This document shows, one piece after another, positions 1-64,000 of a stretch of DNA of 64,000 bases. Under the pieces are notes generated by a model, which saw only the letters and a program-made list of their open reading frames with translations, searched no databases and was not told where the DNA came from. Position numbers and translations under genes: made by a program. Origin of the DNA: Eledone cirrhosa (Eukaryota); contig OZ024743.1 in the NCBI GenBank assembly GCA_964016885.1, positions 100,068,001-100,132,000 of the forward strand, read 5' to 3'. Numbering within the stretch: the stretch's first letter is position 1; each line of letters begins with the position of its first letter.

Positions 1-1530
1 CAGGTAGACTGACAGGTAGATAGACAGGTAGACTGACAGGTAGACTGACAGGTAGACTGACAGGTAGACTGACAGGTAGACTGACAGGTAGACTGACAGG
101 TAGACTGACAGGTAGATAGACAGTTAGACTGACAGATAGACTGACAGGTAGACTGACAGGTAGATAGACAGGTAGACTGACAGGTAGACTGACAGGTAGA
201 TAGACAGGTAGACTGACAGGTAGACTGACAGGTAGATAGACAGGTAGACTGACAGGTAGACTGACAGGTAGACTGACAGGTAGACTGACAGGTAGACTGA
301 CAGATAGACTGACAGGTAGACTGACAGGTAGACTGACAGGTAGACTGACAGGTAGATAGACAGGTAGACTGACAGGTAGACTGACAGGTAGACTGACAGG
401 TAGACTGACAGGTAGACTGACAGGTAGATAGACAGGTAGACTGACAGGTAGACTGACAGGTAGACTGACAGGTAGACTGACAGGTAGACTGACAGGTAGA
501 CTGACAGGTAGACTGACAGGTAGATAGACAGGTAGACTGACAGGTAGACTGACAGGTAGATAGACAGTTAGACTGACAGATAGACTGACAGGTAGACTGA
601 CAGGTAGATAGACAGATAGACTGACAGGTAGACTGACAGGTAGACTGACAGGTAGACTGACAGGTAGACTGACAGGTAGACTGACAGGTAGACTGACAGG
701 TAGACTGACAGGTAGACTGTCAGGTAGACTGACAGGTAGACTGACAGGTAGACTGACAGGTAGATAGACAGGTAGACTGACAGATAGACTGACAGGTAGA
801 CTGACAGGTAGATAGACAGTTAGACTGACAGATAGACTGACAGGTAGACTGACAGGTAGATAGACAGGTAGACTGACAGGTAGACTGACAGGTAGATAGA
901 CAGGTAGACTGACAGGTAGACTGACAGGTAGACTGACAGGTAGACTGACAGGTAGACTGACAGGTAGACTGACAGATAGACTGACAGGTAGACTGACAGG
1001 TAGACTGACAGGTAGACTGACAGGTAGATAGACAGGTAGACTGACAGGTAGACTGACAGGTAGACTGACAGGTAGACTGACAGGTAGACTGACAGGTAGA
1101 CTAACAGGTAGACTGACAGGTAGACTGACAGGTAGACTGACAGATAGACTGACAGGTAGACTGACAGGTAGACTGACAGGTAGACTGACAGGTAGATAGA
1201 CAGGTAGACTGACAGGTAGACTGACAGGTAGACTGACAGGTAGACTGACAGGTAGATAGACAGGTAGACTGACAGGTAGACTGACAGGTAGACTGACAGG
1301 TAGATAGACAGTTAGACTGACAGATAGACTGACAGGTAGACTGACAGGTAGACTGACAGGTAGACTGACAGGTAGATAGACAGGTAGACTGACAGGTAGA
1401 CTGACAGGTAGACTGACAGGTAGACTGACAGGTAGACTGACAGGTAGACTGACAGGTAGATTGACAGGTAGACTGACAGGTAGACTGACAGGTAGATAGA
1501 CAGTTAGACTGACAGATAGACTGACAGGTA
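1..1530. repeat. 12-bp satellite (CAGGTAGACTGA)n, block 1 (runs off window start)
   Basis: Direct tandem array with recurrent variants CAGGTAGATAGA, CAGTTAGACTGA and CAGATAGACTGA; unit is built from GACA/GGTA/GACT tetramers. Confidence 0.99.
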
Positions 1531-1712
1531 TAGAAACATTCTATATACACATCATACCTTTTTATCTCTAAATGTATCTAGACAGTTCATAGGAGGAAGT
1601 TAATTATATAAACAGTGAAGAATATTTATATAAAGATGTAGCTTTCTGTGTGTATATACTTAGTAGTATGTATTAATATATACAGTTATTGCAGCCTCGA
1701 CAGTAAGTGTGT

Positions 1713-3747
1713 GTAGACTGACAGGTAGACTGACAGGTAGACTGACAGGTAGACTGACAGGTAGACTGACAGGTAGACTGACAGGTAGACTGACAGTTAG
1801 ACTGACAGGTAGACTGACAGATAGACTGACAGGTAGACTGACAGGTAGACTGACAGGTAGACTGACAGGTAGATAGACAGTTAGACTGACAGATAGACTG
1901 ACAGGGAGACTGACAGGTAGATAGACAGTTAGACTGACAGGTAGACTGACAGGTAGACTGACAGGTAGATAGACAGTTAGACTGACAGGTAGACTGACAG
2001 GTAGATAGACAGGTAGACTGACATGTAGATAGACAGGTAGACTGACAGGTAGATAGACAGGTAGACTGACAGGTAGATAGACAGGTAGACTGACAGGTAG
2101 ACTGACAGGTAGACTGACAGGTAGACTGACAGGTAGACTGACAGGTAGATAGACAGTTAGACTGACAGGTAGACTGACAGGTAGATAGACAGGTAGACTG
2201 ACAGGTAGATAGACAGGTAGACTGACAGGTAGACTGACAGGTAGATAGACAGTTAGACTGACAGGTAGACTGACAGGTAGACTGACAGGTAGACTGACAG
2301 GTAGACTGATAGGTAGACTGACAGGTAGACTGACAGGTAGACTGACAGGTAGACTGACTGGTAGATAGACAGGTAGACTGACAGGTAGACTGACAGATAG
2401 ACTGACAGGTAGACTGACAGTTAGACTGACAGATAGACTGACAGGTAGACTGACAGGTAGACTGACAGGTAGACTGACAGGTAGACTGACAGGTAGACTG
2501 ACAGGTAGACTGACAGGTAGATAGACAGGTAGACTGACAGGTAGACTGACAGGTAGACTGACAGGTAGACTGACAGGGAGACTGACAGGTAGACTGACAG
2601 GTAGACTGACAGGTAGATAGACAGTTAGACTGACAGATAGACTGACAGGTAGACCGACAGGTAGATAGACAGGTAGACTGACAGGTAGACTGACAGGTAG
2701 ATAGACAGGTAGACTGACAGGTAGATAGACAGGTAGACTGACAGGTAGACTGACAGGTAGACTGACAGGTAGATAGACAGGTAGACTGACAGGTAGACTG
2801 ACAGGTAGACTGACAGGTAGACTGACAGGTAGATAGACAGGTAGACTGGCAGGTAGACTGACAGGTAGACTGACAGGTAGACTGACAGGTAGACTGACAG
2901 GTAAACTGACAGGTAGACTGACAGGTAGACTGACAGGTAGACTGACAGATAGACTGACAGGTAGACTGACAGGTAGACTGACAGGTAGACTGACAGGTAG
3001 ACTGACAGGTAGATAGACAGTTAGACTGACAGGTAGACTGACTGGTAGACTGACAGGTAGACTGACAGGTAGACTGACAGGTAGACTGACAGGTAGACTG
3101 ACAGGTAGACTGACAGATAGATAGACAGTTAGACTGACAGATAGACTGACAGGTAGACTGACAGGTAGACTGACAGGTAGACTGACAGGTAGATAGACAG
3201 GTAGACTGACAGGTAGACTGACAGGTAGACTGACAGGTAGACTGACAGGTAGACTGACAGGTAGACTGACAGGTAGATAGACAGGTAGATAGACAGGTAG
3301 ACTGACAGGTAGACTGACAGGTAGACTGACAGGTAGACTGACAGGTAGACTGACAGGTAGACTGACAGGTAGACTGACAGGTAGATAGACAGGTAGACTG
3401 ACAGGTAGACTGACAGGTAGATAGACAGGTAGACTGACAGGTAGACTGACAGGTAGACTGACAGGTAGACTGACAGGTAGACTGACAGGTAGACTGACAG
3501 GTAGATAGACAGGTAGACTGACAGGTAGACTGACAGGTAGACTGACAGATAGATAGACAGTTAGACTGACAGATAGACTGACAGGTAGACTGACAGGTAG
3601 ACTGACAGGTAGACTGACAGGTAGATAGACAGGTAGACTGACAGGTAGACTGACAGGTAGACTGACAGGTAGACTGACAGGTAGACTGACAGGTAGACTG
3701 ACAGGTAGATAGACAGGTAGACTGACAGGTAGACTGACAGGTAGATA
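1713..3747. repeat. 12-bp satellite, block 2
   Basis: Same unit, after a 182-bp unique spacer; ends at ...CAGGTAGATA against a LINE 3' end. Confidence 0.99.
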
Positions 3748-5278
3748 AATTTCTATTTATTTGCCACGAGGGCACAAAAGAAGGGGACATTTACACAGTG
3801 GGGGAGTTTACATAAATCGAGTAAAGAAAAAAGGAATAACAATAATAATATAACAATAAAAAGTCCTCAAAAGGGAGGGGGCGTGTTGGGGATTGCACAT
3901 ACCCCCGAAAAGTGTGCAACTCTTTTCGCGGGGGAAGCCCAGAGAGGAGGCGCTCCCCCTTTCCTCTTCACTTCTTCACCTACAGAACAATGTAGAGAGA
4001 AGGCCCATTTACACGGGCCATTCTCGCTTCTTTCACCCACCTTTCATAAAACTGTCTGGGACCAAGCACTTCTCTCTCCATCCTGATTCTTCTTCCGAAG
4101 TGGTATCGGAAGAAGTAAACCAGGTGATGGCCGGAGAGAAAGTCACCCGACCTCAGACCTTTCAGGCGCGTCCACCACACAACCTCTTTCATCATGGCTA
4201 TTACGCACAGAAAGACCGCCTCTGCTTCATTTCTGAAGGGAGGAGGCGGCTTGATGTTCACCACAGACTCGGCGGTTAATCGAATCGGCGCCACACGCGA
4301 CAGCAGTCGTTCGACGTAGCCCCACAGATCGGCAACGCCCGGGCAGTGTACCAGTGCATGCGCAACGGTTTCCTCGTCGCGCACGCATCTGGGACAGATC
4401 TTTTTCGCGGGATCCCTGCCCGGGCGCCCGTGTCTGTAGAGCTTTTCTCGAACGGGCAGAGCCCCCCGGTAACACTGCCAGGCTAGGGACCTCTGGAAGT
4501 TGTCCATGGGTCCCGGGCCGAAAGTTCTACCGAACAGGCTGGCCAGTTCGTCCTCCTCCATGCCTAGCGACTCTCCAAGGGTGTCGTCGCCCCTGCTAGC
4601 CACCAACCCTCTATAGAATGTCGAGGTGGATTCTCCACTGACAGTCGGGTCCGCTTGCCCGATAGCCGTGAGCGCCTGGGCACACTCAGTGTGCCAGTTG
4701 CCCAGTTTTCTCGGTCTTTGCTTCACCCAGGATTGCAGTTCGGTGAGCGAGACGAGCTGTGGGAAGGCTCGCCTCACAAACGGGGCCCACACCGGCTGAC
4801 CGTTGAGGAATACCTGTAGATGCCGTAGCCTCAATGCGTGCCTACGCATCAACAGCCACGGCATACCCAGCCCTCCTTTCGAAGGGTGCTGGCAGCAGAT
4901 GGATCTCCTCACCATGGGAGGCCGCTTCTTCCAGAGGAACTGGAAGAGCATGCGTTCCATGATGGTGAGCTTTTCCTTGGGGCAAGGCACGACGGTCAGG
5001 CGGTAGTAGATGACGGACGCTATGTAAGCGTTCGTCACCTCCGCCCGACCTTTCAGTGATAGTTTGCACTTGGCCCACTTCTGGGTCAGCGCAAACACCC
5101 TGCTCGTCACCTCGCCCCAATTCTTCTCCACCTGGAGGTCCGGTCCGAACCAGACCCCGAGCAGCTTCACCGGGCCCTCCGTCCACCGCCCGACGACACC
5201 GTCTAACGGCATCGGTTTGCCCCTCCACGTTCCGAGTTGCAAACCGACTGACTTGTCCTGGTTCAGCTTAGCCCCCGG
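3748..5278 (-). mobile_element. 5'-truncated Tx1/L1-group non-LTR retrotransposon (copy a)
   Basis: ORF2 C-terminus (GPVKLLGVWFG; CPRC..EETVAHALVHC); 3' UTR ends AATAAATAGAAATT; GACTGACAGGTAGATA on both sides (3732-3747, 5279-5294). Confidence 0.93.
3980..5278 (-). pseudogene. Partial ORF2 of copy a (RT thumb region to C-terminal Zn motif), uninterrupted
   Basis: 420-aa ORF homologous to ORFs at 5688-8015 and 48165-51461. Confidence 0.9.
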
Positions 5279-5422
5279 GACTGACAGGTAGATAGACAGG
5301 TAGACTGACAGGTAGACTGACAGGTAGACTGACAGGTGGACTGACAGGTAGACTGACAGGTAGACTGACAGGTAGATAGACAGGTAGACTGACAGGTAGA
5401 CTGACAGGTAGACTGACAGATA
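5279..5422. repeat. 12-bp satellite, short block between the two LINEs
   Basis: About 12 units of CAGGTAGACTGA and variants. Confidence 0.98.
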
Positions 5423-8017
5423 AGTTTCTTTTATTTGCCACTAGGGCATCAAAAGTGGGACAAGTACAAAGGGGGGAGTTTACACAAAAAGGCGTCCTCA
5501 ATAAGGAGGAGGCAATAACAAAATATAAAAATAAAATAAGATATAACAAAAAATAAAATTTTTAACAAAATCCTCAATAGAGAGGAGGCGCCTTGGGGGG
5601 TCGCACACACCCCCGAAAAAAAGTGTGCAACCCTTTTCCTCAGGAGCACAGAGAGGGGGTGCTCCCTCGTTCCTTCCTCTTTTCCACCTACAGGCTTATG
5701 TAAAGAGAAGGCCCATTCACACGGGCCATTCTCGCCACTTTCACCCACCTTTCATAAAAACGACTGGGGTGCAGCACCTCTCTCTCCATCCTGATCCTTC
5801 TTCCGAAATGATATCGGAAGAAACGGACCAGTTGTTGGCCAGAGAGAAAGGCGCCCGACCTCAGTCCTTTCAGACGCGTCCACCATACAACCTCTTTCGC
5901 CATGGCTATTACGCACAGAAACACCGCCTCTGCTTCATCTTTGAAGGGGGGAGGCGGCTTGATCATTACAATAGACTCGGTGGTCAACCGGATCGGTCCC
6001 ACCCTTGACAGCAGTTGTTCGACATAGCCCCACAGATCGGCTACGCCCGAGCAGTGTACCAATGCGTGTGCAACGGTTTCCTCGTCGCACACGCATCTGG
6101 GACAGATCTTTTTGGCGGGGTCCCTACCCGGGCGCCCGTGTCTGTAGAGCCTTTCTCGAACGGGTAAAGCCCCTCGGTAGCACTGCCAGGCCAGGGACTT
6201 CTGGAAGTTGTCCATAGGTCCCGGGCTGAATGTCCTACCGAACAGGCTGGCCAGTTCGTCCTCCTCCATGTCTAGGGCTTCTCCGAGGGCGTCGTCGCAC
6301 CTGCTGCGTACCAGCCCTCTATAGAATGTTGCGGTGGAGTCTCCACTGATAACCGGATCCGCCTGCCAGAGGGCGGTGAGCGCCTGGGTACACTCAGTGT
6401 GCCAGGCGCCCAGTTTTCTCGGTCTCTGCTTGACCCAGGATTGCAGTTCGGTGAGTGAGACGAGTCTGGGAAAGGTTCGTCTCACAAACGGGGCCCACAC
6501 CGGTTGTCCGGTGAGGAATACGTAGAGGTGCCGTAGCCTTAATGCGTGTTTACGCATCATTAGCCACGGCATCCCCAGCCCTCCTTTCGAAGGGTGTTGA
6601 CAGCAGATGGATCTCCTCACCATAGGAGCCCGCCCCTTCCAAAGGAATTGGAAGAGCGCGCGCTCCATCTTGGTGAGGGTTTCCCTTGGGCAGGGCACTA
6701 CGGTCAGGCGGTAGTAGATGACGGACGCTATATAAGTGTTCGCCACCTCCGCCCGACCTTTCAGGGATAGTTTGCAACTGGCCCACTTCTGGGTCAGTGC
6801 AAACACCCTGTTCGTAACCTCCGCCCAGTTTTTCTCCACCTGGAGGTCCGGTCCGAACCAGACCCCGAGCAACTTCACCGGGCCCTCCGTCCAGCGTCCG
6901 ACGACGCCATCGGAGGGCATCGGTCTGCCCCTCCACGTGCCGAGTTGCAAACCGATCGACTTGTCCCGGTTCAGCTTAGCCCCTGTGAACTTTTCGTACT
7001 CCTCCAGTAAGGTGCCGACCGCCTCGATTTCGGAGGCCGTCGAGACCATTACTGTCACGTCATCGGCGTAGGCCGACACCGCTTTCCGCAATCCCGGTTC
7101 CAAAGGGATGCCCTGCAACAACTCCAACTTCCGCAGTAGTGGCTCGAGAGTCAACACATACAGAAGGGAGGAGAGAGGGCACCCTTGTCGGATGGACCGC
7201 GCGATTTTGAACGGCTCCGAGAGGTAGCCGTTCACCTTGACCCTAGAGCAGATGCGGCTGCTGTGCATAGCAGTGATCCAGCCCCTGAAAACGGGTCCGA
7301 AGCCTGCCGCCGCTAGCACCGCATCCAGGTAACCATGGTCGACCCTATCGAACGCCTTAGATTGATCCAAGTTGATCAGAGCCCCACCAAAGCCGGGTTC
7401 GTTCCCAACCCTCTCTATGATGTATCGCATGAGGTGGAGGTTGTCATGGATGGACCTGGACGGGATAGCGCATGTCTGCGCATCTCCCACCAGGTTGCCC
7501 ACGACAAGCGCCAACCTCTTTGCTAGCACCTTGGCCAAAATCTGTAACTCTGTATTTAGCAGAGTTATGGGCCTGAAGTTACTTATTTCGTCCCCCTTGT
7601 TCTCGTCCTTCCTCACTAGCGTGACTACGCCCTTGGTCACAGTACAGGGAATTCTCCCGTTCTGTTGCCAGTTGCAGTAGACCGCCTCGAGGAGATCGGG
7701 GAACAAGTCCGGCATAGCTAGATATAATTCGTAAGGAAGACCATCGAGACCCGGGGATTTGCGTTTGCCGCATTGGCCCAGCACGTCCTCTATCTCAGCG
7801 GCCGAAATCGGCTCCTCGCAAGACTTCGCCTCCCTGTCCGAGAGGCGCGGCAGGCCGTCGAGGTATGGACCGAAGTCCACGTTTCCAACCGGCTCCCCGC
7901 CCCTCCCGAACAGTCGGGCAAAGTGCCTTTGAAAGGCCTCACACATCTGCTTAGGCTCAAGAATCGCCCGTCCATCCAGGTCTCGCAAAGACCGGATGGT
8001 GGATTTAGTTCCACTGT
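5423..8017 (-). mobile_element. 5'-truncated Tx1/L1-group non-LTR retrotransposon (copy b)
   Basis: RT motifs KSPGLDG, FRPITLLN, LDQSKAFDRV, RQGCPLS, YADD; C-terminal CPRC..H..C; 3' end AATAAAAGAAACT; TAGACTGACAGATA on both sides (5409-5422, 8018-8031). Confidence 0.95.
5688..8015 (-). pseudogene. Partial ORF2 of copy b (complete RT domain, no endonuclease), uninterrupted
   Basis: C-terminal ~775 aa of the 1752-aa ORF; no stops or frameshifts. Confidence 0.92.
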
Positions 8018-10878
8018 TAGACTGACAGATAGACTGACAGGTAGACTGACAGGTAGACTGACAGGTAGACTGACAGGTAGACTGACAGGTAGACTGACAG
8101 GTAGACTGACAGGTAGACTGACAGGTAGACTGACAGGTAGATAGACAGTTAGACTGACAGATAGACTGACAGGGAGACTGACAGGTAGACTGACAGGTAG
8201 ACTGACAGGTAGACTGACAGGTAGACTGACAGGTAGACTGACAGATAGACTGACAGGTAGACTGACAGGTAGACTGACAGGTAGACTGACAGGTAGACTG
8301 ACAGGTAGACTGACAGATAGACTGACAGGTAGACTGACAGGTAGACTGACAGTTAGACTGACAGGTAGACTGACAGGTAGATAGACAGGTAGACTGACAG
8401 ATAGACTGACAGGTAGACTGACAGGTAGACTGACAGGTAGACTGACAGGTAGATAGACAGTTAGACTGACAGATAGACTGACAGGGAGACTGACAGGTAG
8501 ACTGACAGGTAGACTGACAGGTAGATAGACAGGTAGACTGACAGGTAGACTGACAGGTAGACTGACAGGTAGACTGACAGGTAGACTGACAGGTAGACTG
8601 ACAGGTAGACTGACAGTTAGACTGACAGGTAGACTGACAGGTAGATAGACAGTTAGACTGACAGGTAGACTGACAGGTAGATAGACAGGTAGACTGACAG
8701 GTAGATAGACAGGTAGACTGACAGGTAGACTGACAGGTAGATAGACAGTTAGACTGACAGGTAGACTGACAGGTAGACTGACAGGTAGACTGACAGGTAG
8801 ACTGATAGGTAGACTGACAGGTAGACTGACAGGTAGACTGACAGGTAGACTGACTGGTAGATAGACAGGTAGACTGACAGGTAGACTGACAGATAGACTG
8901 ACAGGTAGACTGACAGTTAGACTGACAGATAGACTGACAGGTAGACTGACAGGTAGACTGACAGGTAGACTGACAGGTAGACTGACAGGTAGACTGACAG
9001 GTAGACTGACAGGTAGACTGACAGGTAGATAGACAGGTAGACTGACAGGTAGACTGACAGGTAGATAGACAGGTAGACTGACAGGTAGACTGACAGGTAG
9101 ACTGACAGGTAGACTGACAGGTAGATAGACAGTTAGACTGACAGGTAGACTGACAGGTAGACTGACAGGTAGACTGACAGGTAGACTGACAGGTAGACTG
9201 ACAGATAGACTGACAGGTAGACTGACAGGTAGACTGACAGGTAGACTGACAGGTAGACTGACAGGTAGACTGACAGGTAGACTGACAGGTAGATAGACAG
9301 TTAGACTGACAGGTAGACTGACAGGTAGACTGACAGGTAGACTGACAGGTAGACTGACAGGTAGACTGACAGGTAGACTGACAGGTAGACTGACAGGTAG
9401 ATAGACAGTTAGACTGACAGGTAGACTGACAGGTAGACTGACAGGTAGACTGACAGGTAGACTGACAGGTAGACTGACAGGTAGACTGACAGGTAGATAG
9501 ACAGTTAGACTGAAAGGTAGACTGACTGGTAGACTGACAGGTAGACTGACAGGTAGACTGACAGGTAGACTGACAGGTAGAGTGACAGGTAGACTGACAG
9601 GTAGACTGACAGGTAGATAGACAGTTAGACTGACAGGTAGACTGACTGGTAGACTGACAGGTAGACTGACAGGTAGACTGACAGGTAGACTGACAGATAG
9701 ACTGACAGGTAGACTGACAGGTAGACTGACAGGTAGACTGACAGGTAGACTGACAGGTAGACTGACTGGTAGATAGACAGGTAGACTGACAGGTAGACTG
9801 ACAGGTAGACTGACAGGTAGACTGACAGGTAGATAGACAGGTAGACTGACAGGTAGACTGACAGTTAGACTGACAGATAGACTGACAGGTAGACTGACAG
9901 GTAGACTGACAGGTAGACTGACAGGTAGACTGACAGTTAGACTGACAGATAGACTGACAGGTAGACTGACAGGTAGACTGACAGGTAGACTGACAGTTAG
10001 ACTGACAGATAGACTGACAGGTAGACTGACAGGTAGACTGACAGGTAGACTGACAGGTAGACTGACAGGTAGACTGACAGGTAGACTGACAGTTAGACTG
10101 ACAGTTAGACTGACAGGTAGACTGACAGGTAGACTGACAGGTAGACTGACAGTTAGACTGACAGATAGACTGACAGGTAGACTGACAGGTAGACTGACAG
10201 GTAGACTGACAGGTAGACTGACAGGTAGACTGACAGGTAGACTGACAGGTAGACTGACAGGTAGACTGACTGGTAGATAGACAGGTAGACTGACAGGTAG
10301 ATAGACAGGTAGACTGACAGATAGACTGACAGGTAGACTGACAGGTAGATAGACAGGTAGACTGACAGGTAGATAGACAGGTAGACTGACAGATAGACTG
10401 ACAGGTAGACTGACTGGTAGATAGACAGGTAGACTGACAGGTAGATAGACAGGTAGACTGACAGATAGACTGACAGGTAGACTGACAGGTAGATAGACAG
10501 GTAGACTGACAGGTAGACTGACAGGTAGACTGACAGGTAGACTGACAGGTAGACTGACAGGTAGACTGACTGGTAGATAGACAGGTAGACTGACAGGTAG
10601 ATAGACAGGTAGACTGACAGATAGACTGACAGGTAGACTGACAGGTAGATAGACAGGTAGACTGACAGGTAGATAGACAGGTAGACTGACAGATAGACTG
10701 ACAGGTAGACTGACTGGTAGATAGACAGGTAGACTGACAGGTAGATAGACAGGTAGACTGACAGATAGACTGACAGGTAGACTGACAGGTAGATAGACAG
10801 GTAGACTGACAGGTAGACTGACAGGTAGACTGACAGGTAGACTGACAGGTAGACTGACAGGTAGACTGACAGGTAGAT
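8018..10878. repeat. 12-bp satellite, block 4
   Basis: Same unit; decays into GATAGATGGATA at the right end. Confidence 0.99.
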
Positions 10879-10917
10879 AGATGGATATCTTGATTTAACA
10901 TCTGTTTCCCTTGGAAC

Positions 10918-11099
10918 TGTGTGTGTACATATATATAGACACACACACACGGACGGACTGATGTATATATATCTATATATATGTGTGTGTGTATGTGTTT
11001 GTATGTATATATATTCTTCTACATATCTATATATATGTGTGTGTGTGTGTGTGTGTCTGTGTGTGTATGTGTGTGTGTGTGTGTGTGTGTGTTTGTGTG
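10918..11099. repeat. Compound (TG)n/(TA)n/(CA)n microsatellite
   Basis: Dinucleotide tracts seen directly. Confidence 0.95.
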
Positions 11100-11285
11100 A
11101 ATGTATCCTTGAATATGGTGAAGACTTATCCATTCTTCTGACCATTGATTTATCTATATTAATTTCTCCTAATCTATCACTCTAATTACACAGCCAGCTC
11201 TGTATTATCAATATTGATTGTCTTTCTCACTTTATATTAGTACCCAACTCTATCTACTCCTAATCCTCTTCTTCCTCCTTCCTCT

Positions 11286-14200
11286 CCTTCACTACACCTC
11301 TCAGTCTACACCACCCCCTTCACTACACCTCTCAGTCTACACCACCCCCTTCACTGCACCTCTCAGTCTACACCACCCCCTTCACTACACCTCTCAGTCT
11401 ACACCACCCCCTTCACTACACCTCTCAGTCTACACCACACCCTTCACTACACCACTCAGACTACACCACCCCCTTCACTACACCTCTCAGTCTACACCAC
11501 ACCCTTCACTACACCACTCAGACTACACCACCCCCTTCACTACACCTCTCAGTCTACACTACCCCCTTCACTACACCACTCAGTCTACACTACCCCTTCA
11601 CTACACCACTCAGTCTACACTACCCCTTCACTACACCTCTCAGTCTACACCACCCCCTTCACTACACCTCTCAGACTACACCACCCCTTCACTACACCTC
11701 TCAGTCTACACCACCCCCTTCACTACACCTCTCAGTCTACACCACACCCTTCACTACACCTCTCAGTCTACACCACACCCTTCACTACACCACTCAGACT
11801 ACACCACCCCCTTCACTACACCTCTCAGTCTACACCACCCTCTTCACTACACCTCTCAGTCTACACCACCCCCTTCACTACACCTCTCAGTCTACACCAC
11901 ACCCTTCACTACACCACTCAGACTACACCACCCCCTTCACTACACCCCTCAGTCTACACCACCCCCTTCACTACACCTCTCAGTCTACACCACCCCTTTC
12001 ACTACACCTCTCAGTCTACACCACCCCCTTCACTACACCTCTCAGTCTACACCACCCCCTTCACTACACCTCTCAGTCTACACCACACCCTTCACTACAC
12101 CACTCAGACTACACCACCCCCTTCACTACACCTCTCAGTCTACGCCACCCCCTTCACTACACCTCTCAGTCTACACCACCCCCTTCACTACACCTCTCAG
12201 TCTACACCACCCCCTTCACTACACCTCTCAGTCTACACCACCCCCTTCACTACACCTCTCAGTCTACACCACCCCCTTCACTACACCTCTCAGTCTACAC
12301 CACACCCTTCACTACACCACTCACACTACACCACCCCCTTCACTACACCTCTCAGTCTACACCACCCCCTTCACTACACCTCTCAGTCTACACCACACCC
12401 TTCACTACACCACTCAGACTACACCACCCCCCTTCACTACACCTCTCAGTCTACACCACCACCTTCACTACACCTCTCAGTCTACACCACCCCCTTCACT
12501 ACACCTCTCAGTCTACACCACCCCCTTCACTACACCTCTCAGTCTACACCACCCCCTTCACTACACCTCTCAGTCTACACCACCCCCTTCACTACACCTC
12601 TCAGTCTACACCACACCCTTCACTACACCACTCAGACTACACCACCCCTTCACTACACCTCTCAGTCTACACCACCCCCTTCAATACACCTCCCAGTCTA
12701 CACGACCCCCTTCACTACACCTCTCAGTCTACACCACCCCCTTCACTACACCACTCAGTCTACACCACCCCCTTCACTACACCTCTCAGTCTACACCACC
12801 CCCTTCACTACACCTCTCAGTCTACACAACACCCTTCACTACACCACTCAGACTACACCACACCCTTCACTACACCTCTCAGACTAGACCACCCCCTTCA
12901 CTACACCTCTCAGTCTACACCACCCCCTTCACTACACCTCTCAGACTACACCACCCCTTCACTACACCTCTCAGTCTACACCACCCCCTTCACTACACCT
13001 CTCAGTCTACACCACCCCCTTCACTACACCTCTCAGACTACACCACCCCTTCACTACACCACTCAGTCTACACCACCCCTTCACTACACCTCTCAGTCTA
13101 CACCACCCCCTTCACTACACCTCTCAGACTACACCACCCCTTCACTGCACCTCTCAATCTACACCACCCCCTTCACTACACCTCTCAGTCTACACCACAC
13201 CCTTCACTACACCACTCAGACTACACCACCCCCTTCACTAGACCTCTCAGTCTACACCACCCCCTTCACTAGACCTCTCAGTCTACACCACACCCTTCAC
13301 TAGACCTCTCAGTCTACACCACCCCCTTCACTAGACCTCTCAGTCTACACCACACCCTTCACTACACCTCTCAGTCTACACCACCCCCTTCACTACACCT
13401 CTCAGTCTACACCACCCCTTCACTACACCTCTCAGTCTACACCACCCCCTTCACTACACCTCTCAGTCTACACCACCCCCTTCACTACACCTCTCAGTCT
13501 ACACCACACCCTTCACTGCACCACTCAGTCGACACCACCCCCTTCACTAGACCTCTCAGTCTACACCACACCCTTCACTACACCTCTCAGACTACACCAC
13601 CCCCTTCACTAGACCTCTCAGTCTACACCACCCCCTTCACTACACCACTCAGACTACGCCACCCCCTTCACTACACCTCTCAGTCTACACCACACCCTTC
13701 ACTACACCACTCACACTACACCACCCCCTTCACTACACCTCTCATTCTACACCACCCCCTTCACTACACCTCTCAGTCTACACCACCCCCTTCACTACAC
13801 CTCTCAGTCTACACCACACCCTTCACTACACCACTCAGACTACACCACCCCCTTCACTACACCCCTCAGTCTACACCACCCCTTCACTACACCTCTCAGT
13901 CTACACCACCCCCTTCACTACACCTCTCAGTCTACACCACCCCCTTCACTACACCTCTCAGTCTACACCACCCCCTTCACTACACCTCTCAGTCTACACC
14001 ACACCCTTCACTACACCACTCAGACTACACCACCCCCTTCACTACACCTCTCAGTCTACACCAGCCCCTTCACTACACCTCTCAGTCTACACCACCCCCT
14101 TCACTACACCTCTCAGTCTACACCACCCCCTTCACTACACCTCTCAGTCTACACCACCCCCTTCACTACACCTCTCAGTCTACACCACCCCCTTCACTAC

Positions 14201-17200
14201 ACCTCTCAGTCTACACCACACCCTTCACTACACCACTCAGACTACACCACCCCCTTCACTACACCTCTCAGTCTACACCACCCCCTTCACTACACCTCTC
14301 AGTCTACACCACACCCTTCACTACACCACTCAGACTACACCACCCCCTTCACTACACCTCTCAGTCTACACCACCCCCTTCACTACACCTCTCAGTCTAC
14401 ACCACCCCCTTCACTACACCTCTCAGTCTACACCACCCCCTTCACTACACCTCTCAGTCTACACCACCCCCTTCACTACACCTCTCAGTCTACACCACCC
14501 CCTTCACTACACCTCTCAGTCTACACCACACCCTTCACTACACCACTCAGACTACACCACCCCCTTCACTACACCTCTCAGTCTAAACCAACCCCTTCAC
14601 TACACCTCTCAGTCTACACCACCCCCTTCAATACACCTCTCAGTCTACACCACCCCCTTCAATACACCTCTCAGTCTACACGACCCCCTTCACTACACCT
14701 CTCAGTCTACACCACCCCTTCACTACACCACTCAGTCTACACCACCCCCTTCACTACACCTCTCAGTCTACACCACCCCCTTCACTACACCTCTCAGTCT
14801 ACACCACACCCTTCACTACACCACTCAGACTACACCACACCCTTCACTACACCTCTCAGACTACACCACCCCCTTCACTACACCTCTCAGTCTACACCAC
14901 CCCCTTCACTACACCTCTCAGACTACACCATCCCTTCACTACACCTCTGTCTACACCACCCCCTTCACTACACCTCTCAGTCTACACCACCCCCTTCACT
15001 ACACCTCTCAGACTACACCACCCCTTCACTACACCACTCAGTCTACACCACCCCCTTCACTACACCTCTCAGTCTACACCACCCCCTTCACTACACCTCT
15101 CAGACTACACCACCCCTTCACTGCACCTCTCAGTCTACACCACCCCCTTCACTACACCTCTCAGTCTACACCACACCCTTCACTACACCACTCAGACTAC
15201 ACCACCCCCTTCACTAGACCTCTCAGTCTACACCACCCCCTTCACTAGACCTCTCAGTCTACACCACACCCTTCACTAGACCTCTCAGTCTACACCACCC
15301 CCTTCACTAGACCTCTCAGTCTACACCACACCCTTCATTACACCTCTCAGTCTACACCACCCCCTTCACTACACCTCTCAGTCTACACCACCCCTTCACT
15401 ACACCTTTCAGTCTACACCACACCCTTCACTACACCTCTCAGTCTACACCACCCCCTTCACTACACCTCTCAGTCTATACCACACCCTTCACTACACCAC
15501 TCAGTCGACACCACCCCCTTCACTAGACCTCTCAGTCTACACCACACCCTTCACTACACCTCTCAGACTACACCACCCCCTTCACTAGACCTCTCAGTCT
15601 ACACCACCCCCTTCACTACACCACTCAGACTACACCACCCCCTTCACTACACCTCTCAGTCTACACCACCCCCTTCACTACACCTCTCAGTCTACACCAC
15701 CCCCTTCACTACACCTCTCAGTCTACACCACACCCTTCACTACACCTCTCAGTCTACACCACCCCCTTCACTACACCTCTCAGACTACACCACCCCTTCA
15801 CTACACCTCTCAGTCTACACCACACCCTTCACTACACCACTCAGTCTACACCACCCCCTTCACTACACCTCTCAGTCTACACCACACCCTTCACTACACC
15901 ACTCAGTCTACACCACACCCTTCACTACACCACTCAGTCTACACCACCCCCTTCACTAGACCTCTCAGTCTACACCACACCCTTCACTACACCACTCAGT
16001 CTACACCACACACTTCACTACACCACTCAGACTACACCACCCCCTTCACTACACCTCTCAGTCTACACCACCCCCTTCACTACACCTCTCAGTCTACACC
16101 ACCCCCTTCACTACACCTCTCAGTCTACACCACCCCCTTCACTACACCTCTCAGTCTACACCACCCCCTTCACTACACCACTCAGACTACACCACCCCCT
16201 TCACTATACCTCTCAGTCTACACCACCCCCTTCACTACACCTCTCAGTCTACACCACACCCTTCACTACACCACTCAGACTACACCACCCCCTTCACTAC
16301 ACCTCTCAGTCTACACCACCCCCTTCACTACACCTCTCAGTCTACACCACCTCCTTCACTACACCTCTCAGTCTACACCACCCCCTTCACTACACCTCTC
16401 AGTCTACACCACCCCCTTCACTACACCTCTCAGTCTACACCACACCCTTCACTACACCTCTCAGTCTACACCACCCCCTTCACTACACCTCTCAGACTAC
16501 ACCACCCCTTCACTACACCTCTCAGTCTACACCACCCCCTTCACTACACCTCTCAGTCTACACCACACCCTTCACTACACCTCTCAGTCTACACCACCCC
16601 CTTCACTACACCTCTCAGTCTACACCACACCCTTCACTACACCTCTCAGTCTACCCCACCCCCTTCACTACACCTCTCAGACTACACCACCCCTTCACTA
16701 CACCTCTCAGTCTACACCACCCCCTTCACTACACCTCTCAGTCTACACCACCCCCTTCACTACACCTCTCAGTCTACACCACCCCCTTCACTACACCTCT
16801 CAGTCTACATCACCCCCTTCACTACACCTCTCAGTCTACACCACCCCCTTCACTACACCTCTCAGTCTACACCACCCCCTTCACTACACCTCTCAGTCTA
16901 CACCACCCCCTTCACTACACCTCTCAGACTACACCACCCCTTCACTACACCACTCAGTCTACACCACCCCCTTCACTAGACCTCTCAGTCTACACCACAC
17001 CCTTCACTACACCACTCAGTCTACACCACACCCTTCACTACACCTCTCAGTCTACACCACACCCTTCACTACACCACTCAGACTACACCACCCCCTTCAC
17101 TACACCTCTCAGTCTACACCACCCACTTCACTACACCTCTCAGTCTACACCACCCCCTTAAATACACCTCTCAGTCTACACGACCCCCTTCACTACACCT

Positions 17201-20200
17201 CTCAGTCTACACCACCCCCTTCACTACACCACTCAGTCTACACCACCCCCTTCACTACACCTCTCAGTCTACACCACACCCTTCACTACACCTCTCAGTC
17301 TACACCACACCCTTCACTACACCACTCAGACTACACCACACCCTTCACTACACCTCTCAGACTACACCACCCCCTTCACTACACCTCTCAGACTACACCA
17401 CCCCTTCACTGCACCTCTCAGTCTACACCACCCCCTTCACCACACCTCTCAGTCTACACCACACCCTTCACTACACCACTCAGACTACACCACCCCCTTC
17501 ACTACACCTCTCAGTCTACACCACCCCCTTCACTACACCTCTCAGTCTACACCACCCCCTTCACGACACCTCTCAGTCTACACCACACCCTTCACTACAC
17601 CTCTCAGTCTACACCACCCCCTTCACTACACCTCTCAGACTACACCACCCTTTCACTACACCTCTCAGTCTACACCACACCCTTCACTACACCACTCAGT
17701 CTAAACCACCCCCTTCACTACACCTCTCAGTCTACACCACACCCTTCACTACACCACTCAGTCTACACCACCCCCTTCACTACACCTCTCAGTCTACACC
17801 ACACCCTTCACTACACCACTCAGTCTACACCACCCCCTTCACTAGACCTCTCAGTCTACACCACACCCTTCACTACACCACTCAGTCTACACCACACCCT
17901 TCACTACACCACTCAGTCTACACCACCCCCTTCACTACACCTCTAAGTCTACACCACACCCTTCACTACACCACTCAGTCTACACCACCCCCTTCACTAG
18001 ACCTCTCTGTCTACACCACACCCTTCACTACACCACTCAGTCTACACCACCCCCTTCACTACACCTCTCAGTCTACACCACACCCTTCACTACACCACTC
18101 AGTCTACACCACACCCTTCACTAGACCTCTCAGTCTACACCACACCCTTCACTACACCTCTCAGTCTACACCACACCCTTCACTACACCACTCAGACTAC
18201 ACCACCCCCTTCACTACACCTCTCAGTCTACACCACCCCCTTCACTACACCTCTCAGTCTACACCACCCCCTTCAATACACCTCTCAGTCTACACGACCC
18301 CCTTCACTACACCTCTCAGTCTACACCACCCCCTTCACTACACCACTCAGTCTACACCACCCCCTTCACTACACCTCTCAGTCTACACCACCCCCTTCAC
18401 TACACCTCTCAGTCTACACCACACCCTTCACTACACCACTCAGACTACACCACACCCTTCACTACACCTCTCAGTCTACACCACCCCCTTCACTACACCT
18501 CTCAGACTACACCACCCCTTCACTACACCTCTCAGTCTACACCACCCCCTTCACTACACCTCTCAGTCTACACCACCCCCTTCACTACACCTCTCAGACT
18601 ACACCACCCCTTCACTACACCACTCAGTCTACACCACCCCCTTCACTACACCTCTCAGTCTACACCACCCCCTTCACTACACCTCTCAGACTACACCACC
18701 CCTTCACTGCACCTCTCAGTCTACACCACCCCCTTCACTACACCTCTCAGTCTACACCACACCCTTCACTACACCACTCAGACTACACCACCCTCTTCAC
18801 TAGACATCTCAGTCTACACCACCCCCTTCACTAGACCTCTCAGTCTACACCACACCCTTCACTAGACCTCTCAGTCTACACCACCCCCTTCACTAGACCT
18901 CTCAGTCTACACCACACCCTTCACTACACCTCTCAGTCTACACCACCCCCTTCACTACACCTCTCAGTCTACACCACCCCTTCACTACACCTCTCAGTCT
19001 ACACCACCCCCTTCACTACACCTCTCAGTCTACACCACCCCCTTCACTACACCTCTCAGTCTACACCACACCCTTCACTACACCACTCAGTCGACACCAC
19101 CCCCTTCACTAGACCTCTCAGTCTACACCACACCCTTCACTACACCTCTCAGACTACACCACCCCCTTCACTAGACCTCTCAGTCTACACCACCCCCTTC
19201 ACTACACCACTCAGACTACACCACCCCCTTCACTACACCTCTCAGTCTACACCACACCCTTCACTACACCACTCAGACTACACCACCCCCTTCACTACAC
19301 CTCTCATTCTACACCACCCCCTTCACTACACCTCTCAGTCTACACCACCCCCTTCACTACACCTCTCAGTCTACACCACACCCTTCACTACACCACTCAG
19401 ACTACACCACCCCCTTCACTACACCCCTCAGTCTACACCACCCCCTTCACTACACCTCTCAGTCTACACCACCCCCTTCACTACACCTCTCAGTCTACAC
19501 CACCCCCTTCACTACACCTCTCAGTCTACACCACCCCCTTCACTACACCTCTCAGTCTACACCACACCCTTCACTACACCACTCAGACTACACCACCCCC
19601 TTCACTACACCTCTCAGTCTACACCACCCCCTTCACTACACCTCTCAGTCTACACCACCCCCTTCACTACACCTCTCAGTCTACACCACCCCCTTCACTA
19701 CACCTCTCAGTCTACACCACCCCCTTCACTACACCTCTCAGTCTACACCACCCCCTTCACTACACCTCTCAGTCTACACCACACCCTTCACTACACCACT
19801 CAGACTACACCACCCCCTTCACTACACCTCTCAGTCTACACCACCCCCTTCACTACACCTCTCAGTCTACACCACACCCTTCACTACACCACTCAGACTA
19901 CACCACCCCCTTCACTACACCTCTCAGTCTACACCACCCCCTTCACTACACCTCTCAGTCTACACCACCCCCTTCACTACACCTCTCAGTCTACACCACC
20001 CCCTTCACTACACCTCTCAGTCTACACCACCCCCTTCACTACACCTCTCAGTCTACACCACCCCCTTCACTACACCTCTCAGTCTACACCACACCCTTCA
20101 CTACACCACTCAGACTACACCACCCCCTTCACTACACCTCTCAGTCTACACCAACCCCTTCACTACACCTCTCAGTCTACACCACCCCCTTCAATACACC

Positions 20201-23200
20201 TCTCATTCTACACCACCCCCTTCAATACACCTCTCAGTCTACACGACCCCCTTCACTACACCTCTCAGTCTACACCACCCCCTTCACTACACCACTCAGT
20301 CTACACCACCCCCTTCACTACACCTCTCAGTCTACACCACCCCCTTCACTACACCTCTCAGTCTACACCACACCCTTCACTACACCACTCAGACTACACC
20401 ACACCCTTCACTACACCTCTCAGACTACACCACCCCCTTCACTACACCTCTCAGACTACACCACCCCTTCACTACACCTCTCAGTCTACACCACTCCCTT
20501 CACTACACCTCTCAGTCTACACCACCCCCTTCACTACACCTCTCAGACTACACCACCCCTTCACTACACCACTCAGTCTACACCACCCCCTTCACTACAC
20601 CTCTCAGTCTACACCACCCCCTTCACTACACCTCTCAGACTACACCACCCCTTCACTGCACCTCTCAGTCTACACCACCCCTTCACTACACCTCTCAGTC
20701 TACACCACACCCTTCACTACACCACTCAGACTACACCACCCCCTTCACTAGACCTCTCAGTCTACACCACCCCCTTCACTAGACCTCTCAGTCTACACCA
20801 CACCCTTCACTAGACCTCTCAGTCTACACCACCCCCTTCACTAGACCTCTCAGTCTACACCACACCCTTCACTACACCTCTCTGTCTACACCACCCCCTT
20901 CACTACACCTCTCAGTCTACACCACCCCTTCACTACACCTCTCAGTCTACACCACCCCCTTCACTACACCTCTCAGTCTACACCACCCCCTTCACTACAC
21001 CTCTCAGTCTACACCAAACCCTTCACTACACCACTCAGTCGACACCACCCCCTTCACTAGACCTCTCAGTCTACACCACACCCTTCACTACACCTCTCAG
21101 ACTACACCACCCCCTTCACTAGACCTCTCAGTCTACACCACCCCCTTCACTACACCACTCAGACTACACCACCCCCTTCACTACACCTCTCAGTCTACAC
21201 CACCCCCTTCACTACACCTCTCAGTCTACACCACCCCCTTCATTACACCTCTCAGTCTACACCACACCCTTCACTACACCTCTCAGTCTACACCACCCCC
21301 TTCACTACACCTCTCAGACTACACCACCCCTTCACTACACCTCTCAGTCTACACCACACCCTTCACTACACCACTCAGTCTACACCACCCCCTTCACTAC
21401 ACCTCTCAGTCTACACCACCCCCTTCACTACACCTCTCAGTCTACACCACCCCCTTCACTACACCTCTCAGTCTACACCACACCCTTTACTACACCACTC
21501 AGTCTACACCACCCCCTTCACTAGACCTCTCAGTCTACACCACACCCTTCACTACACCACTCAGTCTACACCACACCCTTCACTACACCACTCAGTCTAC
21601 ACCACCCCCTTCACTACACCTCTCAGTCTACACCACACCCTTCACTACACCACTCAGTCTACACCACCCCCTTCACTAGACCTCTCAGTCTACACCACAC
21701 CCTTCACTACACCTCTCAGTCTACACCACACCCTTCACTACACCACTCAGACTACACCACCCCCTTCACTACACCTCTCAGTCTACACCACCCCCTTCAC
21801 TACACCTCTCAGTCTACACCACACCCTTCACTACACCACTCAGACTACACCACCCCCTTCACTACACCTCTCAGTCTACACCACCCCCTTCACTACACCT
21901 CTCAGTCTACACCACCCCCTTCACTACACCTCTCAGTCTACACCACCCCCTTCACTACACCTCTCAGTCTACACCACACCCTTCACTACACCACTCAGAC
22001 TACACCACCCCCTTCACTACACCTCTCAGTCTACACCAACCCCTTCACTACACCTCTCAGTCTACACCACCCCCTTCAATACACCTCTCATTCTACACCA
22101 CCCCCTTCAATACACCTCTCAGTCTACACGACCCCCTTCACTACACCTCTCAGTCTACACCACCCCCTTCACTACACCACTCAGTCTACACCACCCCCTT
22201 CACTACACCTCTCAGTCTACACCACCCCCTTCACTACACCTCTCAGTCTACACCACACCCTTCACTACACCACTCAGACTACACCACACCCTTCACTACA
22301 CCTCTCAGACTACACCACCCCCTTCACTACACCTCTCAGACTACACCACCCCTTCACTACACCTCTCAGTCTACACCACTCCCTTCACTACACCTCTCAG
22401 TCTACACCACCCCCTTCACTACACCTCTCAGACTACACCACCCCTTCACTACACCACTCAGTCTACACCACCCCCTTCACTACACCTCTCAGTCTACACC
22501 ACCCCCTTCACTACACCTCTCAGACTACACCACCCCTTCACTGCACCTCTCAGTCTACACCACCCCTTCACTACACCTCTCAGTCTACACCACACCCTTC
22601 ACTACACCACTCAGACTACACCACCCCCTTCACTAGACCTCTCAGTCTACACCACCCCCTTCACTAGACCTCTCAGTCTACACCACACCCTTCACTAGAC
22701 CTCTCAGTCTACACCACCCCCTTCACTAGACCTCTCAGTCTACACCACACCCTTCACTACACCTCTCTGTCTACACCACCCCCTTCACTACACCTCTCAG
22801 TCTACACCACCCCTTCACTACACCTCTCAGTCTACACCACCCCCTTCACTACACCTCTCAGTCTACACCACCCCCTTCACTACACCTCTCAGTCTACACC
22901 AAACCCTTCACTACACCACTCAGTCGACACCACCCCCTTCACTAGACCTCTCAGTCTACACCACACCCTTCACTACACCTCTCAGACTACACCACCCCCT
23001 TCACTAGACCTCTCAGTCTACACCACCCCCTTCACTACACCACTCAGACTACACCACCCCCTTCACTACACCTCTCAGTCTACACCACCCCCTTCACTAC
23101 ACCTCTCAGTCTACACCACCCCCTTCATTACACCTCTCAGTCTACACCACACCCTTCACTACACCTCTCAGTCTACACCACCCCCTTCACTACACCTCTC

Positions 23201-23787
23201 AGACTACACCACCCCTTCACTACACCTCTCAGTCTACACCACACCCTTCACTACACCACTCAGTCTACACCACCCCCTTCACTACACCTCTCAGTCTACA
23301 CCACCCCCTTCACTACACCTCTCAGTCTACACCACCCCCTTCACTACACCTCTCAGTCTACACCACACCCTTTACTACACCACTCAGTCTACACCACCCC
23401 CTTCACTAGACCTCTCAGTCTACACCACACCCTTCACTACACCACTCAGTCTACACCACACCCTTCACTACACCACTCAGTCTACACCACCCCCTTCACT
23501 ACACCTCTCAGTCTACACCACACCCTTCACTACACCACTCAGTCTACACCACCCCCTTCACTAGACCTCTCAGTCTACACCACACCCTTCACTACACCAC
23601 TCAGTCTACACCACCCCCTTCACTACACCTCTCAGTCTACACCACACCCTTCACTACACCACTCAGTCTACACCACCCCCTTCACTAGACCTCTCTGTCT
23701 ACACCACACCCTTCACTACACCACTCAGTCTACACCACACCCTTCACTACACCACTCAGTCTACACCACACCCTTCACTACACCACT
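11286..23787. repeat. 31-bp satellite (CACTACACCTCTCAGTCTACACCACCCCCTT)n, about 400 units
   Basis: Direct tandem array; internal CTACACC dimer; strong C/G strand skew; occasional 30-bp units. Confidence 0.99.
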
Positions 23788-23952
23788 TTATCATTCAACC
23801 AACTAACCTACTTCTTACTATGTCCATCAGTTATCTACGTTGTCTCTCTTTACTGCGAAATCTCTCAAAGCAACTGACCTTCTCAGTTATACATTGGTCT
23901 TGAATCAACCAATCTCTCTCTCTCAATTTATCTACCTAACTACATCTATCTA

Positions 23953-24117
<165 letters not shown>

Positions 24118-25150
24118 CATCATCATCATCATCGTTTAACGTCCATGTTCCATGCTTGCATGGGTTTGGACGGGAGTTTTCCCATTTGAGGCAAGAGTGG
24201 TTGTCTTGCTCGCATAGGACTGTCTGGCGGGTTTTCTACAGCTGGATGCCCTTCCTAACACCAACCACATTTACAGTGTGGGACTGGGAGGTTCTTACCG
24301 TGTTGCCTCCACGGCCACATTACAGCGTGGACTGTGTGTTTTTTTTTGTCGTGACACCTACACAAACTCATTTGTTTCGGCCTGGATGTTGTGGCACCAA
24401 CATAACTTTACATTGAAAGGGGCGGTGTGGATGGGGTGGGGGTGGTGGGACGGGGTTTTGTTTTGTTAGAGATGCCTACTGACTGTAGTAGGTTTTACTT
24501 TGTATTTCAGGTAAGGCGTGTCTTCTCTAATACTGAGTACCGCCAAAGGTCTCGGTCCAGTGACATTGTCTTGGAGAGGTGTAAGTGTGTGAGGTCGGAA
24601 TTTATCAGCTCGTCCCAGGTTTTTCTGGGTCTGCCTACTCCGTGGCTACCATCTAACTTTACTGCCCTGCACTTTGCTATACAGCTGTCGTTTTTCATGC
24701 GTATCATGTGATCATACCAACGTAGCCTTCTCTCGAGTAAACAACATCTGATCCCTCTTATTTCTAATTTTTTCCTTAGTTCGTTTATGCTTTGCCGTTC
24801 ACGTATATTACTATTACACATCCAGCAGAGCATGCAAGCTTCGTTCCTCTCTAGTCTGCGTATATCCTCTGCACACAATGCCCAGGTCTCACTGCCATGC
24901 AACATTGCTGTTCGTATGCAGGCATCATACAACCTGCCTTTCATTTTTAGGGAGAACCCTTTAGCGGCTAATAGTGGTATAAGCTCTCTGAACTTTTTCC
25001 TTCCAGTTCTGACTCTAGCTACTGTACTTTCAGAGCACCCCACCCACAGCTGATTTTGTCACCCAGGTAACGGAAGCTGTCCACTATTTCTATAGAACCC
25101 TCTGCGCAATTGAAAGAGCTAGTATTTTGTGGGCACTTGCTGCTATTTAT

Positions 25151-25154
<4 letters not shown>
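24118..25154 (-). mobile_element. RTE-clade LINE 3' fragment with (GAT)n tail
   Basis: ORF 24507-25043 with MLHGSETW, RRLRW.H..RM and GRPRKTW; 3' UTR with GGAAGGGCATCCAGC; sits in (TA)n. Confidence 0.9.
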
Positions 25155-25213
<59 letters not shown>

Positions 25214-25217
<4 letters not shown>

Positions 25218-25704
25218 TGTTATACTTGGGGAGGGTCGTATTTGTGTAATAATATTGCCAGAATTAACAACAGAACACACTCACTGTTTGGTTGGTTTTC
25301 GCTTCTGTGTCTTTTATATCGGTTAATTTAATTTATTCGGTCCTCAATGTTACCATTGACTGACCAACAGTCAAAAATACAGATACAATATAGACACAAA
25401 CACATATATATAGTTTAACAAAGTTCTTTCGTTGCACACCTGCAAAATCTTCAGTGGTGCTATTATGTTTCCTCCTGTTGTATTGTATGCCTACGCCATC
25501 TTTTGTCAGTCAATGGTAACATTGAGGACCAAATAAATTAAATTAACCGATATAAAAGACACAGAAGCAAAAACCAACCAAACAGTGAGTGTGTTCTGTT
25601 GTTAATTCTGGCAATATTACACAAATATGACCCTCCCCAAGTATAACAATATTTGTTTGTTTCGACACACGATTTCATATAAAAAACCTTGCAAAACTAA
25701 TTCA
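25214..25704. mobile_element. Palindromic PLE-like remnant A (about 150-bp inverted arms, hammerhead in spacer, about 50-nt tail)
   Basis: 25214-25364 is the reverse complement of 25505-25652; termini and tail are shared with the element at 41772-42276. Confidence 0.75.
25417..25458 (-). ncRNA. Minimal hammerhead ribozyme-like motif (degenerate)
   Basis: Minus strand reads ACCA CTGAAGA TT TTGCA GGTG TGCAA C GAAA GAAC TT TGTT. Confidence 0.6.
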
Positions 25705-25712
25705 TCGCCGTT

Positions 25713-25744
<32 letters not shown>

Positions 25745-26125
25745 TTTACGTCCGCTTTTCCCTGCTTGCAAGGGTGGGACAGGAACTGATTCTGGCTTGA
25801 TTTCTTCAGCTGGATGCCCTTCCTAACACCAACCTCATTTACACTGAGTGCTGGGTGCTTTTTTGCAGTGGCACCTCCACGACCCCTTTGCAGTGGAATG
25901 ATAGGGACCCCAGTCCCTATCATCTCATTTCTACATCTGAGTAAACTGGAGCAATGTGAAATAAAGTGTCTTGCTCAAGGAAACAACACATCACCTTGTC
26001 TGAGAATTGAACTCACAACCTTTCGATTGCAAGGCCAATGCTCTAACCACTAAGCAGCCAATGCTCTAACCACTAAGCGGCCAATGTTCTAACCACTAAG
26101 CGGCCAATGCTCTAACCACTAAGCA
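25713..26125 (-). mobile_element. tRNA-headed CORE-like SINE with RTE-derived tail; A-box region repeated four times
   Basis: A box GCTTAGTGG, B box GTTCAATTC, CORE-like CTTGAGCAAGACACTT..CTCAG.TGTAGAAATGAG, RTE 3' UTR and (GAT)n; second copy at 61501-61846. Confidence 0.85.
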
Positions 26126-26859
26126 TATATATATAAATTGATACACACACATACTATATATATAGAGAGAGAGAGATAGATATAGATATAGATATATAGA
26201 TATATATACACACACATGTGTATCAATCTATCTATGAATGTAACTATTTATTTGTCAATCTTTAAATCCATTTATATCTACATCTATATTTATATACCTA
26301 TTGGACTCTCCCTCCCTCTCTCTATCTTTCTCTCTCTGTCTCCCTCGCTCTCTCTCTCTCCCTCTCTCTATCTCTCTATCTATCTATTTAATTACCTATG
26401 TATATGACAAACTTTTCTGTGAATGAATTGTGTTAAGTATGATGTATGACATGACCAATTAACCGACTGTCCTTTTAGTCAAGTGGTGTTACATTTCATT
26501 GAGAGAACCTATACATTACTGAAAGTTCAAAAGAGTAGCAGTAAGAGGATCTTGTTTGGATTCACCTGAGAAAAGCTTGAAAAATGATTTGTCAGCAAAA
26601 TTATGAAATTGGGAAAAATTATAACAAACAGCTGATAAGTAAATATTTCTATCTAAAGTAGAGATCCCTAAACTTTTTAGACCATTGTCTCCCTCATGGG
26701 GTTCTTGGCCCCTCATAGATTCTAGGCATATACAACAATAAATAAGTAAATAAATAAATAGAATATAAAATAGACAATTAACACTAATTAAATATAAATC
26801 AGAAATCTGTATAAGTTGTATTTTATTGGTTATTTTATATATTTCAGGTTGGTGGATTG

Positions 26860-27062
26860 GCAGTATTAGTAGAGTGTTGGATAACAAGCTGAGTGGCATA
26901 GAGTTACAGCCCCTTACGTTCTGAGTTTAAATTCTGCTGAGGTTAGCTTTGCTTTTTATCCTTATGGAGTCAATAAAATAAAGTACCAGTAATGCACTAG
27001 AGTCCATTTAATCGACTTTCCCTTTCCCCAAAATTGCTGGCCTTGTGCCTATATCAGAAACG
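26860..27062 (+). mobile_element. SINE family B copy (other copies near 28650-28812, 33490-33650, 34700-35125, 35478-35595, 61250-61390)
   Basis: Recurrent motif CTGAGTT(C/T)AAATTC..GAGGT..ACTTTGCCTTTCATCC..GTCGATAAAAT.AAGTACCAG..GCTGGCCTTGTGCC. Confidence 0.75.
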
Positions 27063-27343
27063 ATTATTTTATGTATTTTCATTTCTTTAGACAAATGTCA
27101 GGTTTTGACCCAACTCTAATCATCTCCCTGGATAGTCCTATATAAGCCTGGGGTCGATATTTGCATCTTTGGGGACCCCTCATCTCAAACATCCACATTA
27201 ACATACTTCTCAGGTAAACTTCATTAGAACAGGGTTTGTGCTACTATGAGATAGGACAGATTATAATGAGTAATTAGCCATTGATATTGTTGTTGTTGTG
27301 TAGCAGCCAGTCTTTGTTGAGCAGATCTATGACAAATTGTTAA

Positions 27344-27592
27344 CTCTTTCATTACCATATTTCTAATGAAAGACTGCCAATGATTTTCAAATCATTTCAA
27401 AAATAATAAAAAATTTGGAGGAATTTAGTAACTAACTTTTTCATTATTAATCTGTTTTTTTAAACATAACTTAATGAAGGTTCTGACATAAAATCCTGAT
27501 GGAGAGTTTGTAGATAAATATAAACACTTTAAAATAAACAGTTATGTATTGTAAAACCAAAAGTGGTTTTAGGCAGTTTGGTATCAAAAGTG
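27344..27592. mobile_element. TTAA-flanked piggyBac-like MITE, family 1
   Basis: TTAA at 27340 and 27593; imperfect TIRs CTCTTTCATTACC / GGTATCAAAAGTG; homologues at 29535-32047, 34295-34535 and 62539-63214. Confidence 0.75.
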
Positions 27593-27969
27593 TTAAAACG
27601 GTGGAATATATGTTATGCCATGGGGAATTCTCTTTCATCACAGCATAAAATTTGTTCCATTTTGAACTTCTTGAATTACTGTTTTCGAATGACAAGACAC
27701 TCTGTAAGACATCCTGAAGAAATAATCAATGTTTCTGATTATTGTTTATATTTTGGTACATTTTCTTAAGAAATGTTCAGACACCAGAGGAGTCCTTTTC
27801 AGCTTTTCTTATGATACAGATGGGTGACAATATGACTTAGGATTGCTTTTATTTTTGTTTTTAACATCTTAATAGAAAAAATGTATAGTTTTTATTGTTG
27901 CAGTTCATTATCAAATTTTGTTCAATGTTTTTGTAAGTTGGACACATCTGTGAAAAAACTTTGAAGCTA

Positions 27970-28137
27970 CCATATTTCAAGGTGTCGAAGACGCTACTCT
28001 TTTCCTAAAATAAGTCTCAAAAATCTACCATGTGTCCTGGAGGCCGAAGGTTGTTTATTATTTTTTTTCAAATTTTTGGTTGTCAAAATTAGGGTGCGTC
28101 CTCGAGGACAAAGCGTCTTCAGCGCCAGGAAATACGG
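27970..28137. mobile_element. TA-flanked pogo/Tc2-like MITE
   Basis: Imperfect TIRs CC(A/G)TATTTC..GG.G..GAAGACGCT with TA on both sides. Confidence 0.75.
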
Positions 28138-28817
28138 TATATAACTAAAAGATATTTTTATTTCACTACTTCATGTTAAAATCATTTGATATTGCTCATC
28201 CCTCTTTTCTACGACATTCTATTTCAGTCAGCCGTTAACCTCCTTCACTATCAATCTTTTACTATATGATGTGTTTCATTCAAATCTAATGCTACAGCAG
28301 CCAACACATGGATGAGTTAACCATGGAAGATAATCCACCAACTTTATTGACTTACTTCATAAATACACTGAATTGAAGACTGAATTAGAAATATGAATAG
28401 TAATAGCAAATCAAAATATCTGGAATGGATATGTCCCCTTGGTTTGATCGGAAGATCAGCTGTGATGAGATGCCAATGCAGAATATAGCTAGATTCCTCA
28501 GATTCCAATAAATTTGGATTAAACATCACTGCAAAGTCTGACATGCAGTGGGGGGTGCAGTGCAAAAGTCCCAAAACTTTGTATTTCTTCTGCTGTCAAG
28601 TCTATTCTTGCATATTGCAGCATGATAGTTGTCTGTCAGTATCACTTCTGTAAAGGCAGCAAATTGGTTGAGTCGTTAAAGCATTCAATTAAAAGTACTT
28701 CAGTATTTGTTCCAGCTCACTGTGCACTGATATTCAGGCCTACCAAGGTCAACTTTGTCTCTCATCCTTTTCTTGTTCAAAAAATAAAATACCAGTCCAA
28801 TACTGGTGATTGGTTCT

Positions 28818-29030
28818 TCATCATCATCATCATCACCGTTTTACATCCGTTCTTCCACGCTAGCATGGGTTAGACAGGTTTATCCTATTGTGGGCAGTGT
28901 CTGGTTGGCTGACCATGTCTTGCTCATACAGGAACTGATTCTGACTTGATTTCTACAGCTGGATGCCCTTCTTAACACCAACCTCATTTACAGTGAGTGC
29001 TGGGTGCTTTTTTTTCCGTGGTGCCTACAC
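28818..29030 (-). mobile_element. RTE 3' UTR fragment with (GAT)n tail
   Basis: Near-identical to 38184-38400. Confidence 0.85.
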
Positions 29031-29611
29031 AACCTTTATATTATTTTTCTCTCTCATTCTCTGGAAGAAATTAGCTGTGTTCCAGCATGGAGAGGGATGG
29101 GCTCCAGTTTAAAATGTCCAAGATGGTATCCCTATGACTCAGTCAGGAGTCCACCAATCTGGAAATATAAAAGGAAAATAAAATATGTAAAGGTTTAATA
29201 GATGTGATTTCTATCTACCAGTTCATGTATTTTATTGTGAATAGCCAGTAAACTTCTGGCTGTTACATACTTCTCATCACTCAGAAATGTGTACTAGATA
29301 ACCTTAAAATATTACTTGTAATAGACTAATGCTTATTCAATGAGCTTTCTCTTTCCTCCAGTTAATTCCAGTTAATTCTATGAGCCCTGACCCAGCAGTA
29401 ATCCTTAAAAGCTTTCTGGGATTTAAAAGATATTTTTACTTAAATTATACTCTTCGATACTTGGTTATTGTATTAAAATAGAAATTACACAGTATTGTGT
29501 GTTGTTAATATATAAGTTGTTCTTTGATGCTTAAGCCTTTTGATACGAACCCACCTGAAATTACCCCTCAATCTATAATATAAGACTACCTGTTTTAAAG
29601 TGTTCATCATC

Positions 29612-31467
29612 ATTACAACCATGGAATTTACACCTGCAATGCTGCGACGTCACCTAAAAAATAAACGCAACCATGCCTCTCCTGGTCTTGATGGTGTTAC
29701 GTATCTGCTTCTTAAGCGTGGTGGGTACTTCCTTCTACACCAGTTATCACGTTTCTTCCAATTCTGTCTGAACAACAGTGCTACTCCAGAACAGTGGAAA
29801 ACTGCCAGTGTCATTCCTCTGTTCAAAAAGGGCAACTGAACTATCGTCCAGTCAGTCTTACTAGTTGCATCGCCAAACTGATGGAATCCTGTGTCATTCC
29901 TCTGTTCAAAAAGGGTGACCGCACATCACCTGTGAACTATCGTCCAGTCAGTCTTACTAGTTGCATCGCCAAACTGATGGAATCCTGTGTCAGAGAAACA
30001 CTTTGGAACTTCTGGAGCTCTCACAGTCTTATCCGGCCCTCGCAATTTGGATTTATCCCCAACTCCAGCTGCTGTGATCAACTTATAGAGTTTCTTGAGG
30101 ACATCACCCGGATCACTGATGGCGGCTCATGGGTGGATGTTGTTTACCTTGACTTTGCGAAGGCCTTCAATTCTGTGCCACACAAAAGGCTTAAGGCCAA
30201 ACTCTCTGCAATGGGTGTGAAGGATGATCTTTCTAACTGATTGAAGTCCTTCATTCTCAGTCGAAGAGAGGTAGTCATGGTTCTGGGACAGCATTCCTCA
30301 CCATATGAGATGTCATCTGGTGTACCACAGGGATCTGTTCTTGGCCCCCTTTTGTTTGTGGCATATATTAATGACATAGATGCCAACTTAAGGAATGCCA
30401 CAGTACTAAAGTACGCAGACGACATCAAGCTGTACCTTGAGATAAAAAGGACAGATCCTGAACACTATAGATCTTGCTTGCAGTCTGACCTGGACACAAT
30501 GCAACAATGGATCTCAGACTGGCAACTCAAGCTAGCTGTGGACAAGTGCACCACCATGCATTTTGGGAGTAAAAACCCAGTGTCTACATACTCCCTCCAC
30601 AGCACTAATATCAAGAAGTCTTCCTGTGAACGTGACCTGGGAATTACGGTCAGCAGCGATTTGCGTTGGATGAGGCATGTCTCTAAAATTGTCAAGAGGG
30701 CCGAGGGTGTCTTAGCATCACTCAGCAAGACCTTTGTCAGCCGCTCTCCAGATATCTATTTAAGGCTGTATACAGCTATGGTGCGACCACACTTAGAATT
30801 TGCATCACCAGTCTGGAACCCTTACTTGCTCAGAACATTGACCACCTGGAAACTGTTCAGAGACGTGCAACCAAGCGAATACCCTCCATCAGGCATCTAC
30901 CATACTCTGAGCGCCTTGCTTCCCTGGGCATGGATTCATTGACGCTCTGACGCCTGGCAACTGACTTGGTAAACACCCACAAAATTGTTAACCATGTTGC
31001 CAACAACAACCCTGAGTACCTTTTTGATTTCCATGTGTCTAACACACGTGGACATGCCCACAAAATAAGAAAACAGCACAGTTCACATGACTTTCGGAAA
31101 CATTTTTTCACGCTCAGAGTTGCTGAAGCATGGAACAAACTACCTGCATCAGTTGTTAGCTGTCGAGACACTGCATCCTTTAAGGCCTCCATGCTTCCCG
31201 AGATCCGCCAACAATACAGCTAACACATACACACATGTACTTCCCTGACATTTGTGTATTATTCTATGTACTATACATACACCTTTGACGAGTTGTAGTG
31301 CACCTGAGCACTTTACACAATAATTTCATTATTATGTGTATATCATGACTCATGCACTGTTCATTTTCCTAATGTTTGTACATTACCCTATGTACTATAC
31401 ATACACTTTTTGATGAGTTGTAGTGCACCTGAACACTGTACACAATATTTCATTATTATTATTATTA
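29612..31467 (+). mobile_element. CR1-group LINE, 5'-truncated and degenerate, duplicated 3' end, (ATT)n tail
   Basis: SPGLDG, NYRPVSLTS, VYLDFAKAF, GVPQGSVLGP, YADD, VRPHLEFA..W.P; stops and frameshifts present. Confidence 0.92.
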
Positions 31468-31885
31468 TCATCATCATCATCATCACCGTTTTACATCCGT
31501 TCTTCCATGCTAGCATGGGTTAGACGGGTTGTCCTGTTGTGGGCAGTGTCCGGTCAGCTGACCTTGTCTTGCTCATATGGGAATTGATTCTGGCTTGATT
31601 TCTACAGCTGGATGCCCTTCCTAACACCAACCTCATTTACAGTGAGTGCTGGGTGCTTTTTTCCGTGGCGCCTACACGTCTACTTTACAGTGTGGGCTGG
31701 GTGCGTTTTTGCCGTGGCACCTCCACGACCACTTTGCAGTGGGAGGGTGTGGGGCATATTGTCTATATGCTTCAGCTTTGGCTTGTACCTGTGGGGGTTG
31801 GGTCTTCTGTATTACTGCATGACGCCAGAGGTCATGGTCGTCTGTCATCGCCTTTGAGAGGTGTAATTGGGTAAGGTCGGCTTTC
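31468..31885 (-). mobile_element. RTE 3' fragment
   Basis: ADLTQLHLSK..DLWRHAVI plus 3' UTR and (GAT)n; homologous to 38184-38600. Confidence 0.88.
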
Positions 31886-32606
31886 ATATTTATATTAAAA
31901 CCTTTCATCATAATTTTAAGATTTTGTTAAGTAAGATTCCAAACGTGAATGAAAATGTTAGTTATTTTACTAAATTCCTACAATTTTTTTAAAGTTAATT
32001 GAAACTCATTGACAGTGTATTTTATTAGAAATATGGTAAGAAAAGGGTTAACTGCTGTTTATATTCTATGTATATACTGTGTAAACAACAAAATATTGCA
32101 TTAAAAAAAAATTCCCAAAAAGTGAAAAAAAAATTGAAAATCTAGAAGAATGATAAATGATTGATTTGAACAATTACCTTAAGGCAGATGTCTAAACCAG
32201 TTCCGTTCTGTGATGTCACATGTTTAACTAATAAATTATTGTACCACTCATGAACTCAGAACATAAAGATCTGGAACAAATACCACAAAACATCTTGTGC
32301 TCTACCAATTCTGACCATCCACTGCGCTAGAGTGGTACTTGATTTTACTGACCCTCAAAGGTTGAAAAACAGAGTTGACCATGGCAAGATTTGAACTAGG
32401 AATACAGAGACTCAGAACACATATGACACAATCTTTTGTCTTATACTCTAATGACTCTGCCAATGTGCTCCCTTACATAAATTCTACCCCATTTGAGCCA
32501 AAAGGCTTTGGTTGACCTGAATCAAAAGTAGAGGACACATCATGCCCATGGCACTGTATAGTGGGATCAAGCCCAGTACTACATGATTGCAAAGTAAATC
32601 TCTTAA

Positions 32607-32827
32607 TCCTTTAGCATTTAAACCGGCCATATCTGGCCAGAATTTTCTCACCTCTTTCTGTTCAAACTGGCAGTAACTGGTCACTCACACTGACATTAGG
32701 GTATTGTTCTCAAAATAAATAACATCAAAATCTTATAGATTTGATATTATGTGAGATAATTATGTAAGATAAAGCCTTTACCACAAAAATACAATAGTAA
32801 ATATAGAGTAACATAAATGCTAAAGGC
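32607..32827. mobile_element. TTAA-flanked piggyBac-like MITE, family 2
   Basis: TIR CCTTTAGCATTTA / TAAATGCTAAAGG with TTAA at 32603 and 32828; partial copies at 40555-40744, 43279-43452 and ending at 62193. Confidence 0.85.
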
Positions 32828-34294
32828 TTAAACATACACCCAAGCATATTTCATAAACACTTGTGAGAGAAAATCCACCCAAAACTACTTCTGATTCAAT
32901 TAAACAAAACCACCCATTTTGATTAACACCCTGTAATAATTCAGCAGAAAAAATATCTAAAAACTTAGTCTATTAATTCTAATGCTTACAGTAACTATTA
33001 TTATAGCTGTTTCATAGAACCAAGTACAATTCTAATGATTATAGTAACTTTACTAATGGGCAATTTCTTGAGAAAAATTGTAATATTAGACTAAAGACTT
33101 TTTAATGTAATGCAATCATAATATTTTTCAAGAATGGTTTGCTCATGTAGTTTTATGTATTACAAGAGGGTTCCTATTTTGAATTGACATTTCCATCATA
33201 ATTTTCTGTAAGAACCTTTTATTAAGTTATGTTACAAATAATGAAATATTTAATAATTTTAGTAAATCCATCAAAATTCTGCATTAATTGATTGAATACT
33301 GAGCATTTCATTACAAATCGGGTTACGAAAGAGTTGAATAAAACAAGACACAAAATTACCAAAATTAGCTCCAATACAAGAAACTTGTATTGTTGATATA
33401 TTCTTTTATCTTTTAACATGATTCTCTAATTTTTTTATAGAATCTATTTTCTTCAACGATATTTTGTTCTTTTCCAGAATCCTTTCAGAGTCAAAAAAAT
33501 GCTTTGGGTTTATTTAGTGATTTATGTTCGGAATTCAGATTCCACCAAGATTAACTTTGCCTTCTAGGGTCAATAAAATAAAATATCAGTCAAGTACAAG
33601 GAGACAATTTAATCAACTATACCTTTACTTCAAATTTAAAGCCTGTTAGAAATCAATAATGAATATATATATATATGTAATGTATATATATACTTTCTTC
33701 TTCAACAAAGTAGTTATTCAAAGACATATAAATCTTCACCTTTCTACTTTGTACTAGATATTCTGCCAAAATACAGGAAATAACATTCTCGTCTATATTA
33801 CAAAGTCTTTGTTCAGGTAATAATAGTTTCTAAAAATATTCCAATAATGGTTCTTTACCACCCTCTTGACCCAGACATGACATACAAACACCAACCTAGA
33901 TATATCTACCATTATTGAAACACTAATAAAGTTAAAACACTTTTTTTCCAACCAAACTTCACCCTTCTTTCTCATTTTCTTTCCCTCTCTTTTATCTATC
34001 TACCTATTTATCAATCTATATATCTCTTCCTTTCTTTCCCTTTTATCCATATCTGTCATTTTTTCTCTTTCCTTCTGTCCTCTTTTCCTCCCTATCTCTC
34101 ACATTTTATTATCCAAACATTCCAAATTATTCTAACTTCTTTTAAATCACTAAACTCATTTCTCTTAGCTCTCTTAGACAACTGAAGAAAAGTCAAGAAA
34201 AATATGTTTTTTCAAAAGAAACACTTATTTCAGAAAACTATCATTTTTTTATTACATTGAACAATGGGTTGTTGTTTTTTTAATTAGTACATAA

Positions 34295-34535
34295 CATTTT
34301 TTTTATACCAAACCATCTGAAATTTCACTTGGTTCTATGAAAAGGCTATTTATTTTAAAGTGTTTATATTTATCTACAAACCTTCAATCAATTTTATGTG
34401 AGAATTTTTTATGTTCAGCTAACTAATGGAAAAGTTAATTATATTATTTAAAACTCCTCTAAATTCATAACTGTCTTCAAAATCATTTGAAAATAATAGG
34501 CAGCAACTTTCATGAAAACCATAATAATGAAAGGC
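34295..34535. mobile_element. TTAA-MITE family 1 copy (diverged)
   Basis: Colinear with the reverse complement of 27344-27592. Confidence 0.65.
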
Positions 34536-34699
34536 TTAATTTTCTAGGTGGTATTGTAAGCATTGATTTTGTTCTCCCTGGTAATATGGTGACTATAGAT
34601 TAATATATGTTGACACAAGACTTTGTGCAAATATTCAGTCATATTTGGAGTATTTTCCTCATACAACTTGATTGTAATATGAGATGATGCTGTAGGATA

Positions 34700-35690
34700 A
34701 TTGGTAAGCAGAATTGGCAGAGCATTGGATAAAAAGCCAGTGCAGTATTTCTATAACTCTTTACATTTTGAGTTCAAAATCCTACCCAGGACGATAAAAT
34801 GAAGTACCAGTCAGGTATTAGGGTTGCATGCGTGGCTTAGTGGTTAGAGAGTTGGATTTGCAATCATGAGGTTGTGAGTTCAATTCTCAGACTGGGTGAT
34901 GAGTTGTGTCCTTGAGCAAGACACTTTATTTCATGTCGCTCCTTCTGCCAGGAGTTGTGACTAGTAGATAATATCAGCAATAGAAAGTCCAATGGAAACA
35001 TTGATTCCTTGGTCCAACTTGGCAAGTAAATGAGGTCTGGGATCTTGTTGATCGATCAGAGCAAGTGAGCAATCAACTCTTCCCTCCCCCAAAATTTGCT
35101 GGCCTTGTGCTAAATTAGAAATGAATATTAAATGATGCCAATATTATATTCTGCTTTTTGTGTGTCTCCAAAAAGTATTATACTAGTGTTTCAATATAGA
35201 TCCCCACATAATCATCAATATGGGATACAATTCAATAACAGATTTCAGTTAATATTGACTCACTTGTGTTAGTTTAGATTTTCCAATGTTATAGCCTATA
35301 TATTTCAACCTGCTTTCTTTTATCTTGTGAAGGTGCATAGCTTAGTGGTTAGAGAGATGGATTCACATTTTTGAGGTTATAAGTTTGATTCCTGGACTGA
35401 GCAATGCATTATGTCCTTGAACAAGACACTTTATTTCATGTTGCTCCTTCTGCCAGAGGTTGTGACTAGTAGATAATTGTTTCTACTTTAGGCACAAGGC
35501 CAGCAATTATCCCAGTGTATTACTGGTACTTAATTTTATCGACCCCCGTAAGGATGAAAGGCAAAGTTAACCTCGGCGGGATTTGAACTCAGACCTGTGA
35601 CTAGTAGATAATATCAGCAATTGGAAAGACTATGAAAACAGTGTTTCCTTGGTCTGATCTAATGAGTTCCACCCAAACTCAGTAAGCAAA
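34700..35690. mobile_element. Cluster of nested SINEs (CORE-like family A at about 34825 and 35330; family B around and within them)
   Basis: A and B boxes, GTCCTTGAGCAAGACACTTTA; 17-bp TSD TGTGACTAGTAGATAAT at 35461 and 35596. Confidence 0.8.
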
Positions 35691-36627
35691 TGAAGTATCT
35701 CTCTCTCTCTTACCTTCCAGCTCATATTTTACCATCAGACAGTCTTGTAAATGTTTGAGCAGGCCATCATAGGAATCTATCATAGCAATCATGAACCAAT
35801 TACAGAGTGAGCCTTTGTGTATTCATTAGACCTACTAGAAACAACAGCTAAATCTTCCATGTATCACATCACGCCATCTTAAAAAAGTATAGACAAATCA
35901 AATCATGGTTGTATGGTTATTTTTATTCCTCAATCTTGAATAGATGGACACTGACAACATCTTAAAGATAAGGAGTATATCTTCATTCCATTAGACATTA
36001 AAATTAACATCAAGGAACATCCTTCTTACTATGTCACTACCATTTTTATATATCTCTACATAATATCCACATTTAAATGGATAACATGTCTCAAATATAT
36101 TTTGTATGAGATCATTAAGTAATTGTATAATGTTACACTCTATTCTTAACTATTTATACTGTAATCTTAACTAGCAAGATTATCCCAGAAGGTGAAATAA
36201 AATAGCAGCTTCCAAAATATGATATATCTAGAAATCTTGAAATATCTGCCACTCTCTACATTTTTTTATAAATTTTATTTACCTTTCTTTGGTAACACCT
36301 CAGATTCCAGTGCATATTCTCTGTTGAAACTTCAAATTTTGCTTTTAAAAAAAGTGGGGTGGATGTATTTAAATGCTTAATTGAGGTATCCAGTTGAGAA
36401 TTTAAAATTATCTCAGTTATTCAGATAATAAGGAAGAGATTTTAGGTGGAAAAAAAATCAATTAAAGTTTTCAATTTTTCTTTTTGAATCATACAATCAA
36501 CAATTGAATCATACAATCAACAATTGCCAACACATATATATATATGAGTGAGAGAATATGCTCCGAAATCATTAGACATGTCCGTCGAACCTGCGGGTCC
36601 AGAATCAGACAGATCCACACAATGATC

Positions 36628-36665
36628 GCGTCTCGAGCTGTCTGCCGGCGAAACAATTGTAACAC
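36628..36665 (+). ncRNA. Degenerate hammerhead motif followed by AATAAA
   Basis: GCGT CT--CGA GCTG TCTGC CGGC GAAAC AATT GTA ACAC; core lacks 2 nt; lies in a short insert between (TA)n tracts. Confidence 0.45.
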
Positions 36666-36725
36666 ACAATAAATTGAGTTCAGATGCATCACTGATTTTT
36701 CGTTTTCTATTCTATATATATATTT

Positions 36726-37241
36726 TGTTAGAGATGCCTACTGGCTGGAGTAGGTTTTACTATGTATTTAGGTAAGGCGGGTCTTCTCTATTACTGAGTA
36801 CCGCCAAAGGTCTCGGTCCAGTGACATTGTCTTGGAGAGGTGTAAGTGTGTGAGGTCGGAGTTTATCAGCTCGTCCCAGGTTTTTCTAGGTCTGCCTATT
36901 CCGTGGCTACCGTCTATCTTTATTGCCCTGCACTTTGTTATACAGCTATCGACTTTCATGCGCATCACGTGTCCATACCAACGTAGCCTTCTCTCGAGTA
37001 AACAACATCTGATCCCTCTTATTTCTAATTTTTTCCTTAGTTCGTTTATGCCGTTCACGTATATTACTATTACACATCCAGCGGAGCATGCAAGCTTCGT
37101 TCCTCTCTAGTCTGCGTATATCCTCTGCACACAATGCCCAGGTCTCACTGCCATGCAACATTGCTGTTCGTATGCAGGCATCATACAACCTGCCTTTCAT
37201 TTTTAGGGAGAACCCTTTAGCGGCTAATAGTGGTATAAGCT
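36726..37241 (-). mobile_element. RTE LINE fragment
   Basis: Near-identical to 24466-24985. Confidence 0.9.
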
Positions 37242-37330
37242 AATATATATGTGTGTATATATATATGTATATATATATATGTGTGTGTGTATATATATAT
37301 ATACAGATATAGATTTATACATACATAAAC

Positions 37331-37386
<56 letters not shown>

Positions 37387-37475
37387 CTATATATATATAT
37401 GATGATCTGTCTAAAGTGAAACAAATTGTTCTCAGAAATGGTGAATTAACTGTTGTGGAACTACTTCTATATATA

Positions 37476-37942
37476 TCATCATCATCATTATCATCATCGT
37501 TTAACGTCCATCTTCAACGCTTGCATGGGTTTGGACGGGAATTTTCCCACTTGAGGCAAGATTGGTTGTCTTGCTCGTATAGGACTGTCTGGCGGGTTTT
37601 CTACGGCTGGATGCCCTTCCTAACACCAACCATGTTTACAGTGTGGACTGGGAGGTTTTTACCGTGTTACCTACACGGCCACATTATAGCGTGGACTGTG
37701 TGTTTTTTTTTGTTGTGACACCTACACGACCTCATTTGTTTCGGACTGGATGTTGTGGTACCAACATAACTTTACATCAAAAGAGGTGGTGTGGATGGGG
37801 TGGGGTAGTGGGACGAGGGTGTATTTTTGTTAAGAGGTGCCTACTGACTGTAGGTTTCGATTTGTACTTAGGCAAGGCGGGTCTTCTGTATTACTGTGTA
37901 GCGCCAAAGATCTTGGTCCAGTGACATTGTCTTGGAGAGGTG
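37476..37942 (-). mobile_element. RTE 3' UTR fragment with (GAT)n tail
   Basis: Homologous to 24118-24580. Confidence 0.88.
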
Positions 37943-37960
37943 TATATATATACATATATA

Positions 37961-38148
37961 CAGGGTGTCCCCAAAAAATCAGTTCCCATATGAGCAAGAC
38001 AAGGTCACCCGACCTGGCATTGCCCACAACAGGACAACCCGTCTAACCCATGCTAGCATGGAAGAACGGATGTAAAACGGTGATGATGATGATGATGATT
38101 ACCTGTACAGGTAATCAAAGTGTGTATACATTCTTTGGGGACACCTTG
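37961..38148. mobile_element. Tc1/mariner-like MITE in (TA)n with an RTE 3' end inserted inside
   Basis: TIRs CAGGGTGTCCCCAAA / TTTGGGGACACCTTG; plus-strand RTE tail about 37977-38098. Confidence 0.75.
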
Positions 38149-38183
38149 TATATATATATATATATATATATTGTTATATTTAT

Positions 38184-39001
38184 ATCATCATCATCATCAT
38201 CATCACCGTTTTACGTCCGTTCTTCCACGCTAGCATGGGTTAGACGGGTTGTCCTGTTGTGGGCTGTGTCTGGTCGGCTGACCATGCCTTGCTCATACAG
38301 GAACTGATTTGGCTTGATTTCTACAGCTGGATGCCCTTCCTAACACCAACCTCATTTACAGTGAGTGCTGGGTGCTTTTTCATGGCGCCTATACGTCCAC
38401 TTTACAGTGTGGGCTAGGTGCTTTTTTGCCGTGGCACCTCCACGACCACCTTGCAGTGGGGGGTGTGGGGGCATATTGTCTATATGCTTCAGCTTGTACC
38501 CATGGGAGGTCGGGTACTCTGTATTACTGCGTGACGCCAGAGGTCACGGTCGTGTGTCATCACCTTTGAGAGGTGTAATTGGGTAAGGTCGGCTTTTATC
38601 ACCTCATCCCAGGTCATCTTGGGTCTCCCTACTCCGCGGTTTCCATCGACTTCTAGTGCTCTGCACCTTTTTATGCAGCTGTCATCCTTCATACGCATCA
38701 CATGTCCATACCAACGCAACCGCCTCTCCTGCACACAGCATTTGATTCCTCTTATGCTCAATCTCTCTCTCAATTCATTTATGCTTTGTCGTTCGCGTAT
38801 ATTACTATTACACATCCATCGGAGCATGCAGGCTTCGTTTCTCTCTAATCTACGTAAGTCTTCCACCTTCAGTGCCCAGGTTTCACTACCATGCAACATC
38901 ACTGTTCGGATACACGCATCATACAGTCTGCCTTTCATTTTGAGGGAGAAGCCTTTTGCAGCTAGCAGTGGTAGTAGTTCCTTTAACTTCTTCCATCCTG
39001 T
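38184..39001 (-). mobile_element. RTE LINE 3' fragment (second subfamily, long 3' UTR)
   Basis: ORF 38489-38938 with MLHGSETW, RRLRWYGHVMRM and GRPKMTW. Confidence 0.9.
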
Positions 39002-39035
39002 TATATTTATATATATATATATATATTGTTATAGT

Positions 39036-39066
<31 letters not shown>

Positions 39067-39289
39067 ATATTTCTTTTTTAAATCAACCCTTTTTTCGTGT
39101 TTATCATTCATTTTAATAAATCTGAAAACATTGGCCAATTCAAACATTTTCTAAAGTTCGTAAAGATGTATATTTTCAGATAATATTTTTTAAACTCTAT
39201 TTAAGTCATTACACAATGGGTGTCAGAAAGATATCAGATTACTCATAGTCTAAAAGGAAAGCTGTTTAATATTTTGATGGATATATAAG

Positions 39290-39448
39290 TGCAGGCATTG
39301 TTGTGTGGTTAATGAAGTCATTTCACAACCATGTGGTTGCAGGTTCAGTCACATTTTGTTACCACTTTGGCAAGTGTCTTTTACTATAGCTTCATATTGA
39401 CCAATTCCTGGTGAGTGAATTTGGTAGATGGAAACTATGTGAAAGCTG
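39290..39448 (+). mobile_element. Degenerate tRNA-headed SINE
   Basis: GTGTGGTT..GGTTCAGTC..TTGGCAAGTGTCTT. Confidence 0.55.
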
Positions 39449-39465
39449 TTATATATATATATATA

Positions 39466-39765
39466 TCATCATCATCATCACCATCATTTTACGTCCGCTT
39501 TTCCCTGCTTGCAAGGGTGGGACAGGTCCTATTCAATACAGCATCTCTCCATTCGTCATGGTCCTTTGTCATCTCCTCCGTGAGCTTCAACAATCTGAGG
39601 TCTGCTCTCACCACCTCCACCCATGTTTTTTGTGGTCTTCCTCTACTGCATCTTCCTTCTACTGGGATTTCTTGTCACTTCTTTACCCAGCGGTCATCCT
39701 CCATCCGCATCACATGTCCATACCATCTCAGTCTTCTCGCCTGCACACCACAACTTATCCCTCCT
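39466..39765 (-). mobile_element. RTE 3' fragment (third subfamily, almost no 3' UTR)
   Basis: Minus strand reads RRLRWYGHVMRMEDD..RGRPQKTW..RTCPTLASREKRT* directly into (GAT)n. Confidence 0.85.
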
Positions 39766-39825
39766 ATACACACACATATATATATATATATACATATATA
39801 TACATATATATATATGTGTGTGTGT

Positions 39826-40056
39826 GTGGAGGCACATGACCTCGGGATAAGATCATAATGTCGTGGGTTTGATTCCTAGATTGTGTATTGTATTCTTCAG
39901 CAAAACGTTGCTCCAGTATACTCAGCTGAAAATGAGTACCAGCAATAGCTGGGGGTTTAACCCTGTGATGGACTGGCGTCCTGTCCAGGGGGGAGTCTTG
40001 TACTCACAGTTACTTCACGCCATGAAACCGGGATAAGCACTTTAGACTTAAGACTT
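39826..40056 (+). mobile_element. tRNA/CORE-like SINE with CCCTGTGATGGACTGG tail (also 45396-45690 and about 62330-62534)
   Basis: Head TGGAGGCACATG, TTGCTCCAGT..CTCAGCTG..AATGAGTACC and a tail shared among copies. Confidence 0.75.
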
Positions 40057-40554
40057 TATATATATGTAAGTGTGCATGTGTGTGAATAGGCATGCTGTCC
40101 CTGCTGACAAGGATTGGACTGGTTACCAACAGACTAGGTTGAAATTCAAAATGGAGGTACTGCCATAGGGCTGCATCTTGCTTAAATTCCTGCACCCTAC
40201 TGAGTGCTAAGACAGGCTGCCAGCCCATGACTCACTTGCATACAATCCTGTGCAATACTGAGTGCATTTTATTGTAGCACCAGCACTAGGGAGGTTGTCA
40301 TGTCTTTGATACAGCTGAAGAGTCCTTCTGACACTTTCTTTGGCAGAATTTTTACAGTTAGATGCCCATCCTATTACCAACCATTTTACAGAGTGTACTG
40401 GGTGCATTTATTGTGTAAATTACTAACACAGTGGGATTCACTTCATAACCACATCATTCTGGGTTCACTCTCACTGTGTGCTATTTTGTTCTACTGTTGT
40501 CTTGGATTCAACATTAACTTATAAGAGAAATTTGGTCGACAATCTCTGTGTTAA

Positions 40555-40744
40555 CCCTTTACCCTTTACATTACTCTATATCTACTATTGTATTTTCATG
40601 GTAATGGATTTATTTCACATAATTATCTCGCATGATATCAAATCTATGAAATTTTGATATTATTTATTTTGAGAACAATACCTTAACATCAGTATAAGTG
40701 GCCGGTCACAGCTGGTTTGAACAGAAAGTGGTGAGAGAATTCTG
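40555..40744. mobile_element. TTAA-MITE family 2, truncated
   Basis: Starts TTAA CCCTTT; reverse-complement match to 32640-32827. Confidence 0.75.
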
Positions 40745-41458
40745 TTGATTATTCGGAATGTTGAGCGGAATAATTTTCCTTTGTTAACACTTTGAATTTA
40801 CGCGCCAAAAACCAGGGGTTATTTCCCTTGTTGGAAATAACACGTCACAACGAAAGACTGAAGGCTGTCTATTGTAGCAGTCGTCATGAGTTGCAGTTCA
40901 CACCTGTTTGAGGCCTAGAACGAAATACCTGTCGATGACATGAATCCCCTGTTTGATCATGGAATACCACAAGCTTACGTATTACGTAAATTGGCTTGAT
41001 GATTTTGGATTCATAGAAACCTATCGGACGTATTGCAGAATATCATCCGATCTGTCCAGGTCTGTTGTCTAACCTGATTAGTTTTTTCGTTGTTTTGGTA
41101 CTGTATCGTTGGGTTTTGCCTGTTGCAATTTTCAATTTGTCAAGCTATCTAAACGTAAAGTTATTACTCTGAGGGCATACCCTTATTGAGTGCTTTACTA
41201 TTCATTCTTAATTGTAGGTCGATTTTGCTTGGCTGCAGCCAAAGCTTTGACTTTACTAAGCTTCCACTTGTATATATATATATAGAGAGAGAGAGATAGA
41301 TAAATATACACGGGTGTGTATGATTGTGTATAGAAGATTATATTAATAAAAGGAATTCCAACTTTGTCTGATTTACTCGTTTTATTTACAATCCTTTAAA
41401 ATTTATAATGGTATTAGAATGAAATAGTATGGTAGAATATTAAATGTTAAGTGCTAAT

Positions 41459-41497
41459 TGAACAAGTACTTTCATGCTTTCGCAATCTTCAGATTCA
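41459..41497 (-). ncRNA. Minimal hammerhead ribozyme (left arm of B)
   Basis: TGAAT CTGAAGA T TGC GAAA GCA T GAAA GTAC TT GTTCA. Confidence 0.75.
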
Positions 41498-41558
41498 TAA
41501 TATGTGGTGACAGTCAAGTTTGCATGAAAATTGCAAACTTGACTGTCTCTACACATTA

Positions 41559-41597
41559 TGAACCTGAAGATTGCGAAAGCATGAAAGTACTTGTTCA
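41559..41597 (+). ncRNA. Minimal hammerhead ribozyme (right arm of B)
   Basis: Stem I TGAAC/GTTCA, core CTGAAGA..GAAA, stem II TGC-GAAA-GCA, palindromic stem III AGTACT, predicted CUU cleavage after 41592. Confidence 0.8.
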
Positions 41598-41927
41598 ATT
41601 AGCACTTAACATTTAATATTCTACCATACTATTTCATTCTAATACCATTATAAATTTTAAAGGATTGTAAATAAAACGAGTAAATCAGACAAAGTTGGAA
41701 TTCCTTTTATTAATATATATATATATATATATACAGGCAGAAGCTTAGTAAATATATATATATATATATTTATATTGTTATACTTTGGGAGGGTCATGTT
41801 GCCAATAAGAAACACACGCACCAGTTGCTTTCACTTCAATTTATTATAAATTAAATTTATAAATTTAGGAATTTATAAATTTCCGGTTGGTTGGTTGGTT
41901 CCACAACCAGGTAGTTGTTTATATATT

Positions 41928-41970
41928 GTCAAAGTTCTTTCGTCACACATTCTGTGAACTCTTCAGTGAC
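41928..41970 (-). ncRNA. Minimal hammerhead-like motif (left arm of C)
   Basis: GTCA CTGAAGA GTTCACA GAATG TGTGAC GAAA GAAC TT TGAC. Confidence 0.7.
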
Positions 41971-42032
41971 TGAAACAAAATGGCGTAGGACAGAACAAAG
42001 GAGAGGCACAAAAACAAAGAAAAGAATCCGCA

Positions 42033-42075
42033 GTCACTGAAGAGGTCACAGAATGTGTGACGAAAGGACTTTGAC
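42033..42075 (+). ncRNA. Minimal hammerhead-like motif (right arm of C)
   Basis: GTCA CTGAAGA G GTCACA GAATG TGTGAC GAAA GGAC TT TGAC. Confidence 0.7.
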
Positions 42076-42293
42076 AATATATAAACAACTACCTGGTTGT
42101 GGAACCAACCAACCAACCGGAAATTTATAAATTCCTAAATTTATAAATTTATTATAATAAATTGAAGTGAAAGCAACTGTGCGTGTGTTTCTTATTGGCA
42201 ACATGACCCTCCCAAAGTATAACAATATCGGTTTCAACACACGTTTTCAGATAAAGAATCTTGCTAAACAAATTCAGAAACGAAATATATATT

Positions 42294-42330
<37 letters not shown>

Positions 42331-42332
<2 letters not shown>

Positions 42333-42799
42333 AAGGCGGGTAAAATTCCCGAGATCCATGGACGAGTTCTCTCCAGCGGTCTCTGTCCCTCATTATCGCT
42401 GCCATATCCTGCATCTCCAACAGACCAGTGTCTGTCCTTAGGGCATCAACATATGTTAACCTTGGTCTTCCTCTTCTAGTGTGTCCATGTAGGGGCTCCC
42501 AAAGGAGCACTGAGTGCAATGTCAACTATGGATGTCGGTGAGCATGTCCAACCAACCTCAGTCTCCTCTGTGTCACTTTTGAGCTGACTTTTGGGATGCT
42601 CCCATACAGCTCTGAGTTTTTCATCCTCAGTGTATACTGATTAATGTTGGGAGCAAAGATTGGGAATACGGAAGATGATGTGGTTGAGAGGAAGAGCAAG
42701 GCCTGGGCGGCGTGTCACAGCTTGAGATCGGTGTGGAAGTCGCACCTTCGTAGAGACCTGAAAATCCGCATCTTCATTGCTGTAGTGGAGTCTGTGCTG

Positions 42800-42803
<4 letters not shown>
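42331..42803. mobile_element. RTE-clade fragment (distinct family) with internal inversion, in (TA)n
   Basis: Minus strand RRLRLVGH..VLLWEP..RRGRPRLTYVD (42331 to about 42650); plus strand RKSKAWAA..VVESVLLY (about 42655-42803). Confidence 0.75.
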
Positions 42804-42845
<42 letters not shown>

Positions 42846-42890
42846 AATGAATACAAGGAGTATACACGGTTAAAACATGTTTATATAACA

Positions 42891-42935
42891 ATGCCCCTAC
42901 GTATGTTTCGCCCGGAATGGGCTTATCAAGGGCAT
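42891..42935 (-). ncRNA. Degenerate hammerhead motif
   Basis: ATGCCC TTGATAA GCCC ATTCC GGGC GAAAC ATAC GTA GGGGCAT: stems intact, two substitutions in the CTGATGA core. Confidence 0.55.
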
Positions 42936-43220
42936 GGAAAACAAAAAATGATCAATACGCAACCTGGGTCGCGTATTGATCATTTTTTTGTTATATGTGG
43001 TTTTTCTCACATCTGAGATGTGAGAAAAACCACAGACCCTCCATCTCAACTCTACTTTTGAAAAACAGAAGAACTGCGAAACTGGTAAAGGAACCAAATA
43101 AATATATATATTTTTTTAAAAATAAGACTCCAGTTGCATTTTCAATTTCATCTTTTTTTCTCTATACTTTCACTCGTGTAGGACACCTCGGTTATTTTTC
43201 ATTTTGTAAAAAAACCTCAC

Positions 43221-43255
<35 letters not shown>

Positions 43256-43278
43256 CTGTTGTATCATGTGTTTAACAC

Positions 43279-43452
43279 TACTCTATATTTACTATTGTAT
43301 TTTCATGGTAAAGGCTTTACCTCACATAACATTCACATTACTCTATATATACTATTGTATTTTCATGGTAAAGGCTTTATCTCACATAACATTCACATTA
43401 CTCTATATATACTATTGTATTTTCATGGTAAAGGCTTTATCTCACATAACAT
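43279..43452. repeat. 60-bp tandem repeat (about 2.9 copies) of the MITE family 2 subterminal region
   Basis: Exact 60-bp period; unit matches about 40570-40625. Confidence 0.92.
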
Positions 43453-43578
43453 CATCGTCCATTTTCCATGCTAGCATGGGTTGGACTAGAAACAAAGCTA
43501 ACAACACAGTGCACTATCCCAAAACTAGTCAAGCTTGGATCAATTTCTTTCTGCACAAGACATTATTAATTTAATAGC

Positions 43579-44639
43579 ACCTCATGGTTGTCCATAACTG
43601 TGTTAGAAATAGCAGCTAAATGAGGGAAATTCATGGTGGCCCCTAAGTGTGCTAGAAATAGCAGCTAAATGGGAAAGACTCCTGGTGATCCATAGGTATG
43701 CTAGAAATAGCAGCTAAATAGGAGGAAATCTCATGGTGGTCCTTAGGTGTGCTAGAAAAAGCAGCTAAATAGGGAAAACTTATGGTGGTCTATAGGTGTG
43801 GTAGAAATAGCAGCTAAATAGTAGAACCTCATGGTGGTATATAGAAGTACTAGAAATAGCAGCTAAAAAGAGGGTACCTCAGGATGGTCCATAGGTATGC
43901 TACAAATAGCAGCTACATCACCTAAACAGAGAGAAACTCATGGTGGTCCATAGGTGTGCTAAAAATAGCAACTAAATAAGGGGAAACACATGGTGGTTCA
44001 TAGTTGTGCTAGAAATAGCAGCTACATCACCTAAATATAGGGAACCTCATTGTAGTCCATATGTGTGCTAGAAATAGCATCTAAATGGGGATAACCACAT
44101 GGTGGTCCATAGCTGGGCTAGAAATAGTAGCTACATAGAGGAACTTCATGGTGGTCCATAGAGGTGCTATAAAGGACAGCTAAATAAGGGGAAACTCATG
44201 GTCGTCCATTGGTGTGCTAGAAATAGCACCTAAATAGAGGGAACCACTTTGTGGTCAGTAAGTGTGCTAGAAATAGCAGCTACATCAGCTAAAAAGGGGA
44301 AACCTCATGGTGGTCCATAGGTATGTTAAAAATAGCAGCTACATAAGCTAAACAGGGGAACCTCTTTGTGGTGTGTAGGTGTGCTATAAATAGCAGCTAA
44401 ATACGGATTACCTCATGGTGGCCAATAGAAGAGTTAGAAATAGCAGCTAGTGGTCCCTAGCTGGCCTAGAAATAACAACTAAATCGGAAAACCTCATGGT
44501 GGTCCATGGGCATGCTAGAAATAGCAGCTACATCAGCTAAACGGGTGGAACATCATGGTGGTCCATAGGTGTACTAGAAATAGCAGCTAAATTGGGGGAA
44601 ACCTCATAATGGTTCAAAGGTGTTCTAGAAATAGCAGCT
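43579..44639. repeat. Diverged ~50-bp minisatellite (CTCATGGTGGTCCATAGGTGTGCTAGAAATAGCAGCTAAATAGGGGAAAC), about 20 copies
   Basis: Recurrent CTAGAAATAGCAGCTA; some units are about 8 bp longer (CATCACCT/CATCAGCT). Confidence 0.92.
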
Positions 44640-44647
44640 TTTGTAGA

Positions 44648-45165
44648 AAACCTGGGACAACTTGATAAAGTCCGACCTTGCATACTTGCACCTCTCTAAG
44701 ACAATGTCACTGGATCGAGATCTTTGATGCCATGCAGTATTACTGAAGACCTGCCTTCCCTATGTGCAAAATTAACCTAGAGTCAGTAGGCCCCTCCACC
44801 AAACACACCCAACCCATTACCCCCACTCCATCCTCCCACTCCCACCAACACCACCCCTTTCTCTATAAAGTTATGTTGGTACCACAACATCCAGTCCACA
44901 CTAATGAGATTCTGTAGGGGTCACGACAAAAAACACACAGCCCACGCTGTAATGTGGCCATGTAGGTAACATGGTAAAAAGTTCCCAGTCCACACTGTAA
45001 ATCTGGTTGGTATTAGGAAGGGCATCCAGCCGTAGAAAACCTGCCAGATAGTCCTATTCAAGCAAGACACGGTCACCCGACCAATCTTGCCTCAAGTGGG
45101 ACAACTTTCGTCTAACCCATGCTAGCGTGGAAAATGGACGTTCAACGACGATGATGATGATGATG
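44648..45165 (+). mobile_element. RTE 3' fragment with (GAT)n tail
   Basis: Reverse complement of the 24118-24625 type. Confidence 0.88.
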
Positions 45166-45233
45166 CAAAATGTAAATGGAAACAACACAGTACAATGAAT
45201 ATTAGTTTGATGCTTGATATAGTAGGAAAAGAG

Positions 45234-45269
45234 TCTTTACGTTTCAGACACTGGTCCTTCATCAGAAGA
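45234..45269 (-). ncRNA. Minimal hammerhead ribozyme
   Basis: TCTT CTGATGA A GGAC CAGT GTCT GAAAC GTA AAGA; palindromic stem III ACGT; GUA site. Confidence 0.75.
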
Positions 45270-45395
45270 TAGAATGAGAAATAAAAGATGAAATAGAAAG
45301 ATAAGAGAATGAGAAGAGGAAGAAATGGAAAAAAGCCTTTTGAGAAAAACTCACATGTATTCAGTCAGCCATTTATATCTATATAAGTTTAACTG

Positions 45396-45690
45396 TGGAG
45401 GCACGTGGGTAGTGGTAAGGGTGTTGAACTTACAATCATAATATCGTGAGTTTGATTCCTGGACTGGATTGTGAGTTGTGTTCTTGAGCAAATCATTTCA
45501 TTTCATGTTGTTCCAGTATACTCAGCTGAAAATGAGTACCAGCAATAGTTGGGGCATTTAACCCTGTGATGGACTGGCTTCCTGTCCCGGGGAAAATTTT
45601 GTACTCTCAATCACTTAACGTCATGGCAACTGGGATAAGAACTAGCCTGATGATCCTCTGGGCTCAAGACAGACTTTAGATAACTTTAAC
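45396..45690 (+). mobile_element. tRNA/CORE-like SINE
   Basis: Homologous to 39826-40056. Confidence 0.8.
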
Positions 45691-47231
45691 TAATAGAGAG
45701 ATCAACTTGGACATGACAAGTTATCCATAGCTCAATATGTGTTATTACAATCACAATCATATGGAGCAGAAACATCCAAGGTATAATCCATATGGATTGC
45801 ATGTATGTAACAGCACAGAACAGCATTAACATTAAATAATAAACTGTGGTGATGGAATTAAGTCATTTTATTCATTTTATGCATATTTCACTGGTTGCCC
45901 TGAATATCAATTGACAGGGATGCCAGCATGGAAAAATGAATGTAAAATGATGATGATGATGATATAAATTTGTTTTTAGAGTGAAAATATCCCTAAAGGT
46001 ATCCCTAACATCTTTTTTATATTTCCTGGGACACATTGAAAAAATCATTTTTATCATCTCAGAGGAAGAAGGGCAGGTCTGATAAAAGGAAGGGACTGAT
46101 AAAAGGAAGGGACATATTTATTCTCAGACCAGAAATCTGATCTAAATGTAACAAGTTAGTCTCTGTTAAAAATGCCCAAGTGTTTGGTGGTGGTGTTAAA
46201 CTTGGCAATGGATGAAGTCTTCCACAAAAGTTTAAGAATGGTCTTTTTAACAGGTTCTACACATTTCCATACAGGTTCCATCAGTTAACTTTCACTCCCA
46301 AGACCAAAGTTGTGGTAGAAGACACCTGCCCAAGTTTCTACACAATAAATTCAAACCTAAAATCACAAGGTTGTAAATTAAACCTCTTAACCACACAGTT
46401 GTGTGTATGCCCATTTACTAAATGTTTCCAGAGCAAATTTCATATAAATTAATTTTAAAAGATTTTTCTGTCAATAGAAAAATTCTTAGTCATCAGTTCC
46501 AAGCTGTATATCTGAATCTACCAACAGAATAAAAACCTTTCTCCACACTATTTTATTTAGAAATCAATTTGTCTTAATTTACTCTGTGTATTTTATATAT
46601 CTTCATCTTAATTTTTCTTTTTTATTTCAGATCTTTATAAAATAAGTTTTGCTTCATCAGATTTCAGAATTATTTTAAATTAGAAAACATTATTAACTTA
46701 ATATGTAATTCTATATTCTTCTTAGTTTTCTCTTAAGCTAACAATGTTTTCAAAAAATATAGCCTAGGAAAATTTTGTTTATTTCCTATCTCGAAAATTT
46801 TGCAAATACATGATTAAAGTATATTTATTTTAGATTTTAGATTTCATTCAAATTAGCCAAAATATATGTCTACAAAAATTAATGTGAACTTTTCTACTGA
46901 ATGGTGACAAGAACTAACTTTAGAATATGACTGACATTTTCTCATGGTATTTCTAAATCTTTACGTAAAGATGTCAATGGCAACCATCATTACTCACTGT
47001 ATCTTTGAAATATAAGAATTTACATGAGCAAGCTAACAGAAATCTATTTCCAACTATAAAGAAACAAATCAGATTATAGCCAAATCTTTGTGGTCTTTCA
47101 TCCTTAAATAATCCAATCTATTTTTAGTTGTTGTTGCTGTCATTGTATGACCCTAGGTCAGCTGGGATTGATCAAACCTATGGCACACAGATAGTCTATC
47201 AAGCCACATGGTATGACCCACAGATCTAAAA

Positions 47232-47545
47232 AGTGCATGGCATTGTGGTTAGGGAATTCAGCTCGCGATCATAAAGTTGTGAGTTCAATTCCTGACAGCG
47301 CGTTGTGTCCTTGAGCAAGACACTTTATTTCATGTTGCTCCAGTTCACTCAGCTGGCAAAAATGAGTTATACCTGTAATTCGAAGGGCCAGCCTTGTCAC
47401 ATTCTGTGTCACACTGAATCTCCCTGAGAACTACGTTAAGGGTACGCGTGTTTGTGGAATACTCAGCCACTTGGACGTTAATTTCAGGAGCAGGCTGTTC
47501 CATTTATCCAATCAACTGGAACATTCGTTGTCGTAACTGATGGAG
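47232..47545 (+). mobile_element. tRNA/CORE-like SINE with a different tail
   Basis: TGGCATTGTGG, GAGTTCAATTCC, GTGTCCTTGAGCAAGACACTTTA. Confidence 0.75.
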
Positions 47546-47586
47546 TACCTTCCTCTATACCTCTACCCGAGCTTTGGTGCTTGGAG

Positions 47587-47754
47587 AGACATTTGCACAT
47601 TCTGGGTGAGCACTCTAGACATTTGCATATTCTGGGTGAGCACTCAAGACATTTGCATATTCTGGGCAAGAACTCTAGACATTTGCATATTCTGGGTGAG
47701 AACTCTAGACATTTGTATATTCCGGGTGAGCAAGCACTGTAGACATTTACATAT

Positions 47755-47755
<1 letters not shown>
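47587..47755. repeat. 30-bp minisatellite (AGACATTTGCATATTCTGGGTGAGCACTCT), left part
   Basis: About 5.5 units; array resumes at 60762. Confidence 0.93.

Positions 47756-47805
<50 letters not shown>
47756..47805. repeat. (AAT)n at the Tx1 3' junction
   Basis: Seen directly. Confidence 0.98.
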
Positions 47806-47807
<2 letters not shown>

Positions 47808-48164
47808 TTTCTTTATTAACCACAAGGGTTTACATAAAGTAGACATTAAGGACAGTGCAGGACAATACAGTACGGTACAAATGGGCATTTCTGCGTGTAA
47901 AAAACAAAAACAGAGGATGTAACAAAAAAATAACAATGAAAAATTCCCCAATAGGGGGGAGACTTCGGAGGGACATTTGTGGAGAAAGCCCAGTAAAAGG
48001 CCACAGTGACCCTGACCACCAAGGCAAGTGCCCTCTCCCAGTTTTCCACCTTTAATTTACAGATATATACTCAGAGTAGGCCCATTCACTCGGGCCATTC
48101 TTGCTTCTCTCACCCATCTTTCAACAAAATGGTGGGAAGAGAGCACTTCCCTCTCTACTCTGAT

Positions 48165-51100
48165 TTACCTTTTCAAATGAAATTTGAAAAATTCAATCAG
48201 AGCATCACCGAAGAGGTAAGTGCTCGTCTTCAGCCCTTTCAAACGTGTCCACCATACTATCTCTTTCGCCATGGCCACCAGACAGATAAAAACTGCCTGC
48301 CCTTCCCGGCTAAAGGAGGAGGGTGGGGCAATCCTCACGATGGACTCAGATGATAGCCGGATCCGTCCTAAACACGACAGCAGGTGTTCGACATAAACCC
48401 ACAAGTCAGCAATTTTCGGACACTGGACGAGTGCGTGCAGGACGGCGCATCTCGGACATGTTCGGCTGACGGCACCTCCATGCCTGTAGAGTTTATCCCG
48501 AACTGGCAAGGCTCCTTGGTAGCACTGCCAGGCCAGAGATTTCTGGAAGTTGTCCATAGGCCCTGGCCCGAAAGTTCTTCCGAAGAGATTGGCTAGTTGA
48601 TTTTCGTCGACGCCTAGAGTTTCCCCAAGTACGTCGTCGCTCTTCCCCTCCACTAATCCTCTATAGAACGCCGAGGTGGAGTTTCCACCGATCACATTGC
48701 CCGATTGGTCGAGGGCTGTGAGCGCCTGAAGACATTCCCGTCTCCAGGCGCTCCCTCTCGGTCTTCGCTTGACCCAGGACTGCAGCTCCGTCAAGGAAAC
48801 GAGCTGGGGAAATACGTGTCTAGCAAACGGCGGCCACACCTGATCACCGTCGAGGAAGAGGTGGAGATGTCGTAGCCTGAGCGCGTGCCTGCACATCATC
48901 AGCCACGGCATGCCCAGCCATCCACGTAGCGGGTGTTGACAACAGATGGACCGCCTGACCATCGGAGCGCGTCCCTTCCACAAAAAGCGAAAGAGCAAAC
49001 GCTCCAGCGCAGTCAGGCGAGGCTTAGGACAAGGTACGACGGTCAGGCAGTAGCAGATGACAGACGCGATGTACGCGTTAGCCACCTCCGCTCGACCTTT
49101 CAGGGATAGCTTCCTCTCCGCCCATTTCTGGGTGAGAGAAGCCACCCTGCTCGTCACCTCGTCCCAGTTTTTGTCCGTCTGGAGGTCCGGACCGAACCAG
49201 ACCCCTAGCAATTTAACCGGTCCGTCCGTCCAGCGTCCGACGACGCTGTTGGACGGCATGGACCTGCCTCTCCAGGTGCCGAGCTGCAGGCCCACTGACT
49301 TTTCCTGGTTGATCATTGCTCCTGTCACCGCTTCGTATTCTCTTAGTGTAGTGCCGATCGCCTCGATGTGTTTGGCGTTCGACACCACTACGGTGACATC
49401 GTCCGCATATGCTGACACGGATCTTCCGCATCCTAGTTCGCGCGGGACGCCCCTCAACGTCTCCAGTTTGTGCAGTAATGGCTCGAGAGTCAATACGTAC
49501 AAGAGGGACGAGAGGGGACATCCTTGGCGGACCGAGCACATGATGTTGAACGGTTCCGACAGGTGACCGTTCACTCTCACCACAGAGCAGATGTCGCTGT
49601 GCATGGCAGCGATCCAGCCTCTGAAGACGGGCCCAAAGCCAGCCGCCCTCAGGACTGCCGCTAGGTAACGATGGTCGACCCTATCGAAAGCTTTCGACTG
49701 ATCTAAATTGATCAAGGACCCACTCGTGCCAGGTTCCTTAGCTACCCTCTCTACGATGTATCGCATGAGGTGGAGGTTGTCGTGGATGGATCTGTCGGGA
49801 ATGGCGCATGTCTGCGCCTCTCCCACCAGTCTACCAACGACAAGCGCCAACCTCTTTGCTAGCACCTTGGCCAAAATCTTGAACTCTGTGTTTAGCAGAG
49901 TTATGGGCCGGAAATTATCTATGTTATCCCCCTTGTTCGGATCCTTTCTCAGCAGTGCCACCGCTCCTCGGCTCACAGAACTGGGAATTCTCCCGTTCTG
50001 TTGCCAGTTGCAGTAGACGTCCGCCAAGAGGCCTCCAAACAAGTCTGGCATCTGTACGTAAAGTTCATAGGGCAGACCATCCAAACCAAGCGATTTACCC
50101 CTTGTGCAGCCAGTCATTGCCTCCCTTACTTCAGCGGCTGTTATCGGCTTTTCGTAACACTTCGCCTCAGTGGCCGAGAGCCGCGGCAGTCCGTCGAGGT
50201 AGACACTAAAGTCCATCCCTCGACCCGGCCCACCGCTTCCCCCGAACAGCTGAGCGAAGTGTCGCTGAAAAGCTTCACACATTTGCCCGGGATCGAGTAG
50301 CATGCGCCCGTCGTGGTCCACCAAAGACCGGATCGTGGCTTTGTTGCCACGACGCGCCTCCGCCACTCGGGCCCATTGAACGGCTTTCGTCCCCTTGTGT
50401 CTGAGAGCACGCACCCTTGCTCTGACAACGCAGCCTTCGTGCTTTGCATTGAAGAATTGGTCAAGGGCCAATTTCGCCGTAAGCACGTCGGTCGCAATGC
50501 CTTTGCTAAGCCCCTCGTCTAATTTTCTAACTAGTTCTCCCTCTGCTCTATTTTTCTCTATTGCTAAAGCCTTACTAAACCTAATGGATTCTATTCTAAT
50601 CGCTCTTTTCAGAGCAAACCACCACTTGTTGTTGACGATGGCCCCCGTCAACGCCCGCTTAACTAGTTCGCTAATCCGGTCTCTGTAGGCCTTGCGCGCT
50701 GGTAAGGACGCGTTTAGCTTCCAGTAGCCGGGTCCTCGTCTATGAAGCCTATCTAAGTCAAGCACACAGATCACGAATTTGTGGTCCGTGTAGCTGACTA
50801 TCTTGAATTGTGGACAGCCTATGCTAGACCTATCTATTTCCCTACAAAATACTCTATCTAGATATGATCTGGATGACCCTACGCGATTTGTCCAAGTCCA
50901 CATTGGCACATTCGGGAAATCCAATCGGTACCTGTCAGACAGTTCAAAACGCCTGAGCAGGTTGGTGAGGCTCTTGCACCCTCCACCCCTATCCGCTAAT
51001 CCCACACAGTCCCAGCGTGCATCTAAGATCCCGTTCCAGTCGCCCACTAACACTAAAGAGCGGGACGTTCCAAGAAAGGTCTCCAGACGCCGGAAGAAAT

Positions 51101-51461
51101 CAGGCCGCCCTGCTCCTGTCGGGGCATAGACGGCCACTAGCCTGAAAGCTTGCCCGTCTCCGCTGGTCACGTCCAGCACCACCAGCTTACCCTCTGGGTC
51201 CAGGAAGATGGCCCGTATGGCGAGATCCAAACCTCTCCGAAAAAGCACAGCAACTCCGCCCCCCGATCCAGGACGGCTGGGAGATGCGTACACATCGTAG
51301 TCGCCGAAGATCGGTGCGAAGGCCCGTGCTTCGGAGATTCTGGTCTCGCTGATGGCCACTACATCTATGTTTAGTGACCTGAGGTCGTTGAGCAGGTGAC
51401 CCTGCTTCCATGAGGACCCCAAGCCACACGCATTTATGCTGCCTATTCTGAGTGAGGTCAT
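48165..51461 (-). CDS. ORF2: APE endonuclease plus reverse transcriptase; late premature stop, 6-aa deletion in the Zn motif
   Basis: SINACGL, ISET, GDWN, YLDR and TDH (APE); LDQSKAFDRV, RQGCPLS and YADD (RT). Confidence 0.93.
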   Translation of the reverse strand: MTSLRIGSINACGLGSSWKQGHLLNDLRSLNIDVVAISETRISEARAFAPIFGDYDVYASPSRPGSGGGVAVLFRRGLDLAIRAIFLDPEGKLVVLDVTSGDGQAFRLVAVYAPTGAGRPDFFRRLETFLGTSRSLVLVGDWNGILDARWDCVGLADRGGGCKSLTNLLRRFELSDRYRLDFPNVPMWTWTNRVGSSRSYLDRVFCREIDRSSIGCPQFKIVSYTDHKFVICVLDLDRLHRRGPGYWKLNASLPARKAYRDRISELVKRALTGAIVNNKWWFALKRAIRIESIRFSKALAIEKNRAEGELVRKLDEGLSKGIATDVLTAKLALDQFFNAKHEGCVVRARVRALRHKGTKAVQWARVAEARRGNKATIRSLVDHDGRMLLDPGQMCEAFQRHFAQLFGGSGGPGRGMDFSVYLDGLPRLSATEAKCYEKPITAAEVREAMTGCTRGKSLGLDGLPYELYVQMPDLFGGLLADVYCNWQQNGRIPSSVSRGAVALLRKDPNKGDNIDNFRPITLLNTEFKILAKVLAKRLALVVGRLVGEAQTCAIPDRSIHDNLHLMRYIVERVAKEPGTSGSLINLDQSKAFDRVDHRYLAAVLRAAGFGPVFRGWIAAMHSDICSVVRVNGHLSEPFNIMCSVRQGCPLSSLLYVLTLEPLLHKLETLRGVPRELGCGRSVSAYADDVTVVVSNAKHIEAIGTTLREYEAVTGAMINQEKSVGLQLGTWRGRSMPSNSVVGRWTDGPVKLLGVWFGPDLQTDKNWDEVTSRVASLTQKWAERKLSLKGRAEVANAYIASVICYCLTVVPCPKPRLTALERLLFRFLWKGRAPMVRRSICCQHPLRGWLGMPWLMMCRHALRLRHLHLFLDGDQVWPPFARHVFPQLVSLTELQSWVKRRPRGSAWRRECLQALTALDQSGNVIGGNSTSAFYRGLVEGKSDDVLGETLGVDENQLANLFGRTFGPGPMDNFQKSLAWQCYQGALPVRDKLYRHGGAVSRTCPRCAVLHALVQCPKIADLWVYVEHLLSCLGRIRLSSESIVRIAPPSSFSREGQAVFICLVAMAKEIVWWTRLKGLKTSTYLFGDALIEFFKFHLKR

Positions 51462-51496
51462 GTTTAAAATAGAGTGGGAAAGATGGGAAAGACCAC

Positions 51497-52117
51497 TTAC
51501 CGTACTTTTCGTAGAGGAAGGATGGTTTCTCCATCCCTTTTCACTTGAACGTCTGGTGAAGGGACCGTTGAATCGTCCCTTCGGCTGGTCATCGGCTCTT
51601 CTATGAGTATGTCCGAATATACTCTCCGGTTGAGAGTCCCTCCTAGGTTTCTGAAATCACCAACAGCGTTGGGGAATTTCGTTTTAATGTTTGTGTATTG
51701 TTTCTGTGCTATTTTTAGCAGTCTTATGTTCGTTGGCGTTTTGATTGGTACTGGTATTATGTAGTCGTGCTGTGAAATGTCTGTATGTTCAATTATGTAA
51801 GTCATTAGTTTCTTGTTGTGTGTATTTATTGCCGTGCATTTGTTTTTCTGTGGCTGGAGTGTGGTTCAGCTATTTTCTTGTCGTTGTTGCTGGGTGTGTG
51901 TGTTTTTTTGTTGTGTTTGCGATGTTGGTGCTTGTGGTGGTGGTGTTGAAGGTGTTGTTGTTGTTGGCGGTGGGGTTGTCGCCGGTGGTGATGGTGGTGC
52001 TAGTGTGGGTGGTGATGGTATTGGTGGTGTTGCTGCTGTGAGTCTCTTTGCAGTACCCTTTACCCTTTTTTCATTTCTTTCCTCCCTTTTCGAAGGCGAC
52101 GATGCGCTGCTTCTGCG
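51497..52117 (-). pseudogene. ORF1 C-terminal part of copy c (frameshifted)
   Basis: Removing the LTR element and one TGCG restores ...VVRRHK-RRSSASSPSKR... in frame; ends just upstream of the ORF2 ATG. Confidence 0.8.
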
Positions 52118-52561
52118 TGTAGTAAGACGCCTTACGCCCCCTGGCGGATAACGGATCAGGCCTAGTTGTCTCCCCCTGGTGGAGAACACCGAGGTAACCA
52201 GCAGACGATATACACGCCACAGAAAACAGCCCCTGTACTACGAAACGATAAACAGCCAAGGGAACAGCAAACAGTAAACCCCACAATACCTTTGTAATTG
52301 TAATACGCTCCCTTCACCACAACTGACCACGTCTATATTTGGTATGTTTGATTTGTAATATAATAAACACATATAAACAAAATAAACATCACCATTATTT
52401 ACATTTGTTGAATATAACTCTCGTTGTGGTTATTGTCTTGTTTACGCACACACCCACTCACTTTGTTATAATTCTCACTTACAAAAATGGTAAATAGACG
52501 AGGGACCTTCTCTCACGTCTATGTCGATAAACAATCCAACTAGGATATATTATTTACCACA
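52118..52561 (+). repeat. 5' LTR (444 bp)
   Basis: TGTAGTAAG...TTACCACA; matches 57371-57833. Confidence 0.97.
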
Positions 52562-52562
52562 C

Positions 52563-52575
52563 TGGTGACCGACGT
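52563..52575 (+). promoter_or_regulatory. Primer-binding site, tRNA-Trp-like
   Basis: TGGTGACCGACGT versus the tRNA-Trp complement TGGTGACCCCGACGT (2-nt gap). Confidence 0.7.
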
Positions 52576-53227
52576 AAGAATTTTACGCAGCCTTTTTATT
52601 CAGTTGAACTTCACTGTTATTACCACGTTGCCAACCTTTTCGCAACTTACAAAAATACAAGAAAAAAGGAAAGGACAGAGAAATAATAAAGTGTTTATAC
52701 AGTATTGACAATGTATACAAACCAGCCAAAAAAATTTTCCAAGATGGCGTTGCTTTCCTTCCCTGTTTTGTAATTTTCCGCCAGGACAGGGACATTTTGA
52801 ATTGCGTGTGTGTGTTCCATATTTGATCAAGGGAAAAAAAAATGTTTGTGAACATTACTGCCCCGCAGGGGATATACATGCCTTACTTTTTTCCTAAGGG
52901 ATTTTTAGCCACAGGCTACCTATTGTTGATATCCAACGTGGATATATTCTAAAACAAACATTTTTTTTTTTCTCTTTTTCTCGGGTTATACGATTTGGCT
53001 TGCCCGTTGAAGCAACACAAGGGGACAGACGTTGAAGGAAACATTTTTTTTTTTTAAAAATATATATATGTATTTTATGTATTTTTCCTATTTCCTAATG
53101 TTTTGAATGTCTGTTTCTTTTTGACCTTTGATTTTTTTTCCATTGTGGGTGTTTGCTTTTCCCTGTACGAGGGAACATTAATTGCTGTTTATATATATAT
53201 TTTTTTTTTTATTTTAAACGTTTCACA

Positions 53228-54014
53228 ATGAATACGCCACATTTTCCCGCCTTTACCGGAAACCCTAAGCTGTGGTTCGCCCAGCTACAGGCGTATTTTA
53301 CGGTCTGTAAGACCGAGTCTGACCAGCGCCTCGCTGTCTTGATTAGCGGACTTCCCCCTAATTTAGCAGATTCGGTTCAAGACCTAATTACAGACCACCA
53401 CCACCACCCCCCTCTGACTTAACGTATGAGTCTTTAAAAGCGAGATCTTGAGAAGGAACTGTAAGTCGGTAGAGAGTCGTTTTTGGTCATTGATCGAGGA
53501 CGAACGACTAGGTGACAGGACCCCTACCGCTTTTCTCCGGCATTTGCGGGAATTGAGTGATTCCCAAGATCAGGATAGCCCTTTCCTGAAGCAATTGTTC
53601 TTCTCTCGCCTACCTCAAGAGGTACAGGCGACCCTAGCCCATATGCTAGAAGTAAATACCCTCGACCACATTGCTGTCTCTGCTGACAAAATAGTAGAAG
53701 TGACGAAAAGAGACACTTCGAAGCAAAAGTACGTTGCTTCCTCTTCTCTTCCTTAATCACGCTCATCAGCGAGTGATGAGAAGTTAGTCAAAACAATGGA
53801 AGCCATGACTCGTCAAATGGCGGAGTTGTGCCAGGAATTCAGGTCTTTTGGACGGCAGAGGAGCCGCTCACGATCTTATTCAACTCCTCGCCACCGTAGC
53901 CTTTCCAAATCATCAAATCAAACATATTGTTATTACCATGACAAATATGGTGACAAAGCCGCCCGTTGTAGGCCTCCTTGTGCTTACATGGGAAACGACG
54001 ACCAGAGTCACTAA
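53228..54014 (+). pseudogene. gag: gag (a frameshifted region and one in-frame stop)
   Basis: FP.F..NPKLWFAQ, LGDRTP..FL, LFFSRLP and CYYH.KYG..A..C..PC motifs across ORFs 53153, 53448 and 53796. Confidence 0.88.
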
Positions 54015-57000
54015 CGGCGGATAGTGCGCTCTGCGAAACATCATCCAACCGCCACTTTTTCATTGAGGACCTGCTATCAGGTAGAGCCTTTCTGGTTGAC
54101 ACAGGTGCAGTTTGTTCAATATGGCCTGTGTGTTGTATGAAGGAGACTCCCCCTGAGACACCTATTGAGTTGCAGGCAGTAAATTGTTCGCCGATTCGAA
54201 CCTTCACACAAATCTCGCTACCTTTGCAGTTCCGTAATCTGCGGCGTGAGTTTAAATGGATATTTACTGTCGCTGCCTTGCCGTATCCGATTCTAGGCGC
54301 GGATTTTCTCCACCATTTTTCATTGACGGTGGACCTCCGTCGTAAACGCCTAATCGATGGCATCACTGGTTTAACTGTTGTTGGCAAGGCAGCAGGAGTT
54401 CCAACGGTTAGCCCGACCTTTTTTCTTGCTAACACCGGCGATACTTACCATGCGTTGTTGAACTCGTTCCCGCACCTGACTCAGGGAAATTTTCGAGTTG
54501 ATGAGCCAACTCATACCACGGAGCACTTCATAACTACAACTAGTGCTCCCGTTTTTTCTCGTCCTCGTCGCTTGCCTCCGGACAAACTCAAAGCAGCACG
54601 ATCAGAGTTTGATCATATGCTGCAGTTGAGGATTATTCGTCCGTCCACGAGCCCGTGGGCGTCCCCATTACACATGGTACCGAAAGCGACTGGCGATTGG
54701 AGACCTACTGGAGATTATCGACTCTTAAATTCGATAACGGAACCGGACCGTTATCCTATCCCTCATCTGCAAGACTTTGCGTCTTCGTTGCAGGGATGCA
54801 AGATATTCTCCAAACTGGATTTAATTCGTGCGTACCATCAAATTCCTGTTCATAAAAATGACATTCCAAAAACGGCTATAGTTACGCCATTTGGGTCATT
54901 TGAGTTTTTGACCATGCCGTTCGGATTAAGGAATGCCGCTAGTACGTTTCAGCGGTTTATGGATGAGTTTAGTCGTGGCCTCGATTTCGTCTATACCTAT
55001 ATTGACGACCTGCTCATTGCTAGTTCTTCTCAAGAGCAACATACGCACCATTTGAATCTTCTTTTCCGCCGATTGAAGGCGTATAACGTGCAGATTAATG
55101 CACCCAAATGTGTTTTTGGTGCTGAGTCACTGACTTTCTTGGGTCACGTCATCGATGCTGACGGTATTCGACCCCGGCCTGAGCGAGTTAAGGTCATAGA
55201 GGATTTGCCTCCACCGACCTCACTACGTCAGTTACGCCAGTTCTTAGGCCTGATTAACTTTTATAGGCGTTTCGTGCCAAATTGTGCAAGATTGCTTTTC
55301 TCCCTGACGGAGATCTTAAAAAATTGTCGGAAGAACAAAGACATTTCTTTGACAGACACTCAACTTGCTGATTTTCAGCACGCCAAAACTGCTTTGGCTA
55401 ATGCTTCGTTACTGGCTCACCCGGTACCCGGTGCAAAGCCAACGCTTTGTGTTGATGCATCGGATATCGCTGTGCCCGCAGTGCTACAGCAAAACACCAA
55501 TGGTTACCAGCAACCGCTGGAGTTCTTTTCCAGAAAGATGAAACCTGCTGAGATGCGCTACAGCACCTTTGGAAGGGAGCTTTTGGCCATCTATTTAGCC
55601 TTGAAACATATGCTAGAGGGTAGACTATTTACTATCCTCACTGACCATAAACCATTGACTTTTGCGTTGAGAGTGAAGGCTGATAAATACTCGCCCAGAG
55701 GGACGAGACACCTTGATTTCATCTCGCAATATACGAATGATATCCAACACATTCCGGGTTCACTAAATACAGCGGCCGATGCTTTGTCCCGCTTACCCGT
55801 GACAGCGATCTCGTCACCTTCTGACATAGATCTGACTCGTTTGGCTGCGGATCAGCCTCCCCTTGAGTCATTGGATGTTACATCGCCCGAGTTTGCGAAT
55901 TGCGAGATGAAATACTTGCCTCTGTCGACTGCAGTTGGCCAAATTCTCTGCGACGTCTCTTTGGACGTGCCTAGGCCCTTCGTTCCAGAGAATCATCGTC
56001 GGACCGTGTTTCTGGCATTACATAGTTTCTCGCATCCAGGATCTTCTGCCACAGCAAAGCTCATATCAGCTAGATTTTTCTGGCCAAATATGAGGCGTGA
56101 AATTGCTGCCTGGTGCCGTTCCTGCGTCGCTTGCCAGAAATCAAAGTTCCATCGACACGTCAAGGCCCCCCTGGGTACCTTTACTAACCCAGATGCGCGT
56201 TTTTCGCACATTCATATTGATATGGTGGGACCTTGGTCTGTCAGCGATGGTTATTCTTATCTGCTGACCATAATTGACCGTTTTTCGAGATGGCCTGAAG
56301 CCATCCCCTTGAAAAACATCACCGCTGAGACAACAGCGCGTGCTCTTGTGTCTGGATGGATCTCTCGTTATGGAGTTCCATCCACAGTAACTACCGACCG
56401 TGGACGACAGTTCGAGTCGAGCCTTTTCCTCGAACTGTCATAATTAATTGGTGCTAAACGCATCAGAACTACGGCGTACCATCCCGCTTCGAATGGTATG
56501 GTGGAGCGTTTTCACCGACAACTGAAGGCCTCCTTAATGGCCTCAATGGACTCGGCGCATTGGAGCGAGTACCTCCCTATTGTGCTATTAGGGATTCGGT
56601 CAACGGTGAAGGTCGACTTTGGATTTTCACCGGCCGAAGTACTGTACGGTGCCCCTCTGACGTTGCCCGGGCAAATGCTTGCCCCTATCGATCTCGATGC
56701 CCAAGATCACGCTTCCTACGTGTCCCGTTTGCGCTCCTATTTCCAGGATTTGCCGCCAATGGACACTAGGAAACAAACTGTCAAGACTGCTGTCCCGAGG
56801 GATGTTGCCTCGTGGACGCATGTCTTTGTAAGGAAAGATTCTGTGAAGCCCCCGCTCACACAGCCTTACACTGGACCTTACCGTGTCTTAGCGCGCTCGG
56901 CTAAGCATTTCACTTTAGATATTAAAGGGTCCAGGGAGACAGTTACAATAGACAGGCTTAAGCAGGCACACCTTGACACGGACGCTGTGGTTCCTGATCC

Positions 57001-57160
57001 ACGAACGCCTTCGTATTTGCCTGTTGAGCGAACGCCTGTTCCTGAACCACCATCATCGCCTGTCCCTACACCACCACCATCGCCACGTTACAAGACCACG
57101 ACCCGTTCAGGTCGTAGGGTCCACTGGCCCAAAAAATTTTGCAGCACCGTCTATATTTAG
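53978..57160 (+). pseudogene. pol: pol (protease, RT, RNase H, integrase) with one nonsense codon at 56441
   Basis: FLVDTGA; MPFGL, YIDD; DAS, RELLAI, TDHKPL, ADALSR; H..HPG..C..C, HIDMVGP, TTDRG.QF, NGMVERFH; GPY. Confidence 0.95.
53990..54053 (+). promoter_or_regulatory. -1 ribosomal frameshift signal: G GGA AAC plus predicted pseudoknot
   Basis: Heptamer is in the gag frame and pol is in the -1 frame; stem 54003-54033; loop GGCGG is complementary to CCGCC at 54049-54053. Confidence 0.8.
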
Positions 57161-57358
57161 ACTATGTTAGCTGCACCCTTTTTATGCCTCTGGTTTTTCT
57201 TTGCCTTGTTTTTCATGCATGTTGTGTTTTTTAACATTTTTCAAATCCTTATTCTGGATTTAATGATTGGTAGAGCGAATAGCTCCCCCTTGTTGCATGG
57301 TTCGCCATCTTACTCCACGTGTGAGTAATAACATCGATTTTCGATGATTTGAAAATCT

Positions 57359-57370
57359 GGCAGGGGATAC
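57359..57370 (+). promoter_or_regulatory. Polypurine tract
   Basis: GGCAGGGGATAC immediately before the 3' LTR. Confidence 0.65.
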
Positions 57371-57833
57371 TGTAGTAAGACGCCTTACGCCCCCTGGCGG
57401 ATAATGGATCAGGCCTAGTTGTCTCCCCCTGGTGGAGAACACCGAGGTAACCAGCAGACAGCCACGGGAAAGCAGACGATATACACGCCACAGAAAACAG
57501 CCCCTGTACCACGAAACGATAAACAGCCAAGGGAACAGCAAACAGCAAACCCCACAATACCTTTGTAATTGTAATACGCTCCCTTCACCACAACTGACCG
57601 CGTCTATATTTGGTATGTTTCATTTGTAATATAATAAACACATATAAACAAAATAAACATCACCATTATTTACATTTGTTGAATATAACTCTCATTGTGG
57701 TTATTGTCTTGTTTACGCACACACCCACTCACTTTGTTATAATTCTCACTTACAAAAATGGTAAATAGACGAGGGACCTTCCCTCACGTCTATGTCGATA
57801 AACAATCCAACTAGGATACATCATTTTACCACA
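57371..57833 (+). repeat. 3' LTR (463 bp)
   Basis: Matches the 5' LTR plus an 18-bp segment. Confidence 0.97.
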
Positions 57834-57837
57834 TGCG

Positions 57838-59366
57838 TTTGTGCCTTCTTACGACCTTTTGCCATCCCTCTCCCACCTCACACTCCATGTCTGATTCTGT
57901 GAGGTCGGGGAGGGGTACCAGCTCCACTCTTTCACTTGTTGTTGTTGATGATGTTTGCAGTGGAGTCTCTGTTGCGGCTGCATTTGGTATTGCTGTTGTT
58001 GTTGTTAATACTTCCACTGCTGCTGCTGTTCTTGATTTCCGTGGCGTGGGTATGGGTGCCACGGACCTATCGTTCCTGGTTGCCGCTTGTCCTGTTGCTG
58101 ATAGCCGTGGAGCCGGTTTCGGAAGGAGGGGTGTTTTCTCCTTTCTCAGGGTCTTCTCGTTGCAGAAGGCCCTGAGATGAGTCTTCGATCCACAGCGAAA
58201 GCATTTCGGGCGTTTGCCCTCAACACTTATGGGCAGTTGAGTGCCGTTATCGAAGTCTACAACATCCGGGATAGCTTCGATGCACTCCTGGTTGGTTTGG
58301 ATTAACATCTCAATGGAGGTGCCGACCCAATCTTCTCTTACTTTTTTCTGCACTTGCAGTACAGTTGTTTTGTCCTCGATTCTGACGAGGACAGACGCGG
58401 CCAGCCAAGAAGGGGCCATCCCGGGAGGACGTGGGTCAGTTTGACCCTCACAATTTTTTGCCCGCAGTAGGAGGGCACCAACACCATTTCCTCGCTCCTT
58501 AGGGTCACTAAGGATTGAGCCTTTGCCTCCTGGGGTGTGGCAAAAAGCACCTCTACGGTGGCATATTTCTTGCCTCGGGTGATGTGCGTTTTCCGCTGCC
58601 ACACAGACCCTAAGGCTTTTTGTATTTGAGCCTCTGTGGCTCTTTCAACCCTACGGGATTTTGTGCTTACTGTACGGTACGTGACCGTACAGTGCTGTTG
58701 GGTTTCGAAAAATGTTTCGGCTGCCTTGCAGATTGCTCGGTGTCCGGTTTTTGTCACCATCTTCTTCGCTTCCTCTAATTCCTCATTTGTTATGAGGATG
58801 GTTTCCAGGTTCTTTGCGATACCTGCGAACGAAATTGGTTTTTCTTTGCTGCTGTTGTTGTTGTTGTTGTCGTCAGAGCTGCTATTACTTTTGTTGTTGC
58901 TGCAGGTACTACGACTACTGCCGCCGCCGCTGTTGCTGTGGTTGTTGTTGTTGTTGCTGCTGCTGCTGCTGCTGCTGTTGTTGTTGCTGTTGCTGCTAAT
59001 GTTGTTGTTGTTTATGCTGCTGCTAATGCTGTTGCGGCTGCTACTGTTGTTTTCCTTGTCACTGTTGCTGCTGCTACTGTTATTACGGCTGCTACTGCTA
59101 TTATTCATGACGTCAGACGAATGAAATGGGTTTTCGTATTTCCCGCACACCTTTTTCGTCGTTGTCGTCGTCGTCGTGGAGAAATGTTGCACGCTTTGTA
59201 CGTGATTTTTCTTTGCTGGCGTCGCTTGCGAAAGAGAAGGGAGGGAGAGAGACACATTTAGAGAAGGGAGGGAGAGAGACAATCTTCTCTCTGCTGTAGT
59301 GACGATTGAAGAAGAAGAAGACGGAATGAGTGGGAGTGACCTATGAAAATTCTTTTTCGTAGCCAT
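57838..59366 (-). pseudogene. ORF1 N-terminal and middle part of copy c (Asn/Ser tract, CCHC knuckle; one frameshift near 58428)
   Basis: MATKKNF.., CFRCGSKTHLRAFC (Cx2Cx4Hx4C); frames join at THV/PPGMAP. Confidence 0.85.
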
Positions 59367-59579
59367 GTTTTTGTTGTTTAAAATAAATATTGGGCACAAA
59401 ACCCCAATAAGCTGTAATTTAACCCCGAAGGGCCAAATAACGGGCAGAAAGACCCCTCTCGCGAGGAGGAGGGTGTTTTTGTCTACAATTTGGTTAAAGT
59501 TTTAAACAATTTACAATTGTTATAGCGGTCAAAATTTACAATACCTTACAGAGCCGAGCCTCCGTCAACCATAGCATTC

Positions 59580-59607
<28 letters not shown>
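59580..59607. repeat. (AAT)n at the Tx1 5' junction
   Basis: Seen directly. Confidence 0.97.
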
Positions 59608-59608
<1 letters not shown>

Positions 59609-59611
<3 letters not shown>

Positions 59612-60359
59612 TCCCTTCATAATACCTTCTTTGAGAAAACGGATTCAGATATCCACAGACATGGAGCAGGCCCTCAAAACGAAGTGGCTGAAACACCATA
59701 TTTACAAGGAGGAGGCTAGCCCACTGTGTAGGATCTGTGGAGAGAGAGAGGAGACTGTGGCTCGCATTGTATCTGGGTGTAAAAACCTAGCCCAGACTCA
59801 CTATAAAGGCTGGAGACATGATGTGATGGGCAGGGTGATCCACTGGCACCTATGCAAAGTAAACAATTTACCACATTCTGAGAAGTGGTATGAGTATAAG
59901 CCAGAGTCGGTGATAGAAAACGATCAGGTGAAGATGCTGTGGGATTTTAGGATACAGACGGACAAGAAACTGGAACACAATAGGCCTGACCTGGTGGTTT
60001 TGGACAAGGAAAAAAGATTGTGCCTGATTGTAGATGTAGCCTGCCCATTTGACACGAGAGTGCAAGAAAAGGAGAGAGAGAAAATTAACCGATACCAGGA
60101 CTTAAAGTGGGAGGTAAAAAGGATTTGGAACTGCCATGAAGTCAGAGTCGTCCCGATTGTCATAGGCGCACTAGGTACTATCTCAAAGAGTTTCCAAGGA
60201 TGGTTAAAGAAAATTAGTCCAGCCCCGCTTTTTGGAACACTTCAAAAGGCATGCTTGCTGGGAACAGCAAGAACCCTCCGATACGTCCTGAAGGTAGCGG
60301 CTTGATATTCATTTCTACAAACTTTCCAGTTAAATAACATCAATGACTGAGACTCAAAG
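59609..60359 (+). mobile_element. R4/Dong-like RLE non-LTR retrotransposon, 3' fragment
   Basis: QAL.T, CRIC..EETV..I.SGC, RHD, LWDF.IQTD..HNRPD..IVDVACP..EK..Y.DL, VPIVIGALG; (AAT)n on both sides. Confidence 0.88.
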
Positions 60360-60761
60360 AATAATAATGAAATTATTGTGTACAGTGCTCAGGTGCACTA
60401 CAACTCATAAAATGTGCATGCATAGTACATATAATAATATACAAATGTCAGGGAAGTGAGTAGTGTATGAGTCATGATATACATGTGTATGTGTATTGAG
60501 GGGGAATATTAGGTGTAGTGTTGGCAAATCTCAGGAAGTATAGAGGTTTTAAAGGATGCAGTGTCTCGACAGCTAACAACTGATGCAGGTAGTTTGTTCC
60601 ATGCTTCAGCAACTTTGAGCGTGAAAAAATGTTTCCGAAAGTCATGGGAGCTGTGCTGTTTTCTGACTTTGTGGGCATGCCCACATGTGTTAGACACATG
60701 GAAATCAAAAAGGTACTCAGGGTTGTTGTTGGCAAGATGGTTAATGATTTTGTGATGGTTA
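60360..60761 (-). mobile_element. CR1 3' fragment with (ATT)n tail
   Basis: Homologous to about 30975-31335. Confidence 0.92.
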
Positions 60762-60812
60762 ATATTCTGGGTGAACACTCTAGACATTTGCATATTCTGG
60801 GCAAGAACTCTA
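60762..60812. repeat. 30-bp minisatellite, right part
   Basis: ATATTCTGGGTGAACACTCTAGACATTTGCATATTCTGGGCAAGAACTCT continues the array at 47587-47755. Confidence 0.9.
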
Positions 60813-61500
60813 ATTCTCTGGGGAAATGTTTGGTTCAGCTTCTTTGGTTAATGTTTTTGTTTGTTTTTTAAGTATATTTTGTTCTTTGTTCTTTCTTTGA
60901 GAAAAAACAGAATTCCATGAACTTATTTCAGGACATTTTTTTATAAACTAAATCTAGGGGTACACCACAACAAGTGTATGTGGCAAGGGATGTATGATGT
61001 TATCTAATATCTCCTTCCCCCTTAGTGACTGGCCCACATCCACATAGCCAAAGAATACTCCGACATTCTGTGGATTCAAAGACCTAGTCTTCAACAATGT
61101 GATAATGCCAAAATGAATTACTTCTAACAAGGACCGATGTTTGAAGGAAGAGGTTAATCGATCAAATTGACCAGCCCAAGTATCTGACTGGTATTTTATT
61201 TTATCAGCTACAGAAGGAGATTTAAACATAGAGTGTAAGAACAAATAACTGTTTTTTCTTTAGGCACAAGGCCAGCTATTTGGAGGGGAAAGTCGATTAA
61301 ATCGACCTCAGTGCATTACTGGTACTTTATTATCGACCCCATAAGGATGAAAGGCAAAGCTAACCTCTGCAGGATTTGAACTCAGAACCTTCAGAACAAA
61401 TAATGGAAGACATTTAATCAGATGCTCTAACAACTCTACCATAAAAATATACATGTAGTGAATGATATAAATCTTCCTCAGCCTAACTTACTAAATATAT

Positions 61501-61846
61501 CATTATCATCATCATCATCATCATTTTACGTCCGCTTTTCCCTGCTTGCAAGAGTGGGACGGGAACTGATTCTGGCTTGATTTCTACAGCTGGATGCCCT
61601 TCCTAACACCAACCTCATTTACAGTGAGTGCTGGGTGCTTTTTTGCCATGGCATCTCCACGACCACTTTGCAGTGGAATGATTTGGACCCCAGTCCAATC
61701 ATCTCATTTCTACAGCTGAGTAAACTGGAGCAATGTGAAATAAAGTGTCTTGCTCAAGGAAACAACACATCATCCGGTCTGAGAATTAAACTCACAACCT
61801 TTCGATTGCAAGGCCAATGCTCTAACCACTAAGCCATGTGCCTCCA
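61501..61846 (-). mobile_element. tRNA/CORE-like SINE with RTE tail (full-length)
   Basis: Colinear with 25713-26055; head TGGAGGCACATGGCTTAGTGG. Confidence 0.87.
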
Positions 61847-62538
61847 TATATATACACATATATACACCAGGTCTGAACACAAAAGAACCAAACTCACACT
61901 GTCACTGCCTCTGCCTCTCCCACTCTCCCCATCTCTCACTATTGTGAACAAATGGGGGGTCATGTGCTGGTGACGATTTGAGAGATGCTAAATTTGGCAA
62001 GATTTAATTTTCAAATTGATGCAGAATTTTACTCTTTTGGTATAACATTAATGAAATACATTGCCTTTGTCTTTAAAAACATTTTGAGAAATTCAACAAA
62101 ATAAATACGATATTACGTGAGATAATTATGTGAGGTAAAACCTTTACCGTGAAAACATAATAGTAAATATAGAGTAATGTAAATGCTAAAGGGTTAAAGT
62201 GTCAGCAAAAAGTATAGTATAAAGTTGAAAATGACATGATGCTGGAGTATGCACACCAAATCTTCAAAACTGATTTATGATTCCCAGTTAGAGTCCATTC
62301 ACACTTCACTTCCAAAGATGTGTGGATTATTGGTTAGGGTATTGGGTTCATGAGCATATGGTCATAGGATCGATCCCCAGACAAAGCATTGTGTTCTTGA
62401 GTAAGGTACTTCACTTCCCATTGCTCCATCCCACTAAGTTCAAAAAATGAGTACTGCCAGCAACTGAAGTTTAACATTGTGACAGACTGGCATCCCATCT
62501 GAGATGGGATGGAGAGTCCTGTACTCTCAGTCACTTAA

Positions 62539-63214
62539 GCCTTTTATGATCATATTTCTAATGAAATACCCTCTATTCCAATTAATTAATGAAGAATTTG
62601 GAGGTATTTACTAAAATTATTGGTCCGTTATTAAGATGGTATTTGTAAGATAAGAAAAGGTTCTCATATGAAATTATGTTTGAAGATTTAAAGTTATATA
62701 TGAACCCTTTAAAGTTATATAAGAACATTTTAAAGTTATATATGAACCCTTTAAAGTTATATAAGAACCCTTTAAAGTTATATAAGAACCTTTTTAAAGT
62801 TATATAAAAACCTTTTAAAGTTATATAAGAACCCTTTAAAGTTATATAAGAACCCTTTAAAGTTATATAAGAACCCTTTAAAGTTATATAAGAACCTTTT
62901 AAAGTTATATAAGAACCTTTTAAAGTTATATAAGAACGCTTTAAAGTTATATAAGAACCCTTTAAAGTTATATAAGAACCATTTAAAGTTATATAAGAAC
63001 CTATTAAAGTTATATAAGAACCTTTTAAAGTTATATAAGAACCTTTTAAAGTTATATAAGAACCCTTTAAAGTTATATAAAAACCTTTAAAAGTTATATA
63101 AGAACCCTTTAAAGTTATATAAGAACCTTTTAAAGTTATATAAAAACCTTTTAAAATAGATGGCTTTGTTTCATAGAACCAGAGGCAGTTTTGGACAGGC
63201 TGTCATGAAAAGGG
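62539..63214. mobile_element. TTAA-MITE family 1 copy expanded by an internal minisatellite
   Basis: TTAA at 62535 and 63215; flanks colinear with 27344-27592. Confidence 0.75.
62687..63155. repeat. 20-bp minisatellite (TTTAAAGTTATATAAGAACC), about 23 copies
   Basis: Seen directly. Confidence 0.97.
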
Positions 63215-63610
63215 TTAATGCCTCATGAACTGGAACAAGATCTAATAAGCTTCTAGGTTTGAGACTTTTGCTTCCACTGATAATGCCCTTTGAAGAAACA
63301 AAAAAGCATGAACATTACTTAATCTCTCTCCCACATGTCTGTTAGAAATGTGTTAACCTGCTCTGAAGTAAGAAATCAATAATTTCTTTGTATTTCTGTT
63401 GGTTTGAACATTTTGTTTAAGAATAGATGACAGAAGTTGAGTAGCAATGTCTTAAGATGACAGAGGTTGTCTAAGAATATTTAGAGATGAAAGAGGTCAA
63501 ATCTGTTCTATCAGAATTAAACCTTATGAAAGAATTGATAAACTCTGATGTGATACAAGCTTGGCCTTCAGACATTGCTAACTCATTTCAGTGTGGAAAT
63601 CAAAGAAGAA

Positions 63611-63611
63611 T

Positions 63612-63658
<47 letters not shown>

Positions 63659-63676
63659 TTGTTGTTGTCGTCATCG

Positions 63677-63708
<32 letters not shown>

Positions 63709-63741
63709 GAGGCCGTTGCTGCTGCTGCTGCTGCTGCTGTT
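63611..63741. repeat. Compound (GCT)n/(GTT)n trinucleotide tract
   Basis: Seen directly. Confidence 0.95.
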
Positions 63742-63742
63742 T

Positions 63743-64000
63743 TAATAATAATAATGAAATTATTGTGTACAGTGCTCAGGTGCACTACAACTCATCAAAG
63801 GTGCATGTATAGTACATAGAATAATATACAAATGTCAGGGAAGTGAATAGTGTATGAGTCATGATATACATGTGTGTATGTGTATGGAGGGGGAATATTA
63901 GGTGTAGTGTTGGCAAATCTCAGGAAGCATGGAGGATTTAAAGGATGCATTGTTTCAACAGCTAACAACTGGTGCAGGTAGTTTATTCCATGCTTCAGCA
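63743..64000 (-). mobile_element. CR1 3' fragment (runs off window)
   Basis: Near-identical to 60360-60611. Confidence 0.92.

Follow-up and report, generated by a model that had tools for sequence, protein, structure and literature searches.

The LINE fragments studied here, copies a and b, come from a LINE family of Eledone cirrhosa that is real, young and target-specific. Its specificity for GATA repeats is confirmed genome-wide, whereas the idea that the family uses the surrounding 12-bp satellite as a haven is not. Our preferred reading, which we consider likely, is that two young subfamilies of one L1-group LINE, likely of the Tx1 clade, each gave rise to one of the copies by a separate insertion that was truncated at its 5' end. 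Across the genome this LINE joins TAT(C>A)T, chiefly within (TATC)n, probably by means of an AP-like endonuclease (EN) that nicks the GATA strand 3' of AGATA and by priming there. Within this reading we infer target-primed reverse transcription, the strand and position of the nick, and the endonuclease as the main determinant. Both copies lie in the window, i.e., the whole 64,000-nucleotide stretch of DNA that was analysed, with the following features.

1-10877, no strand: 12-bp minisatellite GACAGGTAGACT with GATA and GTTA variants, host of a and b
3732-3747, minus strand: 3' copy of the target-site duplication of a, 16 bp, starting TATCT on the element strand
3748-5277, minus strand: copy a, 1,530 bp, 5'-truncated, subfamily A; end of ORF2 to 3980, with the 3' UTR beyond it terminating GAAATT
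5279-5294, minus strand: 5' copy of the target-site duplication of a, 16 bp
5409-5422, minus strand: 3' copy of the target-site duplication of b, 13-14 bp, starting TATCT on the element strand
5423-8018, minus strand: copy b, 2,596 bp, 5'-truncated, subfamily B; contains the reverse transcriptase (RT), zf-RVT, a stop at 5688 and a 3' UTR terminating GAAACT
8018-8031, minus strand: 5' copy of the target-site duplication of b, its innermost base common to the element

The two copies lie on the minus strand with 144 bp of satellite between them and are 87.3% identical (1323/1515 aligned bases). Their ORF2 remnants are both open up to the stop and contain RT and/or zf-RVT domains; copy b lacks the endonuclease and ORF1, and neither copy has a poly(A) at its 3' end. 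On the element strand the 3' junctions read GAAATT|TATCTACC for a and GAAACT|TATCTGTC for b, and the duplications are GACTGACAGGTAGATA around a and TAGACTGACAGATA around b. Comparison with full-length copies identified position 5278 as one untemplated base of a and showed that the last base of the b duplication doubles as an element base, giving a length of 13-14 bp. The first-pass annotation had described two diverged copies in the same orientation, 144 bp apart, with uninterrupted ORFs, no poly(A), 3' ends that both join TATCT and duplications of 16 and 14 bp; all of this was seen again, with only the length around b refined. It had also proposed two independent insertions. Copy a is ~99.7% identical to hundreds of A copies and b ~99.3% identical to B copies, and these identities support a and b as independent insertions from two different subfamilies.

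Near-identical copies of both fragments are numerous in the 3.0-Gb genome, and a looser family-wide 3' end motif occurs 22,856 times (control motif, 2 times). Full-length A elements are ~5,705 bp (28 of 30 fetched copies were full-length) and full-length B elements ~5,795 bp, with an ORF1 of ~625-635 aa and an ORF2 of 1,145 aa, both intact in 18 of 38 full-length copies. The family is young and very abundant. A look-up of sequencing runs with positions 362-6100 of copy L088, a region of upstream sequence plus most of the element short of its 3' end, listed no RNA run containing it. A domain search of one copy (L114) detected, in ORF2, Exo_endo_phos (33-227), RVT_1 (512-755) and zf-RVT (976-1032, below the Pfam cut-off) and, for ORF1, a zf-CCHC match that was also below the cut-off (E 0.0035); the catalytic motifs of the endonuclease are intact by alignment. 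A profile search (A1) matched human L1 ORF2p far better than R2 (E 6e-112 vs 9e-38; 378 vs 133 bits). The predicted domains, an AP-like endonuclease, a reverse transcriptase and a C-terminal zinc motif, mark the family as an L1-group non-LTR retrotransposon, closer to L1 than to RLE-type elements. The L1-group trait of 5' truncation (71 of 90 B copies) with variable target-site duplications (at least 8 bp in 43 of those 71) is present. Elements of the Tx1 clade have two ORFs, with a zinc knuckle in ORF1, and the anatomy seen here is consistent with likely membership in this clade. No homologue match bore a Tx1 name, all seven homologues were unnamed in a cluster look-up, and the RT clusters returned by the Atlas had neither names nor taxa. 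The closest named relative, at 67% over the RT region, is a protein of the octopod Argonauta hians; a search of metagenome contigs for relatives returned only distant matches, with best segments at 23-43% identity.

The junction rule suggested by a and b extends to the whole genome. In exact-pattern counts that allow one variable base between the end pattern and TATCT, 621 of 642 A ends (97%) and 909 of 1,117 B ends (81%) join TATCT, a further 146 B ends join TATAT, and 571 of the 1,117 B ends (51%) continue with at least TATCTATCTAT. Family-wide, TATCT lies next to 16,133 of the 22,856 ends. Background composition, taken from 20 stretches of 10 kb (200 kb only), contains 11,334 TATAT and 1,055 TATCT; hence TATAT is 10.7-fold commoner, and per available site, relative to this 200-kb background, B favours TATCT ~67-fold. 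The first five positions of 99 flanks (30 A, 69 B) are T in 99, A in 99, T in 98, C in 85 or A in 14, and T in 98. A published criterion for a target-specific Tx1 family is one sequence type in >20% of flanks (PMC4494074); here, TATCT at 97% of A and 81% of B ends and TATCTATCTAT at 571/1,117 B ends all exceed this level. These counts bear out the earlier claim of TATCT specificity. Close spacing in one orientation is also the norm for the family: a neighbour of the same family lies within 250 bp downstream in 30 of 90 copies, and all 30 have the same orientation. The window locus is an ordinary product of the family-wide junction rule.

Sister subfamilies join other sites. Among the first 100 family ends listed, 35 did not join TATCT, and the 30 of these that were fetched comprised 11 at a minisatellite site, 8 at ATT-type runs, 4 at TATAT, 2 at TGTCT and 5 others. 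Subfamily E joins TGTCT (214/272 ends), and the more distant subfamily D joins ATTAT (1,107/1,351 ends); by eye, ~11 of 18 short D copies also have their 5' junction in ATT runs. Subfamily C has 334 ends; in all 30 sampled, the junction is with ACTCT of a 72-bp repeat, which forms tandem arrays in several cases. The sampled loci span 1.5 kb, and no copy's 5' end falls inside them. On the 5' side of C, the 72-bp repeat stops at one fixed point in 8/8 examined, and this repeat sits inside a dispersed MITE-like element that is known by its end motifs. T at the third and fifth positions is common to all subfamily junction motifs. Identities to B for the endonuclease and RT, respectively, are 82 and 88% for A, 87 and 92% for E, 76 and 89% for C, and 59 and 75% for D. 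A quick protein tree without bootstrap, and without any named Tx1 or L1 row, grouped A, B and E, then C, with the D lineages and the Argonauta protein outside. The window itself contains two features related to these subfamilies.

43275-43452, plus strand: element-free array of the 60-72-bp minisatellite that is the target of C elsewhere in the genome
47806-59579, minus strand: D-like element of the (ATT)n-targeting lineage, ORF2 at ~48060-51461, 67% identical to B

The D-like element is flanked by ATT runs (47756-47805 and 59580-59612) and is split by an unrelated insertion at ~52.0-57.85 kb.

The position of the junction suggests how insertion may proceed. The empty site can have C, A or T in front of TAT, and this variability places the junction just before TAT. 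Target-primed reverse transcription is established for L1-group elements and, together with a junction at this point, it would put the nick on the GATA strand 3' of AGATA. The predicted AP-like endonuclease would nick that strand just 3' of AGATA, and reverse transcription would be primed at the nick. Every insertion would leave the motif on both sides and, as the motif is strand-asymmetric and would be duplicated, later copies would stack head-to-tail in one orientation; the a-b pair may be a small case of this stacking. Sister subfamilies keep the register NNT(C/A)T with other first letters. Work on L1 found that single loop substitutions left nicking unchanged and that integration is also influenced by factors other than the endonuclease (Repanas et al., PMC1950540). 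It is possible, albeit unlikely, that the target is real but is mostly chosen after nicking, with a read-through RNA that carries target repeats at its 3' end pairing with the nicked primer, such that a subfamily finds its donor's repeat again. TATC adjoins the 5' end of every one of the 28 full-length A copies in a fixed phase, and in 18 of them the 5' run is longer than the copy's own 3' run, which suggests that the RNA carries flanking repeats along or that such repeats direct the 5' join. RNA-primer complementarity has been named as a possible extra targeting factor (PMC1950540), and subfamilies B and B2 share targets despite a 12% difference in their endonucleases. A choice made after nicking is, however, difficult to reconcile with the scatter of TA-site B copies among TATC-site copies, with the use of single TATCT or TATAT sites in unique sequence, flanked by exact duplications (L063, L112, L022, L028 and L275), or with an endonuclease that diverges more than the RT across subfamilies with different targets (76% vs 89% between B and C). 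We continue to favour choice of the site by the endonuclease.

It is very improbable that the element itself encodes the TATC repeats as a microsatellite tail and adds them wherever it inserts. Such tails occur in some RTE, L2 or CR1 elements, standing only at the 3' end and passing on from the donor, and one would account for the run of at least TATCTATCTAT after 51% of B ends; but 36 of the 99 flanks hold at most one TATC unit, and the 5' junctions point to a target. We examined 90 B copies with 5' ends, of which 71 were truncated (one duplicate dropped), allowing a slack of -3 to +4 bases and a threshold of at least 8 bp, with 4,970 cross pairs as the null. The start of the 3' flank was repeated at the 5' junction in 43 of the 71 truncated copies versus 24% of cross pairs, a background rate at which pure-repeat duplications are singly weak evidence. 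Duplications that include non-repeat letters numbered 14 against 2.0 expected, with some of the 14 owing their extra letters to the 4-base slack into the element. The other 28 of the 71 copies, which a tail would explain, had no duplication of at least 8 bp (6 with 4-7 bp, 22 with none). Informative duplications span 8-20 bp; clear unique examples are those of L063 (16 bp), L275 (12 bp), L028 (11 bp), L022 (10 bp), the full-length L112 (11 bp) and the A copy L097 (20 bp). End types agreed in 37/37 classifiable copies (29 TATC-TATC, 8 TA-TA, 0 discordant; p=2.6e-8), with 34 of the 71 outside this comparison because not both of their ends could be classed, and several 5' ends chimeric or rearranged; hence, TA-type 3' ends went with TA-type 5' ends in 8/8 cases. 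In a tree of 70 B copies, which was star-like and poorly resolved (1 of 49 branches starred), the 11 TA-site copies needed 10 changes against a shuffled mean of 9.0, i.e., they did not cluster, and TA-site and TATC-site copies shared identical rows in the alignment. Mirroring of the motif at the 5' junction and the lack of clustering of TA sites indicate that the motif is chosen at insertion. They rule out a fixed TATCT tail and uphold the earlier view of TATCT as a target.

The first-pass annotation had further proposed the 12-bp satellite as the safe haven of a family adapted to it, and this part did not hold. The satellite extends ~30 kb upstream of the window, including an inverted segment. 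Its 6,751 bp of satellite-bearing window sequence contain 126 AGATA, nearly confined to one strand (TATCT on the plus strand, 2), and the probability of both 3' ends falling on AGATA by chance is ~3.5e-4. Two insertions 144 bp apart at GATA variants of the satellite would be expected of a haven, and there are 2 where 0.64 would be expected from the genome-wide rate and the 631 local sites; this excess is, however, non-significant (P=0.14). Moreover, only 7 of the 16,133 family TATCT junctions matched by the genome-wide pattern are satellite-like, 2 of the 7 being a and b themselves, and no further family copy lies within the 30 kb of adjoining satellite. The satellite is also mostly local: its TATCT variant has 408 exact matches in the genome, and 91 of the first 100 listed adjoin the window. 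The genome-wide junction counts, the local confinement of the satellite, the copy-free 30 kb and the P value lead us to reject satellite-specific targeting, and we regard adaptation to the satellite as highly implausible. The satellite is incidental, and the usual host is a plain (TATC)n microsatellite; judging from the flanking sequences, the family targets (TATC)n/(GATA)n microsatellites and is not specific to the satellite. The satellite would have been hit because minority variants of its 12-bp unit carry TATCT on one strand. The locus is a tandem repeat, a kind of sequence in which assemblies are prone to errors, but an assembly or duplication artefact inside the satellite is scarcely credible for two copies that fall in different subfamilies, have separate truncation points and duplications, and obey a junction rule common to thousands of dispersed loci.

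APE retrotransposons that target microsatellites are known, but their targeting mechanism was described in a 2013 review as "not well understood" (PMC3812793), and L1 loop-graft work left open the share of the endonuclease in integration specificity (PMC1950540). The subfamilies described here comprise hundreds to thousands of near-identical copies with intact frames, share 87-92% RT identity and can have targets only one base apart (TATCT vs TGTCT); domain and residue swaps between them would hence be direct tests. The hairpin-loop tip of the endonuclease, located by alignment to L1 EN, reads NNSG in 10/10 aligned E copies, where A, B and C have NRSG, and this apparent association of a loop-tip change with the TGTCT target is a correlation in one subfamily. 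We tentatively suggest, with rather less than even confidence, that a radiation of Tx1-like LINEs, still active in one octopod genome, has partitioned tandem repeats (TATCT, TGTCT, ATTAT and a fixed minisatellite site) by changing letters one and two of the NNT(C/A)T register that they have in common, the switch being encoded by a handful of endonuclease residues (e.g., in the TGTCT subfamily, a first-loop Pro and an Arg-to-Asn change at the tip of the hairpin loop). If true, nature would have supplied a near-isogenic series from which to read how APE endonucleases encode their targets. With ~23,000 3' ends, the family shapes the microsatellites of the genome and builds same-orientation arrays. 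The added value lies in a series of close relatives with different targets.

Published targets of Tx1 elements include Tx1D, U2, (TC)n, (TTC)n, (TTCC)n/(TTTC)n and transposons (PMC4494074); neither TATC nor GATA occurs in the text of that paper, whose Fig. 3 labels and supplements list more targets. The microsatellite targets given for non-LTR elements are ACAY, AC, TC, TTC and TAA (PMC3812793), to which TG was added (PMC4640811), with no further one in the sections consulted of PMC8869645. Octopus L1-Tx1 families have been counted, 13 of them recently active in O. vulgaris, in passages that give no target data (PMC13282606, PMC8967140), and Tx1 is unmentioned in PMC9115989. Our literature search, which had Repbase and Dfam outside its scope, found no Tx1 element targeting GATA/TATC.

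Among known systems, human LINE-1 ORF2p (PDB 8uw3 and others) shares the architecture of endonuclease, RT and C-terminal zinc motif, but LINE-1 ends in poly(A) and prefers TTTT/AA only loosely, whereas the present family lacks poly(A) and keeps to a tight 5-base junction. Waldo (ACAY), Mino (AC), Dong (TAA) and Togen (TG) are also microsatellite-specific non-LTR retrotransposons (PMC3812793, PMC4640811). Lineage D and Dong have a TAA/ATT target in common. These four elements differ from the present family in their repeats and belong to other clades (R1; R4 and NeSL-related). Xenopus Tx1L, which inserts into the non-autonomous piggyBac family Tx1D, and crocodilian Tx1-Mar (PMC4494074) are comparable to C, which occupies one fixed position of a tandem repeat within a dispersed MITE-like element; C differs in having, in the same genome, a microsatellite-targeting sister at 89% RT identity. 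Kibi, Koshi and the crocodilian Tx1 families on (TC)n, (TTC)n and (TTCC)n/(TTTC)n are likewise APE-type, L1-group elements that insert into microsatellites (PMC4494074, PMC3812793). Compared by target, the present family differs from Kibi and Koshi in joining TATCT in (TATC)n, with TATAT second; it also differs in its octopod host, and none of the 99 A and B flanks starts with TCTC or TTC, as insertion into (TC)n or (TTC)n would give. By analogy, the family of a and b appears to work like Kibi and Koshi with another repeat.

In all six copies of the TATCT-targeting LINE subfamily A that were examined (L081, L088, L091, L101, L105 and L106), ORF2 has no ATG ahead of the endonuclease (EN), and the last part of ORF1 overlaps it in a different frame, which suggests that ORF2 depends on a non-AUG start or a frameshift. 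In contrast, ORF2 of subfamilies B, C, D and E begins with a methionine.

Subfamily B, which joins TATCT or TATAT, has a variant, B2, represented by the following loci:

L070, L073, L077, L078, L262, L264-L266, L276 and L277: variant B2

The reverse transcriptase of B2 is common to B (99.4%), while its EN is only 88% identical to that of B and its ORF1 is different; B2 is apparently a recombinant that keeps the target of B. Four ends joining TATAT belong to further subfamilies (L317, L321, L328 and L332), and two translated ENs among these copies have a distinct first loop. It is possible that these copies constitute a TA-preferring lineage.

The B copy L292 is unlike all others in that it ends in an A-rich tract and is located in a TAA repeat; it was possibly mobilised by the machinery of another element. 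At the 5' junction of L279, a copy at a TA site, the 5' flank is a near-perfect palindrome with the TA run at its centre, which suggests that a fold-back took place as the copy integrated.

The window also contains a related element and several repeats:

11286-23784: tandem copies of a 31-bp unit in a 12.5-kb array that adjoins the end of the 12-bp satellite block
43275-43452 (also loci L307-L337 and L339-L368): minisatellite targeted by subfamily C, inside a dispersed element
47806-59579, minus strand: D-like, (ATT)n-targeting relative, with a 1,163-codon open frame spanning ORF2

The 12-bp satellite runs on for ~30 kb upstream of the window (G000:C4 100,038,001-100,068,000; L338, L324 and L325), and a segment of ~9 kb within this upstream part is inverted. 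An unrelated, LTR-like insertion ~5.8 kb long interrupts ORF1 of the D-like relative; its direct-repeat seed lies at window positions 52118 and 57371.

The dispersed element enclosing the minisatellite has ends like TTAACCCTTTAGCATT and TTTAAATGCTAAAG, and it resembles a piggyBac-type MITE. The insertion of subfamily C within such an element parallels that of the Xenopus element Tx1L in Tx1D, a non-autonomous piggyBac family.
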